In this document: piece by piece, positions 1 to 64,000 of the stretch
Layout: the number at the start of each line of letters is the position of its first letter
Numbering within the stretch: position 1 is the first letter of the stretch
DNA from: an uncultured Gammaproteobacteria bacterium
Lineage (GTDB): Bacteria > Patescibacteriota > Microgenomatia > CAZETR01 > Amesbacteraceae
Assembly: GCA_964356225.1 (NCBI GenBank)
Contig: CAYHGA010000002.1
Coordinates: forward strand, 14,894 to 78,893
Reading direction: 5' to 3'
Length of the DNA stretch: 64,000 nt
Program-made: the position numbers and the translations under genes
The notes under the pieces: model-generated
Databases searched by the model: none
Told to the model about the DNA's origin: nothing
What the model saw: the letters and a program-made list of their open reading frames with translations, nothing else

Positions 1-1128
1 TAAAAAAGCGGGGATGTCCCAGTCGTCAGCCATAGGTTCGGATAAATCCGGGGGAGTAAATGTTTCCGGTTCGGGTTCCGGCTCGGCTTTGGGTTTCTCG
101 GAAACGATGCCGGCCATTCCTGATGGGGCAACGGGGCGGGAGCGGGTGACCATGCTGGCCAAACGCACCCGGGCTTCATCAAAACCGGTGGCAATGACAG
201 TGATTTTCATCTGATCGATAAGCTTTTCGTCCAGAGTAGAGCCAAAAATGATGTTGGCGTCGGCATCGGCGGCCTCGGAAATAATCCGGGCGGCTTCATC
301 TACTTCGGCCATGGTCATATCCGGACCACCGGTAATGTTGAAGAGAATGCCTTTGGCTCCTTCGATAGAAATTTCCAGAAGCGGCGACGAAACCGCGGCC
401 CGGGCTGCCATCTGGGCCCGATTGTCCCCCACTCCGGTACCGATACCCATGAGAGCCGAACCGGCATTTTTCATAATAGTTTTAACGTCGGCGAAATCGA
501 CATTAATGAGGCCGGGAACGGTGATGATATCGGAAATGCCCTGGACACCTTGAGATAAAACAGAATCTACGACCCGGAAAGCTTCCAGGAGAGTCATTTT
601 CCTATCGATTACATCCATTAACCGCTGATTGGGAATGATGATTAAAGTGTCAACTTTGTCTTTGAGCTGCTCTATTCCTTCTTCAGCATTGACCATGCGC
701 CGGGTGCCTTCAAAAGCAAAAGGTTTGGTGATAATCCCTACAGTCAAGGCGCCAATTTCGCGGGCAACCTCGGCAATTATCGGCGCAGCCCCGCTACCGG
801 TTCCACCCCCCATGCCGGCTGTAAGAAAAACCATATCTGAATCAATGAGATATTCCTTAATCTTTTCGCGAGATTCCTCTGCTGCCTGGCGGCCAATCTC
901 CGGATCCCCGCCGGCACCTAAACCCCGGGTAAGATTTTCTCCTATTTGAAGTTTGATGTTGGCTTGGTTGGTAAGAAGAACCTGGGCATCGGTATTAACG
1001 GCGATAAAATCAACACCCTTAATCGTCCCGGATGAAATCATGGAGTTTAGAGCGTTACCTCCTCCTCCGCCAATTCCACAAACTTTTATCTTGGCGTAGC
1101 GGCCAACGTCAGGTTTGACTAAAGCCAT
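1..1128 (-). CDS. ftsZ: Cell division GTPase FtsZ. The C-terminus is cut by the window edge. Start ATG is at 1128.
   Basis: Manual reverse translation from 1128 gives MALVKPDVGRYAKIKVCGIGGGGGNALNSMI..., which includes the tubulin GGGTG(S/N) signature. The frame stays open to position 1 and ends ...MADDWDIPAFL, matching the conserved FtsZ C-terminal peptide. It is absent from the ORF track because no stop codon lies inside the window. Confidence 0.9.
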   Translation of the reverse strand, partial: MALVKPDVGRYAKIKVCGIGGGGGNALNSMISSGTIKGVDFIAVNTDAQVLLTNQANIKLQIGENLTRGLGAGGDPEIGRQAAEESREKIKEYLIDSDMVFLTAGMGGGTGSGAAPIIAEVAREIGALTVGIITKPFAFEGTRRMVNAEEGIEQLKDKVDTLIIIPNQRLMDVIDRKMTLLEAFRVVDSVLSQGVQGISDIITVPGLINVDFADVKTIMKNAGSALMGIGTGVGDNRAQMAARAAVSSPLLEISIEGAKGILFNITGGPDMTMAEVDEAARIISEAADADANIIFGSTLDEKLIDQMKITVIATGFDEARVRLASMVTRSRPVAPSGMAGIVSEKPKAEPEPEPETFTPPDLSEPMADDWDIPAFL

Positions 1129-1168
1129 ACATAGCGGGCAGGAGTGGGTCTGATTGTATCAGGGCAAT

Positions 1169-2413
1169 TCAAGGTAGTAAAGACTTAAGAGCATTACTGA
1201 CTTTCCCCATTAGTCCAGTGAGAGGAAGTCTGTTCAGAAAATTCTCGGACGGAGATTCTTCTGTGTTGTCGATGGCGCATTTTAGTAATCCGACAGAGGT
1301 GGCAAAAGCTGGGCTTTCAATTTCATCAATTAAACCTGTTAACCCGGAAGGGAAACCAATTCTTACGGGCATGCTAAGAATTCTTTTAGCAGAATCAGTT
1401 AGCCCTACCGTCAGAGCTCCCCCACCGCAAATTACCAAACCGGCTGGAGTGAGTCCGGCCAAATTACTCTTTTTAATTTCAGAAGAAATCATCTGGAATA
1501 ATTCGTTAAGGCGGGGGCGAATAATTCCCTCTACTAATGTCTTGTGGGATATAGATTTCATGTCTTCGGGAAGCCCCAGTGGCGAAAGGTCTATTTCGTC
1601 TTCTTTGTCTTTGTTGCGGTTTTGACTAATAAAGATTTTTATTTTTTCGGCGCTTTCTAAAGATATACGCAGGCCGATTGCTAAATCATTAGTGACATTT
1701 CGGGCGCCTACAGGAAGAACAGATGAATAGGATAAAGCTCCGTCGACATAAATAACGATGTCCGTGGTGCCTCCGCCAATGTCCACACACACCACTCCTA
1801 ATTCTTTTTCGGTGTCGGTGAGAACCGCTAACCCCGAAGCCAATCCCCCAAAGGCCAAGCCTGAAATATCACATCCCACTTCAGAAACGCATTTGGTCAA
1901 ATTTTTAAGAGCAGTGACCGAGCCGGTGACGATATGAGTTTCGACTTCCAAACGGACTCCGGTCATACCAATGGGGTCTTTTACACCCTGCTGGCTGTCT
2001 ACTGAATAAGACCGGGGGACAACATGGATAATTTCAGACGAGGTGGGAAGAGAAATAGCCCGGGCTGCTTCTAACACCCGGCGGACATCCTCATTGGAAA
2101 TTTCTCCGTGGGGATCGGAAACGGCGACTACCCCTTGGCTGTTTTGAGAAGCAATATGAGCCCCGTCTACCGAAACCCAAGCCCGGGCGACGTTGTAGCC
2201 AGCCATGCGTTCGGCGGCTTCTACTGATTCGACAATACTTTCCACTGCTTCGTCAATATTTACTATTTGGCCTTTGCGTATGCCTTTAGAGGGAGAGGAA
2301 GAAGCACCTACAATATGAATTTTGGATGAGTCTTCTTCGCGAATCTGGGCCACTAAAGTAGTTATCTTGGTACTGCCGATGTCTATGGAGCTAATTTGTT
2401 TGCTCTTGGCCAT
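1169..2413 (-). CDS. ftsA: Cell division protein FtsA (actin-like ATPase)
   Basis: 414 aa. Starts SSIDIGSTKITTLVAQ and contains DIGGGTTDIVIY, both actin/Hsp70-fold phosphate motifs. It sits immediately upstream of ftsZ in a dcw cluster. Confidence 0.9.
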   Translation of the reverse strand: MAKSKQISSIDIGSTKITTLVAQIREEDSSKIHIVGASSSPSKGIRKGQIVNIDEAVESIVESVEAAERMAGYNVARAWVSVDGAHIASQNSQGVVAVSDPHGEISNEDVRRVLEAARAISLPTSSEIIHVVPRSYSVDSQQGVKDPIGMTGVRLEVETHIVTGSVTALKNLTKCVSEVGCDISGLAFGGLASGLAVLTDTEKELGVVCVDIGGGTTDIVIYVDGALSYSSVLPVGARNVTNDLAIGLRISLESAEKIKIFISQNRNKDKEDEIDLSPLGLPEDMKSISHKTLVEGIIRPRLNELFQMISSEIKKSNLAGLTPAGLVICGGGALTVGLTDSAKRILSMPVRIGFPSGLTGLIDEIESPAFATSVGLLKCAIDNTEESPSENFLNRLPLTGLMGKVSNALKSLLP

Positions 2414-2506
2414 TTTAATTGCGGTAATTTCCCGTCTATTCTACTTCTGGCGATGAGCTGTTGTAAAGAGGTATACCAGGAATTGGCATAAAGAGCAAAA
2501 AGGGTC

Positions 2507-3592
2507 TCATTGAAATTGCTGTTCGATTAATTGAATTATTCTTTCTGAAGCATCTGTGGGAAGCATTAATTTCTCCGGTTTTAGTCTGAATGCTTGTTTA
2601 ATTGAAGAAATTAGGGCTTGGGGAGACAACCTAGATTCCGGTAAAACGACGGCCTGGTGATTGCGTTCTAAGATTTGGGCGTTGAGGAGCTGTTCGTTGT
2701 GAGATGTCCGGGAGATGGGGATTAAAACACAGGGTAGACCTAAGTATCCTAATTCATAGACAATATGGGCCCCGGCCCGACTGACAACGACAGCCGCCTG
2801 ACTTAATGCAGAAACGGCTTGGGCCGAATCGAAAGCGAAACATTCATATCCGTCTTTTAGATAAGACTGGGCAGTAGAATAATCTAAATTCCCAGTTTGA
2901 TGAATAATTTTATAACTGGCTAATAATTTGGGGAGGGCTGCAAAAACTGCTCTATTTATTGTTTGTGAACCCTGTTTTCCGCCTGTAATATATACCAGTT
3001 TTCGGTTTTCGGTTTTCGGTTTTCGGATTTTTATGATTTCTGAACGGAGAGGTAGACCGATAACTACTGATTTGTGGAGTGGGTAGTGATGGACACTGTC
3101 CGGCCAGGTGATAGCAATCTTCTTAACAAAGAGAGATATAAATTTGTTGGCCCAGCCGGAAACGACGGTTTGTTCATGCGTGATAGAGGGAATTCCCAAC
3201 AGCCAGCCGACTAGTACAGTGGGGACAGCCAAATAACCTCCAAAGGAAACGATGCCAGCTGGTTTTAGTAATAGTAAATAGTAAAAGGTCCGAAAAAATC
3301 CGAAGGGTATTCTAATAAGTTTGAGAGGATGAAAAGTGCGGTAAAATTTACCGGCCCGAAGATCATAAAACTTAATTCCGGCAACTGTGACTTCTGTATA
3401 TTCGGCCGAATCAGATTTATCACCCCACATGGAGTGGCGGTGACCAAACCAAACTATGTCCCAGCCCTTGCCTTTCAGAGCCTTGGCTACCTCCAGCGCA
3501 CTTGTATGATGTCCCCCGGTAAAAACCAGCCTTTTCACACATTCATTATACGATAATTGCACTAGGTTCCTAGCTGGCTTGAAAACAAACAC
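2507..3592 (-). CDS. murG: UDP-GlcNAc:lipid I N-acetylglucosaminyltransferase MurG (GT28)
   Basis: 361 aa. N-terminal FTGGHHTSALEVAKAL resembles the MurG G-loop. Two Rossmann-like halves. Sits between ftsW and ftsA. Confidence 0.85.
   Translation of the reverse strand: MFVFKPARNLVQLSYNECVKRLVFTGGHHTSALEVAKALKGKGWDIVWFGHRHSMWGDKSDSAEYTEVTVAGIKFYDLRAGKFYRTFHPLKLIRIPFGFFRTFYYLLLLKPAGIVSFGGYLAVPTVLVGWLLGIPSITHEQTVVSGWANKFISLFVKKIAITWPDSVHHYPLHKSVVIGLPLRSEIIKIRKPKTENRKLVYITGGKQGSQTINRAVFAALPKLLASYKIIHQTGNLDYSTAQSYLKDGYECFAFDSAQAVSALSQAAVVVSRAGAHIVYELGYLGLPCVLIPISRTSHNEQLLNAQILERNHQAVVLPESRLSPQALISSIKQAFRLKPEKLMLPTDASERIIQLIEQQFQ
2999..3031. repeat. Heptanucleotide microsatellite (TTTTCGG)x4 plus a partial copy, inside the murG coding sequence
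   Basis: Read directly: ttttcgg ttttcgg ttttcgg ttttcgg atttt. On the minus strand it encodes KIRKPKTENRKLVY in the linker between the MurG domains. Confidence 0.8.
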
Positions 3593-3618
3593 TCAATACT
3601 GTAACATCCGGCCTTACT

Positions 3619-4401
3619 ATGTCGCTTATTGAAACCGCGGCCAAAAGATTGCTTCGGCCAAAAAAAGAGGCACTTATTCAAAAACTCCGTGCTAACAAAA
3701 TAGGTAAACGGACAATCCAAGCTTTCCAAGCCGTGGATCGTTACGATTTCACTCCTCCTTTTCTTAAGTACCAAGCATATGAAGACAAAGTACTCCTCCT
3801 TGGAAGACGAGGGTCTACTTTGTCCCAACCGTATGTAGTTGCTCTTATGACAGATCTCCTTGATCCGCAGGAAGGCGACAAAGTGCTAGAGGTGGGTACG
3901 GCGACAGGATTCCAAGCTGCAATATTAGCTGAACTTGTCGGGAATTTCGGACGAGTGATCACTACTGAGATAGATTCCAGTCTTGCCAGATCTGCCAACA
4001 GAAGGCTCAAAAGAGTTGGCGTCAATAACGCCGATGTTGTGCAGGCAGATGGTATATATCACTTCAGTGCTCATGAAGCATTTGATCGGATACTTGTAAC
4101 CGCTTCACTTGTTCCTTCTATCCACTTGCCTCTGTATTTTTCCTTGCGGGAAGGCGGAATATGTGTGGCCCCATTCGGCGGAGATGACGGAGAACCAGGC
4201 AGTTGCCTTATGGCTGTGATGAAAAAAGAGGAAGGAGAAATGAGAGTTGATGCAGTGATCAGGGGTTTTTCGTTTGTTTTAGCACAAGGAATGATGGGCT
4301 GGTCCAAATACGAGGCGGCGATGAGGCGCCTTCGTCTATCTACCTTCATTGGGGATGCAAGGGAGATTGAACTGCATCAACGTGATAAGATTGCGGCGTG
4401 A
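3619..4401 (+). CDS. pcm: Protein-L-isoaspartate O-methyltransferase (PIMT/Pcm)
   Basis: 260 aa. VLEVGTATGFQAAILAELVG is SAM motif I of PIMT, and overall collinearity with Pcm is good. It is the only plus-strand gene in the dcw region. Confidence 0.8.
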   Translation: MSLIETAAKRLLRPKKEALIQKLRANKIGKRTIQAFQAVDRYDFTPPFLKYQAYEDKVLLLGRRGSTLSQPYVVALMTDLLDPQEGDKVLEVGTATGFQAAILAELVGNFGRVITTEIDSSLARSANRRLKRVGVNNADVVQADGIYHFSAHEAFDRILVTASLVPSIHLPLYFSLREGGICVAPFGGDDGEPGSCLMAVMKKEEGEMRVDAVIRGFSFVLAQGMMGWSKYEAAMRRLRLSTFIGDAREIELHQRDKIAA

Positions 4402-4632
4402 GAGTCCATGAAGCCTTTGTGGAAACTGATGATGGTCCAAGCCACATTATTCCGGATGGCCTAATTGCAACACCCGAGTCGATAATCGCTTTAGTTTGGG
4501 CTTCCTCTGTCGTTTGGGGTCCCCTGTTGCTAATCTATATCTCAAAACCCCGAACGTTACAACATGTTATTGCAACAACTGCCCCGCGCCATTGCTATAG
4601 GTCTAGGGCTTTCTCCCCACTAATAGAAACCC

Positions 4633-4660
4633 ATCCCACCTGAAAGGTGGGATTTTTATT
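4633..4660 (+). terminator. Intrinsic terminator between the convergent pcm-side transcript and the APH-like gene
   Basis: Perfect 8-bp stem ATCCCACC-tgaaa-GGTGGGAT at 4633-4653 followed by TTTTATT. The T-run overlaps the stop codon of the convergent minus-strand gene. The minus strand has an A-tract before the same hairpin and a weaker U-tract after it. Confidence 0.7.
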
Positions 4661-5423
4661 CGAAAAGCTGGCGGTTTGTTTCTGTCCACTTAGCCCGTTT
4701 TTCAATTTCCTCTAAATCTCCGTTCGCTACCCAATCAACTTGTGGCTGTAATCCACGTTTAGCCAGATCTGCCTCGTATTGCCCGCATGTGCGCTGCATC
4801 TTGGCAACGTCCCCCACAATGTCTCCTAAATTATTCAACCCATACGCATCTGCAAAAACAGCAATGCGGTGCTTCCTGTCTGGAACTTCTGGGAAATGAT
4901 GCCACTTGAGACAAGCTTCATCATCTCTAAACGGAGCAGAGTACTCGAGGGCATAAAGGATGTCATACCTAGGTTTTGCTGGTACGACAAAATCCCAATC
5001 AACTATACCTACCGGCTCATTATCTTTCCAGACAATGTTCCACACTCCAAAATCACCATGGCACATTATTTTCCCATTTTTAATACCACTCTTGCTATAA
5101 GCCCATTCTGAATTCGGTGGAGGATGATAACCAGCTACGGCGTCATGATATTCCCGCAATAATTTTGCGTATTTACGCAGACCACCATCGCCAACAATCT
5201 TTTCCCACCCGTTTTTTCCAGATTCGCCCTCGATAAAACTAAGTATTTCTCTTCCCTGTTCGTCAAACCCCAACACTCTAGGAGAATACACAAATCCAAC
5301 GGCCTCTAAATATTTCAACAAACTATGAACGGATGGAGTCCACCAACCAGTGGGCCGATGAACAGTATTCCCAATTCGAAGAATAGGATGTTTACTATCT
5401 CCGTTTAAGTTCTCTTCAGACAT
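4656..5423 (-). CDS. Kinase of the phosphotransferase enzyme family (APH / choline-kinase fold)
   Basis: 255 aa. HGDFGVWNIVW...VGIVDWDF matches the HGDxxxxN catalytic loop and D-W-D/E metal motif of APH/ChoK-like kinases. Substrate cannot be told from sequence. Confidence 0.65.
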   Translation of the reverse strand: MSEENLNGDSKHPILRIGNTVHRPTGWWTPSVHSLLKYLEAVGFVYSPRVLGFDEQGREILSFIEGESGKNGWEKIVGDGGLRKYAKLLREYHDAVAGYHPPPNSEWAYSKSGIKNGKIMCHGDFGVWNIVWKDNEPVGIVDWDFVVPAKPRYDILYALEYSAPFRDDEACLKWHHFPEVPDRKHRIAVFADAYGLNNLGDIVGDVAKMQRTCGQYEADLAKRGLQPQVDWVANGDLEEIEKRAKWTETNRQLFE

Positions 5424-5446
5424 AGCACTATGTTATCAGAATAAAA

Positions 5447-6571
5447 TTAAGTCTGGCGGGAGATGTTGACCAGGATACCGGAGGCCAGGAGGACCAGGAC
5501 CAGGGAGGAGCCGCCGTAGGAGATGAAGGGCAGAGGGACGCCGGTGAGGGGAATAATGGCCACCATGGCCCCTAAATTGACCAGGGCCTGGAGGGAAATC
5601 CAGGAAGTGATGGCTAAGCTCAAATTGGCGCCAAATTGGTCAGGGGCAGAACGAACCACGGAAAATCCCTGGCTCATAAAAACGAGAAACGCTAAAATGA
5701 CGGCTAGTCCACCCACCAGGCCAAGCTCCTCGCCGATAACGGCAAAAATGGAATCGGTGGTAGCTTCGGGCAGAAATTCATATTTCTGTTTAGATTGACC
5801 CAGACCCACTCCAAACACGCCGCCGGAACCTAAACTTAATAAGACCTGGCGGATGTGATACGAAGACCCCAGAGGATCGCGGGAATAATCAAAAAAAGTT
5901 TTCAGGCGGTTCAGGCGGTATGGAGATAATAGAATTAACCCTCCTAAAAGCAGAATCAGCAGGGGAATAATCAAACCCAAATAGCGCAACTTTCCACCGC
6001 TGCCGAAATAGGTGAGGAGGCTGCTGCCGGTCAAAATTAAGGTGGTTCCTAAATCCGGTTCCAGCATGATTAAGAAACCTACAAAGCCGAGAATAGAAAT
6101 GAAGGGCCAAAAACGGGAGGTCTTTTTGAGGAAACTGGAAAAATAAATAGCCAAAGTCAACTTCGCCATTTCTGCGGGCTGAAAGCTAAAAAAACCCAGG
6201 TTTAACCACCGCCTGGCACCCAAAAGTTTGGAGCCAAGTCCCGGAATCAGAACTAGAATCAGAAGTAACAGAGTAACAAGCAACAGAGTGACAGAAATCT
6301 TTTCCAGTTTTTGGTAAGGGACACGGGAAACCAGAAAGAAGCCTGCTAAACCCATGAAAGCCCAGCCGGATTGGAGTTTGAGGTAATACCATTTGTCGCT
6401 AAAATCCCGAGCGGCGTCAACAACTGATGAGCTGCCGACCATTAAAAGTCCAAAAAACGTAAGTCCTAAAACCAGGAGAGTGATAGTTAGAGCTGGGCGA
6501 GCCACAGGCCAAAAACGGCTAATATAATACCGGCCAACCAGGCGCGCATGACAATTTTGGGTTCTTCCCAA
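5447..6571 (-). CDS. ftsW: SEDS-family peptidoglycan glycosyltransferase FtsW
   Basis: 374 aa, about 10 transmembrane helices. C-terminal PLPFISYGGSSLVLVLLASGIL is the SEDS signature. Sits in the dcw cluster between mraY and murG. The annotated start overlaps mraY by 85 nt. Confidence 0.85.
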   Translation of the reverse strand: MGRTQNCHARLVGRYYISRFWPVARPALTITLLVLGLTFFGLLMVGSSSVVDAARDFSDKWYYLKLQSGWAFMGLAGFFLVSRVPYQKLEKISVTLLLVTLLLLILVLIPGLGSKLLGARRWLNLGFFSFQPAEMAKLTLAIYFSSFLKKTSRFWPFISILGFVGFLIMLEPDLGTTLILTGSSLLTYFGSGGKLRYLGLIIPLLILLLGGLILLSPYRLNRLKTFFDYSRDPLGSSYHIRQVLLSLGSGGVFGVGLGQSKQKYEFLPEATTDSIFAVIGEELGLVGGLAVILAFLVFMSQGFSVVRSAPDQFGANLSLAITSWISLQALVNLGAMVAIIPLTGVPLPFISYGGSSLVLVLLASGILVNISRQT

Positions 6572-7332
6572 CCAATTTTTTGCAATCTGCGATGAGCGAA
6601 GCTGATTAATTCGATTATAAAAATCCCTCCGATGACCAGGAGAGCCAGGGTTTTCCCTAAAAGCAGGCCCACAACAGCTAGTGAAGCCCCGAAAGACAGG
6701 CTGCCGGATTGACCTAAACGCAGACGGGCCGGATAGACATTAAAATATAAAAAGGCGATCAGAGATCCGATCCAGAGGGCGATAAAAATTGACAAGGGAG
6801 TGTCTAATGAAGATAAAGCCAAAGCCCAAAAAGCCAAGAGGCAAATCAGAAGCAATCCACAGGATAAGCCATCGAGTTCATCGGCGCGTTCGAAGGCCTT
6901 GGTAAAGGCGGTGATCAAAAAGGCCGCCAAGGGAATGTACAGCCATCCTAAATTTAAGACGCCGATGTTGGGGATGTTGACGATATGAACACGCAGGTTA
7001 AAAAAAATCATGCTGGCGATAGTTGTGGAAAGAAGAATTTTGGTAATCAGTTTATAGCCGGTTTTAATGTGGCCCAGCAAGCTGAAGGATATAAAAGTGA
7101 AAAAAATAATATTGAGTTCTTCTTTAATGGGAAATGCCGAAGTGATATATACTCCCAGATGAGTGATGAGGGGAAAAAGTAAGACATAGAGAAGAGTGAC
7201 GAGAGTAACAATAAATATGCCTCCGCCAACTGGAGTGCCCCTTTTTTTACTATATAGAAAATCAATGAAGGGGACGATGGCGACACTGGCAATGATGAAG
7301 GAGAAAATAAGAATTCCTAAATAAAGAGCCAT
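6487..7332 (-). CDS. mraY: Phospho-MurNAc-pentapeptide translocase MraY (polyprenyl-phosphate HexNAc-1-P transferase family)
   Basis: 281 aa, polytopic. KKRGTPVGGGIFIV matches the MraY K-x-x-TPTMGG motif, and a DELDGL aspartate-rich motif is present. Position is between ftsI and ftsW. It appears about 40 aa short at the N-terminus, so the true start may be an upstream non-ATG codon. Confidence 0.75.
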   Translation of the reverse strand: MALYLGILIFSFIIASVAIVPFIDFLYSKKRGTPVGGGIFIVTLVTLLYVLLFPLITHLGVYITSAFPIKEELNIIFFTFISFSLLGHIKTGYKLITKILLSTTIASMIFFNLRVHIVNIPNIGVLNLGWLYIPLAAFLITAFTKAFERADELDGLSCGLLLICLLAFWALALSSLDTPLSIFIALWIGSLIAFLYFNVYPARLRLGQSGSLSFGASLAVVGLLLGKTLALLVIGGIFIIELISFAHRRLQKIGWEEPKIVMRAWLAGIILAVFGLWLAQL

Positions 7333-7685
7333 ATCTTGGGGAGGAAAATGATAGCAGCCACAACTATGGCCCCTAACGCGTAAACGAGCATGGCGGCGGC
7401 GGCGGTATCTTTGGCGATTTTGGCCAAACGGTGATAACGGCGGGTAATCAAATCGACGGTGGATTCGATGGCAGTATTAACCAATTCAATGACTAAGCCT
7501 ATAGCGATAGTCAGGGAAATAATTATCCATTCCAGGCCGGAGATTTTTAGTATAAAACCGGCAAGAATGACCAGCGTGGATAAAAAGAGATGAACCGTAA
7601 AGTTGGGTTGAGTGCTGGTGGCGTGAGACAATCCGTCCCAAGCATGACGGAAAGAAATGGAATGGGAACGAGACATGTGTTTCAT
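7317..7685 (-). CDS. dgkA: Diacylglycerol kinase family (DgkA / undecaprenol kinase-like) small membrane kinase
   Basis: 122 aa, 3 transmembrane helices. A N-terminal amphipathic segment followed by LVIELVNTAIESTVD resembles the prokaryotic DAGK catalytic region. It sits where murE-murF normally lie. Confidence 0.6.
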   Translation of the reverse strand: MKHMSRSHSISFRHAWDGLSHATSTQPNFTVHLFLSTLVILAGFILKISGLEWIIISLTIAIGLVIELVNTAIESTVDLITRRYHRLAKIAKDTAAAAMLVYALGAIVVAAIIFLPKIWLFI

Positions 7686-9319
7686 TTTAGCAAACGAAAG
7701 ATCTCTTTGGAGATATCAAACCACAAGGGAGCGGCGGTTTCACTTCCCCAGGGGGATGATTTAGGCTCGCGCAAAGTAACTAACATGGCAAATTTGGGTT
7801 GGTCGGCGGGAGCAAATCCCACGAAAGAGACAATCGTTTTGTTTGCGTCGTAATGGCCGGAAACGGGAATTTGGGCAGTCCCGGTTTTGCCGGCAATACT
7901 AAAGCCTTTAGGCTTGGCCCATTTGGCTTCTCCCCGGTCTACTGCGTTGACCATCATCAAAGTCATCTGGGCGGCAGTGGCCGGAGAGATGACTTGAGTC
8001 GGGGGAAAAGGAGAAATTATTTTGTCGTTAATTTTATCTACCACTTTTGGTTTTGGCATAAGTCCTTTATTGGCAATTGCTGATACGGCCCTCAACATTT
8101 GCAAAGGTGTGACAGCAATTCCTTGCCCGAATGAGGCAGTAGCTAAATCAATATCTACCCAGGTTGATTCGGGCCGAATTTGGGGAGAACTTTCTTCCTG
8201 TAAATCTATACCGCTTAACTGACCGAGTCCGAATTTCTTTAGATAGCTGATTAATTTGTGCTTTCCCAGGCGGCGGCTGACAAAAACCATACCCACATTG
8301 TCTGAGTGCTGGATGACTTCAGTCATGGTACTTTTGGGATAGTATTTATCATTCCAGGTTTTGATAACGTAGTCGGAAACTGCCACAGGGCCGGTACAGA
8401 TATCACAAATGGTGTCCGGCTGGACAGCCTGGGCATCTAAAGCCGCGGCCATGACTAAAGTTTTAAAAGTCGAACCTGGTTCGAAAAAATCAGAAACGAT
8501 GGGATTTTTGTAGAGTTCTGGTGGAGCTTGGGAGAAGAGGGAAGGGTCATAACTGGGCAGACTGACCATGGCCAAAATCCGACCTGTGGATGGTTCCATA
8601 ATGCTTACAGTGCCCGAAACAGCCCCATATCTGGTCAGAGCAGCCGATAGCTTTTGATAGGCAATAAACTGTAGAGTGCGATCGATTGAAGTAGTGAGAG
8701 TGCTGCCGGGTTGGGGAGATAAATAGTCCTGGATGCCGATTAAAATGGGCCGGTTGAGAGCATCTTTTTCCTGGACTAATTTGCCAGGGACGCCGATGAG
8801 TTGGCGGTTGTAGTATCCTTCCAAACCAAAATAACCTTGGGCGTGGCCGGCAGAGTCCTGGCCCACGAATCCTAAAAGTTGGGCACTAGAACTGGCATCG
8901 GGGTAGAGACGGCTGGGATCCGGCTCAAAACCGACCCCGGGCAAGCGTAAACTGTTAATTTGGTCACGGACGGATGCAGATATGTGGCGGGCGATTAAGT
9001 ACCAACCAAGATTTGGAGGAATATGGGAAAGGCGGGCGCTGGCGGAGGCGGGTAAGAGCTGGCTTAATTTTTCAGAGAGGGTAAACTGGCGGGGATTAAT
9101 ATAAAGTAAATAGGCTTCCCGGTTGGTGACCAGAGGAAAACCGTCTGAACTTAAGATAGATCCCCGGGGGCTGGGAAGCTCCAAAAAACTTTGTCTCTGC
9201 CAAGCCGCTTCAGCGGCTAAATCCGCACCCTTAACGACCTGCCAATATCCTAAACGCAGGACGATACCCAGAGTAAAAAGGATAAAAAATGCCTGGATTA
9301 CCGAAAAGCGCCAGTTCAT
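7682..9319 (-). CDS. ftsI: Class B penicillin-binding protein (FtsI/PBP transpeptidase)
   Basis: 545 aa with an N-terminal transmembrane anchor. All three transpeptidase motifs are present: STFK (EPGSTFKTLV), SDN (HSDNVGM) and KTGT (AGKTGTAQ). Confidence 0.9.
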   Translation of the reverse strand: MNWRFSVIQAFFILFTLGIVLRLGYWQVVKGADLAAEAAWQRQSFLELPSPRGSILSSDGFPLVTNREAYLLYINPRQFTLSEKLSQLLPASASARLSHIPPNLGWYLIARHISASVRDQINSLRLPGVGFEPDPSRLYPDASSSAQLLGFVGQDSAGHAQGYFGLEGYYNRQLIGVPGKLVQEKDALNRPILIGIQDYLSPQPGSTLTTSIDRTLQFIAYQKLSAALTRYGAVSGTVSIMEPSTGRILAMVSLPSYDPSLFSQAPPELYKNPIVSDFFEPGSTFKTLVMAAALDAQAVQPDTICDICTGPVAVSDYVIKTWNDKYYPKSTMTEVIQHSDNVGMVFVSRRLGKHKLISYLKKFGLGQLSGIDLQEESSPQIRPESTWVDIDLATASFGQGIAVTPLQMLRAVSAIANKGLMPKPKVVDKINDKIISPFPPTQVISPATAAQMTLMMVNAVDRGEAKWAKPKGFSIAGKTGTAQIPVSGHYDANKTIVSFVGFAPADQPKFAMLVTLREPKSSPWGSETAAPLWFDISKEIFRLLK

Positions 9320-9561
9320 GGTCGGGCGGCCGCCACGGGAAGAGAAGAGAGGAAATTTATAGAAATGTAGCTAAGGGAAGACGAAGAATAAATGGCTTCC
9401 CGCAGATGTTGATTTTCAGAGGCCAATGCCTGGGCCTGATTTTGCAAGCGGCCTAACTCACCTCCCTGGGTAGCTCTGCCGAACGACAGAACCACCTGCC
9501 CGGAGAGGAGAATAATGTTAATGATGATTAATAGTTTTAACATATGCTCTGAGCTTGGCAC
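9316..9561 (-). CDS. ftsL: FtsL-like small bitopic division protein. The true start is probably the internal Met at about 9543.
   Basis: 81 aa. MLKLLIIINIILLSGQVV is a transmembrane helix, followed by a leucine-rich coiled-coil-like segment (LGRLQNQAQALASENQHLREAIY). It lies between rsmH and ftsI, the canonical ftsL position. The 5' end overlaps rsmH by 44 nt. Confidence 0.45.
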   Translation of the reverse strand: MPSSEHMLKLLIIINIILLSGQVVLSFGRATQGGELGRLQNQAQALASENQHLREAIYSSSSLSYISINFLSSLPVAAARP

Positions 9562-10309
9562 CTTTTTCGCCTACGACCGGTTTGGGAGTTAGAGATTGCA
9601 TATTAGTAAGAGCGTGCTTGACGATTCTGTCTTCCAGGGAATGAAAACTGATAACTACCAGCCTCCCTTCGGGAGCCAGAATTTCTTGTCCTTCGGATAA
9701 AACTTGTTCCAGAGCTCCTAGTTCGTCGTTGACGGCAATGCGCAGGGCTTGGAATGCTTGACGAGACCACTTACCAGTTATGTCAGCAAGTTGATCAGTG
9801 GTAGCCAGTGGCCGGGCGGCGGCAATTTTGACAGCTAGGGTCTTGGCGACCGGTATTTCTCCGTAGTCTTTGAAAAGACTGGTCAATTGGCTAACTGATA
9901 ACTGGTTAACCAGGGTGGCTGCAGTATTAGGCAAGGCAGGATCCATGCGCATGTCTAACGGGCCTGACTCTTGAAAAGAAAAGCCACGATCGGGAGTGTT
10001 AATTTGATGTTCTGACACTCCCAGATCGAGCAGGATTCCTAAGACGGGTTGCCAGTGATGCGCAGAGACAATTTCTGCCAGATGGATAAAATTGGATTGA
10101 ACTTTGGTCAGACCGGCAAGATCAGGGCAGGCTTGCAAGGCTTCTGGATCTTGATCGAGACCTAAAACTAATCCACCCTGGCGGATAATTTCAGCTGCAT
10201 GTCCCCCACCGCCTAACGTGCAGTCAACGTAATGACCGCCTGGTTTTACGGCTAAAAAGTGACAAGCTGATTGTAAAAGTACGGGATTATGATAATGCAT
10301 GCTACGCAT
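9518..10309 (-). CDS. rsmH: 16S rRNA m4C1402 methyltransferase RsmH (MraW)
   Basis: 263 aa. YHNPVLLQSACHFLAVKPGGHYVDCTLGGGGHAAEI is the MraW N-terminal signature. Confidence 0.9.
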   Translation of the reverse strand: MRSMHYHNPVLLQSACHFLAVKPGGHYVDCTLGGGGHAAEIIRQGGLVLGLDQDPEALQACPDLAGLTKVQSNFIHLAEIVSAHHWQPVLGILLDLGVSEHQINTPDRGFSFQESGPLDMRMDPALPNTAATLVNQLSVSQLTSLFKDYGEIPVAKTLAVKIAAARPLATTDQLADITGKWSRQAFQALRIAVNDELGALEQVLSEGQEILAPEGRLVVISFHSLEDRIVKHALTNMQSLTPKPVVGEKGAKLRAYVKTINHH

Positions 10310-10312
10310 GGC

Positions 10313-10735
10313 TTACAGCTCAAGTTTTTCAGCAATTGACTCTCTTTGGGAATTAACTGAAGTCATATAGCTGTCAAACTTGGATTTATCCCAGATTTCC
10401 ACTCTCTCTACGGCTCCGGTCACTAGACAGGTATTTTTCAGGCCGGCGAAACTTTTGAGATAATCCGGAATTAGTATCCGGCCCAGGGAATCGATTTCGA
10501 CCTCTACCGCGCCGTATGACAGGCTACGGGTGAAAGACCGGGCGTCGCCCCTGGTGAGCGGCAACTGGGATAACTTGGAAATGAGCGACTCCCAGGCGGC
10601 CTGGGGATATAAAAATAAACAGCCGTCTAGTCCTTGGGACAGGACGGCGCCTTTGGCCAGTTGGGAACGGAATTTACTTGGGATGGACAGCCGGTTTTTA
10701 GCTTCAAGGTGGTGTTCATACTGACCGATAAACAT
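10313..10735 (-). CDS. mraZ: Transcriptional regulator MraZ
   Basis: 140 aa. Starts MFIGQYEHHLEAKNRLSIPSKFR and has two tandem MraZ/SpoVT-AbrB-like halves. First gene of the dcw operon. Confidence 0.9.
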   Translation of the reverse strand: MFIGQYEHHLEAKNRLSIPSKFRSQLAKGAVLSQGLDGCLFLYPQAAWESLISKLSQLPLTRGDARSFTRSLSYGAVEVEIDSLGRILIPDYLKSFAGLKNTCLVTGAVERVEIWDKSKFDSYMTSVNSQRESIAEKLEL

Positions 10736-10745
10736 GTTTATAATT

Positions 10746-10798
10746 TACCATTTCTTACCACTTTATACCACTATGAACCGATTTTCACGCCGTGTCAA
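10746..10798 (-). promoter_or_regulatory. Candidate dcw promoter (Pmra) and MraZ operator
   Basis: Minus strand reads TTGACA (10798-10793), a 17-nt spacer, CATAGT (10775-10770), then three direct repeats (G)TGGTA at exact 10-bp spacing. On the plus strand these are TACCA at 10746, 10756 and 10766. The ATG of mraZ is at 10735. Confidence 0.5.
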
Positions 10799-10829
10799 GA
10801 CTAATAAAAACCGAAGAAACCTTGTGCGT

Positions 10830-11327
10830 TTACTCTGAGGCAGTAAGTGTAACGGATTTACCAGGGGTGACGGTAAAGGGATAAGAGGCGGTGAAGATGG
10901 AGCGGCCGGAGGCGTCGCGGAGAGTTAATTCCATGACGGCGTTGGCAATTTTTTCGTGATATGTGAACTTGCCGGAGGATTCGGAGCCAAGCAGTTGTTT
11001 TTGAGAAAATGTGGATTTACCGGCAATATTGGCGGTGGAGTTAACGCCGGTCTGAAGCTTGCTGCTTTTAACCATGGCGTCATATATGAGGTTGTATTCT
11101 AATTGGTCAGCGTTTAGATTGGACAGAGATACGGTGACATAGTGGCCGTCTGAAGCGAATTTCAGTTCAACCCGGGGTTGTTTGTCGGCAGCCAGCTGGA
11201 CGGCTGCTTCGGGAGTCGGAGTCGGCGTGGGCAGAGAGGACTTGGGTTTACCTTTGAAATACAAAATTATCCCCGCGCTAATTCCTAGAGCTACAACCGC
11301 TCCTATAATGGGCAACCACTTATTCAT
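10830..11327 (-). CDS. Hypothetical membrane-anchored or secreted protein with a Pro/Thr linker
   Basis: 165 aa. N-terminal hydrophobic helix, a PTPTPTPE linker, then a beta-rich domain. I recognise no family. Confidence 0.4.
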   Translation of the reverse strand: MNKWLPIIGAVVALGISAGIILYFKGKPKSSLPTPTPTPEAAVQLAADKQPRVELKFASDGHYVTVSLSNLNADQLEYNLIYDAMVKSSKLQTGVNSTANIAGKSTFSQKQLLGSESSGKFTYHEKIANAVMELTLRDASGRSIFTASYPFTVTPGKSVTLTASE

Positions 11328-11331
11328 AGGT

Positions 11332-12570
11332 TCACTTTAGCTTTTTTTGAAAATAACTGTCAAGCTGCGAGATGTCCACTCTTTCTTGTTTGGCGGTGTC
11401 TCTGTCCCTGACGGTTGCTGAATCTGACTCGTAATCTATTGTTACGCACCAGGGGGTGCCTATTTCATCCTGGGCGTAATAGCGCTTGCCAATGTTGCCC
11501 CGGTCGTCCCAAACAGTGTTCAGTTTAAGTTTAAGTTCCAGATAAATTTCTCTGGCTTTTTTGACAATATCTTCTTTGTTGACAACGAGGGGGAAAACGG
11601 CTACTTTGTAGGGAGCAAGATGGGGATGGAGTTTAAGTATGACTCTTTTTTCATCTTCAAAATAAGCATCTAATAAAAAGAAGAGAGCGGCCCGATCGAC
11701 CCCGCCTGAAGTTTCAATCACCCAGGGGGTATATCCGTCATGGGTTAACTTGTGGCGGGACAGGTCCCAGTCACCACGATGGTGAACTCCTTCGAATTCT
11801 TTCCAGCCAAACGGGGAATTGTATTCTATGTCTTCAGCTTTCCGGGCGTAATGGGCGCGCTCATTCGGAGCATGTTCTCTAAATCTAAGGTTTTCTCTTT
11901 TTATTCCTAGGTTCAGGTACCAATCTAGACGTTGTTTTTTCCAGTACGCGAACCATTTCTCTCCTTCGGAGTCTTTGGGCTCTACAAAGAACTCTAGTTC
12001 CATTTGTTCAAATTCCCGGCTTCGGAAAGTGAAATTGCCGGGAGTAATTTCGTTTCGGAAAGCTTTGCCTATTTGGGCGATACCAAAAGGAACATCGATG
12101 CGACTTGAATCAATCACGTTTTTAAAATTTACAAAGACTCCTTGGGTAATTTCTCCCCGCAGGTAGGCTTTTTGTTTGGGTTCGGTGACCCCCAGATATA
12201 CTTCGGTGAGCAAGTTAAATTTTTTAGCCTCGGTAAACTGGCCGCCACAGTTTGGACAGCTGTCTTTTACCTGGTCGGCGCGAAAGCGATGGTGACACTT
12301 TTTGCATTCCACGAGAGGATCTGAGAAAGCTTTGGTGTGACCAGAGGCTTCCCAAACTTGGGGATTCATGACAATGGCGGCGTCCAGACCGACAATATTT
12401 TCTCTTTGATAAACCATGGATTTCCACCACTCCCGCTTGATATTATTCTTCAGCTCAACTCCCAACGGGCCGTAATCCCAAAAACCGGTTATCCCGCCAT
12501 AAATTTCTGATCCGGGAAAAACAAATCCCCTTCTCTTACACAGGCTGACAATTTTTTCCATGAGATCCAT
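11332..12570 (-). CDS. glyQS: Glycine--tRNA ligase, dimeric alpha2 type
   Basis: 412 aa. VSLCKRRGFVFPGSEIYGGITGFWDYGPLGVELKNNIKREWW is the conserved N-terminus of class II GlyRS. An anticodon-binding C-domain follows. Confidence 0.9.
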   Translation of the reverse strand: MDLMEKIVSLCKRRGFVFPGSEIYGGITGFWDYGPLGVELKNNIKREWWKSMVYQRENIVGLDAAIVMNPQVWEASGHTKAFSDPLVECKKCHHRFRADQVKDSCPNCGGQFTEAKKFNLLTEVYLGVTEPKQKAYLRGEITQGVFVNFKNVIDSSRIDVPFGIAQIGKAFRNEITPGNFTFRSREFEQMELEFFVEPKDSEGEKWFAYWKKQRLDWYLNLGIKRENLRFREHAPNERAHYARKAEDIEYNSPFGWKEFEGVHHRGDWDLSRHKLTHDGYTPWVIETSGGVDRAALFFLLDAYFEDEKRVILKLHPHLAPYKVAVFPLVVNKEDIVKKAREIYLELKLKLNTVWDDRGNIGKRYYAQDEIGTPWCVTIDYESDSATVRDRDTAKQERVDISQLDSYFQKKLK

Positions 12571-12575
12571 AGTTC

Positions 12576-13121
12576 TTATTTTAACCTATTTAGAAGTTTT
12601 GGGGAATTGAGAGGGCGGTTAATCAAGTTTTCTATAAATTCATCTACTTCCCCAATGAATTCCTTGGCTTGGGGCCAATAACCCAGCTCCACGAGAATTT
12701 TTAATTTTGAATTTTTAATTTTTAATTCCCAGTCGGATCCAAAACCACCAATTTGGGAAAGACTTTCTTTGAGAATTTTAAAGATTTCGGGGTGGGGCTG
12801 GTGGTCTGGGGTGAGTTTGTCCACCACTTCTGCCAGTTGATATGCCAGATTGACCCGGCCGAGGTGCTTCCGCCACCCGGAATGGCTTTCCAGGATCTGC
12901 ACTTCGGCTAAGGTGTCCAGTTCTCCCTTGCCCTTGATGAAAGAGGATTTGACTATATTGAATAACTCTAGAGATCCGGCACGTTTGGAAGTGGGCCTGC
13001 GCAACCCCCGGGCGATGGCAGTAACCTTACCGTGGCGCTGGGTGTAAAAAGTTACCAGTTTGTCTGCTTCGCCTAAATTTAATCTTTTGAGGACGATACC
13101 AACGTCAGAATACGAATTCAT
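12576..13121 (-). CDS. recO: DNA repair protein RecO (short form)
   Basis: 181 aa. GIVLKRLNLGEADKLVTFYTQRHGKVTAIARGLRRPTSKRAGSLE matches the RecO N-terminal OB-fold region. Confidence 0.7.
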   Translation of the reverse strand: MNSYSDVGIVLKRLNLGEADKLVTFYTQRHGKVTAIARGLRRPTSKRAGSLELFNIVKSSFIKGKGELDTLAEVQILESHSGWRKHLGRVNLAYQLAEVVDKLTPDHQPHPEIFKILKESLSQIGGFGSDWELKIKNSKLKILVELGYWPQAKEFIGEVDEFIENLINRPLNSPKLLNRLK

Positions 13122-15033
13122 GATCGGCGGACAGGAGAAATTCGGGATATGCTTTGCCGTTGATTTTGAATGTGTAGTTGAAGTTTTTAGATCCTCCCTG
13201 TTTTTGAATGAGCATTTTGTATGGAGACTTCATTTTCATGGGCAGTTTATAGCGGAGAGTAATAGTCCGGACGTTGAGAGGGGTCACGGTAAAGAAACCT
13301 TCGAAAACGGTTTTACCCAGATCTTCAGATGTTTTCTGGCCGGTTTCAAAACCCTTGGCTTCCAGCAATTCACTGCCTTTGGGCACGTATACCCGCAACC
13401 AATCGCGGAATACCCCATTGAGCTTGAGATTTGTGCCTTTTTCCAGGAAATACTCTTGAGGATTTTTGTACGTCAAAGTTAAAGTCTTGGTGACTGTGCC
13501 ATCGCTTTCAACGTCTATTTTTTGATCCGCGGAGTAGGTGACCCAAACGTTCGTCTTGGCCCCTGCAAAATTGGTGTCTACTACCATGAGATAGTCTCCA
13601 GTTGTTTCACGAACCCGCCCGGCCAGATTGAAGCTTTCGATGGCGCTTTGGATTTTTGGATCGACAAAATATAACTGAATATGCTTGCTGCTGATGGCGG
13701 AAATGGCTGTATTGAAGAGTTCAGATATTTTCTTTTTGGGCTGAGCAAAAACGTTAGTCATGACGGAATGCATCATGGGGCCGATGAAAGATTTGCGGTC
13801 ACCGTAATTTCGAGGAGCAAAAACTATTTTTCCGGAAACCGAATCCCAGACAACGGGCCCTTCTTGGTCAGCAAACTTTTCCAGCTCGTAGAAAACTTGG
13901 GGGCAGTTGCAGCGTTTGTCTATTTCGGCACTGTAATTCCCAAAACCGGAAACTCCAATTGGACCGGTAACCTTAAGCAAGTCTACCAGCAGTTGAGTGT
14001 CTACCGCTATAATGCCGTCGACGACGGGAGATTTGGTCAGGAGATAGTTGGGATAAAAAGTATCCATAGATACTTTGAAATCCGGGGATAGGTTTTGATC
14101 ACGCAGATTCCAATATGGAACATTGGGAAGATATTTCTTGATGGGTTCGGGTGCAGCTATCTTTTTGGGAAATTTGTCGTCCAGAGTGTAGATGTCGTTA
14201 GACTGGATGATGTTGATTTTGCCCTTAGAAACTTCGATTACTGCGTAGGCGGTCATGAATCCGCCGGTGGGACGAAGTTCAGCATCGTTTTGAAAAAGAA
14301 CCAGATATTTGCGGGGCTTATCTTTACCTAAGATATATGGGGCTGATTCTAACAAAGGCTTAGCGTCATTGACCAGACTGGAAGCTTGGTCGATAAGGGC
14401 GATCCCGGAAGCAAGTTGGGATTGGTATTTGGGGTAGCGGGAAGGTTTGATTTTATTTACTTCGGATTTGGCTGTGGCTAATTTTTCCCCGATTTGGGCA
14501 AGTTGGGGCCGGACTTTATCTAGGGTTTCAACCACGAAATTAACCCTATCCTGAGCTGTTTTTGTGCCATCGCCTGTGGTGGCTAAACCTTTAAGTCCAA
14601 CTAAATCGGCGTATGGGGCAATTGCATCAACCGTGATTTTGGTTGCCTCCAAAACTGCAGATCCTGCTTTCAATCCGTGTTGACCGTCGGCATAATACAA
14701 ATTGGCGATTGGGACAATTTTAAGCCAGGCCAAACGGGAGTAATCCTGGTTGAGTTGAGCCAGATCTTTTTCTACTATCTGTAATTGCTGATTGACCGTC
14801 TTGAGATCCTGGGACTTAACAGCCACTGCTACCGCGGCTCCGGAGGCCTTGAGACGGTCCACTGATGCGGTTAATTTCTTGACCGAGGGTAAAAGAATAA
14901 CGGCCAGTATGGCGGCTACCCCTACCAGAGCAACCAGGATAATTAAAATTAACTTGAGAAACGGGGGAAATTTGCGGGATGGTGTGACCAGGGGTTGACC
15001 TTCGAGGGTGTGGACCAGCGTTTCTTCGGGCAT
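13105..15033 (-). CDS. Large N-terminally anchored extracytoplasmic protein (possibly DUF4012-like)
   Basis: 642 aa. One N-terminal transmembrane helix (LKLILIILVALVGVAAILAVILL), a coiled-coil-like stretch, then a 500-aa soluble domain with no C-terminal helix. Lies immediately upstream of the initiating sugar transferase. Confidence 0.4.
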   Translation of the reverse strand: MPEETLVHTLEGQPLVTPSRKFPPFLKLILIILVALVGVAAILAVILLPSVKKLTASVDRLKASGAAVAVAVKSQDLKTVNQQLQIVEKDLAQLNQDYSRLAWLKIVPIANLYYADGQHGLKAGSAVLEATKITVDAIAPYADLVGLKGLATTGDGTKTAQDRVNFVVETLDKVRPQLAQIGEKLATAKSEVNKIKPSRYPKYQSQLASGIALIDQASSLVNDAKPLLESAPYILGKDKPRKYLVLFQNDAELRPTGGFMTAYAVIEVSKGKINIIQSNDIYTLDDKFPKKIAAPEPIKKYLPNVPYWNLRDQNLSPDFKVSMDTFYPNYLLTKSPVVDGIIAVDTQLLVDLLKVTGPIGVSGFGNYSAEIDKRCNCPQVFYELEKFADQEGPVVWDSVSGKIVFAPRNYGDRKSFIGPMMHSVMTNVFAQPKKKISELFNTAISAISSKHIQLYFVDPKIQSAIESFNLAGRVRETTGDYLMVVDTNFAGAKTNVWVTYSADQKIDVESDGTVTKTLTLTYKNPQEYFLEKGTNLKLNGVFRDWLRVYVPKGSELLEAKGFETGQKTSEDLGKTVFEGFFTVTPLNVRTITLRYKLPMKMKSPYKMLIQKQGGSKNFNYTFKINGKAYPEFLLSADHEFVF

Positions 15034-15042
15034 GGCAGGTTT

Positions 15043-15684
15043 TTAGACAGCTCCTTTGCCGGATAACATGACAAAAGGAGTTTTAAACAATATTTTTAGA
15101 TCATAACATAGATTCATGTTCTCGGCATAATGCGAATCCATTTCTATGCGCTTATCAAAATTAATATCGCTTCTGCCGGATACTTGCCATTGGCCGGTAA
15201 TCCCAGGGCGGACAGAGAGAGCTTTTTTTACCAGCTCCTTGGTGTGGGGATATTTTTTCTGCTGTTCTTCAAGTTCGTCTGAAAAATAGGGTCTAGGACC
15301 AATAAGGCTCATATCTCCCCAAAATACGTTGACTAATTGAGGTACTTCATCGAGCGAAAATTTACGGATAAATTTTCCCACTCTGGTCACCCGGGGATCG
15401 GAATTTAACTTGTAGCTGCTTTTTTTATATTCCTCGTAGAGTTTTTTGAATTTGGGATCGGTGCGAAGTTTGAGGTGAGCGTCGGGAATCATAGAACGGA
15501 ACTTGTGCAAATGAAAAAGCCTGCCATGCTTGCCTACACGGTTGGGAATATCGGCAAAAACGGGGCCTTGCGAAGACTCGAGTTTGATGGCTAGAGCGAC
15601 CAGGAGACTTATAGGGAAAAACAGGGTCCCCAAAAATATGGCAAGAAAAATGTCCATTATCCGTTTGAGGGTTTCGTATTTCAT
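15043..15684 (-). CDS. Initiating polyprenyl-phosphate sugar-1-phosphate transferase (small monotopic PglC/WbaP-C-terminal type)
   Basis: 213 aa with a single N-terminal re-entrant helix. PGITGQWQVSGRSDI is the hallmark PGITG motif of PF02397. DEVPQL and GPRP motifs are also present. Confidence 0.85.
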   Translation of the reverse strand: MKYETLKRIMDIFLAIFLGTLFFPISLLVALAIKLESSQGPVFADIPNRVGKHGRLFHLHKFRSMIPDAHLKLRTDPKFKKLYEEYKKSSYKLNSDPRVTRVGKFIRKFSLDEVPQLVNVFWGDMSLIGPRPYFSDELEEQQKKYPHTKELVKKALSVRPGITGQWQVSGRSDINFDKRIEMDSHYAENMNLCYDLKILFKTPFVMLSGKGAV

Positions 15685-15687
15685 GGA

Positions 15688-16845
15688 TTACAGGTATTTT
15701 AGCAGTTTTTGCTCTTTGAGCATTCCATGCAGCTGTTTAACAGACTGGGCGTCATTTTTGGGGCAAATGAGAATTGCATCTGGCGTATCGATTACCACCA
15801 TGTCCGAAAGGCCGACTAAGGAAATAAGCTGTTTGTCTAAAACAAAAAGATTGTTTCGGGAATTGAGACCAACTAGTTCACCTTGCCCACGACTACCAAT
15901 AACCGCATTGCCAGCGGAGTCTTTGGGTAGATTTTGCCAAACTATGTTCCAATCCCCTACGTCAGACCAAGTGAAATGGCCAAGAATACAAATAAAATTG
16001 GTAACTTTTTCGGAGACGGCATAATCTACGGAAATGCTGGGGGCCATTTGGAAAGCCAGTTGAATAGTTTCTTTTTCTTTACCAGTACCAATATCATCTA
16101 TTATTTTGGGTAGAAAAGCATACGATTTGGGAGCGAACTTTTTGAGAAGATCCAAATATAGCTTAGCTTTCCAAACGTACAAATTGGCATTCCACAGATA
16201 ATCTCCCGACGCGGTAAATTTCATGGCCAAATCCAAGGAGGGCTTTTCAACAAACTTCAGACCAATGTTACCCTTAAATTTAATGTGCCCCATTCCAGTA
16301 TGAGGAAATTTTGGTTTAATACCCACAGTGACGAATTTATTTTCCCAGGCGTAGAAAACAGCCTTTTTAATGTCACTCACAAAACCTGTGACTGGAGTGA
16401 TGAGATGGTCAGAGGCTAAATTTACAATTACGGCTTCAGGGTCCTGGAGATAAATGTAGGCGGCTCCTAAACCATGAGCAATGGCTGTATCTTTACGCTG
16501 GGGTTCAGCAATAATATTTTCGCTTTTTACTTTGGGACATTGTTTTTTTATTTCAGCCACATATTTTGCTGACGTAGAGATGTAAATCTGATTGGGAGGA
16601 GTTAATTTTAAAGCTCTATCAACTGTAAGCTGGAGGAGAGATTGTCCACTAAATAGTTTTATAAATTGTTTAGGAGAGTTTTCCCGGGAGAGAGGCCAAA
16701 GACGGGTGCCGCCGCCGCCAGCCAGAATAAGAACGTACAAGTGCTTGCTTAAATTCTCTTTGGAATCGGTCTTTGGCAAACTTTTGGGCATGTGACTTGA
16801 TGAATTCCCGGTCGAATTGAGCGGGATCAAAGTTAAGAATAGCAT
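15688..16845 (-). CDS. manC: Mannose-1-phosphate guanylyltransferase-like sugar nucleotidyltransferase. The likely start is the internal Met near 16791.
   Basis: HLYVLILAGGGGTRLWPLSRENSPKQF is the NDP-sugar pyrophosphorylase G-loop, and the ManC-type C-terminal half is present. The annotated 5' end overlaps the upstream GT4 by 176 nt. Confidence 0.75.
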   Translation of the reverse strand: MLFLTLIPLNSTGNSSSHMPKSLPKTDSKENLSKHLYVLILAGGGGTRLWPLSRENSPKQFIKLFSGQSLLQLTVDRALKLTPPNQIYISTSAKYVAEIKKQCPKVKSENIIAEPQRKDTAIAHGLGAAYIYLQDPEAVIVNLASDHLITPVTGFVSDIKKAVFYAWENKFVTVGIKPKFPHTGMGHIKFKGNIGLKFVEKPSLDLAMKFTASGDYLWNANLYVWKAKLYLDLLKKFAPKSYAFLPKIIDDIGTGKEKETIQLAFQMAPSISVDYAVSEKVTNFICILGHFTWSDVGDWNIVWQNLPKDSAGNAVIGSRGQGELVGLNSRNNLFVLDKQLISLVGLSDMVVIDTPDAILICPKNDAQSVKQLHGMLKEQKLLKYL

Positions 16846-17887
16846 TTTTTAGGTCGGCAACGCTATCTAAGAGCAATCCCGTTTGGCCATGAATTACGGT
16901 TTCTGCGACTCCCCCTTTGTTTATGCCGATAACAGGAGTGCCGGCGGCGTGGGCTTCCAACGGCACTAATCCAAAATCTTCTTCGTGGATAAATAAAACC
17001 GCCCGGGCGTGCTGATAATATGAAATTAAATCTGCTTCGGCCAAATGGCCGAGGAAATGAATGTTGGGATTGGCTGCGGCTTTAAGTTTATTTTCTAAAT
17101 TCCCCGTTCCAATTATAGCCAGGGGCAATTTTAAATCGTTAAAAATTTCTACCAAAACGTCTGCTTGTTTGTAGGCCACTAAACGGCCAACGTATAAAAA
17201 GAAGTTATTAGTTATTAGTTTATGGTTCATAGTAACCGGTTGACTGAAAGAATCCACCTCTACCGGAGGATAAATAACTTGAGAATCCTGACCGTAATAT
17301 TTTTTAATACGATCTTTGACTGTCCGGGAAATGGCAATGTAGGCATCGGGGCGATGGGAAGCGATGAGATCCCAGCGCTTTAAATAATTAAACAGGGGAT
17401 GAAATAGAGGAGACGTTTGGGATTTATAAAAATCTTCGTGACTCCATAAATAGCGGGTAGGAGTGAGACAATAACAAAGGTTAAAAGTGTGGGGCTTAGT
17501 AATAATGCCCTTGGCGTCGGCGGAAGTAACCGAAATGACAATATCGTAATCGTCAAACTTTAAGGTTTCAAAAACGATGGGAGTGAGCCAGGGGTAGAGC
17601 TCATGATTGGATTTGGCCAAGGGGAATTTTTGCAAGAAAGAAGGGATTACGGCGGGAAAAATCTGAGCCCAAGGAGCCCGCTCTTGGTCATAAACGGCGG
17701 TGTACAGCGGAGCATCGGGAAACATTTCATGCAGGACCAGAAGCACTCTCTCCGCCCCGCCCCACTTATTCACCCGGTCGTAAACTAACGCAACGCGGCT
17801 TGGTAAATCTGCCATGTTTGGCTGGCCATGAAGGCCCAGGAGTATTTGGTAACTTGCGATTGGCCTTTGACTATTAGCTTTTGGCAT
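16670..17887 (-). CDS. Glycosyltransferase family 4 (GT-B)
   Basis: 405 aa. The C-terminal domain with GLVPLEAHAAGTPVIGINKGGVAETVIHGQTGLL matches the Glycos_transf_1 E-x7-E region. Confidence 0.75.
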   Translation of the reverse strand: MPKANSQRPIASYQILLGLHGQPNMADLPSRVALVYDRVNKWGGAERVLLVLHEMFPDAPLYTAVYDQERAPWAQIFPAVIPSFLQKFPLAKSNHELYPWLTPIVFETLKFDDYDIVISVTSADAKGIITKPHTFNLCYCLTPTRYLWSHEDFYKSQTSPLFHPLFNYLKRWDLIASHRPDAYIAISRTVKDRIKKYYGQDSQVIYPPVEVDSFSQPVTMNHKLITNNFFLYVGRLVAYKQADVLVEIFNDLKLPLAIIGTGNLENKLKAAANPNIHFLGHLAEADLISYYQHARAVLFIHEEDFGLVPLEAHAAGTPVIGINKGGVAETVIHGQTGLLLDSVADLKNAILNFDPAQFDREFIKSHAQKFAKDRFQREFKQALVRSYSGWRRRHPSLASLPGKLS

Positions 17888-18846
17888 AGTTTTTTATCGA
17901 TGAGTAGGCTCTGGATTTTGTCTGCCAAATCTACTGGGTCGTGAGGATCAAAAAAAAGGGCGGCGTCGCCGTAGATTTCCGGCAGGCAGGAGGCCCGGGC
18001 GGCAATGACTGGCAAACCGGCGGCCATTGCTTCTAACCCCGGCAGGCCAAAACCTTCTATTAATGAGGGAAAAACAAAGGCAAGGGCTCTATGATATAGG
18101 TCAACCAGTTGCTCATCTGTGAGCCGGCCTAAGTATTGTACGCGGGAAGAGATGGGCAGGCGTTTCTCAAAGACTGACCTGGCGCAGACAACCTTTAGGT
18201 CTATTTTAGCCAGCTCTACTGCTCTAATTAACACGGGGATGTTTTTATGCGGGTATAGATTCCCTGTGTAAACTATGAAAGGCTTCGGGATGCTCTTAAA
18301 AGGAGACTCCTTAAAAGAGTCTCCTGTAAATGGTTTGGTTACGCCCTCGTAGGTGACGGAGATTTTAGCTGGGTTGAGATGATATTTTTTTACTAATATA
18401 CTTTTCCAGTATTTGGCAGGGACGATAATATGCCGGGCCCGATGCACAGCCAGCCAGACAATGGCTAAATAACCAAAATATTTCGGCCAATAAAAAATGG
18501 GATTATGAGTAGTGGTGTCCCGGCCTTTGGACATGTGTTTGATCAGGTCGTGGATAGTGACCACCATTTTGCCGGGCCAGAAAACGGGGATGGTAAAGTG
18601 GGGCACGTGCAGAACGTCGGGTCTGATAAAAGATAATATCCACAGCATTTCCAGTTGGGAGAGGAGTGAGTAGGGGTGGAAACGGGCGTAATATTTGGTG
18701 AACTTGGCCAGTTTGAGCTCGTTTTTGAGGTCCGGGGGGACGATTAAAACTGCTTCACCCGGCAAATTATCAATCAAATTCTCTACATATCTGCCGATTC
18801 CGGTATGCTTAATCCCCCACATTCTGGCATCAATACAAATTTTCAT
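17785..18846 (-). CDS. Glycosyltransferase family 4 (GT-B)
   Basis: 353 aa. GFGLPGLEAMAAGLPVIAARASCLPEIYGDAALFFDP is a typical GT4 C-domain. Confidence 0.75.
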   Translation of the reverse strand: MKICIDARMWGIKHTGIGRYVENLIDNLPGEAVLIVPPDLKNELKLAKFTKYYARFHPYSLLSQLEMLWILSFIRPDVLHVPHFTIPVFWPGKMVVTIHDLIKHMSKGRDTTTHNPIFYWPKYFGYLAIVWLAVHRARHIIVPAKYWKSILVKKYHLNPAKISVTYEGVTKPFTGDSFKESPFKSIPKPFIVYTGNLYPHKNIPVLIRAVELAKIDLKVVCARSVFEKRLPISSRVQYLGRLTDEQLVDLYHRALAFVFPSLIEGFGLPGLEAMAAGLPVIAARASCLPEIYGDAALFFDPHDPVDLADKIQSLLIDKKLCQKLIVKGQSQVTKYSWAFMASQTWQIYQAALR

Positions 18847-18849
18847 AAT

Positions 18850-19683
18850 TTACTTAATTGATCTAATTAATCTCATTGATCTAATTATCCAAATACCAAC
18901 GTCGACAGTCCAGTTTATGAAGAAGGGGTATTTAGCGGCCAGGTGCTTAGTGTAAAAAAGGCGCATGGCGTCTGTTGAATTGATGGCCCAGCGGCGGCGG
19001 CCGGAGGCAATGGCCCGGACTGACGACCCTTTAAAATGAGTTATTTTGACGCCGGGAATATATACAACTTTCCAACCTTTTTCTTTTAATTTGTAGCAAA
19101 AATCTATATCTTCGCCGTTAAATTTATAATCTTCGTCCAGCCAACCGACCTGGTCTCCGGCGGTTTTGCGAATCATGGCGAAAGCGCCAACGAGAGAATC
19201 TATTTCATGAATTGAATTGGGGATTTTTTGGTTTGTGTAGGCTGATAAGTGTTTTAGTCCAATGATATGCAAAAAAGAACCTACCGGATCGGGAAAATTG
19301 CGATGGCAGGAGTAATCGAGTGAACCGTCCGGCAATTCCACCCGGCAGGTAGCTGCGCCAATGTCAGGGTGATCCTGCATATATTCGAGGACTGTTTCAA
19401 TGGTTTTAGGATAAACGATGGTGTCCGGATTAAGGAGGAGAATGAATTCTCCTTGCGAGTGGCTAATACCGACGTTGTTTCCGGCCGCAAAGCCGAGATT
19501 AGTATTGTTTTGGATAGTGGCGATCTGGGCGCTGCCGTCCGTGGAGCCGTTGTCGGGAATTATTATTTCCCAATCTTTATGTTTGGGAATAGAAGCCAGA
19601 CAGTCAAGAAGCTGTTTCTTGACGTTATAGCTAAGAATGATGATGGACAAGGTCTTCATATATGCTCTCCAGTTTTTGGGCAA
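18850..19683 (-). CDS. Glycosyltransferase family 2 (GT-A)
   Basis: 277 aa. LSIIILSYNVKKQLLDCLASI...IIPDNGSTDGS is the GT2 N-terminal motif, and DxD-type aspartates follow. Confidence 0.75.
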   Translation of the reverse strand: MPKNWRAYMKTLSIIILSYNVKKQLLDCLASIPKHKDWEIIIPDNGSTDGSAQIATIQNNTNLGFAAGNNVGISHSQGEFILLLNPDTIVYPKTIETVLEYMQDHPDIGAATCRVELPDGSLDYSCHRNFPDPVGSFLHIIGLKHLSAYTNQKIPNSIHEIDSLVGAFAMIRKTAGDQVGWLDEDYKFNGEDIDFCYKLKEKGWKVVYIPGVKITHFKGSSVRAIASGRRRWAINSTDAMRLFYTKHLAAKYPFFINWTVDVGIWIIRSMRLIRSIK

Positions 19684-20830
19684 TGGGTTCCCAGGAAAAG
19701 TTGGTGTCTACCAAATGCCTGGCATTGTTGGCAATTTGGGTATACATCTTTTTGTTTTGTAAAACCCGGATAGATTTATTAGCAATGTCTTCCGGAGTGG
19801 TGCCGATAATAATTGATTCGCCGTCGACCGCCCCATACCCTTCGGCCCCAACGGGGGTAGTAACGACCGGGATCATGGTCGCCATGGCCGCCAGTATTTT
19901 CAGTCTGGTGCCCCCCGGGGCGTACATAGGAGCCACAAACAAACCTGATTCAAGATAAGCATTGACTACTCCCTGGGTGTCGGAGTCTTTGAGCTCTAAA
20001 ATCTCTACGCCTGGTGTTTTGAGAGCTTTGACTTCAGAGGTAGGGAATTGACCGGCGATAATCAGCGAGGCTGTGGGGATAGCTTTCTGTATGAGGGGAA
20101 AGACTTTCCTGGCCAAAAGCTCGGCCGCTTCCCAATTCTGGATCCATTTGTAATTACCCATATACAAAATACGGTGATTATAGTGAGGTTTTTTGGGTAA
20201 ATTGCTGACGTCCTCCCCTACTCCGTTGGGAACAACGTCAACTTTCAGGCCGGGGATTATTTTTTGAATAACCCGGGCATCTTCGGCGGAAACTGTGACT
20301 ACCCGGCTGACCCGCCTCCAGAAATATTGTTCCCAAAAGCGCATTTTGGCTACATCAATCCACATAAACGGGCGGAACCACAGCCGTTTGTCGGTGTTGG
20401 CTTGATGGCCAAAAATCCGGGACATAATGGTTTGTTCGACCAGAATAATGGGGAGGTTATGAGCCGGTAAATAGGGCAAGGTGTACGACATTTCTGCGTG
20501 AATCAAATCGTATTGGCCGCTTTGCAATTCTTCCTGGAGCACCTGTTTTATTTTGGGAGAATAATAAATGGAAACGAGAAAAGGGTAGGGAGAGAAACCG
20601 GTGCGCAGAATGTTGGCTAGAGTCCAGGTTTTCCCCCGCTCAATGACGATGACTTTGCGGCAAAACTGCTTCATATGACTGATTTGTTCCTGGGTATTAT
20701 GCTGGCGGGAGAAACAGACTAGGGTAATAGTGTGTTTTCTGGATAACAGCTTGATAAGTTTGTAGGAACGGACTTGGCCGCCCTCTGACGGAGGATAGGG
20801 CAAATACGGCAAAAGCATGAGGATGTTCAT
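19631..20830 (-). CDS. Glycosyltransferase family 4 (GT-B)
   Basis: 399 aa. MNILMLLPYLPYPPSEGGQVRSYKL is the GT4 N-domain start. The C-domain contains GTRLKILAAMATMIPVVTTPVGAEGY. Confidence 0.7.
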   Translation of the reverse strand: MNILMLLPYLPYPPSEGGQVRSYKLIKLLSRKHTITLVCFSRQHNTQEQISHMKQFCRKVIVIERGKTWTLANILRTGFSPYPFLVSIYYSPKIKQVLQEELQSGQYDLIHAEMSYTLPYLPAHNLPIILVEQTIMSRIFGHQANTDKRLWFRPFMWIDVAKMRFWEQYFWRRVSRVVTVSAEDARVIQKIIPGLKVDVVPNGVGEDVSNLPKKPHYNHRILYMGNYKWIQNWEAAELLARKVFPLIQKAIPTASLIIAGQFPTSEVKALKTPGVEILELKDSDTQGVVNAYLESGLFVAPMYAPGGTRLKILAAMATMIPVVTTPVGAEGYGAVDGESIIIGTTPEDIANKSIRVLQNKKMYTQIANNARHLVDTNFSWEPIAQKLESIYEDLVHHHS

Positions 20831-22167
20831 GGCCGGATGGGTTCAACGAGCTCAACGATGACGTATTCAGGTGTTTGCTCAAGAACGGTGTATTTTTTCA
20901 TAATGGCGTTGGTCTGGTCATCATAATTGACCGATATATAATACTGGGCATTGAAGCGGTCCCGCAGGTCTTTGATGGGTAAAGACAGGTTGGGGAAACC
21001 CCGGCGGTTGGTCTGATATAGAAATGCCGTATCTCCATTGTAGGGGGCGACAACAATAGCATCTTTGGGCAAGAGTTTATCGGCGGCAAGGCCTGCGTGG
21101 ATAATGGACCAGTTGTTGACTTGATAATCCCCTTTAAGGTCGTACCAAGCCAGGCCGATCATGAGCAGCAAACAAAAGGCAATGACGGCTTTTTTGGCCA
21201 GAGTAGTACTAAAGTGGATGGCCCCGAGAGCCACAAGAACGGAAACTATGGGGATGAGAGGAATCTGGTAATAATCGTGTTGAATATTGCCGGTGGCAAA
21301 AACAGCCAGATACAGCAACGCTCCGGCGGCCCAGGAAAGAAAGTACGAATTGGCTTGGAATAGACCCAATAGGAAAGGGAAAACCCCCCATTGCCCCAGA
21401 ATCATGTCCCCCAGCCTTTCGCCAAACAGCCAGCGAAACCAGGCCGGGCGGAAGCGAATGCCGTTGCCGTTTAAGAGCCAGAGGCTGGCGGGGATGCCCT
21501 CCGGAAAACGGTGCTCCCAAATCCGCCACAGGCCAAACGGGGCAAGCAGACTGACGAAAAGCCAAAAATCTTTGAGAAGGGGCAGGAGGAAAAAAATGGC
21601 AGTGGGTTTGACTAAGACTGCCAAGGATCCAAAGATCCAGGTCAGCGGACGCGAAGAAGATTGAGCTAAAAGTGCTGCTAAAACTAAGGTGACCATCAAC
21701 GGGTCCGGTAAAACGACCCGGGTGAAATAAATGTTGTACGGCAAAAAGAGGAAGATGGCAGTGGCCAACCACGCAACCCCCGGGGTGGAATGGCGGCGGA
21801 CGAGTAAGAAGAGAAGGACAGCAGAGACCAGAGTTGCAAGAATTGAAGTTAAACGGCCGACTAATTCCAGTGAGAAGTGAGAAGAGAGAAGAGAGAAGAG
21901 GCTGTAGTGAAGAAGGTTAAAGAGAGGGAATTCGGTAAATCGATAACCTTGAGGATTAAACAGGCCATTGCCGGAAACGTCGGAAAAATCGTCGTAGCGG
22001 GGAGTGAGAATGTTTACGCCGCTTTTTACCCAGTTACGGGTGACGGCGGAAGTATCGGCCTGACGCCAGGAGTGCCAGTCGGCAATGGGGTTACTAATTT
22101 TGTAGAGGCGAACAGCAAAACCGGCTAAAACTAGGATTCCCAAAATAAAATATTGATATTTTTTCAT
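20827..22167 (-). CDS. Polytopic membrane glycosyltransferase, GT-C fold (PMT_2/ArnT-like)
   Basis: 446 aa, about 10 transmembrane helices. A first-loop DWHSWRQADTSAVTRNW motif follows helix 1, which is the usual position of the GT-C catalytic acid. A C-terminal soluble domain follows. Confidence 0.5.
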   Translation of the reverse strand: MKKYQYFILGILVLAGFAVRLYKISNPIADWHSWRQADTSAVTRNWVKSGVNILTPRYDDFSDVSGNGLFNPQGYRFTEFPLFNLLHYSLFSLLSSHFSLELVGRLTSILATLVSAVLLFLLVRRHSTPGVAWLATAIFLFLPYNIYFTRVVLPDPLMVTLVLAALLAQSSSRPLTWIFGSLAVLVKPTAIFFLLPLLKDFWLFVSLLAPFGLWRIWEHRFPEGIPASLWLLNGNGIRFRPAWFRWLFGERLGDMILGQWGVFPFLLGLFQANSYFLSWAAGALLYLAVFATGNIQHDYYQIPLIPIVSVLVALGAIHFSTTLAKKAVIAFCLLLMIGLAWYDLKGDYQVNNWSIIHAGLAADKLLPKDAIVVAPYNGDTAFLYQTNRRGFPNLSLPIKDLRDRFNAQYYISVNYDDQTNAIMKKYTVLEQTPEYVIVELVEPIRP

Positions 22168-23399
22168 AAAGTCTTGGCTTTCTCGGCAGCTCCAAGTAAG
22201 GTCCAGGCTATTATAGCGACTTTTGAAGCTTCAAAAATGTCGATGAATACCGCGTTTAACAATAGACTGACTAACCCCAAAGTTGTGGCTACTATGAAAG
22301 CGTCTGAGGAGGAAGCGGGGGCGCGGAAATACGGTGAACTGGTTTTGAAAATACGCAAGAGAATTAGACCGAAGGCAGCCAGTCCGAAAAAGCCAGTTTC
22401 GGCCAAGACGCGCAGATAGTCATTGTCCACCGCCAAGCCTACCGATGAAAAACCGGTACCTAAAAGAGGATTTTGATAAAAGGCCCGCAGGGCCCGGGGC
22501 CATTCGGCTTTGAGGCGGATGTTTAAAGACCGATCTTCGGGAACGGCCGGGGGTTTGAGCGCATCGGGAATTTCCTCATCTGCTGCCGCCTGAACGTGAT
22601 TAATAAGCAGCTCGCGGTACCGGCCCAAAAGTTGGGGAGAGGCTAAAATGCTGAAAATACCCAAAAGGATTAAGGGGATAAGCCAGAGCTTTTTGCGGAT
22701 AAGCAGCATAAAAAGAGCGGTAGTGATGTAAAAAGCGGCAAAGGTGACCCGCGAAGCGGAGAGAAGCATGGTCCAATAAGCCAGAGAGCCAATGCCGATT
22801 AACAGCCATTTGTGACGGATTTGGGGCAGAGTCAAGAGAGCGATTACCAAAAGTAAGGGAAAGATAGAAAAGGCTGCCAGGTCGTAGTGGCCGGCAAACG
22901 TGGAGTTAATACGGGCTCCTGCACCCAAAGTAAGAGCCAACCCCTTGGAAAATTCACTATTGGTGGTAGAAATGACCGGCCAGCCCAAAAACTGCTGGCC
23001 CAATCCGAAAATAGAGGCTATTAACGCTATCAGTAAAAAGGCTCTAATTAGAAAATGCAGTTGTTGCTTGTTTTGCAGAGCGTGGAAACCCACGGCAAAC
23101 ATCGCCATATATTCTACCCGGCGCAGAGCGTGTAGCAGGCCAAGGTTTAATCCGGCGGTTTTGGTGACAAAAATAGCCGAAAATACCGAAACGAAGCCGA
23201 TTATTAAATATAGAAGTATCGCACGATGAACAGGCAGGTATTTTTGCCGCAGGGCGGTGAGCGCCCAAAAAATAATGGCCGCAGCAACTACAAAATCTTC
23301 CAGACGGACAGCCACAAACGTGCCGGATACTCCCAATAAGGGAAATTTTGGGTAGAGGGCAACAAAAAGCAAAACCAGAACCAGTAAGTATTTAGACAT
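22164..23399 (-). CDS. O-antigen ligase/polymerase-like membrane protein (Wzy_C family)
   Basis: 411 aa, about 10-12 transmembrane helices. A large loop holds conserved Arg/His residues (GHYDLAAF...SASRVTF), typical of WaaL/Wzy. Confidence 0.45.
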   Translation of the reverse strand: MSKYLLVLVLLFVALYPKFPLLGVSGTFVAVRLEDFVVAAAIIFWALTALRQKYLPVHRAILLYLIIGFVSVFSAIFVTKTAGLNLGLLHALRRVEYMAMFAVGFHALQNKQQLHFLIRAFLLIALIASIFGLGQQFLGWPVISTTNSEFSKGLALTLGAGARINSTFAGHYDLAAFSIFPLLLVIALLTLPQIRHKWLLIGIGSLAYWTMLLSASRVTFAAFYITTALFMLLIRKKLWLIPLILLGIFSILASPQLLGRYRELLINHVQAAADEEIPDALKPPAVPEDRSLNIRLKAEWPRALRAFYQNPLLGTGFSSVGLAVDNDYLRVLAETGFFGLAAFGLILLRIFKTSSPYFRAPASSSDAFIVATTLGLVSLLLNAVFIDIFEASKVAIIAWTLLGAAEKAKTL

Positions 23400-23868
23400 G
23401 GGAATATTCTTTAGCTAACCAGAGAAATAATGGACCTGATAAAGCTAGAACTGTAAGGCGGGAAATAGGGTGGGAAGACAGGTAGCGGACAGTAACTTTG
23501 TTGAGATAATGAACACCTTTAATGTTGATTTGCTCAGTAGGTTTGGTGGGCACAAAGGCGTTGACATACAATGACTCCCGCAGAGGGTGAACAATTAGCT
23601 CCAGAAAGCTGCTTTTGGTTTGATCGCGGATAACGGAGTAGGCGTCTTCGGGGGGGAGATTTAAACGATATTGGACCGGGCCACGAAAAGCTTTGTCGTA
23701 ATAATCCATTATTTCTAATCGAGAGAGATTGGTGTAATACGCCCGACGATAGATAGATTCTGTATCCGCCGGTTCTGTTGATTGAATTGAATTTGGCGGA
23801 GGCCCTGGAAATTTCGGGGAAGGCAATGCTAAATAAATACCAATAAATATAGCGATGATTAGCTTCAT
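23392..23868 (-). CDS. Hypothetical exported protein
   Basis: 158 aa. N-terminal signal or anchor (MKLIIAIFIGIYLALP) and a C-terminal hydrophobic segment. No family recognised. Confidence 0.35.
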   Translation of the reverse strand: MKLIIAIFIGIYLALPSPKFPGPPPNSIQSTEPADTESIYRRAYYTNLSRLEIMDYYDKAFRGPVQYRLNLPPEDAYSVIRDQTKSSFLELIVHPLRESLYVNAFVPTKPTEQINIKGVHYLNKVTVRYLSSHPISRLTVLALSGPLFLWLAKEYSHV

Positions 23869-24476
23869 TGAAATAATCTGGCCCGTCCTAGTCTATATTT
23901 TAAATTTTTGTTACTTCTCTCCCCTATTATCTGGGCAGGAACCCCACCAACAACGGCAAAGTCGGGAACGTCTTTGGTAACTACAGCCCCAGCAGCCACG
24001 ACCGCTCCCCGGCCAATCTTGACGCCCGGCAAGATTATCACCCGAGGACCAATAAAGACGTAGTCCTCAATTTTCACCGGCGCAAGAGTAGCTGTGAAAT
24101 CTTCTGCAGTCAGATCATGTTCGGAGTTGTAGATCATAACTTCTGAGGCGATATCTACATGACTGCCGATTTTTAATTTAGCCCGACCGTCGAGAAAAGC
24201 GTGATCTCCGATTATGGTGTCGTTTCCAATCTCGATGTTGGCTGGGTTATAAAATCTGGCCCACATGTGGACGGTGCCACTAATTTTCATTCCGCAAAGT
24301 CTATAAATTATTTTACGGAAGATATGGGAAGGAACCAGGCCTGCAAGAGTGAGGAAATACAGCTCAAGGTCCAAAAAAATATTGAAGATTCTGGCAATCC
24401 CCTTTTGCAAAACCTGGGAAGTGGTTAGTGTTTTGCCGTTGCGGTCTGTAAACATTTTAAAGTTTGGCGGGCGCAT
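23865..24476 (-). CDS. Hexapeptide-repeat (left-handed beta-helix) acyl/acetyltransferase
   Basis: 203 aa. Repeated [LIV]-G-x-x-x-x hexads: IGNDTIIGDHAFLDGRAKLKIGSHVDI ... IGPRVIILPGVKIGRGAVVAAGAVV. Confidence 0.8.
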   Translation of the reverse strand: MRPPNFKMFTDRNGKTLTTSQVLQKGIARIFNIFLDLELYFLTLAGLVPSHIFRKIIYRLCGMKISGTVHMWARFYNPANIEIGNDTIIGDHAFLDGRAKLKIGSHVDIASEVMIYNSEHDLTAEDFTATLAPVKIEDYVFIGPRVIILPGVKIGRGAVVAAGAVVTKDVPDFAVVGGVPAQIIGERSNKNLKYRLGRARLFQ

Positions 24477-25501
24477 TCGGCCCAGCTGAATAATTTTACT
24501 CTTTGTAGGCCCTTTTTAATCCTTCGGCTCCGCTCAGGACCCATGGCCTCTATTATACCTTGAGCAATAGACTTTGGGTCATGGGGATCGACGTAGATGG
24601 CGGCTCTCCCGCCAACTTCCGGCAAGCTGGCTACATTGGATATAACAACCGGCGTGCCGCAAGCCATGGCTTCCAAAACAGTAATGCCAAAACCTTCATG
24701 GAAGCTGGGCAAGACGTAGGCGAAGGCTTCCTGCATAAGGGTCACTTTAGTGGCCTCGTCTACGAAGCCGGTAAACTTAACTCTATCTTCCAGGCCTAGT
24801 TGTTTTACCAGGGTAAATATTTGGTCGTAATGCCAAGCCTTCTTACCCACAATTTTTAATTTTAAATTTTTAATTTTTAATAAATCAAATGCTTTAATTA
24901 GTCCTTCTACATTTTTACTAGGTTTTAGACTGCTTAAAAAGAGAATGTAAGGCTGGGGAGGTTTGTAGCTTGGTTTAAATAGTTTGGTGTTGTAACCCAA
25001 AAGGGTAACGACGATATCCTGCGGGTCGCGGTGATAATTTTTGATAATGTCCTGTTTCGTGTATTGAGAAATGGCGATTATTTTGGCAGCATTTTTGACA
25101 GAATAGGCTGTCCAGCTTTTTAATTGATTAAAGTCGGCGGGAGTGAACTGTTCCGGGGTTTGCAAAAAACCCAGATCCATAATGGCCACAACCGTAGGAA
25201 CGGGCGAAAAACGGGGCGCGTAGTGAGTCATGCTGAAAAATACATCCAGCCGGGGCTGGTGGGTATATAAATCCCACGGCAGACGGGTTTGGGTCCAGAA
25301 TTTGGGGAAGGGAATGACCCGATACTTCCAACCCCACCTTTCAGGTGGAAGTGTTTTTTGGGGCGGGGTTTTCAAATAGATCACAAATTTGTGATCTGAT
25401 TTCAGATTGTAAACGGCCCACAACAAATTAAAGGCATACTCATTTATACCTACTAAGTTGGGGGTTAAATTGGCTTCGTTGGCATCAATTCCGATTAGCA
25501 T
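24425..25501 (-). CDS. Glycosyltransferase family 4 (GT-B)
   Basis: 358 aa. GFGITVLEAMACGTPVVISNVASLPEVGGRAAIYVDP is the GT4 C-domain. It contains the 31-nt AT-rich element shared with recO. Confidence 0.75.
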   Translation of the reverse strand: MLIGIDANEANLTPNLVGINEYAFNLLWAVYNLKSDHKFVIYLKTPPQKTLPPERWGWKYRVIPFPKFWTQTRLPWDLYTHQPRLDVFFSMTHYAPRFSPVPTVVAIMDLGFLQTPEQFTPADFNQLKSWTAYSVKNAAKIIAISQYTKQDIIKNYHRDPQDIVVTLLGYNTKLFKPSYKPPQPYILFLSSLKPSKNVEGLIKAFDLLKIKNLKLKIVGKKAWHYDQIFTLVKQLGLEDRVKFTGFVDEATKVTLMQEAFAYVLPSFHEGFGITVLEAMACGTPVVISNVASLPEVGGRAAIYVDPHDPKSIAQGIIEAMGPERSRRIKKGLQRVKLFSWAECARQTLKCLQTATAKH

Positions 25502-26481
25502 AATGATTTATAAACTCTTAGAGTTTCCTGGGCGACGTTATCCCAACTAAATTTGGCTAACTGCTTTGTGCCGGCGGCGGTTAGCCGGTCGCGGTCTTTA
25601 ATTGCCTGGGTGATACCGGCGGCAATAGATTCGACGGACAAGGGATCAAAATAGGCGGCGGCTTCACCCGCTACTTCGGGCAGACTAGAAGTGTTTGAAC
25701 AAGCGACGGGAACATGATAATAAAAAGCCTCTAAGATCGGTAGACCGAATCCTTCATAAAGACTGGGGTATACAAAAGCCGAGGCCCCGGCCAAATAATT
25801 GACCAGAGCCTGATCGGAAACGTAACCTAAGTCGCTTCCTTCACCGACGACGATCAGTTTTTGCCCCAATTTGGCACAGGCAAGTTTGAGGCGGTCGATG
25901 TTCTTGCGGGGCTGGCGGGCGCCGATGGCAAAAACATAATTGGCGTTTTTGGTAATCTGGGGCTGAAGTGATAAATATTTACCCGGTAGGGCCTCGGGGA
26001 TAACAACCGTCCGGCCGATGGTGCTTGGAAATAATCTGTGCAAGTCAGCGGCGGTTGAATTGGAGACACAAATAATTTTGTCACATTCTTTGACCACCCA
26101 TTTCATGCGGGCGGCGTGGACGGCCACAATTTGGGGATCGGTTTCAGCCGGGTATAAAAATGGGGACAGGTCGTGAACGGTGGTAACCTTTTTGGCCTGG
26201 CTGGGTCCTTGAGTCCAGTCTGATGAATGATAAATGTTAACTTCCCCAATAAATGACTCTACGTTAACTAAATGCAGAACGTTCCATAAATAATGCATGA
26301 CGGTGGGGGGGATTGGGAGGGACACTCCTTTAAGGATTATCCTTTTTAGTTCGGCGAGGCGACGGAGAGAGTAGCCGAAAGGAACCAGAATGTCCTGCGG
26401 CAGATGTTGCAGCAGTTCCAAAGTGTAATTGGAAACTCCTGTGCCGTAAATAATTGATGAAACGTCTAAACCAACTTTCAT
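25495..26481 (-). CDS. Glycosyltransferase family 4 (GT-B)
   Basis: 328 aa. GFGLPILEAFYYHVPVACSNTSSLPEVAGEAAAYFDP. Confidence 0.75.
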   Translation of the reverse strand: MKVGLDVSSIIYGTGVSNYTLELLQHLPQDILVPFGYSLRRLAELKRIILKGVSLPIPPTVMHYLWNVLHLVNVESFIGEVNIYHSSDWTQGPSQAKKVTTVHDLSPFLYPAETDPQIVAVHAARMKWVVKECDKIICVSNSTAADLHRLFPSTIGRTVVIPEALPGKYLSLQPQITKNANYVFAIGARQPRKNIDRLKLACAKLGQKLIVVGEGSDLGYVSDQALVNYLAGASAFVYPSLYEGFGLPILEAFYYHVPVACSNTSSLPEVAGEAAAYFDPLSVESIAAGITQAIKDRDRLTAAGTKQLAKFSWDNVAQETLRVYKSLC

Positions 26482-27797
26482 TTGTGATAATAGTCTATAA
26501 AACCCACTCCTTCAAAATTATACCTTTTTTGCATGGCATAGCCGTCGGCTTGAATCCGGGCGTCAATTTTGTATTGCGGGTCAGTCAGACCGGTGAGATA
26601 TTGAAAAAGGTAAAAATCAGATAAATCTGCACGCAATGATGAGGCAGTAATCACCGGCAGGTCGGGCGCGTACCAGGTCATGGGGGCAAAGGGTCCTGGA
26701 AATTTAACTACCATGGTAGCGGGCCGGGTGCGGATAAATTCCAGAGCTTGGCGCCACTGTTCCCTTTGCAACCTTGGGCGGGTGAAATATGTGTAGTTGC
26801 CGACGATGGCGATATAAATAAGCAAAGTAAAAAATATTTTGAGAAAACGCCTGGTTGTTTCGGCCAAGAGGATGATTAAAGCCGGCAGAGTAAAAATCAG
26901 GCGGAAGGGTTGGGTTTGGGGGATAAAAAATGAAAGGATAATGCTGCCGATAATTGGAGCAAACAACCAGGTATAGAGCAGGCGGCGTTTGCCACGGGCA
27001 AGAAGTAACCCCGCAGCTGTAACGAGGAGGACGAAGGCAATATATACGGCGTATATATATCTAGGAATGAGGTCTATGCGGCCAGCTACAAATTTAAATA
27101 GAATCAAGGGCAAAGATTTGAGCGGAGAAAGGGTTAAGATACTTCGCCACCCCGGTAAATAAGTATCGATGTTGGCTCCCGATTGGAGCTGGTGCTGGAA
27201 TTGGGGAAGCCAGGGCGTGTAAAGTGCAATACTTAATGCGCAATTTATAATACTTAATTTAAGTAATTTTCTGTCGAAAATAAGCGAATATGCCAGTTGG
27301 GAGAAAATGAGAAATACCGCAGCATAGTGGGTATAAAGCATGATAGTGTTGATGAGAAAAAGGGACCAATGTTTTTTATAGAAGGCTGACATGGAGAGAG
27401 TTCCTAATAATGCCAATAAAGAATACATGCGAAATTCCTGGGAATAGTAGACGTGGAAAGGATTAATAGCGAGTAAGAAGGCCGCGGTAAGACCTAATTT
27501 GGGGTTAATGGCGTAAGCTAGATAATAAATTACTGCAATATTTAAAATGCCGAAAGAAATAGGGAGTAGCCGCAGCCAAGTTTCGGATCGGCCGAGTTGC
27601 AGCCAATAGTGAGCCAAAAAATAAAATAATGGCGGGTGGAAATCACCCGGACGATTAGACCAGATCTGGGAAAGAGACATTGAAGAGAGTTGGGCCTGGG
27701 AAGCTTCATCCAACCAGAAACTTTGATCTAATTTAATCAAGCGCAAACCCGACCCCAGAATAAGAATTAAGATCAGGAAGAACTTTTCTTTACCCAT
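26478..27797 (-). CDS. GT-C fold membrane glycosyltransferase (ArnT/PMT-like). Its stop overlaps the start of the GT2 upstream.
   Basis: 439 aa, about 11 transmembrane helices. The first extracytoplasmic loop FWLDEASQAQLSS carries the D-E motif typical of GT39/GT83 enzymes. Confidence 0.55.
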   Translation of the reverse strand: MGKEKFFLILILILGSGLRLIKLDQSFWLDEASQAQLSSMSLSQIWSNRPGDFHPPLFYFLAHYWLQLGRSETWLRLLPISFGILNIAVIYYLAYAINPKLGLTAAFLLAINPFHVYYSQEFRMYSLLALLGTLSMSAFYKKHWSLFLINTIMLYTHYAAVFLIFSQLAYSLIFDRKLLKLSIINCALSIALYTPWLPQFQHQLQSGANIDTYLPGWRSILTLSPLKSLPLILFKFVAGRIDLIPRYIYAVYIAFVLLVTAAGLLLARGKRRLLYTWLFAPIIGSIILSFFIPQTQPFRLIFTLPALIILLAETTRRFLKIFFTLLIYIAIVGNYTYFTRPRLQREQWRQALEFIRTRPATMVVKFPGPFAPMTWYAPDLPVITASSLRADLSDFYLFQYLTGLTDPQYKIDARIQADGYAMQKRYNFEGVGFIDYYHK

Positions 27798-28423
27798 GTT
27801 ACAGTATGATAAATAGCCATTAAATAACTTAAGAATAATCCGTGCCAGCCGTCCAAAAACCCCAGGTGCCAGATATATCGGCGAAAAAAATCAAAAAATG
27901 GGTTCATGCTTCTGGTTTCGCGGGAGGTGTAACCGTTCATTTTATCCATGAATTCTTCGACGGAATGATAACTGTGATGAATTTTTAGCCCCCGTAATTG
28001 GCCTACCGGTCCGGGAGTGACGATCTCTTCGTGAACCGGGTTTTCCCAATGACCGCGAGTTCTGTCGTAAAGCCAGATATGAGTGTCTGCCGGAGGTTCC
28101 CAATTGGTGTGACGCATTGCTTTGCCGAAAATAATATTTAATCTGGGAATTTTATATGCAGTGTATCGTTCCTGGTTCACGGTTCGTAGTTCATGGATAA
28201 GCTGCGGTGACAATTCTTCGTCTGAATCCAAAGACAACACCCAATTATATTTGCATTTACTGGCAGCAAAGTTTTTCTGATCGGCGAAATTTACAAACTT
28301 ATGGTCGGCATTTGTTATTATGACTACATCGTCGGATACTTGCCGAGCACTTTCTAGGCAACTTGGAAGAATAATAGATTTGTCCTTAGCAATTATGGAA
28401 ACAGAGATCATAAAGTTTAGCAA
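27773..28423 (-). CDS. Glycosyltransferase family 2 (small, GT-A)
   Basis: 216 aa. ISVSIIAKDKSIILPSCLES...VVIITNADH...LSLDSDEE carries the DxD region. Confidence 0.6.
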   Translation of the reverse strand: MLNFMISVSIIAKDKSIILPSCLESARQVSDDVVIITNADHKFVNFADQKNFAASKCKYNWVLSLDSDEELSPQLIHELRTVNQERYTAYKIPRLNIIFGKAMRHTNWEPPADTHIWLYDRTRGHWENPVHEEIVTPGPVGQLRGLKIHHSYHSVEEFMDKMNGYTSRETRSMNPFFDFFRRYIWHLGFLDGWHGLFLSYLMAIYHTVTWVKKSSS

Positions 28424-29339
28424 TTGTATCCCAAGAAAATTTTGACGCTTGTTGGCGGGGTTTATCTCCCCAGTTTGTATTCAAGGCTTTTTTTAGAGTT
28501 TGAGCGTACGCTGCGGTGTCTGTAGGATCGACGAAGAGCCCGGCTTCTCCTACTATCTCACGACGGATAGGGTCATCTGTAGCGACCACGGCCAATCCAC
28601 TGGCCATGGCCTCCAGCATGGCGATGCCGAAAGATTCTTGAGGTGACGTAGGATAAGAAAATAAATCGCATGCGGTGTAAACTCTCGGCATATCTTTGTG
28701 GTCAAAAGTCATATTCCCGCCTTTACCGACTAATAAAACCGGATAAGGGCTGGCCTTTAAAAGTAAACCCTGTCTTTTAAAAGAATCCACAACGCCTACA
28801 TTAAGAATTATGTGTTTAGATTTACTGATGGCTAAAGGTTTTACGCGTGGGTTGAATTTATCTAAATCTACGCCGTTGGGAATGGTCACTGTTTTGACCC
28901 AAGGATTAATGTATTTAGCCCACACACATTGAAAATTAGTCAGCCCTATAAATACGTCAGGAAAAACCCAAAGGTTAAGTTTGTCGTCCCAGCCAAATCC
29001 GGACTGGCCGGGAATAATTAACTTGGCTCCATAAACCGTGCACCAAAGTTTAGCTAGTATGGCGTCAAGCCTGCCGTTGGTGGAAATTATAATTTCGGTG
29101 TTGGGGTTGACATGATCCCAAATATTTTTGCGAATACTAACCTGATGCCCCAGATTCTTTAGCCGCCGGGATAACTCATCAACGTAAGTTTCGACCCCCC
29201 TGGTGTTGACCCCCTGCCATTGGCTGAGAAAGGCTATTTTCATGTTACAATTTGCGAATATGAAGCTGACTGTAATTATACCAGCGTACAATGAAGAAAA
29301 GACAGTTGCCCAGGTACTTCGAAAGGTGCAATCAAACAA
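28386..29339 (-). CDS. Glycosyltransferase family 4. The probable true start is Met33 at about 29243 (MKIAFLSQW).
   Basis: GIAMLEAMASGLAVVATDDPIRREIVGEAGLFVDP is the GT4 C-domain. The N-terminal 32 codons overlap the divergent gene. Confidence 0.7.
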   Translation of the reverse strand: MFDCTFRSTWATVFSSLYAGIITVSFIFANCNMKIAFLSQWQGVNTRGVETYVDELSRRLKNLGHQVSIRKNIWDHVNPNTEIIISTNGRLDAILAKLWCTVYGAKLIIPGQSGFGWDDKLNLWVFPDVFIGLTNFQCVWAKYINPWVKTVTIPNGVDLDKFNPRVKPLAISKSKHIILNVGVVDSFKRQGLLLKASPYPVLLVGKGGNMTFDHKDMPRVYTACDLFSYPTSPQESFGIAMLEAMASGLAVVATDDPIRREIVGEAGLFVDPTDTAAYAQTLKKALNTNWGDKPRQQASKFSWDTIAKLYDLCFHNC

Positions 29340-29949
29340 ATTAGTTAAAGAAATAATCGTGGTGAATGACGGATCGACTGACAGAACAAAAGCTCAAATC
29401 TCAAAAGTCAAAGCTCAAAAGTACAGGTTAAAACTTATAGATAAAAAGATAAACGAGGGGAAGGGGGCGGCGGTGAGGGACGCACTGAAAATTGCCACGG
29501 GCGACGTGTTTATTATTCAAGACGCGGATTTGGAATATGATCCTGATGAATACAAATTATTGCTGGAGCCGATTCTAAAGAAAAAAGCAGACGTGGTATT
29601 TGGATCCAGGTTTGTGGGTAATCAACCGCACAGAGTTTTATATTTTTGGCACTATGTGGGGAATAAATTTATCACTCTACTGTCAAATTGTCTGACAAAT
29701 TTGAATTTGACGGATATCGAGACCTGCTACAAAGCTTTTACTAAAGACGTGGCTGATAAGTTGAATTTGCAGGAAAAGAGATTTGGATTTGAACCGGAGT
29801 TTACAATTAAAGCGGCTAAAATGGGAGTACGGATTTATGAAGTGGGGATCAGCTATTCCGGTAGAAGTTACGCAGAAGGGAAAAAGATCAATTGGAAGGA
29901 TGGATTGGTGACATTATGGTGTTTGGTTAAGTATTTTGCGTTTGATTGA
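29203..29949 (+). CDS. GT2 polyprenyl-phosphate hexosyltransferase (DPM1/GtrB-like). The likely start is MKLTVII at about 29260.
   Basis: LTVIIPAYNEEKTVAQVL...VVNDGSTDRT...IIQDADLEYDP is the classic DPM1-like catalytic core. Confidence 0.75.
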   Translation: MLTPCHWLRKAIFMLQFANMKLTVIIPAYNEEKTVAQVLRKVQSNKLVKEIIVVNDGSTDRTKAQISKVKAQKYRLKLIDKKINEGKGAAVRDALKIATGDVFIIQDADLEYDPDEYKLLLEPILKKKADVVFGSRFVGNQPHRVLYFWHYVGNKFITLLSNCLTNLNLTDIETCYKAFTKDVADKLNLQEKRFGFEPEFTIKAAKMGVRIYEVGISYSGRSYAEGKKINWKDGLVTLWCLVKYFAFD

Positions 29950-30768
29950 TTTTAACGGTGTTTGCCAAGTAGCGTTAAGAATAAAAAATAGGCTACGCTG
30001 GTTCCAGGGAGTAGGTACTATTTGTGGTCTCGGAAAGTAAAAACATTTAGGGTATTCAAAGTCAGACAGAAGGGGCTTCCCCAAGTCATATTTAAATTTT
30101 GGACTGCGCCAAAATACTTCTTTATCGTGGGAGCGGGAGGATCTGGCCAGGTGCGTCATATGCAGATACGGGGCGCTTATAAAAGCGATCCCCTGTGGAT
30201 CTCTGTCCTGAATTTTGACACTCTTAGAATCGCAATAACTCTGAAGTTGGCCTGGGGGATTAGAAACTTGTAAGCCCGGGATTTTTTTTAGGTTGATGAA
30301 TCTGAGATTATAATGACCCGTCTTGCCGGCGATCGAATACCGACCTGCGCTAGGGGACGAGATGTGAAAAATATCTCCCACACAATTTAGAGTGGGGACG
30401 ACTATGGAATCGTAAAGATGACCTTGGGTTTTTATAAAATTTACCACTCTTTGAATTGAACTGTCCGGCCAAATTTCGTCTCCGTCTAAAATCATTAACC
30501 AGTCAGCTTGTGTTTCTTCTAACATATGATTACGAGCTTTAGATAGGTCGGACTCGTTTTTGGTGACTTTGATTGCTTTAAATTTAATTCTGGGATTGTT
30601 GACACTTTTTATTATATTAGCCGTCCTGTCAGTGGAGCCAGTGTCCCATATTATTATTTCATCGATATGGTTGATCACCGATGTGAGTGAATACCAAATC
30701 CAATTTTCCTCGTTTCTAACTATGGTGTGTGCGACAATTTTCATATTGCCAGAAACTAGCTGCAGCAA
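29914..30768 (-). CDS. Glycosyltransferase family 2
   Basis: 284 aa. HTIVRNEENWIWYSLTSVINHIDEIIIWDTGSTDRT...LDGDEIW (DxD). Confidence 0.7.
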   Translation of the reverse strand: MLQLVSGNMKIVAHTIVRNEENWIWYSLTSVINHIDEIIIWDTGSTDRTANIIKSVNNPRIKFKAIKVTKNESDLSKARNHMLEETQADWLMILDGDEIWPDSSIQRVVNFIKTQGHLYDSIVVPTLNCVGDIFHISSPSAGRYSIAGKTGHYNLRFINLKKIPGLQVSNPPGQLQSYCDSKSVKIQDRDPQGIAFISAPYLHMTHLARSSRSHDKEVFWRSPKFKYDLGKPLLSDFEYPKCFYFPRPQIVPTPWNQRSLFFILNATWQTPLKSIKRKILNQTP

Positions 30769-31984
30769 AGAATATATGGCTAATTAATACCGCTGCTGCG
30801 GTACCAATGATTCCGAAACGGGGAATAAGCAGTGATCCCATTGTAATAACTATAGCTGCCTGGGTTAGGTTAGCCCAAAAGAAAAATTGGGGGAGGTGAT
30901 AAAAATATAATATGCTATCACGCAGCGGATTAAGCGATGTAAAAAGTGTCAGAGATGCCAAAAGGATAAGAAAAGGGGCGAAAGCTGCAGAAAAATCACG
31001 GCCAGTAAGCCAGAGTACGATAAGGGCCGTGGGAATCATTATCAGGGCCACTATGAGACTTGTACCAAGGGAAAATAATCCGGCTTTTAATAAGTACCTG
31101 CTGGAATAGGTTGAATTGGTAAATGACGCAAATTTGGGAGCGGTAACTGCTCCCAACGCAGAAGCGAATTGGGGTAAAAAGGCTACCATGGTCACCGCCA
31201 AAGAGTAAACTCCGGTATCTGAAAGGGTGAGAAACCGTGCTGTGAGAAGGGTATCAATTCTACCGGAAAGTGATCCTGTGATGGTAAAGGCTGCTGTCCA
31301 TTTATTGAAATGCCAAAACTTCTGAATTTGCTCCCTGGTGATCTTGGCCTTAATTATATTTATTAGTGGCAACCAAATTATGGAAATTAAAAAACCAAAT
31401 AAAGGTGCCGATGCAAAAAGGATAAGACCTAAATATGAATCAATTTTAACCACTGACAACAGTAACCCAAATAGAATGAGACGGAAAAAGTTGGCTCCAA
31501 ATTGAGTACCTCCCCAAAGGATAAATTTTTGTTGACCCTGAAAAATATAGGTTGCTAGCCCAAACAAAAGAATGGCAAAGATGCCAAAACCTACTATCGG
31601 AAGTAGCGGGGCGACTTCCGGTTGATGCAGTACCAGATTTCCAATCGGGTGTGAAAAAATCCATAAAATTACACAAAAAAATGCTCCAATCGCTATTTTT
31701 GTTTGAATAGCTATTTTTGCAAACGGCCAATAGGCATTATTACGGTTATTTTCGGCTACAAATTTAACCAGCCCTTGTCCCATGCCCACATCTGCAAATG
31801 AAACTAGTAAAGTTAGAATGGAGACTGCGACAGAAAATAGTCCAAATTCATGAGAACCTATAGTTCTGGCAAGGAGAAGATAAAATACTGCTCCCAACCC
31901 TGCAGTGCCAAAGGTAGAAACAACTGTAATGACTGACTGGCGGAAAGTGTGGGTCATAATTACACTTTTGATTCGGGAGTACAT
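30716..31984 (-). CDS. Wzx-type oligosaccharide flippase (MOP superfamily, Polysacc_synt)
   Basis: 422 aa, about 12 transmembrane helices. The N-terminal region LLLARTIGSHEFGLFSVAVSILTLLVSFADVGMGQGLVKFVA is characteristic of Wzx. Confidence 0.55.
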   Translation of the reverse strand: MYSRIKSVIMTHTFRQSVITVVSTFGTAGLGAVFYLLLARTIGSHEFGLFSVAVSILTLLVSFADVGMGQGLVKFVAENNRNNAYWPFAKIAIQTKIAIGAFFCVILWIFSHPIGNLVLHQPEVAPLLPIVGFGIFAILLFGLATYIFQGQQKFILWGGTQFGANFFRLILFGLLLSVVKIDSYLGLILFASAPLFGFLISIIWLPLINIIKAKITREQIQKFWHFNKWTAAFTITGSLSGRIDTLLTARFLTLSDTGVYSLAVTMVAFLPQFASALGAVTAPKFASFTNSTYSSRYLLKAGLFSLGTSLIVALIMIPTALIVLWLTGRDFSAAFAPFLILLASLTLFTSLNPLRDSILYFYHLPQFFFWANLTQAAIVITMGSLLIPRFGIIGTAAAVLISHIFFAAASFWQYENCRTHHS

Positions 31985-31991
31985 TTCTGAA

Positions 31992-32723
31992 TTATATCCT
32001 TTTTGGAAATGGCTTCACACTTAAACAATAAACTGAAGTGCCAAATGGCAAGTTTATATGTTGGGCGAATAGGGATTCGAATTTAAGCAATATATATAAA
32101 ACGAAGTTGAATGGTTTCCATATAAGTTGAATATCCGATTTTTTTTTAAAATTTAACTTGCGAAACAAAAACGTTGGCAAGAAAAGACTTGAATTGAAAT
32201 AGGTTATTCTTAGAAGTGAAAAGTTAGCTTCTGTAATAATTTTTTTTAACTGCGGTAAACTGAACCTTCTTGTTCCGTGAACCACTTTGTCATGAGTACC
32301 TTTTAGGAACAGAAAGGCTGGCACTCGAACTAGAAAAATACCCCCGGGGCGGAGAACTCTAAATACTTCATCTACAGTCTTGTGTACATTTACAGCTCTG
32401 TGATACAAAACATCTAAGCTAACAACTAAATCAAATTTTGAGGGTGCAAAGGGGAGATGATTAGAGTCGGCTTGCCGTAAAACTTCAATGGGGTATCGGT
32501 GGGCTAACTTGATTGCTTCATGACTAATATCTATTCCTGTGACTCGACCATACTTTTGCAAGACTACGGTAGTGCCTCCTGTGCCGCAACCTAAATCTAG
32601 GATAGAAATCTGTTTTCGGGGAAGAAATTTGTCAAGAAGGTTCAGAGTGAATTCCCTATTTGCTTTATACCACCAATGATTGTTTTCAAGTCTAGATATA
32701 TTGAGGTATTCACTTTTTTGCAT
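31992..32723 (-). CDS. Class I SAM-dependent methyltransferase
   Basis: 243 aa. ILDLGCGTGGTTVVL is SAM motif I, and RPGGIFLV is the post-II motif. Confidence 0.7.
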   Translation of the reverse strand: MQKSEYLNISRLENNHWWYKANREFTLNLLDKFLPRKQISILDLGCGTGGTTVVLQKYGRVTGIDISHEAIKLAHRYPIEVLRQADSNHLPFAPSKFDLVVSLDVLYHRAVNVHKTVDEVFRVLRPGGIFLVRVPAFLFLKGTHDKVVHGTRRFSLPQLKKIITEANFSLLRITYFNSSLFLPTFLFRKLNFKKKSDIQLIWKPFNFVLYILLKFESLFAQHINLPFGTSVYCLSVKPFPKRI

Positions 32724-35244
32724 ATTTACTTCCTAACCATATTAAAACTAACAAAATGATTGTCGTCAGGGAAATAAATGATCCTGGTAACACATATTTC
32801 TGGGGTTTGTACTTGAGAAGATATTCTCCGGTATTTAACACAAAGTATCCATTCAACATATCGTAGGCTGGAACTGGAGTGATAATCTCTTTTGTTTTTA
32901 AATTTGTTAATTCCCAATTGCTGTCAAAACTTTCAGAAAAGACCAACCACTTGTTGGATTCTGTGATTTGAATTTTGTAGTATGTAGGACTTTCTTGTCG
33001 GTATGAAACTGGCTTAAGACTGGAAACTATAGAATTGGTCTTGAGTTGATTTAATTGGTTTAATACTCTGGTACGAATATTGGCCATTTCGCCGCTGGGC
33101 ACGATGGCGAATGCGTTAAGTATATTAATTTGACCATCGGTTATGATTTTAAACTTGGTTCCTGCTGTATATGGACCAACTCGCACCCAGGCAAAATTAT
33201 TTCTTTGGAGTTGGGTGGGGATACTTGTATTTAAAATTTGGACGTAATTTCCTGAATCGCTTAATAATAAACGGACATATAAATCTCCTGACTTGTCTAG
33301 AGTGATTTCGTTTGACTCCTGGCGTCCTTCTGCTATGGAGTAACCTAATCCTAAATCTACGTCACTAAATTTGACTTGGTGCTGATCAAATAAATAATTT
33401 CTGACGAACAGGAAATCTTCCGTGGTTCTGTTCCACCACTCAGCCCCACTAATTATTGATTTTGCGGGCTTGAGATATTGTTTAGGAACCTGGGTCATGA
33501 TCAAATCTAAAACATTTGCGTCATTAAACATAACTTCGTCCCCATTTTGAGGCGCAAAAGGAATACCGTTTTCTAAGTGAACAACCATTTGCGACCGCAA
33601 GGAAGCGCTTGGGGAAGCAAAGAGTTTTTCATAGGTATTGTGGCTACCCACCACCCATTTTGCATTGTTTACTTCGTATAGCCGGGGGGCATGATTGAGA
33701 GTTTTAAATACTGCTAATTTGTCTGACCAAGAAAGGTCTTTCAGCCAAGTTGATTTGGCAAACCAGTCTCTATACCAGTAATAGTATTCTTTTTCGTCCG
33801 GTTTTAGGACTTTTTTCCTTTCGTCTGGATAAGGATAGACTAGATATTCAACTCCGCTAACATCTAATAGTTGGCTGGCGGCTGGGGCTCGTAGATAATT
33901 GAGCACCTCATAACTGCCATCAACAAGATTTAAAAGGGGAAATTTATTCAGAAAGGACATCGATTCTGTCCAAATTTTTTTGTCGGAAATTGGTCCTAAT
34001 GGGGGTTTGGCGGGTAACCACAACAATCGTCCAAAGCCAGAGTCTGTTTCAAGAAGACTGGTTAATTTCTCATAGTCTTTTTGGAAAGGCTGGGGGGTAA
34101 ATGACCCAGACATTTTTCCTAAAAAGGCTGGGCTGGCAACAATCAAGAAATAAAGGGATAGAATTATACTTATTATCTTTTTTGATCCTACTGCTTGAGC
34201 TATGAGTCCGGCATAGCCGATACTTACTAAAATTAAGAATTTGGAGGGATCTCGAAATACGGCAAATCCCGGGATAGATTTGTACAGCCACTCGTATATT
34301 TGCCCAAAAGGAGGAAGGCTACCTTTGGCCAGAAACAGTCCAATTAGTGTTGAGGCAATGAAAAATTTAGATGGTTTTTTTGCAAAAAGTGAAACTGTCG
34401 CAATTGCGGGGATCAACCACAAATACCAACGCACAGGTTGAACGTCCCCAAACAGATTATTAAACCAATGAGGTTGGGAAAAAGCCAGTAAGTGACCAGT
34501 TGTTGCAAAGCTAAATTGAGATAGCTGGGAAAAGTTGGAGTAACTAAAATTTATAGGTACTTGGCTTTTGACTGCCGGCCAGATCCAAAACATATTCCAC
34601 CCAATCAAGATAATTGATAGTAGTGGTATTACTGCTACTGACCGCTTTAGATTCATTAACGCCAAACAACCAAAAAACAGTGGAATTACTCTAATATCAA
34701 ATGATTGGGAGATGATTAAAAGTAAACTTAGTTTGGCAATATTTTCAAGTTTGAAATTGGCAAGCGTTTCGTATCCTAAATAGAGAAGTAATGGAAATAA
34801 GGAATAGATTCCAGCTACAAATATTAATCCCCCATCAATTAGGGTCAGAAAATAAGTGTTGGAAAAATAAAATAGAGTGGCAACAGTAGTGGCCATTTGA
34901 GACATGCCTAGACGCTTCAGAAACTTATCGAGCCCGATTATTCCGATGATCAGTTCCAAAGCGATAATTATTTTCAGTATTAGGGAAAAAGTAAGTCCCA
35001 ATCTGGCTACTTGGGACAATGTAATTAATAAAGGCTGCATCCACATATTGACAATTTGGTTGTGGCCCAAATCTACTCCCCCTAAGTAACTTTCCCAAGT
35101 TTGGGGAAATAAGGAAATTGATCTTAAAGCCGAGTCGGTTAAATAGTTAGTATCGTTACCCGCATTAACAAACCCTAAAAAAAGTATGGAGTGGAATACT
35201 GCAAATAGTAATAGTAATCTAATGATCATCGAATTAACCTCCAA
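32710..35244 (-). CDS. Large polytopic membrane protein, putative GT-C glycosyltransferase (YfhO/AftD-like). The likely true start is ATG at 35229 (MIIRLL), which overlaps the stop of the small upstream ORF as ATGA.
   Basis: 844 aa. About 12 N-terminal transmembrane helices, a soluble extracytoplasmic domain of about 450 aa, and one C-terminal helix (SFISLTTIILLVLIWLG). The first loop has the motif W-x-S-Y-L-G-x-V-D-L-G-H-N-Q, resembling that of the 1174- and 1031-aa proteins. Confidence 0.5.
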   Translation of the reverse strand: MEVNSMIIRLLLLFAVFHSILFLGFVNAGNDTNYLTDSALRSISLFPQTWESYLGGVDLGHNQIVNMWMQPLLITLSQVARLGLTFSLILKIIIALELIIGIIGLDKFLKRLGMSQMATTVATLFYFSNTYFLTLIDGGLIFVAGIYSLFPLLLYLGYETLANFKLENIAKLSLLLIISQSFDIRVIPLFFGCLALMNLKRSVAVIPLLSIILIGWNMFWIWPAVKSQVPINFSYSNFSQLSQFSFATTGHLLAFSQPHWFNNLFGDVQPVRWYLWLIPAIATVSLFAKKPSKFFIASTLIGLFLAKGSLPPFGQIYEWLYKSIPGFAVFRDPSKFLILVSIGYAGLIAQAVGSKKIISIILSLYFLIVASPAFLGKMSGSFTPQPFQKDYEKLTSLLETDSGFGRLLWLPAKPPLGPISDKKIWTESMSFLNKFPLLNLVDGSYEVLNYLRAPAASQLLDVSGVEYLVYPYPDERKKVLKPDEKEYYYWYRDWFAKSTWLKDLSWSDKLAVFKTLNHAPRLYEVNNAKWVVGSHNTYEKLFASPSASLRSQMVVHLENGIPFAPQNGDEVMFNDANVLDLIMTQVPKQYLKPAKSIISGAEWWNRTTEDFLFVRNYLFDQHQVKFSDVDLGLGYSIAEGRQESNEITLDKSGDLYVRLLLSDSGNYVQILNTSIPTQLQRNNFAWVRVGPYTAGTKFKIITDGQINILNAFAIVPSGEMANIRTRVLNQLNQLKTNSIVSSLKPVSYRQESPTYYKIQITESNKWLVFSESFDSNWELTNLKTKEIITPVPAYDMLNGYFVLNTGEYLLKYKPQKYVLPGSFISLTTIILLVLIWLGSKYAKK

Positions 35245-35381
35245 ACTCCAATTACAAAAAGGACTATGAATATATAGTTAGCTAGCTGATCAGCTCGGCT
35301 GTAATGGCCGGTTAAAAGCAGCCCCGCTTCGATGAGCATGGCGACCCAAAGTACGATTAATAATGCATTTTTACTTGGCAT
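35226..35381 (-). CDS. Small two-helix membrane ORF (51 aa) coupled to the 844-aa GT-C gene. It is not in the ORF track.
   Basis: Manual translation gives MPSKNALLIVLWVAMLIEAGLLLTGHYSRADQLANYIFIVLFVIGVWRLIR. The start overlaps the stop of the upstream gene, and its TGA overlaps the ATG of the 844-aa gene. It resembles the 44-aa ORF at 46396-46530. Confidence 0.4.
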   Translation of the reverse strand: MPSKNALLIVLWVAMLIEAGLLLTGHYSRADQLANYIFIVLFVIGVWRLIR

Positions 35382-36696
35382 ACCACACCTCTACTCCATT
35401 GGTTAAGCTTACTCTTTTACTAAAGTTGTTTTGAAGATATGTGTAAATTAAAGGAGTAAATTCCTGTATTTTTTGACCGTCAATTGAAGCCTGGAGGTCA
35501 ACAAGTACAAATTGGGGCGGATCTGATTTTAATGTAGAAATAATGGTGTCTTCAACACCGGGAACGATATTTCCTCTCAAAAGTTCTATCCATGTTTTTT
35601 GAGGAGGTAGGGTTTGTGTTAAATGGTAAATATTATCGTTTACCCCATAAACGTAGATGGGTCTGCCAAATTTGGCATTTTCCTTTACATAATTAACTGT
35701 ATTTTGGGTACTTTGATCGTAAAAATATATTTTCCCCGGGGTGTCTTTAACCAATACCCTGAATGTAAAGAAAACTCCTAGGGTTAAAAGAACAATTGCT
35801 ACAGACGGAGACAATTTACGTGAGATTGTGTAAATTAGAATTGGAAGAGTAATTTGAGCGTGAATTAGGCCAAATCGGGGAAAAACATAGAAAAGCGAAG
35901 CGAACAGGTAAAAATAATGAAATACATTTTTACTTTTTTGTAATAAAAGCGCCGGAATCACCAGAGACAGAAACCTGGCTAACTCGCCAAAAACCGGCCA
36001 CCGGCCTTCCAGTCTGGTATACCCCTGAAGATTGTGACTGACAGTCCAGAACCAAAAATCTTTAAATACTCCAATTTTATATAACCAAAATAGAATGGTT
36101 GCCATTGGCAATCCTCCACCAATGACAAACCAGGCTAAACGCTGAAGTGATGGTCTCCGGTTTAAGACCCATACCCCCGCGGCCAAACAAAGAAAGATCC
36201 CGTGTTGTTTGAATGTTAATAAAACTCCGAAGATGAGTCCACTAAAGAAGTACGTCAAGTTGTTTTTAAATGTCCATCCAGATTCTAGTACGTAAAATCC
36301 CAAGAGTGAAAGAGTGGCGATAAAGGAATCCACCCACAAAGTATTTCCTTCCCAGGAATATAGAAATAACGAATACAATAATAGACTGGCAAATCTGACG
36401 ACTGAGTTAAAATTTTTTAGTATTTTTGACAAGAGCATGAAATTGGCGATTATCAGGAAAATATGAATAATGCGGAGAATTTCAACTGAGTTTAATGGCA
36501 AGAGCATAAATCCGGGGAAATGCTGGTCGTTGATCTGCGTATATGGGAGCATTCCTGATTTTAGAAAATATATTTCTGTGAGAATTTCAGGATAAGGGAA
36601 GAAGGATGACCGCAAAAGAAGAATTAAAAGTAATGAAAGTGGAATAACAAAGGATATTAGGCTAGATACTCTTGTTTGATGATGAGTTTCCACCAT
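35371..36696 (-). CDS. Polytopic membrane protein, putative GT-C glycosyltransferase
   Basis: 441 aa, about 11 transmembrane helices and a C-terminal soluble domain of about 130 aa. Its start overlaps the stop of an upstream DPM1-like GT2. Confidence 0.4.
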   Translation of the reverse strand: MVETHHQTRVSSLISFVIPLSLLLILLLRSSFFPYPEILTEIYFLKSGMLPYTQINDQHFPGFMLLPLNSVEILRIIHIFLIIANFMLLSKILKNFNSVVRFASLLLYSLFLYSWEGNTLWVDSFIATLSLLGFYVLESGWTFKNNLTYFFSGLIFGVLLTFKQHGIFLCLAAGVWVLNRRPSLQRLAWFVIGGGLPMATILFWLYKIGVFKDFWFWTVSHNLQGYTRLEGRWPVFGELARFLSLVIPALLLQKSKNVFHYFYLFASLFYVFPRFGLIHAQITLPILIYTISRKLSPSVAIVLLTLGVFFTFRVLVKDTPGKIYFYDQSTQNTVNYVKENAKFGRPIYVYGVNDNIYHLTQTLPPQKTWIELLRGNIVPGVEDTIISTLKSDPPQFVLVDLQASIDGQKIQEFTPLIYTYLQNNFSKRVSLTNGVEVWYAK

Positions 36697-37373
36697 AGTT
36701 TTATGATCCCGGTTCCGGTCCGGTATAGCCGAGGCAGGTTAAAGAACTGGCTAAACCCACTCGGCCGGTCATAATGGCTGACCGGGACTTCTTTAATTTT
36801 ATAGCCAAAATGGGATATTTTCTTGACTAGTTCTACACAAATAGTCCCCGACGATTCAAATAATTTAACCTTGTCAAAGACTCTTTTTTCAATTAATCTG
36901 AAGTCACAATCGGTGTCGCGGATTGTTAAGCCAAACATCATTTTAACCGTGTGATGGTAAATTCCTCCCAAAACGGTTCTATACCACGGGTCATGGCGGA
37001 CTTTTTTGTATCCGTTTACTAAGCCGGTACCAGGTCTGTATACTGCGAAAAGTTTAGACAATTCGCGCACGTCGTATTGAGCGTCACCGTCGGTATAAAA
37101 AATTAGCTTGCCCTGTGATTTTTTAAATCCAGACCGTAAAGCACCTCCATAGCCCGTGTTTTTGTTGTGGTGAACGACTCGTAAATTTGGAACCAGTCTT
37201 TTCATTGTTTCCAATGCATCTTTGGACATTTTGTTGCTACCGTCATCAACTACCAGAACTTCGAAACTCTTTTTCAATTTTTTGGCAGTTGATACAGACA
37301 AAAGAATCATACTCCCAACTGTCCCCCAATCATTCAGATATGGAAAGAAAATTGTTAGATCAATTTTTTTCAT
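36657..37373 (-). CDS. GT2 polyprenyl-phosphate glycosyltransferase (DPM1/GtrB-like)
   Basis: 238 aa. EVLVVDDGSNKMSKD...FYTDGDAQYD...GYKKVRHDP...RDTDCDFRL is the DPM1-like core. Confidence 0.75.
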   Translation of the reverse strand: MKKIDLTIFFPYLNDWGTVGSMILLSVSTAKKLKKSFEVLVVDDGSNKMSKDALETMKRLVPNLRVVHHNKNTGYGGALRSGFKKSQGKLIFYTDGDAQYDVRELSKLFAVYRPGTGLVNGYKKVRHDPWYRTVLGGIYHHTVKMMFGLTIRDTDCDFRLIEKRVFDKVKLFESSGTICVELVKKISHFGYKIKEVPVSHYDRPSGFSQFFNLPRLYRTGTGIIKLWWKLIIKQEYLA

Positions 37374-37388
37374 CGGGTTGATTCTACC

Positions 37389-38168
37389 ATGATTCTGTGT
37401 GAGAATAACGCCATGTTGAATAAGGGCAGCGGTTTACACATTAATCCCTGGGAAGGACCTGTTTTAAAAGGAGCTGTCAAGGAAATATTTGAAGTTGCCA
37501 AAAGATATTTAAATAAACCAATTAAGTCCATTTCGGTGTTAGATGTTGGCTCAGGACATGGAGAATATTCAGCCGAAATGGCTAAATTATTTGGGCAAGT
37601 AACTGGGGTTGAGCCTATCCGGGATGTCTATAAAGTGGCCACCCAAAAAAGAATTAGAAAGAATCTGAAATTTTTCAATTCCAAAATTGAAGACTTTAAA
37701 ACTCGCAAAAAATATGACCTCGTCACTCATCTCACCGTGTTTGAACACATGTCGAACCCTAAAGCCGGTTTTGACCGAATTTTTTCTCTCCTTAACAAAA
37801 ACGGAGTTGTTTACTTAACAGCCCCGAACAAATATTGGCTTTTTGAGCAACACTACGGTCTGCCATTTTTGTCCTGGTTACCTTTACCCATTGCGAATAA
37901 ATACCTTGAGCTAACAAGAGGAGCAAAATCCTACGAAGACTGTTCCTATTCTCGGGGATATGGTGGCATGAAAAAGTTTTTCGATCAGTACGATTGCCAT
38001 TATGAATTTATTTTACCTTTTGATGAAAACAGTGCATATATTGGGTGCGGAAGAAGCCAATTGGGATTTACTCTTGTAAAGAAGTTGGGATTAAAACTAA
38101 TTCGTCTTAATCCCTTCTTTTGGAATTTTTCTAAGGGGTTCATAATGATAATTAGAAAAAATACTTAA
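37389..38168 (+). CDS. Class I SAM-dependent methyltransferase
   Basis: 259 aa. ISVLDVGSGHGEYSAEM is SAM motif I. Confidence 0.65.
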   Translation: MILCENNAMLNKGSGLHINPWEGPVLKGAVKEIFEVAKRYLNKPIKSISVLDVGSGHGEYSAEMAKLFGQVTGVEPIRDVYKVATQKRIRKNLKFFNSKIEDFKTRKKYDLVTHLTVFEHMSNPKAGFDRIFSLLNKNGVVYLTAPNKYWLFEQHYGLPFLSWLPLPIANKYLELTRGAKSYEDCSYSRGYGGMKKFFDQYDCHYEFILPFDENSAYIGCGRSQLGFTLVKKLGLKLIRLNPFFWNFSKGFIMIIRKNT

Positions 38169-38169
38169 G

Positions 38170-39114
38170 ATGTCCGTTTGTATTGTTTGTGGAGAAAAAA
38201 GATTTTCCTTCCTTTTTAGGACAAAAGACAGAATGTTTGATATTTCGGGGTCATTTGGTGTCAGAAAATGTCGCCGGTGTGGTCTAGTTTTTTTAGATCC
38301 TCAACCATCACAAAAAATATTAGAAAAACACTATCCTCGTCAACAATATTATTCATACAAAGGAAGTATTAAAGGATTGAGTGGCCTGATAAGACGTTTT
38401 CGTTCATATCTTATTAAAAACTATTACGAACCAACGATTTTAAGTGGCACGTTTTCACTTCTTATTCATGATGTTCCCGGAATACCCAAAAAACCTGATA
38501 AAAAGCCGTGGAAAGTCCTTGATGTGGGTTGCGGATCCGGTGATACATTGATGGCTTTGAAAGAATTAGGATGGGATGTGTACGGACTCGAAATAGACAG
38601 AAATGCAATCAGACTTGCGAAGGAGAGAGGGCTTGTGAATATTAAATTGGGTGGGTATGAAAAAATAGAAAATTTTCCCAATAATTACTTTAACTGCATT
38701 AGGTTATATCATGTGATCGAACATCTACCCAATCCATATCGTTGTCTGCAGCTTATTTACAAAAAACTAAAACCAGGAGGAGAAGTTGTATTAGGAACAC
38801 CAAACGCTGGAAGCATGGTGAGTAAAATCTTTGGCAAATACTGGTATAACCTTGATATACCAAGACATCTTTTTGTTTTTTCTCCTAAAACACTTTCGAG
38901 TCTTATTAAAAAGGCAGGTTTCTCTCAAGTTTCAGCCTCTTTTTGTTCTGGCGACGGTTTAGGTAGAAGTGTTATTTATACAATAAATGAGCTCTTTAAG
39001 AAAAAGATGAATACTAACAAATTTACTTTGCTTTTTTTCATTCTCTATCCAATAGAGTGGATTTTGGATAAATTAAGAGTTGGGGACATTGTGATTCTAC
39101 GGGGAATACGATAA
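38170..39114 (+). CDS. Class I SAM-dependent methyltransferase with an N-terminal Cys4 zinc-ribbon
   Basis: 314 aa. CIVCGEK...CRRCGLVF, then VLDVGCGSGDTLMALKELG (motif I) and KPGGEVVLGTP. Confidence 0.7.
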   Translation: MSVCIVCGEKRFSFLFRTKDRMFDISGSFGVRKCRRCGLVFLDPQPSQKILEKHYPRQQYYSYKGSIKGLSGLIRRFRSYLIKNYYEPTILSGTFSLLIHDVPGIPKKPDKKPWKVLDVGCGSGDTLMALKELGWDVYGLEIDRNAIRLAKERGLVNIKLGGYEKIENFPNNYFNCIRLYHVIEHLPNPYRCLQLIYKKLKPGGEVVLGTPNAGSMVSKIFGKYWYNLDIPRHLFVFSPKTLSSLIKKAGFSQVSASFCSGDGLGRSVIYTINELFKKKMNTNKFTLLFFILYPIEWILDKLRVGDIVILRGIR

Positions 39115-39127
39115 AATAATAGCACAA

Positions 39128-39805
39128 TTGCAAAAAATGAAAAAGTTTTTGAGTGTACTAAAAAAAACTTTTCCGCGTTTTGTCCTAGCCACTTTTGTTG
39201 TGGAGGTTGAAAAACACTTAAAAGGTTGCCAGTCGATCTTGGACGTTGGATGTGGCAATAATTCCCCTATTAGTTTTTTAGAAGAAAAATATACTACTGT
39301 TGGTGTGGATGCATATAAACCTGCAATTGAAGATAGCAAAAAAAGAAAAATACATGATGCTTATATACTTGGAGACATAAAAAAGTTGAACTCATTGGTG
39401 AAAAAAAAATCATTTGATGCCGTGCTAGCACTAGACGTGATAGAACATCTAAAAAAAGATGATGGATATAAACTGCTTGATAGTATGGAGAAAGCCGCAC
39501 GAAAAAAAGTAATTTTGGTCACACCTAATGGTTTTATTCCTCAGTTTGATAAAGACAACAAACTCCAGGCACACCTTTCAGGATGGACTGTTGAAGATTT
39601 TAAAAAAAGAGGATACCATGTAGAGGGTATATATGGCACCAAACTTTGCAATATATTGAGGACTGATGAAGCTGAACTAAGGTGGAAACCTAAATTTTTC
39701 TGGGCATTAGTTTGGGGAGTGTTGGTAGAAATAACTCACCATTTGTATACCAAGAAGAACCCGAAATACTCTATTGGTTTACTTGCAGTTAAAAAAATTA
39801 AGTGA
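39128..39805 (+). CDS. Class I SAM-dependent methyltransferase
   Basis: 225 aa. ILDVGCGNNSPISFL (motif I) ... AVLALDVIEHL (motif II/III). Confidence 0.65.
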   Translation: MQKMKKFLSVLKKTFPRFVLATFVVEVEKHLKGCQSILDVGCGNNSPISFLEEKYTTVGVDAYKPAIEDSKKRKIHDAYILGDIKKLNSLVKKKSFDAVLALDVIEHLKKDDGYKLLDSMEKAARKKVILVTPNGFIPQFDKDNKLQAHLSGWTVEDFKKRGYHVEGIYGTKLCNILRTDEAELRWKPKFFWALVWGVLVEITHHLYTKKNPKYSIGLLAVKKIK

Positions 39806-39807
39806 TC

Positions 39808-40827
39808 TCATTTTTTTAAATTTTCCCTCACTAGTGATAAATGATGTAAATAAAAAGATAAAGGAGGGTTTTTCATTACCCGTTTAAAAATCTCGTTGTC
39901 ATCTAGTTTGCGTCTTTTTTGAATAAAACTTCGTTTTTCTAATGTATCATTTATATTTAATATATTCCACCATATTGCCTTAAGTATCGCTACCGACCCA
40001 TCAGTCTGTCCTGATAAGAAAAAATAAGTTGACAACACTACACAAATTACAATATGAATAGGAAACATCCAAAGCAATGTTGTTAAAGATGTGTTCTTGA
40101 TAATTGTTCTTATTCTGTTTTTAAATGAATGGTAATGGATGAAAGCACTTCTCATGGTTGTGCTTGTTGCTCCCATTTTGTGATATATTATTGATTCAGG
40201 TTCGAAGGCAACGTGATACCCCGTGACCCAAGCACGCCAACACAAATCCGATTCCTCAAAATAACACCAATATTTCTCATCAAAAGCACCTAACTCTAAA
40301 ACCGCTTTCTTAACCATCATACATGCTCCTTTGGCCGCAAATGTTTCTCTAAATTTCTTATATTCAGTTTTATCAGTATCCAAATATCCTATATGAAATA
40401 AGAAACCCATATTCGTCAAATAAGAAACTACATTATCAAGTTGTTCTGGATTGTCCATAATAAATATCTTACTTTGAACTATCCCCAAACTGGGGTCTTT
40501 TTCAAGATCAACTACTAGAGGTTCAATAAAACCAGGAGTTACTAAAGTATCATTGTTCAAAATCAACAAATATTTTCCTTTTGCATGTCTGATCCCAGCA
40601 TTGTTGCCACCAACATAACCAGAATTGTTATTGTTTAAAACTTGTCTGACTTTGGGAAACATCTTTTTAATTACCTCTACGGATTCGTCTTGAGAATTGT
40701 TATCGACAACAATTACCTCATAATTAGGGTAAGTTATTTTCTTCAGCGACTTCAAACAATTTAAAGTAAACTGCTTCTGGTTAAAATTTACAATAATTAT
40801 CGAAACTTTTGGATAAATCATTTCCAA
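39808..40827 (-). CDS. Glycosyltransferase family 2 with C-terminal transmembrane helices
   Basis: 339 aa. VSIIIVNFNQKQFTLNCLKSL...YEVIVVDNNSQDES; hydrophobic C-terminus. Confidence 0.75.
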   Translation of the reverse strand: MEMIYPKVSIIIVNFNQKQFTLNCLKSLKKITYPNYEVIVVDNNSQDESVEVIKKMFPKVRQVLNNNNSGYVGGNNAGIRHAKGKYLLILNNDTLVTPGFIEPLVVDLEKDPSLGIVQSKIFIMDNPEQLDNVVSYLTNMGFLFHIGYLDTDKTEYKKFRETFAAKGACMMVKKAVLELGAFDEKYWCYFEESDLCWRAWVTGYHVAFEPESIIYHKMGATSTTMRSAFIHYHSFKNRIRTIIKNTSLTTLLWMFPIHIVICVVLSTYFFLSGQTDGSVAILKAIWWNILNINDTLEKRSFIQKRRKLDDNEIFKRVMKNPPLSFYLHHLSLVRENLKK

Positions 40828-42554
40828 ATACCGATTTTAATGTCTTCCTTAACAGATAAAAACTTTGTGGAAAACATTCCCGAAAGCCCGGCCAGCGTTT
40901 CCAAAGATTTAACCAAGAAAACACCAATTGTTAAAATAGGGTGAGATAGAAGTTTTCTCCAATTTCTAAAAAATGCAGGTCTAAAAATAATATTTCCGTA
41001 CTTTAATGCGAATGCCGGATTTGCCAACATGAGTATACTTGCTGTTCTTCCGTAAAAAAACTTCTTTTTCATGGAGTTGAATATACTAAAATTTCCTTCA
41101 TTATGATAGATTGGTCCACTTATTCTTCCAATCCTAAAGCCCGACCTCCTTACTCTCAAATCTAAGTCTTTATCTTCAGATAAAACCATTTTTTCGTTAT
41201 GACCCCCGACTAATTTGTAAACGGATGTCTTGAAAAAACGGGCAGATTCTATGGTATCATCTCCAACATACATACTTCTCTCGAATATTTTCACTTTTGC
41301 CCAAAAGCCCCTTCCGTATGAAATTTCAGGAATAACGAGAGCGTCATAATTTTTTATCTTTTTTATGCACTGCTCTAGTACTGAAGAAGCAAGTTTCATG
41401 TCAGCGTCCAAATGCAGTAGATACTCACCCCTGGCTAATTCAGACGCGGATTTTCTTCCTTGGGCCATACTAATATTTTTTTGTAGATGTCTTATCTTAA
41501 TTTTTTTGCTAAATCGTTTTAAAAGATATTTTGTGTCGTCCATTGTTTTTACGTCATCATTAATAATGACTTCAAATTTTTTATTTGTTTGTTTCACAAG
41601 CGAAGGAAGCAAATTTTTCAGATGTTCACCTGCATTTAAAGTGGGGACAATGATCGAGATCAAACCTTCTTCTGTCTTACTTTTTTTCATCGGTTCATAA
41701 TTTTTAAGATTTTCCAGTGTCTTGTCTGTAAATATCACTTGAATTGTATTTATAAAACCCCAAAGAGCGGCAAATGTTTCTAGTGTTTTCATCAAAAACA
41801 TTCCTAGCGATAAAGTAGGGTTTGCCAGTATTTTCTTCCAATGCCTAAAATACGCGGTTCTGAAAATTAAGTTGGCTTGATTGAGAGCCTGTTTGGGGTT
41901 TTCTGCTATATAAACGTGTGCTGTTTTACCGTAGAAAAACTTTTTCTGTAAATTTTTTTTAAGACTCAAATTGCCTTCATTGTGATAAATGGGGGCGTTA
42001 ATTCTTCCTATTTTAAAGCCGGCTTTTCGGATTCTTAAGTCTAAATCTTTATCCTCTGATAACACCATTTTTTCATTATGGCCTCCAATTTTGTTGTAGA
42101 CATCCGTCTTGACAAATCGAGCAGATTCTATAGTTTCGTCACCGATATACATGCTTCTTTCAAACGTTTTTACCTTAGCCCAATATCCTTCCCCATATGA
42201 AATTTCAGGAATAATTAAAGCGTCGTACCCTTTGTTAACCTCTTTGATACATGACTCTAACACCTTTGATGATAAAGACATGTCTGCGTCAAGATGTAAA
42301 AGATATTCTCCCGAAGCTTGCTTAGCTCCTCTTTTCCTCCCTTGAGCCATACTAATGTTCTCCCGTAAATATTTTACTTTAAGCTTTTTGCTAAATTTCC
42401 TTAGCACCACTTTTGTATTATCCGTGGTCATTTTGTCATCATTAATAATCACTTCAAAATTTTTGTACGTTTGATTAACTAGAGATGGCAAAAGATCGTT
42501 TAAATAGCCCGCGGCATTTTTTGTAGGAATTATAATTGAGATTAATTTATTCAT
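40818..42554 (-). CDS. Tandem-duplicated two-domain GT2 glycosyltransferase
   Basis: 578 aa. Residues 1-290 and 291-578 are collinear paralogous GT2 modules about 70% identical, for example ISIIIPTKNAAGYLNDLLPSLVNQT versus ISIIVPTLNAGEHLKNLLPSLVKQT. Each half ends in a hydrophobic segment. Confidence 0.75.
   Translation of the reverse strand: MNKLISIIIPTKNAAGYLNDLLPSLVNQTYKNFEVIINDDKMTTDNTKVVLRKFSKKLKVKYLRENISMAQGRKRGAKQASGEYLLHLDADMSLSSKVLESCIKEVNKGYDALIIPEISYGEGYWAKVKTFERSMYIGDETIESARFVKTDVYNKIGGHNEKMVLSEDKDLDLRIRKAGFKIGRINAPIYHNEGNLSLKKNLQKKFFYGKTAHVYIAENPKQALNQANLIFRTAYFRHWKKILANPTLSLGMFLMKTLETFAALWGFINTIQVIFTDKTLENLKNYEPMKKSKTEEGLISIIVPTLNAGEHLKNLLPSLVKQTNKKFEVIINDDVKTMDDTKYLLKRFSKKIKIRHLQKNISMAQGRKSASELARGEYLLHLDADMKLASSVLEQCIKKIKNYDALVIPEISYGRGFWAKVKIFERSMYVGDDTIESARFFKTSVYKLVGGHNEKMVLSEDKDLDLRVRRSGFRIGRISGPIYHNEGNFSIFNSMKKKFFYGRTASILMLANPAFALKYGNIIFRPAFFRNWRKLLSHPILTIGVFLVKSLETLAGLSGMFSTKFLSVKEDIKIGIWK
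40818..42554. repeat. Intragenic tandem direct repeat, two units of about 870 bp each (about 75-80% nucleotide identity)
   Basis: The duplication is seen both in the protein and in DNA. Compare 41170-41350 with 42040-42220. Confidence 0.7.
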
Positions 42555-42870
42555 TTGGGGGTTTAGTCGCTACTTTTAACAGTCTTAAAAAAGAATAAAA
42601 GACAAATGTGTAAATCATGAATCCGGTTTGTATTCCAAACAGGCTTAGTGGCAGAAGAAATAGAATGCTAAAAATGACTAAAGTTTCCGGGACTTTATAC
42701 ATCGTTACTATTGCCAATGAAAATAAGAGCAACTTAAGCTCCAGGCTTTGTTCTAAAATATAAACTTCGGCTCCGGTCTTTATAAGCTCAGAAAAAATAA
42801 TATAGAAAATCAAAAGTAACATAATTTTTGGCTTTTCCAGATGTATATGCGTAATTATATTAATTTTCAT
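42547..42870 (-). CDS. Small polytopic membrane protein, possible GtrA-like lipid-linked sugar translocase
   Basis: 107 aa with 3-4 predicted transmembrane helices. It lies between a GT2 and a giant GT-C gene with 4-8 nt overlaps. Assignment rests on size, topology and context only. Confidence 0.35.
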   Translation of the reverse strand: MKINIITHIHLEKPKIMLLLIFYIIFSELIKTGAEVYILEQSLELKLLLFSLAIVTMYKVPETLVIFSILFLLPLSLFGIQTGFMIYTFVFYSFLRLLKVATKPPNE

Positions 42871-45800
42871 TTTTTTGAATAAAATAATACTAAATATATT
42901 AACCCCAAACTAAACAACGATATTATACTAACTAAAGAAGTTTTATAGAGAATATTTTGGGGCCGATACTCGATAAGAAATGCCAATTCCTTTTCACTAC
43001 CACTGTCTATTAACCAACCGTTGCCATAAGCATTTAACTTAATATCCGGACTTTTAGCCCCCTCTCCCTTAAACACCAAATCTGATAATAAATGCCTGTC
43101 CTGTCTTTCATATTCGACCACTTTTCCGCCCAAGTATTTTTTCTCTCTGCCTTTAAAATAGGAGTTGGCAAGACTTGTTTCTACTTCCCGCACACTCCAC
43201 TGTTGATCAAACCTAGAATTAAAACCTAAAATAAACGAGTCGCTGATACCGGACACTTTGACAAGATAAGCGGTCTGATTAAGCGCTACAAATTGTAAGT
43301 TGTAGTTTTCTGGCGGAATTAATGGATTTTCTTTTGTTACAAAAGCCAAATAATCGGAATAATTTTCAGTGACTTTTATACCTTTTAATTCAAAGGCAGC
43401 AGGAAAGTCATAAGTACCCTCTACACATATTCTTAAGAGGGCCGTTTCTGCATAAATACTTGGTTTATATTTAATATTTAACCTATAGGAAAATGGGGCA
43501 GAAGAATTTTTATCCGTCTGGGGATAAATAGTTTTTTTATTGCCTTTGGGAAATTGTTGATTTGTCTCCAGAAGTTCAATATCCACTAATCTATCGGAAA
43601 GTGTCAAATATTCCAAGTTGAGATTATAGTCTATTTCAGGATCTACCTCACCAAGATTTATTGATTTGCATTCAGAAGATCTAGCGGTTGCGTTGATTTT
43701 GAAACCGGGATAGGATTTCTCTTTGCGAATTAATTCTGGCAAAACTATTGATTGTCCGCCCTGGTCAAGTCTAATTGATTCTCCAAAATACCATTTATTA
43801 CTTGAGGACGACTTTGCAAGGATGTGAGGGGTATTGTTTACGAATCCAGAAAGAGCTTGTCTATCATTGGGCTTGTAATTATAAACAGCCAGTTTGTAGT
43901 TGCCTGCGTATGGTACGTTTATAGTATATTGTTTTGTGCGTACATCGTAATTAGAAATAGGAACCTCGGGAGAAATGTCCAATTCCTGAACGCTCATGGT
44001 TAACATGTCCTCAAATTTGCCTAGTTGTGCCCGAGTTGATTCTGTAAGTCCAGTCTCCCTCCACTTTTGGATACTGACCAAAAAATTCCAGTAGTAAAAA
44101 TATATTCTGCGAGCGTATTCGTCTTTTTGACTTTGTTGGTCAATATCCTTGAAGAACTGATCAACTAGATAGATATTGTTACTCCACTTTCGAAAAAGAT
44201 ACGAAATCGTATTACTATTTTTGGGATTTATTATTATTCTGTCCATGGCTGATATCTCCTTACTCATTGTTCCCATAGTAAAGTCTATTTTTTCTGTTGG
44301 CAGTTCATACTTTTCACTTTTTTGTTGGTCTATAAATTCAATAAGAAAATAAAATGGATTGCTTGGAAAGATCGGAGGAGGGTTTGATCTCACGACGTCT
44401 ATGTATTTTTTTTCTTGACAATTTAAACACTGTGCTTGAATTGTAATGTTTTGAATATCCTTCTGGTATATGATAGGGTCTATATTGCTTCCCTCGCTAA
44501 TGTGCTTGAATATAAACGCGTCTGCCAAAGAAGGCATCCCTGGCGTTTGACTGATTCGAGAAAGTTGTGAAGTTTCTGCCAAAATATATGAAAAATTTTG
44601 TGGGATATAAATGAGAGGTTTTGTCTCGGGGTCGTTAATAGTAAAAAACTTCCACTTACCAACTTCTTTATATAAAGATGAATTAGGCGCGCGGTAGAGT
44701 GCCTTTTTGATTGAACCCGTAAGATAGTCCATGTCCTCGTCAACTTTAAAATCTTCTTGCACGATAGCTCTATCTACTCCCACGTATTTCAGAAGCGATG
44801 ACTGAGAAGATTTTTCAAGTTGTTGATAAATTGCATTAACTAACCCGGGCTCGTCCCCACTCAAGACGGCGTCATTAAGTAGAACCGGTTTTCTGCTCAA
44901 TATGCTGGGTATACTCGATAGGCTGAAGTATTTCCAATCATAAGCAATATATTTATTGCCGTCGTGAAGTTGGGGTAGCATGAGTGTTCTGGCGGAAAAA
45001 CTATTACTATCAAGCTCCTTCTTTGCCTCTAGGATATAGTCTGGAACTTTAACTCTGGTGGAGTATTTATTAGACCAATTGAAAAACACTCCTGTAAAAA
45101 CCGGGTAGTTATATATGCCCAATAAGACGACAAAGGCAGTGAGGCTAAAAAAAGGCGCTCTCTTTACGGTCAGCTGTTTTAAACCGACCGCTACTAGATA
45201 AGAATAAGCAAACCAAAGGGCCATACCAAATTTATAAAAGGGGGTTCGGAAAATCGGAAAACCGGGGATATATTTTAAGGCCAGGTCATATAAGACACCT
45301 GTTGGAGGGTGGGAACCTGCCGTAAAAGGTATTGCTACCAGCAAAATCGCCAGAAATACGACTTTGTAAACTATGTCAGAGTTGGCTTGACCCTTTTTGT
45401 TAAGCAAGCTGAAAAAGGCTATGGCAGGAAAAACGCTGGCAAGCAGTAAAAAGAAATAATTTGTTAGAAGTGTATTGGCATACGGATGGTTGGGATTATC
45501 ATACCAATCGGGTATGCCTTGGAGTTTAATAAGGTTGGTGAAACTGGCATTTTTACTTATCTCGCGACTCCAGGCGATTGCTCCTTCGCTACCACCTGCG
45601 GCACCGATTCTATGTGTATAGTTATATTGATATGAAGCTATGTAGGGATATATCCAGTAGAAGTTGAGTAGGAGGACAAAAATTAAAGATAAAAGAGAGA
45701 AACTTAAAGTTCTTTTGAATTTATCTACAAATGGTTGTGAAGAAATTAGAAAAGTTATTATCGTTGTAGTTAGAGCAACAATGAATAACCCTCCCCATAA

Positions 45801-46391
45801 CGGAATCCCGGCTCCACCGTTTAGGAAAAAAAGTGTTACTCCTACCAGGATGGCATTTTTAAAAACTGACCCTTCTCTTAAATTAACATTGATTATTGCG
45901 AGAGTTATCAAAGGAAGCGCTGAGACAATAGAAAACTTGGACATCTCGGCAATAATCCAGGCCTGGAGAAGATAATGGTTCAGCATGTAAAACAAAGATC
46001 CGGAAATTCTTAAGACGGAATTTTCTTTTTCTGGGTGAAGCGATTTTAAAAGAACGTACATAGTTATCCCGGGAAGGGTAAACCAGAAAATGAAGTCAAA
46101 CTTTTGAGCAAGCTGTAATGAGCCTGTTAGCGCGTAAAAAAACGCCTGTAGGCCGTGTATAAAAATACCGGGGATGGCATCGGTTTGATTAGAACCAAAA
46201 CTGCCAACTCTATCAGTCCAAACAAATAACCTGTCTAACCAAAAGTCTATTGGGGCTAAAGGATAACTCATATCGTGGCCAGCGGCTAAATAACCACCCT
46301 TAAACCACAAAAGCGGTACTAACCCTACTAGGAGAAGGAATATTATTTCCAACCAATACCGATTAAATTTAGGTAGTTTCAACGGTCCCAT
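42867..46391 (-). CDS. Giant polytopic membrane protein, putative GT-C glycosyltransferase (AftD/YfhO-like)
   Basis: 1174 aa. About 13 N-terminal transmembrane helices, first loop GHDMSYPLAP...WTDRVGSFGSNQ, a soluble domain of about 650 aa, and one C-terminal helix. It is a paralog of the 1031-aa neighbour. Confidence 0.5.
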   Translation of the reverse strand: MGPLKLPKFNRYWLEIIFLLLVGLVPLLWFKGGYLAAGHDMSYPLAPIDFWLDRLFVWTDRVGSFGSNQTDAIPGIFIHGLQAFFYALTGSLQLAQKFDFIFWFTLPGITMYVLLKSLHPEKENSVLRISGSLFYMLNHYLLQAWIIAEMSKFSIVSALPLITLAIINVNLREGSVFKNAILVGVTLFFLNGGAGIPLWGGLFIVALTTTIITFLISSQPFVDKFKRTLSFSLLSLIFVLLLNFYWIYPYIASYQYNYTHRIGAAGGSEGAIAWSREISKNASFTNLIKLQGIPDWYDNPNHPYANTLLTNYFFLLLASVFPAIAFFSLLNKKGQANSDIVYKVVFLAILLVAIPFTAGSHPPTGVLYDLALKYIPGFPIFRTPFYKFGMALWFAYSYLVAVGLKQLTVKRAPFFSLTAFVVLLGIYNYPVFTGVFFNWSNKYSTRVKVPDYILEAKKELDSNSFSARTLMLPQLHDGNKYIAYDWKYFSLSSIPSILSRKPVLLNDAVLSGDEPGLVNAIYQQLEKSSQSSLLKYVGVDRAIVQEDFKVDEDMDYLTGSIKKALYRAPNSSLYKEVGKWKFFTINDPETKPLIYIPQNFSYILAETSQLSRISQTPGMPSLADAFIFKHISEGSNIDPIIYQKDIQNITIQAQCLNCQEKKYIDVVRSNPPPIFPSNPFYFLIEFIDQQKSEKYELPTEKIDFTMGTMSKEISAMDRIIINPKNSNTISYLFRKWSNNIYLVDQFFKDIDQQSQKDEYARRIYFYYWNFLVSIQKWRETGLTESTRAQLGKFEDMLTMSVQELDISPEVPISNYDVRTKQYTINVPYAGNYKLAVYNYKPNDRQALSGFVNNTPHILAKSSSSNKWYFGESIRLDQGGQSIVLPELIRKEKSYPGFKINATARSSECKSINLGEVDPEIDYNLNLEYLTLSDRLVDIELLETNQQFPKGNKKTIYPQTDKNSSAPFSYRLNIKYKPSIYAETALLRICVEGTYDFPAAFELKGIKVTENYSDYLAFVTKENPLIPPENYNLQFVALNQTAYLVKVSGISDSFILGFNSRFDQQWSVREVETSLANSYFKGREKKYLGGKVVEYERQDRHLLSDLVFKGEGAKSPDIKLNAYGNGWLIDSGSEKELAFLIEYRPQNILYKTSLVSIISLFSLGLIYLVLFYSKK

Positions 46392-46395
46392 TTTA

Positions 46396-46530
46396 TCATC
46401 TACTTCTTTCTTTTAGTGAGCTGATTAATATGAGGAATAGAAAACTGTAAACTAAAACCCCAGTTATTTCCCCCAGTTTGTCAAAAAGCAGGAGTAAAAT
46501 AGATGTAAGGATTAAAAATTTACTTGCCAT
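46396..46530 (-). CDS. Small two-helix membrane ORF (44 aa) coupled to the 1174-aa gene. It is not in the ORF track.
   Basis: Manual translation gives MASKFLILTSILLLLFDKLGEITGVLVYSFLFLILISSLKERSR. It starts 2 nt after the stop of the 1031-aa gene and ends 5 nt before the ATG of the 1174-aa gene. It has the same M-x-S-K N-terminus and two-helix layout as the ORF at 35226-35381. Confidence 0.4.
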   Translation of the reverse strand: MASKFLILTSILLLLFDKLGEITGVLVYSFLFLILISSLKERSR

Positions 46531-46532
46531 AT

Positions 46533-49500
46533 CTATAAAAGTAAAAAAAATAAAATAATCAATAAAGAGGCTGTACTTACTCCTACTGCTTTGTAAAAAT
46601 CGTTTTGGTTATTATATTCCAAAAGATAAACATGTTCATTATCCTGGTTACTTTTTTCGGAATTTAAAATCCACCCGGGAGAGAAACCATTTAGTTCAAG
46701 AGTCGGATAAAGTTTTTTGCCGTTGTTTGGGAAAACGATGTCTGATAGCACGTGGGTATCTTGTCTTTCGTACTCAACCACTTTGCCGTTTTGAAAACTT
46801 CTCTTGTCTCCTCTAAAGTATTTGTTTACATCTTGCTCTATTTCTCTTAAACTCCAATTCGGATCAAAACGCGAGTTAAAGCCTAGCAAGAAGCGTTCGC
46901 TGCCTTTAGCTTTGAGTAAATATTTGGTTTGATTTAGGGCTACAAATTCAATATTTGGTGAAACAAACTCGGGAGCATTTTTCATCAATTCTGCAAAAAT
47001 TTTAGGTCTTGTTTCTGAATTTTTCGGTTTTTGTAACTCTAATAAAATCCGTACGTTTTCAAGCGGCACATTGGTAATTTGGTACCAATTTGTGCCGATT
47101 CTTTGAGCGCTAAACGTGCGATTGTTAACCGTCAATTGTATTTGATCACTTAATGTTGACTTATTGTAAAGATAAAGATTATAGCTTCCTGTTTCCGGAA
47201 CTTCGAGGCCGTATTTATATAATTTGTCGTCTACCTTCACCACAGGCTGTCCAAACTGTTCATCAATTTCTGTAATAGCTTTTCTTAATTCAATTTCAAG
47301 ATTAATCAGGTCTGATTTTATCGGGCCTAGTTGAGCAGAAGTTGCCCACTGAGATTCATAAGAAATGAAAAATGACAAGTAAAAACGAAGTTTTCTAAGG
47401 ATTTCTTGTTTTATTTTTGAATCCGAAATTTGATCCAGGTTAAGTTTCATTTCTTTCAAGTTTTTGATTAAATCCATTACTGCTACCCCGATCCCCTTTT
47501 CATCTTTCTTGGCTTGAAGCAAACCCAGGTCTGAAATTAAAGTTGTAGAAGCCGATAAATTGATTTCAATTCTCGCGTTTGGACTACCGGAAAAGTATTT
47601 TCTCGCGTCAGTTATAAACTTACCCAGCTTATAAAACGCTGTTCCGGGTATTAACGCCTTTGATGTGGAGAAATATATTTGATAGTTATCGGCTGAAGGA
47701 CAATCAGTACAATTAGCCTGGATAATAAGTTTAGAAAAAATGTCTACTTTTTTGTTATCTTCTGGAAAATCAGACCACAAAAACGCAGCGCTATCTAAGG
47801 CCCCTGGCAGATTTGCGACTATATCTAAATCTTTTTGATCAGATGAAATGAATGTAACTGCCGGTGGAGAGTAAATTCGAGGAAGGATTTCCCCATTATA
47901 ACCGTAGAAATCCCATCTTCCTATACTTTTCTTAAAAGTAAAATCTTTAGATTTTTTAAATGACTCTTTTATCCCACTTAAGACGTTGCCTTCATAATCT
48001 GGCGAAATAAAGTCATTTTGCACTACGGCTCTGTCAGCCCCTGTAAATTTAACCAAATTAGAATTTCCAAATTTAATATACTCTGATAAAGTGCTGATTA
48101 TCAAATTTGTCTCATTGGGCCTTGCTAACACTCCGTTTACTGTTAAGGATTTTCTTCCCATCATATGTGACAAATCATTTAAGCTAAAATAACCCCAATC
48201 GTAATCAATATACTCAGTTCTTATATCAGCGTTGGGTAAAGATAAAGTTCTGGTAGAGAATTTACTACTATCAAGTTCCTTCTTTGCTTCAAAGATATAA
48301 TCAGGCACTTTTACCATCGTGGATTTCCCTTTAGAATAGTTAAAAAAACTTCCTGTTAAAAATGGATAATTGTATATAAAGAGCGAAACTATAAATGCGC
48401 CAAGTAAAACCTTTGGTTTAATTTTTAACCAGTCTATTACATCTTTGACTCCCACTGCGATTAAATAGGCATAAGCAAACCAAATAATCATCCCAAATTT
48501 AAAAAACCCGGAACGAAACATGCCAAAACCGGGGGCGTTAACCAACAAGTAATCGTAAAATATTCCCAAAGGAGAATGGCTTCCTGCAGAGAGCGGAACT
48601 GCAATAAGTAATAAACTTAAGAAGTAAATTCTCGTTTTAAATAATAAGCCCGATAGTTTTTTAAGATTTAAAAGACCAAACAGAGCTAAAGTCGGAAAAA
48701 GAAGGTTTAGAAATAATAATATGGGATTTTTAAAAAATTCATTTGCAAAAGGATGATTTGGGCTGGCATACCAATCAGGTATTCCCCTAAGTTTAAACAG
48801 GTTTATCCAACTGGTATTTACGCTTATCCCCTGGCTCCAGGAAAGAGTCCCCGCTATTCCCCACGCTTGTTCGAATCTTTGCCCAAAGGTTTGGTTATAA
48901 GACTTAAAATAAGGGTAAAACCAATAACTACTAAGCAGTGTCCAGAATAAAGCAGATAAAAAAGAAAAGATGAGTAATCTTTTTATCTTAGGCCAAAAAC
49001 TTTCGTTTGACAAAAAGAAGAATATTATTGCTGTCGATGCAACTACTACAAACAAGCTAATCAAAAGTGGAATACCCTCTCCACCATTTAAGAAAAATAA
49101 GGTCAGGGCAAAGAGTAGAGAATTTTTTACGGGAGATTCTTTTTTATGTAATGTCTTAATTATTAAAAGTACAACTATAGGTAGAGCTGCGACGATTGAA
49201 AACTTAGTTCTTTCCGCGATAGTCCAGGCCTGAAGAAGATAGTGGTTCATCATGTAAAATAGGCTTCCGAAAATTCTAACCGGATAATCATTTTTCTTAG
49301 GATGTAGATAACAAAGAAGTGCGTACATCATAATTCCCGGAAGAACAAACCAAAAAATGTAAGTTATCTTTTGAACTGCGGATAGCGAGAACCCTATGAA
49401 GGACAGCAAAGCTTCAAGTCCATGTATAAACACGCCCGGCAGAACTTGAACTGAATTAGAGCCAAATGGGCCCAGTCTGTCGGTCCATGTATATAGTCTA

Positions 49501-49628
49501 TCTAAAAAATGAGCTACTGGGGCCAGGGAGAAACCCATATCGTGACCCAATCCTATGTATCCAGGCTTATACCAAAGAAGTGGTGCTAAACCAACGATTA
49601 ACAATAAAAGGATCTCAATTTTTTTCAT
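46533..49628 (-). CDS. Giant polytopic membrane protein, putative GT-C glycosyltransferase (paralog of 42867-46391)
   Basis: 1031 aa. N-terminus LIVGLAPLLWYKPGYIGLGHDMGFSLAPVAHFLDRLYTWTDRLGPFGSNS aligns with the 1174-aa protein. Same topology, ending in a C-terminal helix. Confidence 0.5.
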   Translation of the reverse strand: MKKIEILLLLIVGLAPLLWYKPGYIGLGHDMGFSLAPVAHFLDRLYTWTDRLGPFGSNSVQVLPGVFIHGLEALLSFIGFSLSAVQKITYIFWFVLPGIMMYALLCYLHPKKNDYPVRIFGSLFYMMNHYLLQAWTIAERTKFSIVAALPIVVLLIIKTLHKKESPVKNSLLFALTLFFLNGGEGIPLLISLFVVVASTAIIFFFLSNESFWPKIKRLLIFSFLSALFWTLLSSYWFYPYFKSYNQTFGQRFEQAWGIAGTLSWSQGISVNTSWINLFKLRGIPDWYASPNHPFANEFFKNPILLFLNLLFPTLALFGLLNLKKLSGLLFKTRIYFLSLLLIAVPLSAGSHSPLGIFYDYLLVNAPGFGMFRSGFFKFGMIIWFAYAYLIAVGVKDVIDWLKIKPKVLLGAFIVSLFIYNYPFLTGSFFNYSKGKSTMVKVPDYIFEAKKELDSSKFSTRTLSLPNADIRTEYIDYDWGYFSLNDLSHMMGRKSLTVNGVLARPNETNLIISTLSEYIKFGNSNLVKFTGADRAVVQNDFISPDYEGNVLSGIKESFKKSKDFTFKKSIGRWDFYGYNGEILPRIYSPPAVTFISSDQKDLDIVANLPGALDSAAFLWSDFPEDNKKVDIFSKLIIQANCTDCPSADNYQIYFSTSKALIPGTAFYKLGKFITDARKYFSGSPNARIEINLSASTTLISDLGLLQAKKDEKGIGVAVMDLIKNLKEMKLNLDQISDSKIKQEILRKLRFYLSFFISYESQWATSAQLGPIKSDLINLEIELRKAITEIDEQFGQPVVKVDDKLYKYGLEVPETGSYNLYLYNKSTLSDQIQLTVNNRTFSAQRIGTNWYQITNVPLENVRILLELQKPKNSETRPKIFAELMKNAPEFVSPNIEFVALNQTKYLLKAKGSERFLLGFNSRFDPNWSLREIEQDVNKYFRGDKRSFQNGKVVEYERQDTHVLSDIVFPNNGKKLYPTLELNGFSPGWILNSEKSNQDNEHVYLLEYNNQNDFYKAVGVSTASLLIILFFLLL

Positions 49629-51246
49629 TTGTGATATCCTTTTTTAATTTCTCTCTTATGTTTCCAGAAACGTTTTTAACAGAGTGTTTTTGATAGTCCC
49701 AATAATACGCATGCACATTGTCAGAAGATACGTCTGGATTCTCTTTGAGCGCACTTAATAGTTTGCTATAAGTCATGAAATATCCGTATTTGCCAGTTTT
49801 ATATTGTTTAAGCCCTTCATGGGAGAGGTCCCAAAAATCTGGATCGGTTAAAGCTTCATTTGGAACCTTGCCGGTGTTGTATAACCAAACAGCTAATGTT
49901 TGTCCAAATCCTGACTGAAATTCCCAAAACCCATTATTGTCCGTAAAAAAATAAAAGACATTGTTTCTTTCCAAGTTTGGTTTAATTTGTGATACAGTCT
50001 CAAGCATGGCTTTGCGGTATGCTCCTGTTTTGATATCTAATGCCAAGTCTCGTTTGATATTTGTTACATAATAACCCAAGAGGGGTAACAATATTATTAT
50101 GGATAATGGCAGTTTAATTTTAGGCAAAATTGACATATAAGTGTCGACTGTGAGAGCCAAAATCAGCCCTGCCCAAAGAGCGGGAAAAATATAAAAGCGG
50201 TGCTCTAATGTTGCCGGTTGGTTGGGGAACAAGACAAAAGGCGCACAGGAAAAACCAAAAGTTACTAGCGAGAACAATATTGTTTTTTTTGACCTTTTGG
50301 CTAAAGCTACGGCCCCAAGTACTATTGATAAGACTGTAATTGAACCAATTACTGAAACGGCGTCTCCAATAATGCTTTCTATTACATAACCGTTAGTCAA
50401 ATCTCCATAATGGATCTTGTTAGCTTTGTAAAATAAACTATAAAGTTGTTTTTGGGGGATGAAGACTTGGAAAAGGGTACGGGAAGGAATTAAAAGTGTG
50501 TTGTAGACAATATTTCCGCTCTGGGTAATTTTAGCCGCTTCAGGAACACTAGATGAAACCTCAATATTTTTGAAAAGTAGTTTTGGAAGTGCAATTGTTA
50601 AAAGAATTGGAATTATTAATATACTCCAACTCCATCTAATGCCTTTGGAAAAGACTAGTAATGGAAAAGTAAGTATGTAATATATTCCAGATTCTTTAAA
50701 AAGCAGTGAGATCAACATAAAGAGTGAGCAAAGTAATAAATTTTTTATCCTGCGATTTTTTCGGAAGGTTAATAGATTCCAAAAAGACATCATGAAGAAT
50801 GTAAACGAAAACTGAGACGGCACAATCGAGCTAATCCACGTGATGGCTTGTTGTGAGTATCCGTTTGTTAACCAAAATAGCGTAGTTACGATGGAAATTA
50901 CCCTGGATTCAGTAAGCTTCTCGATGCAAAAGTAAATTAGCAGAGAATTGGCCACTGCCATAAAAAATGCCAAATAACCGTACCATGAAAAATTTAGGCC
51001 GAAGGTGTTGAAAACCACATAATTGGCCAAAGATGTAAGGGGAAGGAATCTGAACAAGCCTCCGGCTGGATGAAATATGTCTATAACGGCTCGGGTTATG
51101 CCACCATTATCCCTTCTACTCATGGCCCCACCCAATCCCAACCACTCATCCTGCTGAAAAAAGATGTTATTTATTCCCCAAAAGGCTAGTAGAGCAACTA
51201 AAATAATTATTGACAAACTAAGAATGTGGGGCCGTATCTTACGCAT
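49615..51246 (-). CDS. Polytopic membrane protein, putative GT-C glycosyltransferase
   Basis: 543 aa, about 13 transmembrane helices. First loop FFQQDEWLGLGGAMS has a D-E motif. A soluble C-terminal domain of about 130 aa follows. Confidence 0.45.
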   Translation of the reverse strand: MRKIRPHILSLSIIILVALLAFWGINNIFFQQDEWLGLGGAMSRRDNGGITRAVIDIFHPAGGLFRFLPLTSLANYVVFNTFGLNFSWYGYLAFFMAVANSLLIYFCIEKLTESRVISIVTTLFWLTNGYSQQAITWISSIVPSQFSFTFFMMSFWNLLTFRKNRRIKNLLLCSLFMLISLLFKESGIYYILTFPLLVFSKGIRWSWSILIIPILLTIALPKLLFKNIEVSSSVPEAAKITQSGNIVYNTLLIPSRTLFQVFIPQKQLYSLFYKANKIHYGDLTNGYVIESIIGDAVSVIGSITVLSIVLGAVALAKRSKKTILFSLVTFGFSCAPFVLFPNQPATLEHRFYIFPALWAGLILALTVDTYMSILPKIKLPLSIIILLPLLGYYVTNIKRDLALDIKTGAYRKAMLETVSQIKPNLERNNVFYFFTDNNGFWEFQSGFGQTLAVWLYNTGKVPNEALTDPDFWDLSHEGLKQYKTGKYGYFMTYSKLLSALKENPDVSSDNVHAYYWDYQKHSVKNVSGNIREKLKKDITNEKN

Positions 51247-51266
51247 GCAGGTTTGATTTTAACTCT

Positions 51267-51959
51267 TTATCTGGTTTTTGAACACTTTAAAAAAGCCGTT
51301 GATAGTCCGGGGGACTGATATTCTATGTCTAGCTGGTGGTTAAAAAAATTCTGAAATAGCGGGCGGCGGCGAAGTACCCATTTGGAAAGATACATGTTCA
51401 AAGCGTATAGAACCTCCCACAACTTTCCCTTAATAAAAAGCTTGTTGACAGTTAGACCTGCCTGTTGGCTAAACTGCCTTAATTTTTCTAATGAGTAATG
51501 TCTGTGTTTAATTAACCACCAGGCGGGATCGAATAACTTTGACGGCCAAGAGGCAAAAGGTGTAGACAAGTAAAAATGGCCACCAGGTTTCAGAACACGG
51601 TAAACTTCACGAAACATTCTTTTTTCAGTCCGGGGCGGGATATGCTCTAAAACCTCCCAACAAACGACTGTGTTAAAACTATTGTTGGCAAACGGCAGTT
51701 TAGTGGCGTCAGCTACCCGAAATTTTACCCGTGAGTTTTTAATGTTAGATTTAATGGTTTCTAGGTCACCTTCGGTAACCTCACTAGCAACAATCGACCC
51801 CGCTCCCCTAGTTAGAAAATTTAATTCGCACCACCCGTAACCGCTGCCAATATCAAGAATAGTTTTATTTTTTACGTCAGAATTGTCGACAAAATCCATG
51901 CTAAACTTAAGCCGGCCATGGATATCGGTTGAGGGCCTTTCTGAAAGAATATTTTTCAT
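51267..51959 (-). CDS. Class I SAM-dependent methyltransferase
   Basis: 230 aa. ILDIGSGYGWCELNFL (motif I) ... VVCWEVLEHI ... KPGGHFYLSTP. Confidence 0.7.
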   Translation of the reverse strand: MKNILSERPSTDIHGRLKFSMDFVDNSDVKNKTILDIGSGYGWCELNFLTRGAGSIVASEVTEGDLETIKSNIKNSRVKFRVADATKLPFANNSFNTVVCWEVLEHIPPRTEKRMFREVYRVLKPGGHFYLSTPFASWPSKLFDPAWWLIKHRHYSLEKLRQFSQQAGLTVNKLFIKGKLWEVLYALNMYLSKWVLRRRPLFQNFFNHQLDIEYQSPGLSTAFLKCSKTR

Positions 51960-53501
51960 TTAAATTTTACGGGCATATATTTCAAGAGAATCAAAAAAAT
52001 TTATGGTTAAAAACGGTTTTCCCTTAAGCGCGGATAACAATTTATATATTGGTGGAAATATATTTTTTAGACGGGTTATCCAGTAATTTAAGCTAAAAGT
52101 CCAACTGTATTTCCCGAGCTTTTCAATTTTATACCCTAAAGACAAAAGAAGTAAAGATAATGTTTCTTCTGTAAAATAATAAATATGATCTGGACGAATG
52201 TGCCACCAATTTTCACCCAATAATTTTGAAATTAGGCTCCCTATATCGGGCGTCACTAGACATAACACCCCGTCTTTATTCAGAATTTTGTGAATGTCTG
52301 CTAAAAGTTTTCTGGGGGAAGATACGTGTTCAATCACGTCCAGGCAAGTTACGGCATCAAATGGCTTCCCCTTGAGCTTAACAGTTTCAAGTGTACCTTG
52401 AATAATATTTAGTCCGAATTTTTCCCTCCCAATTCTAGAAGCCCATTTTGATGGCTCAATTCCGATTGACTCCCACTTATGTCTGTGCGCAATTTCTAAA
52501 AGTGTTCCTGTAGCGCATCCAATATCCAAAAGCTTTCCAGAAAATTTATGTAGATTTTCTATCTTCTTAAATATTCTTTCATGCGTCATTAACCTTGCCG
52601 TTCTTTCATTTTCATAATCAGGGTCTACAAAGCCTGAATATCTTTCTACTAGTTTTTTATCTTTCTCTCTGGGAGAACAGTAAAGTAAATTACAATCCAA
52701 GCATTTAACTATTTGAGAATGGTCACCATATGAATTGTCGGTTATGTAGTACTTATCTTTGGCAATTCCCCTTTTTTGGTAAACAACTCTTGCTTTATCG
52801 TTACTACAAATATCGCAAATATGATTTGATAAACTGTTTATTTGAAATGTTTTTTTCATGAATCTATGATATTTTGTTAAAAGAAAAACCCAGGGAATTA
52901 CCAATGATTTTTTGAATTGTGCTTGAGAAAGATTTTCTAAAAACTCACTTCGACTCGAAAAATTATCCATGCAGATGTAATTTCTACCAAGCTCGTATTT
53001 AGTGTGAGCGTCACTGCCGATACACACAATTTTCCCTATTTTCTTTGCAAACTTTTCTGCTTTTAAATTGTCCCATGGCTTAATTGTTCTACCATTAAAG
53101 ACTTCAATTATGTCTATGTCATCAATATTCAAGGTTAAAGAATTTTCGTTAATGGCGGTTTTCCTTGTGGTGGTGTCAAACGGATGCGGTAAATACACAA
53201 GCCCTCCTTGGTGTTTAATTTCTTTAATTGTTTGCCTCATTGAAAGACCTGAAGGAATGAATTTTTTTAAAAATAAGCCTATTATCTCTCCTTCTTTACT
53301 CAAGATCTCCTCACCCACAATTACTTTAAATGGGGCAATTCTTTGAAGCCGTAGGGCGCCTTCAATTTGATTGTGGTCGGTAACAGCTAAAACATCAATC
53401 TTTTTCTGGATGCATTTATCTATTAAATCTTTGTAAGAGATCGAACAGTCGTACGAATACTTTGTATGAACATGTAATTCAACTTTAATTTTGGCAGACA
53501 T
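51960..53501 (-). CDS. Fusion protein: N-terminal PHP-family phosphoesterase, Cys4 zinc-ribbon, C-terminal class I SAM methyltransferase
   Basis: 513 aa. ELHVHTKYSYDCS...AVTDHN...GSDAHT are the His/Asp metal motifs of a PHP domain. The middle has CDICSND...CLDCNLLYC. The C-terminus has LLDIGCATGTLLEIA...AVTCLDVIEHV...KDGVLCLVTP. Confidence 0.65.
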   Translation of the reverse strand: MSAKIKVELHVHTKYSYDCSISYKDLIDKCIQKKIDVLAVTDHNQIEGALRLQRIAPFKVIVGEEILSKEGEIIGLFLKKFIPSGLSMRQTIKEIKHQGGLVYLPHPFDTTTRKTAINENSLTLNIDDIDIIEVFNGRTIKPWDNLKAEKFAKKIGKIVCIGSDAHTKYELGRNYICMDNFSSRSEFLENLSQAQFKKSLVIPWVFLLTKYHRFMKKTFQINSLSNHICDICSNDKARVVYQKRGIAKDKYYITDNSYGDHSQIVKCLDCNLLYCSPREKDKKLVERYSGFVDPDYENERTARLMTHERIFKKIENLHKFSGKLLDIGCATGTLLEIAHRHKWESIGIEPSKWASRIGREKFGLNIIQGTLETVKLKGKPFDAVTCLDVIEHVSSPRKLLADIHKILNKDGVLCLVTPDIGSLISKLLGENWWHIRPDHIYYFTEETLSLLLLSLGYKIEKLGKYSWTFSLNYWITRLKNIFPPIYKLLSALKGKPFLTINFFDSLEIYARKI

Positions 53502-53504
53502 TGA

Positions 53505-54383
53505 CTATAAGTAGAAAAGTATAAATAAAAGAATAATGACGATGGTATTTAAGATAAACTTATAACTAAAAACGAATGATTCAATATTTCTTGATTTGGC
53601 TTCACCGGATTTTACTTTTTTTACTATCCAAAGAAAATATAACACTATAAACGGAATTCCCATTAAAAATGACCGCTGATATTTATAAATTTCTCTAGCA
53701 ATAAAAATTGTTGATAGAGCTATATAAAAATACATCATGATCAACAGGCTTTTCAGAGAATAGGTATCAAATGTGTTTCTGTATGGAACTAGTTTTTTAC
53801 CATAAAACTTGAGCTCACCGTATCTTTTTGCGGTCATTAAAACTGCTCCTATAGACCAGGTTGATAATAAAATTAAAAGAGGGGGGAATTCTGATTTAAC
53901 TATCACAAACCAACCCAGGAGAAATCTGATAGGATTATTTAATGATTCTGAAATTACGTCTAAATAAGGTATATTTTTTAGTCTTATAGGTCTAATGTTA
54001 TACAAAATTCCGGCGATCCAGAGGGATCCAAGGACGTAAAGGAAATTGACATTATAAAAAATGTTAGCTACGAGCAAACTTCCAAATAATAGAATAAAGG
54101 CTAGTATTTCTGCTCTAAAAATTGTTATTTTGCCTGAAGGAATTGGTCTTGTTTTTTTGTCCGGGTGTCTTTTATCGAATTCTACATCTGCGATCTGGTT
54201 GACAATGTAATTAACCGAAGAAATTAGAGACGCCAGGATAAAAGCTCCAACTGCTTGTATCACAACTTGCGATCCAATGGATTTGCTTTGACTAAGAAAA
54301 ATTGCCGATATTATTCCAGCGATAATAAACAAGTTTTTGAACCAGTGATCAACCCGCATCAGCCTGATGTAACTATAGAACAT
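53505..54383 (-). CDS. UbiA-family polyprenyl-phosphate prenyl/phosphoribosyl-transferase (resembles decaprenyl-phosphate 5-phosphoribosyltransferase)
   Basis: 292 aa, 8-9 transmembrane helices. NQIADVEFDKRHPDKKTRPIPSGKI matches the N-x-x-x-D-x-x-x-D ... R-P-[IL]-[PA]-S-G UbiA active-site motif. N-terminal RVDHWFKNLFIIAG resembles the RPxQWxKN start of DPPR synthases. Confidence 0.7.
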   Translation of the reverse strand: MFYSYIRLMRVDHWFKNLFIIAGIISAIFLSQSKSIGSQVVIQAVGAFILASLISSVNYIVNQIADVEFDKRHPDKKTRPIPSGKITIFRAEILAFILLFGSLLVANIFYNVNFLYVLGSLWIAGILYNIRPIRLKNIPYLDVISESLNNPIRFLLGWFVIVKSEFPPLLILLSTWSIGAVLMTAKRYGELKFYGKKLVPYRNTFDTYSLKSLLIMMYFYIALSTIFIAREIYKYQRSFLMGIPFIVLYFLWIVKKVKSGEAKSRNIESFVFSYKFILNTIVIILLFILFYL

Positions 54384-55668
54384 TACTTTGGCTCAAAAAT
54401 TTCTTAACTTCTTTAAATACTGCATTTTGATCTTGATTTGCGTCAATTATTTGAAGTTTGATAAGTCTAGGCAAGCTTTGATATATTTTTTGCTGCTCAT
54501 AGTAATAATCGGGGGTAAATTCCTGTTCGCGTTTAAAAATAGTTGTTGGTCCTGCTGACATCATAAAGGCTATGTCTGATTTGGGTAATAATTTTACAAA
54601 AAATTTAAATGCCCACACCGGACAGTACCCGTAGTAAAAAAGATTGGCCCAAATGTCAGTGTAAAACCTGTCTGCGATGACAAAATCATTACTGGTAACA
54701 ATTGGGTATATTTTAAAAATATATGCTGCCCAAATATCAATAAAGGCAGGTATGAACCATAATTTAAAAAGAGGGTTTTTATTACGCCTAACTGGACCAG
54801 ACGGTGAACTACCCGTTGTTAATCTCAAAAATCCAATCAATGGCTTAAACAAAAAATACGTAAACATTGATTCGCCTGCGTTGACTCTTTTTCCATGGCT
54901 AATTAAATAATCAGTTAGAAGTTTTACTTGAGTGCTTTTCCCGGTACCATCAATCCCTGTAAACGATATCAAAAATCCCCTTCTTTCATAGGGTAAAGTT
55001 TTATTAACCAGATATCTAACACGGAAAAAGAGATAATAAGCTAAACTCACAAAATCGAACTTCTCTAGGTAAGAATATAGTATTAATTTCACTGGTAAAA
55101 ATAGGGGAAATTTTGGCTTTGGTTGCTGGTTTTTCATCCACTTTATGAAATTTATAAATGTGTTGTTCCAATTATACTGAACGGTCTGTTGTATGAGTTC
55201 TTGAGAATTCTTTATTTTTCTCCATTGGGGGAAAAACATTTCAAAGTCATCCTGTGTGAAATAGGTCTTTTCGAAAATAACGTTTATCATAACTAAAAAG
55301 GCATCCCATGTGGCGTCCACACAGTTTTTGGTTGAATTTAGCCAGATTTTTTTAACATCCAAATATTTTTCCTTGCGCCATGTAAAATCCTGGTGTAAAT
55401 CGATTTTTATTCTCCCGGGCCTGTTTAAATTAACCTGTATTCCCGCAATCCGTCCTCCTAATGCTTGATCGTGTGAAGATTGTTTGTAGCCTAATCTCTC
55501 AAGACTGTAAATCGATCCTTCAAAATCTTTAGACCGAACCAGAATATCAAGATCATCAGGAGCCCCTGTATTGGGATTATACCGCGTTAACAAATAATTT
55601 ATTCCTCGTAAATCCTGTAAAGTCTGCCTCATTTTTTTAATCATATCTTCTTTTTCATGAACAACCAA
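54373..55668 (-). CDS. Two-domain protein: N-terminal nucleotidyltransferase-fold (NTase/LicD-like) domain fused to a thymidylate-kinase-like P-loop kinase domain
   Basis: 431 aa. N-terminus GINYLLTRYNPNTGAPDDLDILV has a Gly...D-x-D NTase-fold signature. C-terminus FLISFTGIDGTGKSTQVKLLTDYL is a Tmk-type Walker A. Confidence 0.5.
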   Translation of the reverse strand: MVVHEKEDMIKKMRQTLQDLRGINYLLTRYNPNTGAPDDLDILVRSKDFEGSIYSLERLGYKQSSHDQALGGRIAGIQVNLNRPGRIKIDLHQDFTWRKEKYLDVKKIWLNSTKNCVDATWDAFLVMINVIFEKTYFTQDDFEMFFPQWRKIKNSQELIQQTVQYNWNNTFINFIKWMKNQQPKPKFPLFLPVKLILYSYLEKFDFVSLAYYLFFRVRYLVNKTLPYERRGFLISFTGIDGTGKSTQVKLLTDYLISHGKRVNAGESMFTYFLFKPLIGFLRLTTGSSPSGPVRRNKNPLFKLWFIPAFIDIWAAYIFKIYPIVTSNDFVIADRFYTDIWANLFYYGYCPVWAFKFFVKLLPKSDIAFMMSAGPTTIFKREQEFTPDYYYEQQKIYQSLPRLIKLQIIDANQDQNAVFKEVKKFLSQSNVL

Positions 55669-57173
55669 CCTTCTGGAGTCTCTTCTACGATTTTGAATTT
55701 TTCAAAGAGGTATCGATCAATTGTTTGATTATAGTTTTGCATTTTCGGTGTTCTCATTTTAGGGCCGTTGTTGGGATCATAAACAACGACTTTGACATTG
55801 TTTTTTTCGATCTTGTCAATAAATTCTAGTTGTTCTTCTTCTGTGGTAATAAACCCGGCCAGGAGATTATTAAACTGGGTAGGACTGGACCTGTGTGACA
55901 GAAAATAAAGACCTGCCATGTAAGGTAAAACCAGCACAGATTCGGTTGAAGTGGAATTTTCTCGTAAGAAAGTTGCTGATCTTTTCAAACTTTCTGCTGA
56001 AGGCTTTGTTGAGTTTGCAGGGTATTTGGAATTGAGATTAAACGTCTGATCAACTATTTGTATCTTATGGTCATTAAAGTGTATCCACCAGACCGATTGG
56101 GATATAGCGGCAACAAACAAGCCAATAATTAAACCATGCAATATAATCCTGGTTTTAAAATTCCGGGTATTTTTAAGAAGAAACACTCCCAAAACAAGAA
56201 ATGGCATTCCCCCTTTTACGAAATGTCCCATATCGCTCCGGCCAAAAACGTAAGGCAGAGCGAGTATTCCTGCAAGAGTAAGAATCGGAATTTCTATATT
56301 GTTTTTGATTATGACAGCTGTTTTTTTTAGAACCAGGAGGATACTAACCAAATATGTAGCTATGATGGCATATCCGTAATAGGCCGTGAATGTGTTACTC
56401 ACAGTGGCTAAATCAAACCGCAAAGGAATTAAATCTAATATGGATGGGAAAGATAAATGGTGAAGTCGGGTAATGGTTATTGCGCCCATAAAGACTTGGT
56501 TTATGAAAGCGCCAAAAATTCCCAAGTTGACCGTCCATAAGACTATAGCCAAAAGCGGTAATCCAAAACCGATTCCCATAAACAGTGAATACACGAACCA
56601 CCTTCTAATCCAGTCTTGGCGGGAAACCAAAAAAAGATGGATCGGCAAAACAACTATGGCAGCTACCCCAAAAGTACCAGGGATGTCTAAACGGAAAAGG
56701 CTAGACAATCCCAGCACCGAACCCGAACAACTAAAGAGCCACTTATTTTTTTGGTCAACGGCTTGAAGAAAAAGATACAAACCCAAAAAAATGAAGGTCA
56801 TCAAAAAAAGACGTTCGATGTTGACATCTAAAAATGTAATCAAAGTAGCTGGAATAGTAGATAATTTCGTTGACGCAAACCTTTTGCAGATGAGGAAAAT
56901 TAAAACTGGCGTAAATGAAAAAATGACGCTGGAAATAATTCTAGGTACTTGTACTGACTCACCGAAAAATTTGAATATTAAAGCATAAAAATAGTTATCC
57001 ATAGGAGGAAATATGGCAAAAAAATCACGATACGGGATGTCTCCAGTTAAAATTCTCCGAGCATTGTGCAGACTCTCCCCTTCGTCCACTAATCCAAAAC
57101 CATAGAACGAGAAAAGAGTAGTTTTAGAAAGAGCTACAAGAAAAATTAGAATTATGATCAGGTTACTTTTCAT
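55641..57173 (-). CDS. GT-C fold membrane glycosyltransferase (ArnT/PMT-like). Its start overlaps the stop of a GtrB-like GT2.
   Basis: 510 aa, about 13 transmembrane helices. First loop LVDEGESLHNARRILTGDIPYRDFF has the D-E-x-x-x-x-x-A motif of GT39/GT83 enzymes. Confidence 0.55.
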   Translation of the reverse strand: MKSNLIIILIFLVALSKTTLFSFYGFGLVDEGESLHNARRILTGDIPYRDFFAIFPPMDNYFYALIFKFFGESVQVPRIISSVIFSFTPVLIFLICKRFASTKLSTIPATLITFLDVNIERLFLMTFIFLGLYLFLQAVDQKNKWLFSCSGSVLGLSSLFRLDIPGTFGVAAIVVLPIHLFLVSRQDWIRRWFVYSLFMGIGFGLPLLAIVLWTVNLGIFGAFINQVFMGAITITRLHHLSFPSILDLIPLRFDLATVSNTFTAYYGYAIIATYLVSILLVLKKTAVIIKNNIEIPILTLAGILALPYVFGRSDMGHFVKGGMPFLVLGVFLLKNTRNFKTRIILHGLIIGLFVAAISQSVWWIHFNDHKIQIVDQTFNLNSKYPANSTKPSAESLKRSATFLRENSTSTESVLVLPYMAGLYFLSHRSSPTQFNNLLAGFITTEEEQLEFIDKIEKNNVKVVVYDPNNGPKMRTPKMQNYNQTIDRYLFEKFKIVEETPEGWLFMKKKI

Positions 57174-58215
57174 GAGCGATCAATGTTGATAATTTGCTCG
57201 GATTGAACAACAGAAGAATAATCAGTAGATCGGTAATCAAAAGGTTAACCACCGGCTCATATAAACCCACCCAGTCTCTGTGTTTGACTGATTTATATAT
57301 GCCCACAAATACGGAAGGGATTATCAAATTGACGTAGACTATCCATATGAATATTTTGAACAGATTTCTTTTGAGATCAATCCAAGTATAGAGATTATTT
57401 TGAAGATGAGAAAAATATACTTTAGTGAGATTATATTTTCGTTTACGGAGTAACTCTTTTAAGCTTGTTACGTGATGGTGATACAGGACGGCTTGAGGAA
57501 CAAAGGCAAATTGTTGATGACCATGAAGCACTAAAAGCTTTAAAAAATCCAATTCTAGAAACATCTCAAAGTTTTTGGTTAACTCCCATAATTGTTTACG
57601 TCTATATAGGCACCGCCCGGATGGCGGGATTCTATCGGTTTCATATTTGCATAAAAAATAACTAGTAAGAGATTTAATAATCGTTGATTCAACTGATGGA
57701 GTAAGCCATTGATATAATCCGTCCCGTTGGAGAACGTCAAAAGATAAATATCGTTCGATAGGAGCAGAATTCGGACCAGCTCCTTCTTTGGTAAAGCTAG
57801 CAACTATTCTAATATCTTGTTCCAAAGGAGTAACTAGTTGTTTAAAAAAATCTTTACTTATTAGTTCTACGTCTGCATCCAGATACATGAAGTACTTACC
57901 CGTTGCCGCCCTAAATCCGATCATTTTACCGATTTCACCGTGTTTTTGGCCGTTTCGTAAAAGCAGTACTGGATATTTTTTGGCAATTTTTAAGGTGTGA
58001 TCTGTAGAATCATCATCTACTACCAATACTTCTAATTTGTCTTTAGGATAATCCTGACCAAAAATTGAGTCTAAACATTTCTTGATATTTTTTCCCTCGT
58101 TAAAGGTTGGGGCAACGACTGAGATTTTTGGCCAGATCATTTTTCTAAATATTTTGTAAACAACAGTCCTTTTGCAAAGGTGTAAGCATAACTTAAATGT
58201 GATAAATAAATGCAC
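57163..58215 (-). CDS. GT2 glycosyltransferase with C-terminal transmembrane helices (GtrB/DPM1-like)
   Basis: 350 aa. ISVVAPTFNEGKNIKKCLDSI...LEVLVVDDDSTDHT...YLDADVEL, plus two C-terminal helices. Confidence 0.7.
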   Translation of the reverse strand: MHLFITFKLCLHLCKRTVVYKIFRKMIWPKISVVAPTFNEGKNIKKCLDSIFGQDYPKDKLEVLVVDDDSTDHTLKIAKKYPVLLLRNGQKHGEIGKMIGFRAATGKYFMYLDADVELISKDFFKQLVTPLEQDIRIVASFTKEGAGPNSAPIERYLSFDVLQRDGLYQWLTPSVESTIIKSLTSYFLCKYETDRIPPSGRCLYRRKQLWELTKNFEMFLELDFLKLLVLHGHQQFAFVPQAVLYHHHVTSLKELLRKRKYNLTKVYFSHLQNNLYTWIDLKRNLFKIFIWIVYVNLIIPSVFVGIYKSVKHRDWVGLYEPVVNLLITDLLIILLLFNPSKLSTLIAHEK

Positions 58216-59144
58216 AAAGGTAGAATTAGGGCGACTTTCCAGTCAGCTATTCTTAAGGCATCGATCATGCCAATTATGTATAAAATGATTCCCAACATTA
58301 ATACCTGCGGAAAAACGATTGAGGTTAACATTAAAATTATGGTTATAATAATGCCAAGTAAGGGCATGAAGTAACTGGGACGAAGTGATGTTTGGGGATA
58401 TTTTTTAACAAAATATCCTCTGTGCAGACCCACATTGCCAACTTGGGCTAGATATCCTTCTGGAAAATGTCTCCGGTGGTGGTAAACCACTATTTCGGGA
58501 TGGTATAAAATTTTTTTCCCGGAATTAATTAGTTTGAGACATAAAGCAGTATCTTCACCTCCGTAAAATTTATTGCCGAAGCCGCCGATGGAGAGTAAGT
58601 CTTTACGTTTAGCTATTAAGTTATATGCGGGGTAGTCGTCTACCAGCCGGGGTGACTTCTGAATAAATCTGTAGGCATATGGACCCGTGCCCCAAAAGGT
58701 GGAGAGAATGGCTCCAGTGATTTGCTGGCGGAATCCGTCCATGGGGGGAGTTAAACCAGGACCGCCAATGGCGGAAATATCGGGGTGTTGATTAAATATT
58801 TTTATTGCTTGCTTGAGCCAATCCCGCCGGGGGTAAGAATCATCGTCTAAAAAGGCTATATATTCAGCTTTTGATTTAATGATACCAATGTCTCTTTTTT
58901 CAGCCGGACCAGTGCGCGACTGTCCCGTTTCCAAAACACGTATCCGAGGGTTTTTGAAATTTAGCTTCACTCCCTTATCTACTCCTATTAGAATTTCAAA
59001 ATTAGGATATTCCAATTGTAAAGATTGAGCTACTGCTTCATAAAAATATGCTGTTTCTTTATAGAGAGCAATGATAATTGAAATTTTGGGGTATTTTTTC
59101 ATATGTGTGTTATTTTTTTTGAACTTGATAAAATTTGTTTCCAA
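58137..59144 (-). CDS. GT2 glycosyltransferase with C-terminal transmembrane helices
   Basis: 335 aa. ISIIIALYKETAYFYEAVAQSL...FLDDDSYP (DxD); hydrophobic C-terminal 90 aa. Confidence 0.7.
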   Translation of the reverse strand: METNFIKFKKNNTHMKKYPKISIIIALYKETAYFYEAVAQSLQLEYPNFEILIGVDKGVKLNFKNPRIRVLETGQSRTGPAEKRDIGIIKSKAEYIAFLDDDSYPRRDWLKQAIKIFNQHPDISAIGGPGLTPPMDGFRQQITGAILSTFWGTGPYAYRFIQKSPRLVDDYPAYNLIAKRKDLLSIGGFGNKFYGGEDTALCLKLINSGKKILYHPEIVVYHHRRHFPEGYLAQVGNVGLHRGYFVKKYPQTSLRPSYFMPLLGIIITIILMLTSIVFPQVLMLGIILYIIGMIDALRIADWKVALILPLCIYLSHLSYAYTFAKGLLFTKYLEK

Positions 59145-60220
59145 TTGTATCTTCGACTCATTCTCGATGTGTTGCCAGCTAATATCATATATTCTTTATT
59201 ACCAAAATATTTTAAGAAAAGCGTGGCAATTTGTCTGTCATCGTCAAATAATAATCCTGTCTCATCATTTACTATCAGTTCGTCCATACTACTCCCCTTT
59301 TTGGCAATCGTTGGAGTACCAGAAGCGGCTGCTTCCAAAACTGTTAATCCAAATCCTTCCTTAAATGACGAGTGAATTAAAAAATGAGATTTGGCATATA
59401 GAGTGTTTCGTTGTTGATCAGAAACTTTCCCAAGAAACTCTACATTTTTTTGTAAATGGTTTGAGTTCACATAATCTTTAAGTTCCTGAACATAGCCTAA
59501 ATCTCCATCTCCAACTACAAATAATTTAAATTTTGGAAGATTTTTTGATATCTCTCTGGCGGCTCTAAGTGCAGACTCAATACCCTTCATTTTAACAAGC
59601 CTGGCTACGAATAAGGCTGATGGGAAATTAAACTTTGTGGCGGGCTTAAATTTTGATATATCAATTCCCAAAGGAATAATTTTTATTTTCAAATTTGGGT
59701 TTATTTTGAGGATGTCTCTTTTTGTACTTTCTGATATCGCCCAAATTTCGCAGTTTCGATAAACAAGATATACGATTCTTTCTAGAAATTTTCCTATGTG
59801 GTTAATTGGAAAGGGATACATTTTGTCCCAAATTGTACCCGCGACCTCACATACCCATAATACTTTTCGGCCTCTTGCGTAGAGAGGTGAAAATAAAGGT
59901 AGTCCATGAATTGCGTCCACAACTAAGTCGATTTTTTTGTTTCTGATAATTCCCCAACCGATCCAGATGTTATTTAATAAAAATATTGGGTAGGTAAGAA
60001 GCATGGTTAATGTGTTGTAAAACTTCAATTCTGGGCCAACTCTATGAATGGTTAATCCGTGCGTACTTTCGTCTATAGGTAAGTTTCCATAACGGCTCCC
60101 TAACCAAAAAACTTTGTGTCCGGCATCAGTCCAATGTGTGACATATTTCAACATCACTTGCTCTGCTCCTCCACTCCTGGGATTGGACGGATCCCGCCAC
60201 GACAAAATCAAAATGTTCAT
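59099..60220 (-). CDS. Glycosyltransferase family 4 (GT-B)
   Basis: 373 aa. MNILILSWRDPSNPRSGGAEQV (N-domain) ... GFGLTVLEAAASGTPTIAKKGSSMDELIVNDETGLLFDD. Confidence 0.75.
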   Translation of the reverse strand: MNILILSWRDPSNPRSGGAEQVMLKYVTHWTDAGHKVFWLGSRYGNLPIDESTHGLTIHRVGPELKFYNTLTMLLTYPIFLLNNIWIGWGIIRNKKIDLVVDAIHGLPLFSPLYARGRKVLWVCEVAGTIWDKMYPFPINHIGKFLERIVYLVYRNCEIWAISESTKRDILKINPNLKIKIIPLGIDISKFKPATKFNFPSALFVARLVKMKGIESALRAAREISKNLPKFKLFVVGDGDLGYVQELKDYVNSNHLQKNVEFLGKVSDQQRNTLYAKSHFLIHSSFKEGFGLTVLEAAASGTPTIAKKGSSMDELIVNDETGLLFDDDRQIATLFLKYFGNKEYMILAGNTSRMSRRYNWKQILSSSKKITHI

Positions 60221-60224
60221 GAAG

Positions 60225-61994
60225 CTATTTTACTACTTTCCAAATTTGAACGACAGCGTTCTCAAATATTTTCTCGATACCATAATCGCCGGGAGAAAAT
60301 CTCAACAGTTCGGCTGTATGCGCGTATTTACTTACATAAATATAACCGGCACCTGTAGATTTTACTTTGGCTTTCAGCCCGTCCTGGGATTTTGCGGCAA
60401 AAACCCCGCTGTTATAAATTATGGCTTTTCCGGAATATTTCTGAACATAGTTTCTGGCGTTGGCAAAGGCTGCCGGACGGTATTTGCCAAAATACTCGCA
60501 CTGCAAACATTCGCTGTCATAGACCAGCACTTTACCTGGCGGTAATTGCCTCAACTTATCTAATCCAATAATTTCTTCCGGAGAAATCCAATATTTTTCT
60601 TTTTTGAATTTATCCCAATCGAAAGAAATAACAGCCCTGATGAGACTTTTGGGGGCCTTGAGTAAGTGTTTTGTGGTCAGGCCCCAGTCGCTAAAAACGA
60701 TCCCGTCTTGTAAATTTTCTGTTCCAGTATTTAATTCTATCCGCCAATTATTGTTAATTTTGGTGATTTTAATTAATTTTGACTTGAAAAATTCTTTAGG
60801 AGGTTTGTTTATTGATTCAAAATACTTGGGCATGGTTTTGATATTTAGATCAGTGATTTTCCAAACTTCAGAAGGATTTTGGATAGAATCAATTAAAGAC
60901 GGAATGTTGATGCGCAAGTCTTTTTCCCGGTTTGGCCAGAGATAATATGGCTCACGCAAATTCGGCGGATAGACTCTGAAATCAATAATTTTACCGTTTG
61001 TCTGGTCTATGCCCAATCGGTAAAAAGGCGATTGATACCAAATCATGCCGTCAAAATTAATCTTTTGTTCAGGCGATATATTAGAAAATTTATCTGTGTA
61101 CCATTTGGCAAAGTCTTTCATGGTCATTTTGGCTGCGGTTTTTTGGGCTATAGTCTGCATTTGTTTAGCATATTCGCCTTGGTAAGCGTCAGGGCTAAAA
61201 TCGCTTTCCAAGCCTACAGTAACTTGAGAAAATAGATCGGTAAGCTGGGAGAAATAATTGATAGCAAGCTTTGGAGTGGTGAAATAGTCCTGGGTGCTGT
61301 ATAGACTGTTGTAGTAACCCCGGCGGGGCTCGCGCGGAGCCCACTGGAAAGTGATTACTCCTATTTTATTGTCTGGGCTGGCCGCCGGAATACCGGCATG
61401 AAGTTTACTGGGGTAATACGGGGTAGACCAATAAGTACCCCATACCTGATAATTATCAGTCGAGTACTGATCCGCCACTCCCAAATTGGCAATGATCCCG
61501 TATTTGTCGCGCATATACTGCAGCGAGAAACTCTCCACCCACCAGGCCCCAACGGAAACCGGGTAGTAATCAAACTGCTCTTTAAACTTAGCAAACACCG
61601 TATCTATAAACTTGATTCTTTCTTCTTGGGTGTAACCCGATAAAAAAACGGCGTTGGCAAAATGCCAAGAACCGGTGTTGTGATACGAGACTCCCGCAGC
61701 TTTACTAAATTCAGGAGTAATCTCCAAGAAAATTCCGAGTTCTTGACTGGATGAAAATTTTTTAAATTCGGTGACTATTTCTGGTTGATTCAGTACATCG
61801 TAAGTCAGTAACCAAGTTGCTGGTAACTGATATTGGGAAATGATGCTGTGCTGAGCCCGAAGGCTAGCTAAATGGTTGATATTGTATTGAGAAATCCGAA
61901 CTGGATTAACAACTGTAATAAATTGATCGGAGGCCAGGACTGGTGAAGTTATAGAAAAAAAAGCAAGAACTAATAACAAGATTAATTTATCCAT
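60225..61994 (-). CDS. Secreted hypothetical protein (possible glycan-processing enzyme)
   Basis: 589 aa with a cleavable-looking signal peptide (MDKLILLLVLAFFSITSPVLA). Rich in aromatic residues. No family recognised. Confidence 0.4.
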   Translation of the reverse strand: MDKLILLLVLAFFSITSPVLASDQFITVVNPVRISQYNINHLASLRAQHSIISQYQLPATWLLTYDVLNQPEIVTEFKKFSSSQELGIFLEITPEFSKAAGVSYHNTGSWHFANAVFLSGYTQEERIKFIDTVFAKFKEQFDYYPVSVGAWWVESFSLQYMRDKYGIIANLGVADQYSTDNYQVWGTYWSTPYYPSKLHAGIPAASPDNKIGVITFQWAPREPRRGYYNSLYSTQDYFTTPKLAINYFSQLTDLFSQVTVGLESDFSPDAYQGEYAKQMQTIAQKTAAKMTMKDFAKWYTDKFSNISPEQKINFDGMIWYQSPFYRLGIDQTNGKIIDFRVYPPNLREPYYLWPNREKDLRINIPSLIDSIQNPSEVWKITDLNIKTMPKYFESINKPPKEFFKSKLIKITKINNNWRIELNTGTENLQDGIVFSDWGLTTKHLLKAPKSLIRAVISFDWDKFKKEKYWISPEEIIGLDKLRQLPPGKVLVYDSECLQCEYFGKYRPAAFANARNYVQKYSGKAIIYNSGVFAAKSQDGLKAKVKSTGAGYIYVSKYAHTAELLRFSPGDYGIEKIFENAVVQIWKVVK

Positions 61995-62787
61995 CTAGGT
62001 ATGTGTCGGGGAGCCAGTTTTTGCGATTGGAGTCGTCGTAATAGTGAAGAATTTTTAGTCTGTAGAAAACGGCAGCTGAATCCCAAGCCATGTTGAAAGC
62101 GGTTTTGATAAAACCCGTGTTGAATATGGAAGAGGTATGTAGAAATTTCATGGAAAGTTTAACAGGGGCTTCGTATATCTTTGTGAAACCCAAACAATGG
62201 GCTACTGCAAGAATTTCTATATCAAAAGCAAACTTTTTTACGAGAAGCCGAGGAAGAACTGCTTTAATCAGTTCTTTTCTGTAGAGCTTCATGCCTACCT
62301 GAGTATCTCGAACATTTAATCCAAATAACAATTTAACGCCTATCTGGTACCCCCACGACAAAATCTTTCTTTGCCAAGGATAAGTAACCTGGGAAACTGG
62401 ATGGCGCTTTGAAGCTATAATGGCATCTGCTTTGTACCAGTTAAAATGTTCCAGCATCATGGGAATCATGCCGTAATCCAACTCTCCTGAGTCTACAAAG
62501 CCGATTATACGTCCAGTGGAATGAGCCATGCCGTATCGGACGGCAAATCCCTTGCCAGAATTATTTGGGTATCCTATTACTTTAATATTGTTAGTGGAAA
62601 TGGATTTAGTTTTTTCAAAAGTTTTGTCTAAAAATCCATCAACTACACAAATAATTTCATATGGTTTATTGAGACTTTTAAGCACTGTTTCAAGCCGGTG
62701 AAGGGTTTTGATTATGGTTTTTTCCTGCTTATATGCCGGGACAATAATAGAAATATAGGGGTCATTCAAAGTTTTGGCGGGTGGCAT
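61987..62787 (-). CDS. GT2 polyprenyl-phosphate glycosyltransferase (DPM1-like)
   Basis: 266 aa. ISIIVPAYKQEKTIIKTLHRLETVL...IICVVDGFLDKT...GKGFAVRYGMAHSTGRIIGFVDSGELDY. Confidence 0.7.
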   Translation of the reverse strand: MPPAKTLNDPYISIIVPAYKQEKTIIKTLHRLETVLKSLNKPYEIICVVDGFLDKTFEKTKSISTNNIKVIGYPNNSGKGFAVRYGMAHSTGRIIGFVDSGELDYGMIPMMLEHFNWYKADAIIASKRHPVSQVTYPWQRKILSWGYQIGVKLLFGLNVRDTQVGMKLYRKELIKAVLPRLLVKKFAFDIEILAVAHCLGFTKIYEAPVKLSMKFLHTSSIFNTGFIKTAFNMAWDSAAVFYRLKILHYYDDSNRKNWLPDTYLDG

Positions 62788-63988
62788 AGAAACTATAAAT
62801 TATTAAAACTGCCGCAAGTATACCAAAAACAACACTTAAAGAGAAAACCACTTGAGTCAAATTGGCATGAAAGAAATAAATCCCTGCAGCTTCTAACCCC
62901 AGTCCTATAAGTGAAATCCAAGCTGCCTTAATTTTGTTTAAGGCTAATAGAAATCCTGCGCAGGTATTGGCTAACGAATAGCCTAAAATAGCTAACCCCA
63001 TCCAGGCTATTAAAGGAGCAGCCGCTATAAATTTGCTTGAAAAAACGGATGTTATTAATACCTGGGCAGTCAAATGATAGAAACCCACTATTAAAGCCCC
63101 TATTGTTCCCGACACTCCTAATAGTAACCATAAATCACTTCTGGCGCGTCCGGGGTGATGAGATTTTCGAGCCACAACTGGAACCATCGCCGACCCGAGA
63201 GGTGCTTGGGCAAAATATACTACTTTGCCAGCAGTAACAAGAACCGCATAAATTCCTGTCCAATAATCATTAAAGAAATGTTTAACCAGCAAAATATCTA
63301 TCGAGTACATTAGAGTATAGGAAAGCGACAATAACAACCCCCCAAGCCCTAAAGATTTAATAGGCCATTTATGGTGCTCAAATTTGCTGGTTGGCACTTT
63401 AAATATCTCGCGGGCTTGAAATAAATTAATGAACAGAACAACTATTGAGGCTAAAATGACTCCAACCAGCCCCCATCCATACCACTGCGAAATTGAATAA
63501 ACCAGGACTACTGAAAAAATAAGCCTAATTGCCATTTCCACTATTTGATTTGAGACAAGAGCTGTAAACCTAAACCATGCTTTCAGAACTGAACGTAAAA
63601 CTGTAATTATCAATGACAAATAAATAAATACCCAGATTGTGACTACTGGTCCTACTTCCGGGAGATTTAAAAAATGCTGCACGGATTTGGAAAAGAGCAA
63701 TAAGACCGGCAGCATAAACAACGATATTAAGCCTACGCGTTGACCCAGATAAACCAGCAAGCCACGGGTATGAGAAATCATCTTGCCAGGTTCAAAGCTA
63801 GATATTAGTTTCGTTACCAGGAAGTCTAAGGCATTCATCGGCACTCCTACTACATACAGCAAACCGAAGAGTGCTGCTAGAATGCCATATTGTTGTGGCC
63901 CTAATAGCCGAGCCAAAACGAAGTGATAGGCAAAGGCTAGGCCACTAACTACGACGTTTCCAATTAAAAAAATAGAGGTACCTCTCAA
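62762..63988 (-). CDS. Wzx/MurJ-like polysaccharide flippase (MOP superfamily)
   Basis: 408 aa, about 12 transmembrane helices. N-terminus VVVSGLAFAYHFVLARLLGPQQYGILAALFGLLYVVGVPMNALDFLVTKLIS is typical of Polysacc_synt. Confidence 0.55.
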   Translation of the reverse strand: MRGTSIFLIGNVVVSGLAFAYHFVLARLLGPQQYGILAALFGLLYVVGVPMNALDFLVTKLISSFEPGKMISHTRGLLVYLGQRVGLISLFMLPVLLLFSKSVQHFLNLPEVGPVVTIWVFIYLSLIITVLRSVLKAWFRFTALVSNQIVEMAIRLIFSVVLVYSISQWYGWGLVGVILASIVVLFINLFQAREIFKVPTSKFEHHKWPIKSLGLGGLLLSLSYTLMYSIDILLVKHFFNDYWTGIYAVLVTAGKVVYFAQAPLGSAMVPVVARKSHHPGRARSDLWLLLGVSGTIGALIVGFYHLTAQVLITSVFSSKFIAAAPLIAWMGLAILGYSLANTCAGFLLALNKIKAAWISLIGLGLEAAGIYFFHANLTQVVFSLSVVFGILAAVLIIYSFYATRQNFE

Positions 63989-64000
63989 TATCTGGTTACC

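Follow-up and report, generated by a model that had tools for sequence, protein, structure and literature searches.

A plus-strand trio of methyltransferase genes in a Patescibacteria polysaccharide locus probably encodes tailoring enzymes of a cell-envelope glycopolymer

In a 64-kb stretch of DNA (the window) from a groundwater Patescibacteria (CPR) bacterium of the Microgenomates type, three intact class I SAM methyltransferase genes (MT1, MT2 and MT3) lie back to back on the plus strand at 37389–39805, inside a large cell-surface polysaccharide gene cluster and flanked by minus-strand glycosyltransferase genes. Their products probably work in the cytoplasm as SAM-dependent tailoring enzymes, none redundant with another, in the pathway to a cell-envelope glycopolymer. 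A glycan is the most likely substrate, an assignment drawn wholly from genomic context. The locus encodes three further methyltransferases (MT4–MT6), which a preliminary description had already proposed and Pfam domains confirmed:

MT1, 37389–38168, plus strand: class I SAM methyltransferase of 259 aa, with a C-terminal extension of ~100 aa and no predicted TM segments.
MT2, 38170–39114, plus strand: zinc ribbon (C4, C7, C34, C37) and class I SAM methyltransferase, 314 aa; the core and most widely retained member of the trio.
MT3, 39128–39805, plus strand: small class I SAM methyltransferase, 225 aa counted from a TTG; the most conserved of the trio.
MT4, 31992–32723, minus strand: class I SAM methyltransferase; overlaps an 844-aa GT-C-like gene by 14 nt and adjoins a Wzx-like flippase gene.
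MT5, 51267–51959, minus strand: class I SAM methyltransferase; directly follows MT6 with a 0-nt spacer.
MT6, 51960–53501, minus strand: fusion of a PHP phosphoesterase, a zinc ribbon (C229xxC...C267xxC) and, as its C-terminal half, an MT2-like methyltransferase.

Open reading frames, Pfam domains and a four-cysteine ribbon agreed with the initial view of the island as three class I methyltransferases, one with a zinc ribbon, on the strand opposite to the surrounding genes. MT1 matched Methyltransf_23/31/11/25/12 (E 5e-17 to 5e-12), MT2 matched Methyltransf_23 (1.4e-26) and Methyltransf_11 (6e-17), and MT3 matched Methyltransf_11 (6e-11) and Methyltransf_25 (1e-8). Motif I, the glycine-rich loop of consensus D/E-x-G-x-G-x-G, which reads LDVGSGHG in MT1, LDVGCGSG in MT2 and LDVGCGNN in MT3, was invariant in alignments A1 and A2, as were family-specific motifs, and the proteins have the seven-stranded alpha/beta fold that defines class I. 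The MT2 zinc-ribbon pattern (C4xxC7...C34xxC37) formed a three-stranded ribbon in the AlphaFold model (pLDDT ~90), with all four cysteines invariant or nearly so among 20 homologs. MT3 was modelled by AF2 with a pLDDT of 91.5 and gave non-specific fold-search matches. The closest sequence neighbours of MT2 and MT3 were the structures 3DLI and 3CC8 (E 4e-18 and 3e-15, respectively, for the MT2 profile).

The genes are tightly packed. MT1 and MT2 are separated by 1 nt, and MT2 and MT3 by 13 nt if MT3 begins at the TTG (39128), as in the spacers of 1–13 nt first described. From sequence comparison, the ATG at 39137 (222 aa) is the likelier start, being the one used in homologs and public gene calls, and the second spacer then becomes 22 nt. 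The divergent junction between MT1 and the minus-strand GT2 gene at 36657–37373 measures 15 nt (37374–37388), so any promoters there must fall within coding sequences; at the convergent junction, 2 nt (39806–39807) separate MT3 from the next GT2 gene.

Class I methyltransferases account for 8 of the ~52 genes of the window. All six in the locus matched Pfam Methyltransf_11/23/25 above the gathering score; MT1–MT5 are single-domain methyltransferases, and a TM scan predicted no membrane segment in any of the six. Pairwise identity among them was just 23–32%, which rules out recent duplication. Searches of NCBIfam, Pfam and PDB sequences returned generic matches only and no specific family assignment. 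The proposal of a glycan substrate would have to give way if the enzymes belonged to rRNA, tRNA or small-molecule methyltransferase families, and we compared them with curated NCBIfam/Pfam cut-offs for UbiG/UbiE/MenG, BioC, CmoA/B/M, RsmA/RlmA, PrmA/C, TehB, PmtA, Hen1 and CFA synthase. None of the six reached the cut-off of any RNA, quinone, biotin, lipid or other small-molecule family. The best specific-family score was 62.8 bits for UbiG, against a cut-off of 103; other UbiG scores were 45.0 and 30.1, and examples from other families are 31–33 for PmtA (cut-off 390) and 21.9 for Hen1 (cut-off 340).

These scores bear on whether the position in the locus is incidental and the enzymes instead act on RNA, on a small molecule, on a pilin or surface protein, or on the head group of a phospholipid or phosphoethanolamine in a route to phosphocholine. 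Class I methyltransferases are substrate-promiscuous, and phosphoethanolamine/phosphatidylethanolamine N-methyltransferases, Hen1 and RiPP methyltransferases did appear among the fold and sequence matches; however, such matches were generic, confined to the SAM domain and far below family cut-offs. All three families also lie among glycosyltransferases, at ~45–85% identity, in every locus with inspected gene calls, a second phylum included, and we regard a non-glycan substrate as unlikely.

The surrounding genes are those of glycan assembly. The locus contains at least 17 GT2/GT4 genes, a Bac_transf initiating transferase, ManC (GDP-mannose pyrophosphorylase), two Wzx-like genes, Wzy_C, UbiA and six or seven GT-C-like proteins. 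By TM scan, neighbours of 844, 1174, 1031, 543, 510 and 441 aa have 7–12 TM segments each, as in GT-C enzymes. The genes closest to the methyltransferases are as follows:

35371–36696, minus strand: GT-C-like protein, 441 aa, 7 TM segments; overlaps the next gene by 40 nt and has a weak PMT_2 match (E 0.01).
36657–37373, minus strand: soluble GT2 of the polyprenyl-phosphate glycosyltransferase type (ArnC/GtrB/DPMS-like); divergent neighbour of MT1.
39808–40827, minus strand: Leloir-type GT2, 339 aa; convergent with MT3.
40818–42554, minus strand: double-GT2 protein, 578 aa, with two Glycos_transf_2 stretches; syntenic at 72–77% identity.
42547–42870, minus strand: 107-aa protein with three TM segments by TM scan and no Pfam match.
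42867–46391, minus strand: GT-C-like membrane protein, 1174 aa; ~8 TM segments at the N-terminus and one at the C-terminus, with a large extracytoplasmic domain between them.
53505–54383, minus strand: UbiA-family membrane transferase (Pfam UbiA, 1.8e-23), 3 nt upstream of MT6.

The 107-aa protein is a candidate small flippase-like partner, and a gene for 99–116 aa occupies its position in three other loci. Orthologs of the 1174-aa protein carry precomputed PF11847 GT-C_AftD matches; the window protein itself had no Pfam match at E≤1, GT-C_AftD included. The two-TM GT2 at 57163–58215 best matched a membrane mannosyltransferase structure (6YV7), not GtrB.

The number of methyltransferases, together with ManC, could call to mind an intracellular polymethylated polysaccharide such as mycobacterial MGLP or MMP, and the preliminary description had drawn that analogy to methylated mannose or glucose polysaccharides. 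Nothing in the locus points there: export and extracytoplasmic machinery dominates (Wzx-like, Wzy_C and GT-C-like membrane proteins), and an acyltransferase or hydrolase set of the MGLP/MMP cluster kind was not seen. CPR bacteria, moreover, largely lack the fatty-acid synthesis that MGLP and MMP are thought to regulate. We consider such a product extremely improbable.

The trio is conserved as a unit. At least six further Patescibacteria genomes have MT1, MT2 and MT3 likewise inverted at this position, at 55–86% protein identity. In syntenic genomes MT3 was 80–86% identical, with dN/dS of 0.04–0.08; dN/dS was 0.04–0.15 for MT2 and MT3, with synonymous sites near or at saturation, and MT1 had pN of 0.11–0.30 with saturated pS. 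The trio is thus under strong purifying selection. More distant relatives retain MT2 alone, adjoining a GT2 and large GT-C-like membrane proteins, and a homolog of the GT2 at 39808–40827 directly adjoins MT2 in many distant loci (eight identified). The MT1 family is widespread in Patescibacteria; in a Woesebacteria locus (L033) its homolog shares 4 nt with the GT2 gene upstream, and two further methyltransferase genes come after it. That L033 GT2 was considered as a polyprenyl-P synthase and is not clearly of that type. Wherever gene calls were inspected (12 loci, one of them in Verrucomicrobia), distant homologs of each of the three were surrounded by GT2, GT-C-like or sugar-nucleotide genes. 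Related loci carry extra methyltransferases, including FkbM-type Methyltransf_21.

Composition does not set the island apart, as a comparison of GC content and codon usage with its flanks might have done. The GC content of MT1–MT3 is 0.35–0.37, and GC3 and codon-usage log-likelihood match those of flanking genes, which rules out a foreign origin for the island itself; only the whole 29–64 kb block differs, with GC ~10 points below that of 1–27 kb. The suggestion that the island is a separately transcribed module fared less clearly. Conservation of the inverted block from genome to genome makes separate transcription plausible. No strand switch is needed, since MT2 is co-directional with its glycosyltransferase neighbours in more distant relatives, and a promoter/terminator scan showed no enrichment (13 sites against 14.4 expected from shuffled sequence) and is neutral on a separate transcript.

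What we infer is the class of substrate, the type of methylation (O- rather than C- or N-), the stage at which it happens and co-transcription. The trio would form a small operon, divergent from the pair of polyprenyl-phosphate-sugar-synthase-like GT2 and GT-C genes, and each enzyme would methylate a sugar or position of its own, probably at a hydroxyl. The substrates would be sugars on a polyprenyl-phosphate carrier, whether in a lipid-linked oligosaccharide under construction or in a lipid-linked donor of a single sugar; nucleotide sugars are less likely. Since SAM is confined to the cytoplasm and the six methyltransferases are soluble proteins, methylation would have to precede export. Methylated products would then be flipped and built into an envelope polymer by the surrounding Wzx/Wzy-type and GT-C-type proteins. 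Heavy O- or N-methylation of the glycan had been proposed at the outset. The embedding of class I methyltransferases in a glycan-assembly locus is in keeping with methylation of a glycan, and O-methylation is probable. N- and C-methylation are disfavoured because the window contains no sugar aminotransferase and no 4,6-dehydratase, although a dehydratase could be encoded elsewhere in the genome.

Several observations would also fit methylation at the donor level, in which one or more of the methyltransferases (MT1/MT2 or the MT6 domain) act on polyprenyl-phosphate-linked single sugars that are flipped and then transferred outside by GT-C enzymes. MT1 is divergent from a GT2 whose PDB sequence matches were ArnC (2.7e-16, residues 7–211), GtrB (7e-10) and DPMS (1.7e-7) and which overlaps a GT-C-like gene. 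A homolog of this GT2 is the first gene of a plus-strand methyltransferase operon in L003 and directly precedes an MT4-like methyltransferase in L034. The six or seven GT-C-like proteins would make products that are methylatable only before export. On the other hand, MT2 adjoins a Leloir-type GT2 at least as often, the L033 GT2 coupled to MT1 is, as noted, of uncertain type, and no precedent for SAM methylation of a polyprenyl-P-monosaccharide was found or is known to us. This reading is possible but doubtful.

Its other support comes from MT6, whose gene directly follows that of a DPPR-synthase-like UbiA and which joins a PHP phosphatase to an MT2 paralog (E 6e-21, with 25% identity across 246 alignment columns). 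For that UbiA protein the best NCBIfam match was the DPPR-synthase model NF008977 (97.6 bits, E 8e-28, below the cut-off of 234), which makes a DPPR-synthase-like enzyme (polyprenyl-phosphate phosphoribosyltransferase) the best match by sequence; PRK08238, 'UbiA family prenyltransferase', was also matched at profile positions 194–372 of 482, below its cut-off of 351. It is tempting, if rather speculative, to suppose that MT2-type enzymes, above all the PHP/MT2-like fusion, methylate polyprenyl-phosphate-linked single-sugar donors at the cytoplasmic side and that GT-C enzymes then install the pre-methylated sugars outside. Examples of such donors would be polyprenyl-P-ribofuranose just after removal of its 5-phosphate, or a polyprenyl-P-hexose. 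We know of no described system with a step that methylates a lipid-linked donor. If it were true, donor methylation would be an added step in three-component glycosylation and would define a Patescibacteria-wide envelope polymer pathway.

As a separate observation, this PHP-phosphatase/methyltransferase fusion adjoining a UbiA-type phosphoribosyltransferase-like gene is rare: full-length MT6 was covered by one other 50%-identity cluster representative only, among 1.84 billion. The UbiA–MT6 adjacency is kept in four related loci (L037–L040), two of which (L038 and L040) lack MT5.

A huge share of bacterial diversity, most of it uncultured, belongs to the Patescibacteria (CPR), which live attached to other cells and of whose envelope chemistry next to nothing has been described. 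A literature search for methylated glycans or AftD in CPR found nothing. The present sub-lineage retains a large GT-C-rich glycan-assembly block whose three to six dedicated methyltransferases evolve under strong purifying selection, and this predicts a heavily methylated surface polymer that would be more hydrophobic and enzyme-resistant. MT1, MT2 and MT3 represent three uncharacterised, well-conserved families that are candidates for sugar methylation, and the PHP–methyltransferase fusion beside UbiA offers a testable lead on methylation of lipid-linked donors before export. A methyltransferase cluster in a polysaccharide locus is in itself a common and expected feature, and the practical value of the finding is modest.

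Among known systems, the structural-genomics methyltransferases 3DLI (Archaeoglobus) and 3CC8 (Bacillus cereus BCE_1332) share a 'PN...H' motif after strand 5 with MT2 and MT3; their function is uncharacterised and, unlike MT2, they have no zinc ribbon. The nucleotide-sugar C3-methyltransferases TcaB9, KijD1 and MtmC do have an N-terminal four-cysteine zinc-binding domain and were the only structural relatives of MT2 that also covered the ribbon. They made up its Foldseek top 10 (E 3e-15 to 3e-13, query-normalised TM-score 0.55–0.62, zinc ribbon and SAM domain covered), and an SDR gene often adjoins MT2 in other loci. MT2 might accordingly be imagined to act on an NDP-sugar, possibly C-methylating a 4-keto intermediate to give a branched or methylated donor. 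Yet TcaB9, KijD1 and MtmC carry a C-terminal NDP-sugar-binding domain (Pfam Methyltransf_14; ~400–420 aa in all) that MT2 lacks (314 against ~405–420 aa, target-normalised TM-score 0.44–0.49, no PF08421 or PF08484 match at E≤0.01), and their sequence identity to MT2 is 16–19%. They also require a supply of NDP-4-keto-6-deoxy sugar from a 4,6-dehydratase, whereas the 64 kb contain no 4-keto-sugar pathway and no SDR gene of any kind. C-methylation via a 4-keto sugar was rejected on these grounds: the SDR gene that adjoins the trio in its nearest relatives encodes a GalE equivalog (345 bits, cut-off 262), not a dehydratase. Methylation of nucleotide sugars is improbable.

WbdD (E. coli O8/O9a) and WsaE-type enzymes (Geobacillus S-layer glycan) resemble the proposed pathway in methylating a carrier-linked glycan in the cytoplasm. 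By analogy, one methyltransferase here might cap the non-reducing end, stop elongation and license export, as the glycan-locus context and a polymerising double-GT2 protein nearby would allow and as the earlier comparison with methyl-capped O-antigens implied. That comparison does not hold for these 64 kb, which encode no ABC transporter, the export genes being Wzx-like, Wzy_C and many GT-C-like ones; none of the methyltransferases bears a kinase domain, a coiled-coil ruler or a glycosyltransferase fusion, and no WbdD-like architecture was found. A set of three to six methyltransferases also exceeds what a single cap enzyme would require. A terminating cap is very unlikely.

To our knowledge, methylation is part of no described three-component system. 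The locus may be compared with three-component extracytoplasmic glycosylation, both mycobacterial arabinan synthesis (DPPR synthase, phosphatase, DprE1/E2 and the GT-C enzymes AftA-D/Emb) and the pentofuranose systems described by Kelly et al. 2024 (PMC11127046): it has numerous GT-C-like proteins, a polyprenyl-P-sugar-synthase-like GT2 and a UbiA/DPPR-synthase-like gene next to a putative phosphatase domain. It differs from the three-component systems in that this PHP domain is of another superfamily than the known HAD and PAP2 5-phosphoribose phosphatases and is fused to a methyltransferase, and in that DprE1/E2, an SDR epimerase and a MATE flippase were not found in the window. Those systems include cytoplasmic tailoring of the lipid-linked donor, where an epimerase is expected to act on undP-ribofuranose before export, a precedent for modifying carrier-linked sugars such as undP-pentofuranose donors (PMC11127046).

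For the preferred reading of MT1–MT3 as tailoring enzymes of carrier-linked sugars, the closest parallel is AglP of Haloferax volcanii, and the sugar O-methyltransferases of O-antigen, capsule and S-layer glycan clusters are of the same kind. MT1–MT6 differ from AglP-type enzymes in having no detectable specific sequence relationship to them, in numbering three to six per locus and in coming from an uncultured Patescibacteria host. Like those enzymes, MT1–MT6 are soluble, belong to class I and have genes interspersed with those of glycosyltransferases and flippases, and they too would act on the cytoplasmic side, ahead of export. AglP, from the N-glycan pathway of Haloferax, provides a precedent for such cytoplasmic tailoring of carrier-linked sugars (PMC3871713).

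ORF calls bore out the three plus-strand genes at 37389-39805 as the preliminary description had them, and all three scored well above threshold against generic Pfam models of class I SAM methyltransferases:

37389-38168, plus strand: MT1, 259 aa, class I methyltransferase by generic Pfam models
38170-39114, plus strand: MT2, 314 aa, class I methyltransferase by generic Pfam models
39128-39805, plus strand: MT3, 225 aa from the TTG at 39128, class I methyltransferase by generic Pfam models

The zinc ribbon ascribed to one member belongs to MT2, as two CxxC knuckles (C4/C7 and C34/C37). In an alignment of 20 homologs with identity down to 46% these cysteines were invariant or nearly so, and in a confident AlphaFold model (mean pLDDT 86) they form a small beta ribbon. 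Some public gene calls (protein records P0001 and P0012) start MT2 at Met22, giving 293 aa and removing the first CxxC; because C4 and C7 are conserved in 19-20 of the 20 homologs, the 314-aa form, which includes window 38170-38232, is favoured. For MT3, homologs and public gene calls start at the ATG at 39137 (222 aa); its AlphaFold model is very good (pLDDT 91.5), with non-specific fold neighbours. MT1 and MT2 lie 1 nt apart, MT2 and MT3 13 nt (22 nt if MT3 starts at its ATG), and the divergent junction between the upstream GT2 gene and MT1 is only 15 nt.

The three further methyltransferases reported elsewhere in the window proved real by domain search:

31992-32723, minus strand: MT4, methyltransferase
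51267-51959, minus strand: MT5, methyltransferase
51960-53501, minus strand: MT6, fusion of PHP, zinc-ribbon and methyltransferase domains

Mutual identity of the six is only 23-32%, which rules out recent duplication. Counting a PCMT-like gene (3619-4401) and RsmH, class I methyltransferases make up 8 of ~52 window genes. They account for a few percent of genes in a typical bacterial genome; against this general norm, rather than a computed baseline, their share of the window is far higher.

The proposed glycan role was not contradicted by a specific match to an rRNA, tRNA or small-molecule methyltransferase family: NCBIfam matches were partial, covered the SAM domain only and all fell far below the curated cut-off (UbiG, 62.8/45.0/30.1 versus 103 bits; BioC, 34 versus 185; CmoM, 29 versus 366; Hen1, 22 versus 340). 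A PDB sequence search returned mainly structural-genomics proteins without assigned function (3DLI, 3CC8, 2P7H), then assorted N- and O-methyltransferases. Past strand 5, a '(T/S/A)P(N/D/F) ... H' segment is common to MT2, MT5, MT6 and 3DLI/3CC8 and looser in MT1 and MT3; the histidine in it never varies (H233 in MT2, H146 in MT3) and could plausibly serve as the general base in O-methylation. The modelled fold of MT2 resembles the nucleotide-sugar methyltransferases TcaB9, KijD1 and MtmC. However, their C-terminal domain for binding sugar nucleotides is missing from MT2 (314 versus ~405-420 aa), the 64-kb window contains no 4,6-dehydratase, and the SDR gene found after MT3 in close relatives encodes a GalE equivalog, so the likeness hints at sugar chemistry but does not confer family membership; Pfam Methyltransf_13/14 likewise gave no match in MT2. 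Substrates cannot be read from the sequences of class I methyltransferases, which leaves some room for a non-glycan substrate, a reading we consider improbable.

The MT1-MT2-MT3 run also lies opposite to flanking glycosyltransferase genes in independent assemblies (comparison loci L001/L002, L003, L007, L008 and L013), with protein identities of 55-81% (MT1), 68-77% (MT2) and 80-86% (MT3). Among these syntenic copies, synonymous sites are saturated or nearly so (pS 0.54-0.83 versus pN 0.07-0.30), and dN/dS is ~0.13-0.15 for MT2 and 0.04-0.08 for MT3. These comparisons mark MT1-3 as functional genes that selection keeps together, and this conservation is a stronger case against chance than the methyltransferase count. 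Since more distant genomes (MT2 identity 43-59%) retain MT2 and usually lack MT1 and MT3, MT2 is the core element and the trio a lineage-specific elaboration. Distant MT2 genes commonly follow directly on an SDR gene and a homolog of the 39808-40827 GT2, with a ~100-aa membrane protein and proteins of about 1250 and 680 aa upstream. Elsewhere, MT1 and MT3 homologs occur among two to four consecutive methyltransferase genes next to GT2 genes, including one MT3 homolog locus from Verrucomicrobia. Membership of the trio is flexible: some loci add MT4-like or MT5-like genes, and GalE is present or absent. In the closest relatives a GalE equivalog (UDP-glucose 4-epimerase; 345 bits versus a cut-off of 262) follows MT3 as fourth gene of the plus-strand island:

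L001 9655-10662, plus-strand island: GalE equivalog
L007 11668-12666, plus-strand island: GalE equivalog
L013 11639-12640, plus-strand island: GalE equivalog

No trace of a GalE remnant was seen at window 39805-39808, where only 2 nt separate MT3 from the convergent GT2, and the whole 64-kb window has no SDR gene.

Groundwater metagenomes and MAGs are the source of the public sequences 100% identical to MT2 and MT3 and of the best homologs; the MAGs carry the labels Azambacteria, Woesebacteria, Levybacteria, Gottesmanbacteria or 'Patescibacteria group'. These sources mark the organism as a Microgenomates-type CPR/Patescibacteria bacterium. TPA MAG records carrying the Patescibacteria-type locus (L007, L009, L010, L013 and others) are often titled 'uncultured Gammaproteobacteria bacterium', and a 1.7-kb contig with one MT2/MT1 homolog is assigned to Chitinophagaceae; both labels are probably placeholder or mis-binned taxonomy.

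A comparison of the island with its flanks gave no sign of foreign origin, which is ruled out: GC (0.35-0.37 in MT1-3, 0.32-0.40 in neighbouring minus-strand genes), GC3 and codon usage were indistinguishable. The 29-64 kb block as a whole lies ~ten GC points below 1-27 kb, with gene GC dropping at about 28000-29000 from 0.41-0.50 (mostly 0.43-0.50) to 0.31-0.41 and a shift in codon usage. Low GC is common among surface-polysaccharide loci; the block may be typical in this respect or have a separate history, and its composition is nothing specific to the three genes. As for the suggestion of a separately transcribed module, a distinct sub-operon is the best reading of the arrangement; promoter and terminator pattern counts were at or near shuffled expectation.

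A reduced division and cell-wall cluster (FtsA, MurG, FtsW, MraY, a PBP transpeptidase, RsmH, MraZ; no Mur ligase genes seen in this stretch) occupies 1-10 kb, and polysaccharide-assembly genes, nearly all on the minus strand, take up about the next 50 kb. The division cluster also contains the plus-strand PCMT-like gene, an APH-family kinase-like gene (4656-5423) and, between the MraY and PBP genes, a DAGK-type kinase gene (7317-7685). Around the methyltransferases are at least 17 GT2/GT4 genes, a Bac_transf initiating transferase, ManC, a hexapeptide acyltransferase, Wzy_C and two Wzx-like flippases. A second plus-strand exception is a single GT2 gene (29203-29949; 229 aa in the shorter public call) that in its maximal ORF runs into the minus-strand genes on either side. 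The genes beside it may be degraded: 27773-28423 carries no more than a partial GT2 domain, and 28386-29339 is a GT4 whose N-terminal domain is weak.

Six or seven large proteins combine 7-12 TM helices with big extracytoplasmic domains (844, 1174, 1031, 543, 510 (PMT_2) and 441 aa (weak PMT_2), plus a 446-aa weak PMT_2 protein further left). Five large proteins had no significant Pfam match:

32710-35244, minus strand: 844-aa protein, multiple TM segments by TM scan
42867-46391, minus strand: 1174-aa protein, multiple TM segments by TM scan
46533-49628, minus strand: 1031-aa protein, multiple TM segments by TM scan
49615-51246, minus strand: 543-aa protein, multiple TM segments by TM scan
60225-61994, minus strand: 589-aa protein, N-terminal TM or signal segment only

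All but the last are GT-C-like (8-12 TM segments and a large external domain), three of these four also with a C-terminal TM anchor; orthologs of the 1174-aa protein carry a precomputed GT-C_AftD match. The GT2 divergent from MT1 (36657-37373) is soluble, of polyprenyl-phosphate glycosyltransferase type (ArnC, 2.7e-16; GtrB, 7e-10; DPMS, 1.7e-7), and overlaps the gene of the 441-aa GT-C-like protein. Its homolog comes first in the plus-strand methyltransferase operon of L003 and directly precedes an MT4-like gene in L034. The GT2 convergent with MT3 is an ordinary Leloir-type enzyme.

None of the six methyltransferases has a predicted TM segment, which places their work in the cytoplasm; SAM is cytoplasmic too, and methylation by soluble enzymes must therefore come before export. 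Glycan-associated methylation is the best reading, and the enzymes probably tailor activated or lipid-linked sugars of an envelope glycan in the cytoplasm. Most economically, each would O-methylate a carrier-linked intermediate at one specific sugar or position, with Wzx-type flipping and GT-C-type extracytoplasmic assembly to follow. N-methylation, offered earlier beside O-methylation, finds no support in gene content, and nor does C-methylation: the window contains neither an aminotransferase nor a 4,6-dehydratase. The earlier analogies are not supported either. A WbdD-like cap, as in methyl-capped O-antigens, is unlikely, since an ABC transporter, a kinase and a coiled-coil domain are all absent from the window, and the export machinery makes an intracellular methylated mannose or glucose polymer (MGLP/MMP-like) very unlikely. 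The lipid-linked oligosaccharide is the default stage for methylation, by analogy with AglP of the Haloferax volcanii N-glycan pathway and with O-antigen tailoring. Methylation of polyprenyl-P-monosaccharide donors is conceivable though doubtful, and methylation of NDP-sugars has little probability.

The minus-strand UbiA-family protein (53505-54383) matches decaprenyl-phosphate phosphoribosyltransferase models best, yet below cut-off; 3 nt separate its gene from that of MT6, and MT5 follows after 0 nt. MT6 (513 aa) joins a PHP phosphoesterase, a second zinc ribbon (C229xxC...C267xxC) and a methyltransferase domain paralogous to MT2 (E 6e-21). The adjacency persists in relatives L037-L040, down to 68% identity, where MT5 is dispensable. 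Among 1.84 billion cluster representatives the full-length fusion has only one other match, whereas its halves are common as separate proteins (PHP ~217 aa, zinc-ribbon methyltransferase ~300 aa). Between the PMT_2 GT-C and UbiA genes lies a 431-aa soluble protein (54373-55668, minus strand) that weakly matches NTP_transf_5 and P-loop (thymidylate-kinase/MeaB-like) models; its synteny is kept in relatives, with two separate tblastn segments in L038 and L040.

Kelly et al. 2024 (PMC11127046) showed a widespread route of extracellular pentofuranose addition that combines a polyprenyl-phosphoribose synthase of UbiA type with phosphatase, flippase and GT-C enzymes, and in which, they argue, the lipid-linked donor is remodelled by a cytoplasmic epimerase ahead of export. 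By analogy, MT6 may be a candidate phosphatase/methyltransferase acting on polyprenyl-P-ribose-5-P. That its PHP domain strips the 5-phosphate and its methyltransferase domain then methylates lipid-linked ribofuranose is a tentative and rather unlikely proposal. The literature searched holds no description of such methylation, and we know of none. Tailoring methyltransferases in a polysaccharide locus are of a kind already known; this locus stands out by their number, their conservation in CPR bacteria and the neighbouring PHP-methyltransferase/UbiA pair.

Follow-up and report, generated by a model that had tools for sequence, protein, structure and literature searches.

The model we propose for this locus, which as a whole we hold to have a little better than an even chance of being correct, combines three components: a single-chain Leloir glycosyltransferase of 578 aa with two active sites, a giant GT-C glycosyltransferase of the AftD type, and a 107-aa membrane protein tied to the latter. 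The 578-aa enzyme is the product of an in-frame duplication of a GT2 module, and this duplication is old. The features concerned are given below by their positions in the window, which is the whole stretch of 64,000 nucleotides that was analysed.

35371-36696: PMT_2-like membrane protein, 441 aa, weak PMT_2 match (0.01), paired with the 238-aa GT2
36657-37373, minus strand: GT2 of 238 aa, of the ArnC / PgfS / AglJ / PpgS (polyprenyl-phosphate sugar synthase) type by NCBIfam matches
39808-40827, minus strand: single-domain GT2 downstream of the double GT2 (Pfam GT2, 1e-30)
40818-42554, minus strand: double GT2, 578 aa, an open reading frame with two GT-A modules in a single chain
40866-41663, minus strand: half B, aa 298-563, GT-A module with INDD(331), LDADM(382), SEDKD(459) and HNEG(484)
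41664-41744, minus strand: inter-module linker of 27 aa (IQVIFTDKTLENLKNYEPMKKSKTEEG), delimited by the alignment of the halves
41745-42554, minus strand: half A, aa 1-270, GT-A module with INDD(37), LDADM(88), SEDKD(166) and HNEG(191), and C-terminal amphipathic and hydrophobic helices
42547-42870, minus strand: small polytopic membrane protein, 107 aa, an open reading frame of an orphan family
42867-46391, minus strand: predicted AftD-type GT-C glycosyltransferase, 1174 aa, an open reading frame assigned from the Pfam matches of its homologs and from Foldseek
46533-49628, minus strand: tandem paralog of the giant GT-C, 1031 aa, by sequence identity to the 1174-aa protein
53505-54383, minus strand: UbiA-family protein, decaprenyl-phosphate phosphoribosyltransferase-like (PF01040, 1.8e-23)

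The three open reading frames of the initial annotation were recovered at their exact coordinates and sizes, all on the minus strand. The order in which it had placed them holds in plus-strand coordinates only, transcription running from the giant GT-C through the 107-aa protein and the double GT2 to another GT2. The junctions among the three genes overlap by 4 nt (ATGA) and 8 nt (ATGAATAA), within the 4-8 nt first noticed, and these overlapping stops and starts support a tight coupling of the genes. The downstream GT2, kept in all the relatives examined, is 339 aa long if it starts at a TTG and 337 aa long if it starts at the ATG of 40821; the latter, which yields an ATGA overlap, is the more likely start. 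It carries one hydrophobic segment (246-273). The surrounding glycan locus extends over at least 35 kb and contains Wzx-type flippases, further GT2 and GT4 enzymes, at least seven methyltransferases, a Wzy_C protein and several GT-Cs, the transporters belonging to the MOP superfamily (Polysacc_synt).

The duplication is directly visible in the 578-aa protein. PF00535 (GT2) matches two stretches of it (4.7e-46), and the halves (aa 4-270 and 298-563) are collinear, their alignment needing just one gap of one residue; the repeat copies lie 879 nt apart with the linker between them. BLASTP between the halves gives 64.8% identity over 267 aa (E 2e-135) and BLASTN 69.5% over 573 nt (E 8e-66), which bears out the initial description of two fused, collinear GT2 copies. 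The identities then quoted (about 70% for amino acids, 75-80% for nucleotides) were too high: across the whole repeat we measure 65% and 66%, respectively, and even the most similar stretch of 264 nt does not exceed 74% nucleotide identity. Nor is the duplication recent, as had been supposed. Identity at third codon positions is down to 42%, and the synonymous sites have reached saturation (pS 0.86). In the tree, the A halves of about 20 orthologs group apart from the B halves, which places the duplication before any of these lineages diverged; the bootstrap is 84% for the A clade, 100% for B together with the single-domain proteins, and 99% for the monophyly of A and B against other GT2s. A single duplication of a GT2 of about 290 aa, in an ancestor of a groundwater Patescibacteria clade, would have generated the two paralogous modules.

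About 24 full-length orthologs (575-586 aa, 67-84% identity) share the double architecture, and the same gene arrangement is found on 13 independent contigs. The domain number does vary among relatives, a point raised at the outset: a split two-gene form (L005) and a B-only form (L001 and P0027) also occur, both most likely derived. In P0025-27, which are B-type proteins of the single or split form, the same linker sequence makes up the N-terminus. The B-only relatives show that half A is dispensable in some lineages. They fit redundancy equally well.

Both halves are under strong purifying selection and retain all the catalytic motifs. The NDD, LHLDADM, SEDKDLDLR and HNEG motifs are conserved at 90% or more in both halves of 21 orthologs, and the identity among orthologs is alike for the two (74% for A, 75% for B). 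Against the ortholog L006, dN is 0.114 for half A (dN/dS about 0.06) and 0.102 for half B, with dS about 2 or more. Ten sites are fixed yet different between A and B, nine of them within the last 60 residues.

As to the class of this enzyme, the best NCBIfam matches of each half are EpsD, TuaG and TIGR04283-type GT2 models (5e-40), against 5e-6 for the ArnC/GtrB-type model. The alignment with E. coli GtrB (E 0.006) is confined to the N-terminal 120 aa, and a KD hydropathy scan that finds the two defining C-terminal TM helices of GtrB detects no TM segment in the 578-aa protein. The best PDB sequence match is the K4 chondroitin polymerase, both GT-A domains being matched (1.4e-17). Foldseek ranks first K4CP (2Z86, 5e-22), PmHS2 (1.6e-13) and LARGE1, all of them enzymes with two GT-A domains, and next TarS, TarP and RmlT; the top rank largely reflects a two-domain target spanning both halves, with TM-scores of about 0.3. 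The double GT2 resembles K4CP, PmHS2 and the TarS/TarP-type nucleotide-sugar enzymes, and the GtrB-like identity initially given to it is not supported: the TM helices are missing, the GtrB/ArnC-type models match weakly, and the structural neighbours are neither GtrB nor DPMS.

The AF2 model of the protein (pLDDT 87.9, pTM 0.55) gives an unreliable inter-module geometry, as judged from its pTM. The linker is modelled within a long helix (246-284), and amphipathic helices occur at 233-244 (muH 0.53) and 526-537 (muH 0.67), each followed by a moderately hydrophobic helix. We infer that the enzyme is most likely bound peripherally to the membrane on its cytoplasmic side, anchored by these C-terminal helices, and that its two modules, both presumably still catalytically competent, would extend a lipid-linked glycan intermediate by two sugars, one after the other, taken from nucleotide-sugar donors. 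Because the donor pockets of A and B appear nearly identical and the fixed differences are C-terminal, where they would be acceptor- or membrane-proximal, the modules probably differ in acceptor or linkage, their donors being the same or closely alike. In KpsC, the capsule beta-Kdo transferase, one donor serves two homologous GT modules, which form different linkages; the likeness would lie in the internal duplication, with both of the resulting homologous modules active, and in the same-donor, different-linkage logic proposed here. KpsC differs in its family and fold class, which is GT107 and not GT2, and belongs to another pathway.

The near-identical donor-side motifs could also mean that the same reaction takes place at both sites. 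It is one argument for the likeliest of the alternatives, which we nevertheless regard as unlikely: a single-chain pseudo-dimer, in which an ancestral homodimer was hard-wired by fusion and acquired no second specificity. The B-only (L001) and split (L005) forms are viable, as they should be if separate chains, paired as a homodimer or heterodimer, can do the work of the fused protein, and the differences fixed in the C-terminal helices might mark a dimer interface. However, A and B have remained distinct and equally constrained in about 20 lineages, with ten sites fixed differently, which suggests that they are not interchangeable; AF2 yields no confident packing of one module on the other; and the A-type copy of L005 has diverged faster since the fission (58% vs about 74%), suggesting that A and B have different roles.

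A processive co-polymerase like K4CP or PmHS2, whose modules would alternate to build a long disaccharide-repeat polymer, is in our opinion improbable. These enzymes are the closest solved relatives in sequence and fold, and bifunctional two-GT enzymes of their kind are well documented. K4CP (PDB 2Z86/2Z87), PmHS2 (8VIW/8VH7) and LARGE1 (7ZVJ), like the 578-aa protein, carry two GT-A/GT2-type modules on one polypeptide, each with its own DXD. Their domains, however, have diverged strongly from each other and take different donors, from which alternating co-polymers are made, whereas the present modules, born of a lineage-specific duplication, are 62-65% identical and share the same donor-side motifs. 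The structural ranking, moreover, owes most to the coverage of both halves by a two-domain target, B-only relatives are known, and the Wzx flippases, the Wzy_C protein and the several GT-Cs of the locus point to a lipid-linked or extracytoplasmic assembly and not to a capsule synthase.

The 1174-aa protein finds no match in Pfam directly, even at E<=10, but 31 of its 38 aligned homologs match PF11847 (GT-C_AftD), and its AF2 model (pLDDT 86.9, pTM 0.83) predicts a GT-C fold of the type of AftD from mycobacteria, with about 10 TM helices at the N-terminus, a large extracytoplasmic domain made of an alpha/beta region, a helical bundle and beta-sandwiches, and one C-terminal TM anchor. Foldseek places AftD at the top (6W98, E 9.8e-16), followed by STT3, DPY19, AftA and ArnT. 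The two proteins have in common, besides the fold, the extracytoplasmic beta-sandwich modules, the C-terminal membrane anchor and a conserved Asp, D40 of the invariant G38-H39-D40 just past TM1, which we compare with the essential D41 of AftD (PF11847/DUF3367). They differ in sequence (identity about 9%), in the single C-terminal TM helix that stands in place of the ACP-binding TM bundle of AftD, in a helical DUF5667-like insert, and in the host, a monoderm-like CPR bacterium without arabinogalactan. The 1031-aa paralog is 41% identical to the 1174-aa protein over 828 aa and 33% over the C-terminal 300 aa, and the tandem pair is conserved in L001, L003 and L004. Both GT-Cs would work outside the membrane with a polyprenyl-phosphate-linked sugar.

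The 107-aa protein, with the 3-4 hydrophobic segments originally predicted, belongs to a tiny orphan family. Its 12 homologs (62-90% identity) share an invariant YILEQSLELK core, and when 1.84 billion proteins were searched exhaustively with a profile, only 9 representative clusters were recovered. The GtrA-like identity proposed at first is not supported: the protein finds no Pfam match even at E<=10, none of the 12 homologs has a Pfam domain, hhalign gives a probability of 0.09% against E. coli GtrA, and the profile search returns no GtrA signal. At four loci its identity to the window copy is 66, 41 and 16%, then the gene is replaced, and that of the giant GT-C is 71, 49, 41 and 36%, while the double GT2 keeps a steady 67-76%; over these four loci only, the 107-aa protein thus seems to co-vary with the GT-C and not with the GT2. 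We infer a lineage-specific protein functionally tied to the adjacent GT-C, which may be an accessory subunit or a candidate donor flippase.

These observations bear on the Gtr-like trio initially envisaged, in which the GT2 would make a polyprenyl-phosphate sugar, the 107-aa protein would flip it and the giant GT-C would transfer it to a surface glycan. We consider this very improbable, and the Gtr reading mostly fails. The inventory is superficially like that of O-antigen glucosylation, in which GtrA is the flippase, GtrB the undecaprenyl-phosphate glucose synthase and GtrC/Gtr* the GT-C. The three genes lie next to one another, tightly linked and translationally coupled, the giant protein has a GT-C fold and therefore needs a lipid-linked donor, the 107-aa protein has the size and the helices of a GtrA, and each GT2 half carries amphipathic helices of interfacial type. 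But the GT2 has no TM helices and no specific match to GtrB, the 107-aa protein falls outside the GtrA family, and the gene order differs. The GT-C is AftD-type, two to three times as large as GtrC, and occurs as a tandem pair; its GtrC-like label is not supported. GtrA is a conserved, interchangeable part of Gtr systems; the divergence of the 107-aa protein, by contrast, follows its GT-C.

Better candidates for donor synthesis are moreover present in the locus. The UbiA-family protein, which is most similar to decaprenyl-phosphate phosphoribosyltransferases, matches NF008977 over its full length at 8.4e-28, a score below the curated NCBIfam cut-off, and its gene also occurs in L001. This DPPR-synthase-like enzyme would be a more plausible maker of the polyprenyl-phosphate-linked sugar of the GT-C than the double GT2, and is a candidate synthase of a lipid-linked pentose donor for the AftD-like GT-Cs. 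The 238-aa GT2 (NCBIfam: ArnC 5.8e-18, PgfS 4e-16, Dol-P-hexose transferase 1.5e-9, PpgS 2.4e-7; E. coli GtrB by BLASTP, 5e-8) is the only GtrB-like catalytic domain of the locus. In the framework of donor synthase, flippase and GT-C, the three-component extracytoplasmic addition of pentofuranose comprises a polyprenyl phosphoribose synthase, a flippase and a GT-C (Kelly et al. 2024, PMC11127046). The present locus shares with such systems and with the mycobacterial DPA pathway a UbiA-family DPPR-like protein, AftD-related GT-Cs and MOP-superfamily transporters, and the position of the 107-aa gene beside the GT-C is comparable to that of Rv3789 in M. tuberculosis; it differs by the sub-threshold UbiA score and by a GT-C that is not GT136. 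Neither a HAD or PAP2 phosphatase nor a DprE1/E2-like epimerase could be identified in the locus, the sole phosphoesterase candidate being a PHP-methyltransferase fusion.

Finally, the assembly artefact (an expanded repeat) feared at first, or a decaying pseudogene half, has a negligible probability, as the copies are too diverged at 66% nucleotide identity for an assembler-induced expansion, the architecture recurs in the independent assemblies of the orthologs and on the 13 contigs, and both halves are intact and constrained.

In conclusion, the locus is a sugar-coat gene cluster of groundwater Patescibacteria, and its double GT2 represents a genuine, though rather ordinary, variant of enzyme architectures already known.

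The model we propose, which we consider somewhat more probable than its negation when all its parts are taken together, combines a two-site GT2 at the cytoplasmic face of the membrane, AftD-type GT-C enzymes acting at a later step and a donor made by a UbiA-family protein. The 578-aa protein would be a non-Gtr Leloir glycosyltransferase with two active sites, adding two successive sugars to a lipid-linked intermediate from similar donors but with a different acceptor or linkage at each step. The AftD-type GT-Cs would act afterwards, outside the membrane, with a polyprenyl-phosphate sugar probably supplied by the UbiA-like enzyme, and the 107-aa membrane protein would be a GT-C-linked accessory subunit or a flippase candidate. 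The genes concerned form a row of five, given here in transcription order:

46533-49628, reverse strand, 1031-aa ORF, tandem paralog of the giant GT-C
42867-46391, reverse strand, 1174-aa ORF, the giant GT-C
42547-42870, reverse strand, 107-aa ORF, the small membrane protein
40818-42554, reverse strand, 578-aa ORF, the double GT2
39808-40827, reverse strand, GT2 ORF of about 337-339 aa

The stop and start codons of the giant GT-C and the 107-aa gene overlap as ATGA, and those of the 107-aa and 578-aa genes as ATGAATAA. The junction of the 578-aa gene with the next GT2 is also ATGA if the latter starts, like the genes called for it in relatives, from the ATG at 40821. The TTG start that makes this last GT2 339 aa long is probably wrong, the ATG lying two codons further on; the resulting 337-aa version is preferred because it agrees with the gene calls of the relatives and creates the ATGA overlap with the double GT2.

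The internal repeat of the 578-aa protein is real and far above chance. PF00535 matches it with 157 bits (gathering cut-off 23.3) in two stretches, one per half, and residues 4-270 (half A) are collinear with residues 298-563 (half B), with a single one-residue gap and a 27-aa linker between them. The halves are 64.8% identical over 267 aa (BLASTP, E 2e-135) and 69.5% identical over 573 nt (BLASTN, E 8e-66), the best ungapped DNA stretch being 264 nt at 74% and the copies being spaced 879 nt apart. These results confirm the two collinear GT2 copies fused in frame that the initial annotation had described, at identities below the 70% (protein) and 75-80% (nucleotide) that it had estimated. Each module possesses a DXD metal/nucleotide-sugar motif and an acidic catalytic-base region, the motifs being found in A and B, respectively, at positions 37 and 331 (INDD), 88 and 382 (LDADM), 166 and 459 (SEDKD) and 191 and 484 (HNEG).

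A search of 5.8 billion proteins gave about 24 full-length double-module orthologs of 575-586 aa and 67-84% identity, mostly unnamed metagenomic proteins with one named Patescibacteria entry. Since the scan of GTDB genomes yielded a single close relative (L006, the Patescibacteria MAG H43-bin206_1), nearly all known members of the family come from metagenome contigs. In 21 orthologs, INDD, LHLDADM, SEDKDLDLR and HNEG show a conservation of at least 90% in A as well as in B, and the mean ortholog identity is 74% for half A and 75% for half B. Relative to L006, the closest ortholog for which DNA is available, dN amounts to 0.114 in A and 0.102 in B and dS is about 2 or saturated, giving a dN/dS of about 0.06 or less; the finite dS comes only from half A of L006, orthologs at 67-74% identity being saturated at synonymous sites as well. 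Ten sites are conserved within each half yet differ between the halves; nine of them lie in the C-terminal 60 residues or so, and none falls in the nucleotide-sugar motifs. Judged by their conservation, both halves of the protein are maintained, and their sequences argue for similar donor pockets in A and B. A hard-wired pseudo-dimer, in which these two preserved modules would together provide a single activity, is the first alternative to our two-site enzyme, and we regard it as unlikely.

The class of the double GT2 was examined by sequence and by structure prediction. Its best NCBIfam models are EpsD (5e-40), TIGR04283 and TuaG, with an ArnC/GtrB-type model at 5e-6, and its BLASTP similarity to GtrB (YfdH) of E. 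coli K-12 is confined to the N-terminal 120 residues (E 0.006). A hydropathy scan (KD of at least 1.6 over 19 residues) detected no segment of transmembrane grade in it, and recovered segments 230-255 and 261-284, the two C-terminal transmembrane helices, in the E. coli GtrB control. Each half ends in an amphipathic basic and aromatic helix (muH 0.53 and 0.67) followed by a moderately hydrophobic helix, and these C-terminal helices suggest a peripheral or monotopic association with the membrane. The AlphaFold2 (AF2) model contains two Rossmann-like GT-A modules (pLDDT 87.9) whose mutual orientation is unreliable (pTM 0.55). Foldseek ranks K4 chondroitin polymerase (K4CP) first (5e-22), followed by PmHS2 (1.6e-13), TarS, RmlT, LARGE1 and TarP, with no GtrB or DPMS among the top 50; the GtrB-like character formerly assigned to this GT2 is thus contradicted by the lack of the two C-terminal helices, by the weak ArnC/GtrB similarity and by the structural ranking.

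Among solved proteins, K4CP is also the nearest in sequence, with matches to both of its GT-A domains (1.4e-17), and the 578-aa protein shares with the bifunctional polymerases K4CP and PmHS2 the presence of two GT-A folds in one chain. In those enzymes, however, each domain uses a different nucleotide sugar and the polymerisation is processive and alternating, whereas the halves studied here point to similar donor pockets; a K4CP-like co-polymerase is accordingly a reading to which we attach little probability.

The 107-aa protein contains three or four hydrophobic segments and belongs to a small family of only 12 homologs (62-90% identity, 102-116 aa) characterised by an invariant core, YILEQSLELK, a charged stretch that breaks the first half. 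It resembles the GtrA family, whose members have about 120 aa and four transmembrane helices, only in its small size and its three or four putative hydrophobic helices. None of the 12 homologs carries a Pfam domain, hhalign gives a probability of 0.09% for the comparison with E. coli YfdG/GtrA, and an HMMER search with the family profile against 1.84 billion representative proteins collected just nine clusters, none tied to a larger family. Together with the lack of any Pfam match up to E<=10, these results do not sustain the GtrA-like (PF04138) reading of the initial annotation.

In four related loci, L001, L003, L004 and L005, the divergence of the small protein follows that of its GT-C neighbour. 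Compared with the window copy, it is 66% identical in L001, 41% in L003 and 16% in L004, and L005 has an unrelated 199-aa replacement; the giant GT-C falls over L001, L003, L004 and L005 from 71% to 49%, 41% and 36%, and in these loci the double GT2 keeps an identity of 67-76%. The divergence of the 107-aa protein tracks the giant GT-C and not the GT2, and so speaks for a functional link with the GT-C. Here the small protein varies with the GT-C; Gtr systems show the reverse, GtrA and GtrB being their conserved and interchangeable components. A Gtr-like trio, in which the 578-aa, 107-aa and 1174-aa proteins would act as GtrB, GtrA and GtrC, is therefore very improbable. In every case a small polytopic membrane protein occupies the slot that separates the giant GT-C from the GT2, the sequences being unrelated, as in these two loci:

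L004, 9705-10004, 99-aa slot protein, effectively unrelated to the window copy
L005, 3932-4531, 199-aa slot protein with an internal repeat (57% over 28 aa, E 8e-9)

That the 199-aa protein could be a diverged or duplicated 107-aa homolog was considered and ruled out (hhalign probability 0.5%). A bolder and rather doubtful extension is that the 107-aa family and these positional analogues would represent, in Patescibacteria, a novel class of partner subunits each specific to a GT-C allele, or of flippases each specific to a donor, the homo-duplicated GT2 adding one sugar in two linkage-specific steps to the acceptor that they decorate.

The 1174-aa protein and its 1031-aa paralog are 41% identical over 828 aa. 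Neither these two, nor the 107-aa protein, nor a 543-aa protein of the same window has a Pfam or NCBIfam match, even at E<=10. The homologs of the giant GT-Cs are Patescibacteria proteins of the Microgenomates type; GT-C_AftD (PF11847, DUF3367) is matched by 31 of the 38 that were aligned, with a best E of 1.5e-15. Single-sequence and profile searches of PDB sequences gave only a marginal AftD match (E 0.1) for the giant protein, and the question was decided by comparing folds. Its AF2 model (pLDDT 86.9, pTM 0.83) comprises, in residues of the 1174-aa chain:

helices within 11-433, polytopic N-terminal module
after the N-terminal module, alpha/beta region
681-804, helical bundle
819-1142, beta-sandwich modules
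1143-1171, single C-terminal transmembrane helix

The top Foldseek match of this model is the mycobacterial AftD 6W98 (E 9.8e-16, probability 1.00), followed by STT3, DPY19, AftA and ArnT (probability 1.00), ALG12 (0.99) and ALG9, and Pmt4. The G38-H39-D40 motif just after the first transmembrane helix is invariant in 38 family members and is covered by residues 40-93, the sole stretch that aligns to AftD at the sequence level. K39 and D41 of AftD are essential, and D40 of the giant protein would be the residue equivalent to D41. The Foldseek match, the PF11847 homologs and the G38-H39-D40 motif together indicate that the giant protein is an AftD-type GT-C and not a GtrC, so that the GT-C fold of the initial annotation stands, as AF2 and Foldseek attest, and its GtrC type does not. 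AftD possesses three CBMs and a C-terminal transmembrane bundle binding an acyl carrier protein; the giant protein has beta-sandwich modules but differs by its single C-terminal helix and by the bundle at 681-804. The GT-C tandem pair is conserved in relatives, the copy adjoining the small protein varying between 33 and 71% among lineages against 48-72% for the upstream copy. This copy is far more variable than the upstream one or than the genes on either side, as might be an exchanged allele that determines specificity.

The donor side of the model comes from the surrounding locus. The window opens with a dcw-type region (FtsA, MurG, PBP) followed by glycan genes (DUF4012, GT4s, Wzy_C); at about 28-32 kb the GC content falls from 44-49% to 33-40%, and the low-GC block reaches the end of the window. 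This block consists entirely of glycan biosynthesis genes, surface glycan genes making up roughly 50 kb of the 64-kb window in what is presumably a small CPR genome, and includes two Wzx-type flippases (Polysacc_synt, MOP superfamily), additional GT2 and GT4 enzymes, and large membrane proteins, some of them PMT_2-like. No tRNA occurs anywhere in the 64 kb, and thus none flanks the low-GC part. At least seven SAM methyltransferases lie in the glycan block (31992-32723, 37389-39805, 51267-53501), three of them consecutive on the opposite strand, and this unusual density suggests heavily methylated sugars. An extra 215-218-aa methyltransferase following the GT2 of about 339 aa in relatives is absent from the window. 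Large proteins without a Pfam family are encoded at 32710-35244, 49615-51246 and 60225-61994: an 844-aa protein with N-terminal transmembrane helices, a soluble domain and a C-terminal anchor, a layout like that of the giants, which has a weak MmpA-like match; the polytopic 543-aa protein, whose L004 ortholog has a weak PMT_2 match; and a 589-aa protein with one N-terminal transmembrane helix. The genes most relevant to the sugar donors are the following:

53505-54383, reverse strand, UbiA-family protein
within 51960-54383, 513-aa PHP-phosphoesterase/methyltransferase fusion adjoining the UbiA-family gene
36657-37373, reverse strand, 238-aa GT2 of the ArnC/PgfS/AglJ/PpgS type

The UbiA-family protein best matches decaprenyl-phosphate phosphoribosyltransferases (NF008977, 8.4e-28 over the full length, 97.6 bits, below the curated 234-bit cut-off); in mycobacteria, enzymes of this class produce the precursor, a lipid-linked pentose, on which AftD draws. 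With the PHP fusion, whose PHP domain could be a candidate 5'-phosphatase, and the AftD-like GT-Cs, it resembles by analogy a pathway supplying pentofuranose donors on a lipid carrier. Pentofuranoses are added outside the membrane by a widespread three-component route made up of a synthase of the UbiA type, a flippase and a GT-C (Kelly et al. 2024, PMC11127046). The flippase of such a system is a dedicated one, of the MATE or SMR/GtrA-like kind, and a 5'-phosphatase belongs to it as well. By the same analogy, this framework would fit the giant GT-Cs better than the Gtr model. The 238-aa protein (ArnC 5.8e-18, GtrB 5e-8) is the sole GtrB/Dpm1/PpgS-like GT2 in the locus; its gene overlaps by 40 nt that of a 441-aa membrane protein with a weak PMT_2 match (the pair at 35371-37373, also present in L005), and the two form a better candidate for a unit of the 'GtrB plus GT-C' kind than the 578-aa, 107-aa and 1174-aa genes.

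The duplication that produced the double GT2 is old. Between A and B the identity is 72%, 83% and 42% at the first, second and third codon positions, and the proportion of synonymous differences (0.86, with a pN of 0.20) indicates saturation, so that dN/dS between the halves is not computable. When the halves were treated as separate sequences in a neighbour-joining tree (56 sequences, 269 columns, 200 bootstraps), A and B joined against other GT2s (99% bootstrap), with all A halves in one clade (84%) and all B halves, together with three single-module proteins, in another (100%). The separation of the two clades implies that a single duplication preceded the splitting of all the lineages sampled; this, with the synonymous saturation, is incompatible with the recent event first supposed. 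An assembly artefact can be dismissed, the copies being too diverged to confuse an assembler and 13 contigs from independent assemblies, among them ENA ERZ1292622 'Hain_H52_02um', showing the identical 1174-107-578-337 arrangement.

The comparison of single- and double-domain versions called for by the initial annotation revealed fused, split and B-only forms among the relatives. L003 and L004 have the fused gene in the gene order of the window. L001 has only a 323-aa B-type gene (P0025), the product of which begins with the sequence that serves as linker in the fused protein, half A being absent. L005 has two overlapping genes, a 318-aa B-type GT2 (74%) and a 284-aa A-type GT2 that is 59% identical to A and 55% to B and joins the A clade at 60% bootstrap. 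By the identities of three markers (the GT2 of about 339 aa, a 222-aa methyltransferase and the half-B core), the fused L003 is the most divergent, and the split L005 and the B-only L001 are nearer to the window. Parsimony applied to this order makes the fused gene the ancestral condition among the sampled lineages, and the fission and the loss of A later changes. The tail of the L005 A-type protein loosely resembles the B tail, which had raised tandem gene duplication followed by fusion as the ancestral route; the identities of neighbouring genes place L005 and L001 inside the fused lineages. The original event itself may have been either intragenic or a gene duplication with fusion, and both routes stand. 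Among distant relatives, the double GT2s P0028, P0029, P0031 and P0032 are hetero-fusions, each joining modules from two different GT2 subfamilies; P0028 and P0029 have the two modules in opposite orders and also carry an extra FkbM methyltransferase or GT4 domain; GT2 module fusion is therefore recurrent in this group.

In conclusion, our observations do not overturn current understanding: multi-module GT-A enzymes, AftD-type GT-Cs and the three-component logic of GT-C systems are already established, and CPR homologs of the giant GT-Cs are already auto-annotated as DUF3367 or AftD-like in public annotation. In our literature search, no paper connected Patescibacteria or the CPR with AftD or GT-C. 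Two further features are mildly interesting, the small-membrane-protein slot that co-varies with the GT-C and the natural series of fused, split and single-module forms of one GT2, which is useful for asking what the fusion of glycosyltransferase modules buys. Patescibacteria (candidate phyla radiation, CPR) have tiny genomes and live mostly attached to host cells, and surface glycans are likely to be central to their lifestyle; to our knowledge, the chemistry of these glycans has not been described. The locus places AftD-type GT-Cs and a DPPR-synthase-like gene outside Actinobacteria, and leads to the prediction that some CPR bacteria would build pentofuranose-containing surface polymers outside the membrane.

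What the first reader, a model, noticed from the sequence alone, without database searches (positions are those of the whole stretch)
42867..49628. Tandem paralogous giant membrane proteins (1174 and 1031 aa) with GT-C-like architecture, plus a third 844-aa relative
Two adjacent genes encode proteins with collinear, clearly homologous N-termini (GHDM[SG][YF]xLAP...W[TV]DR[VL]G[SP]FGSN). Each has about 13 transmembrane helices, an extracytoplasmic domain of 450-650 aa and a single C-terminal anchor helix. The 844-aa protein at 32710-35229 shares the topology and a related first-loop motif. This architecture is that of AftD-type arabinofuranosyltransferases or YfhO-type GT-C enzymes, which use polyprenyl-phosphate sugars. 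The size, the duplication and the lineage context are unusual.
Basis: partly seen in the sequence, partly recalled or inferred. Interest (0 to 1): 0.75.

Follow-up and report, generated by a model that had tools for sequence, protein, structure and literature searches.

The report
AftD-like giant glycosyltransferases in a CPR bacterium
Two adjacent giant membrane proteins and a third, smaller relative are divergent cousins of the mycobacterial cell-wall enzyme AftD, sitting in a roughly 50-kb sugar-polymer gene island of a Patescibacteria (CPR) genome; they belong to a very large, uncharacterised but already catalogued family, so the find is real but only moderately novel.

Summary
On the minus strand, ORFs 42867-46391 (A, 1174 aa) and 46533-49628 (B, 1031 aa) are clear paralogs: 41% identity over 828 aa, E=0. 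ORF 32710-35244 (C, 844 aa) is a remote homolog (hhalign 98.8%, E 5e-17).

The AftD-type GT-C interpretation is supported.
- An N-terminal profile hits only AftD in the PDB (E 8e-4).
- The first 660 aa of A match Pfam GT-C_AftD below threshold (19 bits against a cut-off of 26). 28 of 48 relatives match it.
- YfhO is not supported.

Differences from AftD:
- one C-terminal helix instead of five;
- an added helical bundle;
- AftD's essential D474 is not conserved;
- a conserved small membrane protein is translationally coupled downstream.

The family is confined to Patescibacteria in the genomes sampled and is large: about 11,000 clusters at 50% identity. Size, tandem duplication and lineage are therefore typical for this family.

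An operon-linked DPPRS-like UbiA enzyme and a PHP phosphatase suggest a polyprenyl-phosphate pentofuranose donor. This is unproven.

The parts
42867..46391 (-). Protein A (1174 aa): AftD-like GT-C glycosyltransferase, the variable paralog
45093..46391 (-). A residues 1-433: polytopic GT-C membrane domain. The loop-1 Asp40 codon is at 46272-46274.
   Evidence: DSSP helices of the model. G38, D40, N138, W145, R382 and K387 are invariant. Loop 1 aligns with AftD residues 45-136.
44436..45092 (-). A residues 434-652: extracytoplasmic alpha/beta domain, equivalent to the soluble GT-C domain of AftD
   Evidence: Profile positions 440-574 align with AftD 439-569. Secondary structure.
44418..44429 (-). 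Invariant CxxC (Cys655, Cys658) in the ectodomain
   Evidence: Invariant in 45/45 sequences. Function unknown.
43980..44351 (-). A residues 681-804: five-helix bundle, which AftD is not described as having
42966..43937 (-). A residues 819-1142: beta-sandwich domains, candidate carbohydrate-binding modules. This is the most divergent part of the protein.
42879..42965 (-). A residues 1143-1171: single C-terminal transmembrane anchor
   Evidence: Helix 1143-1171 in the model. Hydropathy peak at 1147-1165.
46533..49628 (-). Protein B (1031 aa): AftD-like GT-C glycosyltransferase, the conserved paralog
   Evidence: 41% identical to A. Orthologs of ~1030-1055 aa are 64-77% identical and sit next to an A-type gene on the same contigs.
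32710..35244 (-). Protein C (844 aa from the TTG start): distant AftD-like GT-C
42547..42870 (-). Small membrane protein (107 aa, ~3 hydrophobic helices) whose start overlaps the stop codon of A; a conserved partner of the giant enzyme
   Evidence: 4-nt overlap. An HMM of this protein finds a counterpart in 72 of 85 related loci, usually starting between -36 and +2 nt of the giant's stop. No Pfam or PDB match.
49615..51246 (-). 543-aa polytopic membrane protein directly upstream of B; probably another GT-C of the PMT_2 type
   Evidence: Some relatives carry PF13231 PMT_2 and others a C-terminal discoidin domain. Homologs are present in 39 of 85 loci, mostly just upstream of the giant. Not homologous to the A family.
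51267..51959 (-). SAM-dependent methyltransferase (230 aa)
   Evidence: Pfam Methyltransf_25 and Methyltransf_11.
51960..53501 (-). PHP phosphoesterase fused to a SAM methyltransferase (513 aa); candidate 5-phosphate phosphatase for the lipid-linked ribose
   Evidence: Pfam PHP, PHP_C and Methyltransf_23. The HxH, DH and DxH metal motifs are readable in the translation. Conserved next to UbiA in L001, L008 and L010. The assigned role is an inference.
53505..54383 (-). UbiA-family enzyme most similar to decaprenyl-phosphate phosphoribosyltransferase (DPPRS)
   Evidence: The only PDB hits are DPPRS 8j8j and 8j8k (best, 8j8j: E 6.9e-12). Best NCBIfam model is NF008977, 97.6 bits, below its cut-off of 234. 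The motif reads NQIADVEFD where DPPRS has NDVRDVEAD.
54373..55668 (-). NTP_transf_5 nucleotidyltransferase fused to a P-loop kinase (431 aa)
   Evidence: These are two separate genes in L001 and L006. The kinase gene precedes the 543-aa homolog and the giant even in loci without UbiA.
55641..57173 (-). PMT_2-type GT-C (510 aa)
   Evidence: PF13231, 30.7 bits. UbiA was found only in loci that also hold a homolog of this protein: L001, L002, L008 and L010.
40818..42554 (-). Two-domain GT2 (578 aa), similar to chondroitin and heparosan synthases
   Evidence: 77-81% identical in L001 and L010.
39808..40827 (-). GT2 (339 aa), soluble Leloir type
35371..36696 (-). 441-aa polytopic membrane protein directly upstream of C
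   Evidence: No family hit. 53% identical counterpart upstream of the C ortholog in L001 and L010. Not homologous to the A family.
36657..37373 (-). GT2 (238 aa) of the polyprenyl-phosphate sugar synthase type (similar to ArnC, PgfS and AglJ); candidate donor maker for the 441-aa protein and C
   Evidence: Best NCBIfam hits are ArnC (5.8e-18), PgfS, AglJ and Dol-P hexose transferase, all below their cut-offs.

Best explanation
A, B and, more distantly, C are extracytoplasmic GT-C glycosyltransferases homologous to mycobacterial AftD. Each has an N-terminal polytopic membrane domain that would bind a polyprenyl-phosphate-linked sugar at the outer face of the cytoplasmic membrane. The invariant Asp in the first external loop (A Asp40, C Asp31) would act as the catalytic or metal-binding acid. 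The large ectodomain (alpha/beta domain, helical bundle, beta-sandwich modules) would hold the growing glycan acceptor. A single C-terminal helix ties the ectodomain back to the membrane.

The enzymes work late in the assembly of a complex, probably O-methylated cell-surface polysaccharide. That polymer is encoded by a glycan island of about 50 kb, containing GT2, GT4, Wzx, Wzy, an initiating transferase and many methyltransferases. B is the conserved step. A has a fast-diverging ectodomain and is the strain-variable step.

A 107-aa membrane protein translationally coupled to A is an obligate partner of unknown role.

In this sub-lineage the donor is plausibly a polyprenyl-phosphate pentofuranose. 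A DPPRS-like UbiA enzyme would transfer ribose-5-phosphate from PRPP to the lipid and the PHP domain would remove the 5-phosphate. No DprE1/E2-type epimerase is present, so ribofuranose is more likely than arabinofuranose.

Shown: paralogy, GT-C fold, AftD as nearest relative, the conserved residues, the operon structure and its synteny. Inferred: enzyme activity, donor identity, acceptor, and the role of the small protein.
For: Paralogy.

Sequence: the N-terminal profile hits only AftD in the PDB at E 8e-4, in two collinear stretches covering loop 1 and the soluble GT-C domain. PF11847 is the only Pfam family matched, by A's N-terminal part (E 3.3e-4) and by 28 of 48 relatives.

Conserved residues: D40, N138, W145, R382 and K387 are invariant. 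The same motifs recur in C: D31, N129 and PGF..FRD..KF.

Context: tight co-directional operon with overlaps or gaps of 20 nt or less, except 141 nt between B and A. The order PMT_2, kinase, UbiA, PHP-MTase, 55x-aa protein, B, A, small protein, GT2, GT2 is conserved in L001, L002, L008 and L010.

Donor: the only PDB relatives of the UbiA protein are the two DPPRS entries (best E 6.9e-12). The PHP metal motifs are intact. A precedent exists for DPPRS-like enzyme plus phosphatase plus GT-C systems outside Actinobacteria (PMC11127046).

Ectodomain divergence.
Against: - There is no biochemical evidence for this family.
- A and B do not reach the Pfam gathering score for PF11847 (19.2 against 26 bits). 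As full-length queries they give no hit at all.
- AftD's essential D474/E475 align with Leu491/Ser492 of A, so the active site is not identical.
- UbiA lies within 10 kb of the giant in only 4 of 85 related loci. In L006 and L012 the kinase, the 55x-aa protein and the giant are adjacent with no UbiA. For the family as a whole the donor is therefore not tied to PRPP.
- Where UbiA was found, a PMT_2-type GT-C homolog was always present too (L001, L002, L008, L010). That protein is the more conventional, ArnT/GT136-like user of such a donor.
- The first Asp of the DPPRS NDxxD motif is Gln here.
- Two ArnC-like GT2 enzymes in the island could supply hexose-type lipid donors instead.
Confidence: 0.7

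Rival explanations
1. A and B are AftD-like GT-C enzymes but use a polyprenyl-phosphate hexose or amino sugar made by GT2 enzymes of the ArnC/GtrB type. On this view the UbiA/PHP module serves the neighbouring PMT_2-type GT-C or the 543-aa protein instead.
For: UbiA is present in only 4 of 85 loci, and each of those also holds a PMT_2 homolog. L006 and L012 have kinase, 55x-aa protein and giant with no UbiA. ArnC/PgfS-like GT2 genes lie at 36657-37373 and 61987-62787. In distant loci the giants sit next to GT2 genes. The characterised pentofuranose GT-C, GT136, resembles ArnT rather than AftD.
Against: In this window and its closest relatives UbiA, PHP, B and A lie in one tightly packed conserved operon. 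AftD, the nearest characterised relative, uses a donor derived from the DPPRS pathway. The GT2 genes immediately adjacent to A are soluble enzymes of the chondroitin-synthase type, not lipid-sugar synthases.
Confidence: 0.3
2. A, B and C are protein glycosyltransferases, acting like oligosaccharyltransferases or protein O-mannosyltransferases. They would decorate S-layer, pilin or other surface proteins rather than build a polysaccharide.
Confidence: 0.08
3. The giants are mainly scaffolds or assembly factors, as recently proposed for part of AftD's role through its TmaT interaction, or are catalytically dead paralogs.
For: AftD has a non-catalytic partner-binding role in Corynebacterium (bioRxiv 10.64898/2026.07.31.741767). 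AftD's D474 equivalent is not conserved.
Against: The loop-1 Asp and about 20 other membrane-domain residues are invariant across sequences that are otherwise only 25-40% identical. This pattern is typical of a maintained active site. The membrane domain is the best conserved part of the protein.
Confidence: 0.05

Closest known systems
AftD, arabinofuranosyltransferase D of Mycobacteriales (Rv0236c; M. abscessus structures 6W98, 6WBX, 6WBY; Pfam PF11847 GT-C_AftD)
   Different: About 13% identity, and below Pfam's threshold. One C-terminal helix instead of TM12 plus the TM13-16 bundle that binds acyl carrier protein. An extra five-helix bundle and an invariant CxxC. AftD's essential D474/E475 are not conserved. 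No DprE1/E2 in the window. The host is a CPR bacterium with no arabinogalactan, lipoarabinomannan or mycomembrane. A conserved small membrane protein is encoded separately downstream.
[quoted passage not shown]
   Same: Protein C matches the MmpA model at E 9e-9 over the conserved PGF..FR..KF region, residues 284-415. MmpA is described as AftD-like in its membrane domain.
   Different: The score of 34 bits is far below the cut-off of 210. C has a ~440-aa ectodomain and a C-terminal anchor. The biological context is unrelated.
Three-component pentofuranose glycosylation systems (Citrobacter youngae ORF15 PPPRS-phosphatase, ORF14 MATE flippase, ORF12 GT136 GT-C; Kelly et al. 2024, PMC11127046)
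   Same: The logic is the same: a UbiA-type polyprenyl-phosphate phosphoribosyltransferase, a phosphatase and extracytoplasmic GT-C enzymes in one glycan locus. The absence of an epimerase would predict ribofuranose.
   Different: The phosphatase candidate is a PHP domain fused to a methyltransferase, not a HAD domain fused to the synthase. No MATE flippase was identified. A and B are AftD-like giants rather than ArnT-like GT136 enzymes. The link between UbiA and A/B rests on gene order only.
Other mycobacterial arabinosyltransferases of GT-C fold (AftA 8IF8, AftB 9DLH, EmbA/B/C)
   Same: GT-C fold and lipid-linked pentofuranose donors. Multiple paralogs act in sequence on one polymer, which is a useful analogy for the A, B and C set.

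Membership tests
GT-C glycosyltransferase fold superfamily | N-terminal polytopic membrane domain with the GT-C helix arrangement and an extracytoplasmic first loop | tested here: met
GT-C glycosyltransferase fold superfamily | Conserved acidic residue in the first extracytoplasmic loop just after helix 1 | tested here: met
   A Asp40 is invariant in 45/45 and 48/48 aligned relatives. C Asp31 is conserved in at least 90% of 18 sequences and aligns with Asp40.
GT-C glycosyltransferase fold superfamily | Use of a polyprenyl-phosphate or polyprenyl-diphosphate-linked sugar donor | not testable with these tools
AftD family (Pfam PF11847 GT-C_AftD) | Match to PF11847 at or above the gathering score (26 bits) | tested here: inconclusive
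   Full-length A and B give no hit. A's first 660 aa score 19.2 bits, E 3.3e-4, over HMM positions 24-540 of 661. 28 of 48 relatives match at E<=0.01. Several exceed 26 bits: P0081 at 45.3, P0056 at 34.5 and P0017 at 32.8.
AftD family (Pfam PF11847 GT-C_AftD) | AftD is the closest solved structure, including the soluble GT-C domain | tested here: met
AftD family (Pfam PF11847 GT-C_AftD) | Residues shown to be essential in AftD: K39, D41, E251, K361, D474 (bioRxiv 10.1101/2019.12.22.885152) | tested here: inconclusive
   Asp40 lies within 1-2 positions of D41 in the profile alignment. D474/E475 align with Leu491/Ser492 and so are not conserved. K39, E251 and K361 could not be mapped because no residue-level superposition was available. 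Invariant R382/K387 are candidates for K361.
AftD family (Pfam PF11847 GT-C_AftD) | C-terminal membrane module: TM12 plus a TM13-16 bundle that binds acyl carrier protein | tested here: not met
   A, B and C each end in a single helix followed by a few residues. The downstream 107-aa membrane protein might replace the bundle, but its profile finds nothing in the PDB and no fused form was found in 85 loci.
AftD family (Pfam PF11847 GT-C_AftD) | Arabinofuranose transfer from decaprenyl-phosphate arabinose (pathway DPPRS, phosphatase, DprE1/DprE2) | tested here: inconclusive
   A DPPRS-like enzyme and a candidate phosphatase are in the operon. No FAD oxidase or DprE2-like reductase was found in any ORF of the window that I scanned. 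Activity itself cannot be tested here.
YfhO family (Pfam PF09586) | Match to the YfhO profile | tested here: not met
   No hit for A, B or C at E<=1 or for 48 relatives at E<=0.01.
Three-component pentofuranose systems (PPPRS + flippase + GT136 GT-C) | UbiA-type polyprenyl-phosphate phosphoribosyltransferase in the locus | tested here: inconclusive
   The only PDB relatives are the DPPRS entries 8j8j and 8j8k (best E 6.9e-12). The best NCBIfam model is DPPRS, but at 97.6 bits against a cut-off of 234. The first Asp of the NDxxD motif is Gln.
Three-component pentofuranose systems (PPPRS + flippase + GT136 GT-C) | Dedicated MATE-type flippase and an ArnT-like GT136 enzyme | tested here: not met
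   No MATE family hit in the island. Wzx-type proteins are present at 30716-31984 and 62762-63988. A and B are AftD-like. The PMT_2 protein at 55641-57173 is the nearest analogue of GT136, but I did not compare it with GT136 directly.

The most novel reading that the evidence does not exclude
Microgenomates-type CPR bacteria assemble a pentofuranose-containing (ribofuranan-like or arabinan-like), heavily methylated surface polymer. They would do so with a DPPRS-like lipid-ribose pathway feeding tandem AftD-like polymerising or branching enzymes. The C-terminal membrane module of actinobacterial AftD would be replaced by a separately encoded, translationally coupled small membrane subunit. If so, AftD-type wall chemistry would not be an actinobacterial speciality. 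It would instead be an ancient and widespread bacterial toolkit, with the hypervariable A paralog setting strain-specific surface identity in episymbiotic CPR cells.
Probability: 0.2. Interest if true: 0.65.

Novelty: new variant of a known kind. Interest (0 to 1): 0.4.

Why it matters
The cell surfaces of CPR/Patescibacteria are almost unknown biochemically, yet they mediate attachment to hosts and exposure to phages. This window shows that a substantial fraction of a small genome is devoted to one glycan island. At least five membrane proteins in it show GT-C-type signals (A, B, C, the 510-aa PMT_2 protein and the 543-aa protein), and three of them are AftD-like giants.

The analysis links a family of about 11,000 clusters of 'hypothetical' giant proteins to a structurally characterised enzyme. 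It identifies the residues to mutate (Asp40, Asn138, Arg382, Lys387). It identifies a conserved small partner protein. It proposes a testable donor pathway (PRPP to polyprenyl-phosphate ribose).

The result does not overturn anything. It extends a known enzyme class to a new lineage and a new domain architecture.

Tried and rejected
- Full-length Pfam and NCBIfam scans of A and B gave nothing useful. The AftD domain match appeared only when the N-terminal 660 aa were scanned alone.
- phmmer of A, C and the relative P0081 against PDB sequences gave no meaningful hits.
- The full-length family profile against the PDB was swamped by coiled-coil and designed helical-bundle hits to the 681-804 bundle, with AftD only at E~3. 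Trimming to the GT-C domain fixed this.
- The C-family profile against the PDB gave no relevant hit.
- hhalign of the 543-aa and 441-aa membrane proteins against the A family gave probability ~2%, so they are not the same family.
- The small downstream protein has no Pfam family (including GtrA) and no PDB hit. No giant-small fusion exists in 85 loci. Both the 'split AftD C-terminal bundle' idea and the 'GtrA-like flippase' idea therefore remain unsupported guesses.
- The GT2 genes next to A were tested as possible GtrB/DPM1-type donor synthases. They resemble soluble chondroitin or heparosan synthases instead.
- The GalE-like epimerase present in L001 has no tblastn match in the window.
- Promoter and terminator scans of the operon were not above shuffled expectation.
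- No tRNA or Rfam feature is present in the window.
- Literature searches for Patescibacteria plus arabinofuranosyltransferase, and for DUF3367, found no study of this family.


Full report
**1. Observation**

The three ORFs exist as described, all on the minus strand:
- A: 42867-46391, 1174 aa.
- B: 46533-49628, 1031 aa.
- C: 32710-35244, 844 aa from a TTG start.

The quoted loop motifs are readable in the translations. A and B are unambiguous paralogs, with 41% identity over 828 aa (E=0) plus a collinear 33% match over the C-terminal 300 aa. C is a remote relative. A profile of 45 A-family sequences aligns with it over 500 columns at hhalign probability 98.8%, E 4.7e-17, and GND in C lies under GHD in A. 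The topology is broadly as stated: a helical membrane domain, a 585-700-aa ectodomain and one C-terminal anchor helix.

**2. What the proteins are**

Standard full-length scans were silent. The homology search returned 187 relatives. The named ones are from Patescibacteria, mainly Woesebacteria, Roizmanbacteria, Daviesbacteria and Levybacteria. Many carry precomputed PF11847 hits, and one is named 'alpha-(1->3)-arabinofuranosyltransferase family protein'.

Direct scans confirm the link. Relatives 27-50% identical to A exceed the Pfam gathering score for GT-C_AftD across HMM positions ~22-545 of 661. The N-terminal 660 aa of A match the same model at E 3.3e-4 (19.2 bits, below the cut-off of 26). 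28 of 48 family members match it, and apart from one stray VMA21 hit in a single member (E 0.0048) it is the only Pfam family matched.

An AlphaFold2 model of A built on the 45-sequence alignment is confident, with pLDDT 87.4 and pTM 0.84.
- Foldseek against the PDB puts AftD first (6w98_A, E 1.1e-14), followed by DPY19, ArnT, AftA and ALG12.
- A profile restricted to the GT-C region hits only AftD in the entire PDB sequence set (E 8e-4). The hit has two collinear stretches, one covering loop 1 and one covering the soluble GT-C domain.

**3. Anatomy and differences from AftD**

From the model and conservation, A consists of:
- residues 1-433: the membrane GT-C domain, with invariant G38, D40, N138, W145, W274, N286, G292, W296, P376, F378, R382 and K387;
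- residues 434-652: an alpha/beta soluble domain homologous to AftD 439-569;
- an invariant CxxC at Cys655 and Cys658;
- residues 681-804: a five-helix bundle (DUF5667-like in relatives);
- residues 819-1142: beta-sandwich domains with weak CBM matches;
- residues 1143-1171: one transmembrane helix.

According to the cryo-EM study, AftD has 11 helices, a soluble GT-C domain, three CBMs and a beta-sandwich, then TM12 and a TM13-16 bundle that binds acyl carrier protein. Its essential residues are K39, D41, E251, K361 and D474. In the window proteins the loop-1 Asp is conserved within a residue or two of D41. D474/E475 align with Leu/Ser. The C-terminal bundle is absent and the helical bundle is extra.

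The shared invariant motifs of the A family and the C family (the loop-1 Asp, N138/N129, W-x-x-P, P-x-W and PGF..FR..KF) define a common core that presumably forms the active site.

**4. Context**

The window opens with a division and cell-wall cluster (FtsA, MurG, FtsW, MraY, a PBP, MraW), then HisRS and RecO. From about 13 kb to the window end it is one glycan island. The island holds a DUF4012 protein, an initiating Bac_transf enzyme, a nucleotidyltransferase, several GT4 and GT2 enzymes, a Wzy_C protein, two Wzx-type flippases, at least seven SAM methyltransferases and several polytopic proteins of GT-C type.

A and B sit in a tight co-directional operon, in this order:
1. GT2 (57163-58215)
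2. PMT_2 GT-C
3. NTP_transf_5/P-loop kinase
4. DPPRS-like UbiA
5. PHP-methyltransferase
6. methyltransferase
7. 543-aa membrane protein
8. B
9. A
10. 107-aa membrane protein
11. two-domain GT2
12. GT2

The order from PMT_2 onwards is conserved in L001/L002 and L010, which extend through both downstream GT2 genes, and in L008, which ends at the contig edge 51 aa into the two-domain GT2.

C has its own small module: an ArnC/PgfS-like GT2, a 441-aa membrane protein, C, then a methyltransferase. This module is also conserved in L001 and L010.

**5. Family-wide patterns**

A scan of one genome per species returned 79 loci. Every informative title is Patescibacteria. The many 'uncultured Gammaproteobacteria' titles belong to third-party bulk assemblies and look like placeholder labels, but I could not verify this.

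The exhaustive profile search counts 10,958 representative clusters at E<=1e-3 and 2,600 at E<=1e-30, most matching end to end. This is a large, full-length-conserved family.

B-type orthologs (~1030-1055 aa) are 64-77% identical. A-type orthologs range from 37 to 83%. Both types co-occur on the same contigs. Compared with L001, neighbouring genes are 71-81% identical, but A is 47% and the 543-aa protein 46%. A's divergence is concentrated in the ectodomain: 20-37% there, against 55-85% in the membrane domain. This fits a conserved catalytic module attached to a changing acceptor-binding module.

An HMM of the small downstream protein finds a counterpart in 72 of 85 loci. The counterpart almost always starts at or just before the giant's stop codon. 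It has no Pfam or PDB relative.

**6. Mechanism and donor**

The best-supported reading is extracytoplasmic transfer of a sugar from a polyprenyl-phosphate donor to a surface glycan, with Asp40 in the catalytic site and the ectodomain binding the acceptor. This follows from homology to AftD and from the general properties of GT-C enzymes. It is inference, not demonstration.

For the donor, the operon offers a UbiA protein whose only PDB relatives are the two decaprenyl-phosphate phosphoribosyltransferase (DPPRS) entries (best E 6.9e-12) and whose best NCBIfam model is the same enzyme, though below its cut-off. The adjacent PHP phosphoesterase has intact metal motifs.

Kelly et al. 2024 showed that such synthase, phosphatase and GT-C systems add pentofuranoses in Gram-negative bacteria, and that an epimerase decides which pentose is added. 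No DprE1/E2-like gene was found in the window, so ribofuranose would be the default.

I rate this donor assignment at about one in three for A and B, for four reasons:
- UbiA accompanies the giants in only 4 of 85 loci.
- In each of those loci a PMT_2 GT-C homolog is present as well.
- Close relatives have kinase, 55x-aa protein and giant with no UbiA.
- ArnC-like GT2 enzymes in the island could supply other lipid-linked sugars.

**7. Novelty and verdict**

It is not as unusual as suggested. The family is huge in CPR genomes, tandem copies are the rule, and some members already carry automatic DUF3367 or AftD-family names.

Four points are new relative to characterised AftD:
- the domain architecture, with a single C-terminal helix, an added helical bundle and a CxxC;
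- the loss of the D474 position;
- the conserved, translationally coupled small membrane partner;
- the lineage, and in this sub-lineage the physical linkage to a DPPRS-like pathway.

I found no paper on this family in the searchable library. I class it as a new variant of a known kind, with moderate interest.

Noticed in passing
window 42547-42870 (-); counterparts in L001-L085: A 100-130-aa protein with 3-5 hydrophobic helices is translationally coupled to the stop codon of the giant GT-C in 72 of 85 related loci. It shares a loose PY(L/I/F)N(I/L) motif and has no Pfam or PDB relative. It is never fused to the giant. It could be a donor flippase or a stand-in for AftD's C-terminal helix bundle.
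   Followed up: partly
window 42867-46391 vs 46533-49628, compared with L001, L008 and L010: Within an otherwise 70-80% conserved operon, A and the 543-aa membrane protein are only ~45-60% identical to their orthologs, while B stays at ~70-75%. A's divergence is in its ectodomain. This suggests strain-specific acceptor recognition or replacement by recombination.
   Followed up: partly
window 1-28000 vs 32000-60000: GC content falls from about 0.44-0.49 in the cell-division and housekeeping part to 0.33-0.39 across the part of the glycan island that holds A, B and C. This could indicate a horizontally exchanged or fast-evolving region.
   Followed up: no
window 54373-55668 (-): The NTP_transf_5 nucleotidyltransferase and a thymidylate-kinase-like P-loop kinase form one 431-aa ORF here. 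They are two overlapping genes in L001 and L006. The pair recurs upstream of the giants even where UbiA is absent. Its function in the pathway is unknown.
   Followed up: partly
L001/L002 17227-18234 (-), absent from the window: Close relatives carry a GalE-like SDR epimerase within the methyltransferase block. The window lacks it (no tblastn hit). This parallels the epimerase presence or absence that switches ribofuranose to xylofuranose in Citrobacter O1/O2.
   Followed up: partly
window 44418-44429 (-), A Cys655/Cys658: A CxxC motif is invariant in all 45 aligned family members. It lies in a low-confidence loop between the soluble GT-C domain and the helical bundle. It could form a disulfide or a metal site.
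   Followed up: no
window 31992-32723, 37389-39805, 51267-53501: There is an unusual density of SAM-dependent methyltransferase genes, at least seven in the island, including three in a row on the plus strand at 37389-39805. This suggests a heavily O-methylated glycan.
   Followed up: no
window 60225-61994 (-): A 589-aa protein with an N-terminal signal or anchor helix has no Pfam or NCBIfam match. Homologs appear in only 2 of 85 loci. It may be a secreted glycan-processing enzyme.
   Followed up: no
window 20827-22167, 26478-27797, 35371-36696, 49615-51246, 55641-57173: Five further polytopic membrane proteins lie in the same island. Three show GT-C-type signals: PMT_2 matches for 55641-57173 and (sub-threshold) 20827-22167, and PMT_2 hits in relatives of the 543-aa protein. 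One (26478-27797) has only a sub-threshold match to the flippase-associated protein Agl23, and the 441-aa protein has no family match.
   Followed up: partly
record titles of L008, L010, L013, L016 and many others: Dozens of third-party MAG records titled 'uncultured Gammaproteobacteria bacterium' encode this otherwise Patescibacteria-specific family with typical CPR gene context. The titles are probably placeholder or erroneous taxonomy.
   Followed up: no
window 1169-10309 (-): A compact dcw-type cluster (MraW, PBP transpeptidase, diacylglycerol kinase, MraY, FtsW, MurG, FtsA) sits next to the glycan island. The organism therefore makes peptidoglycan.
   Followed up: no
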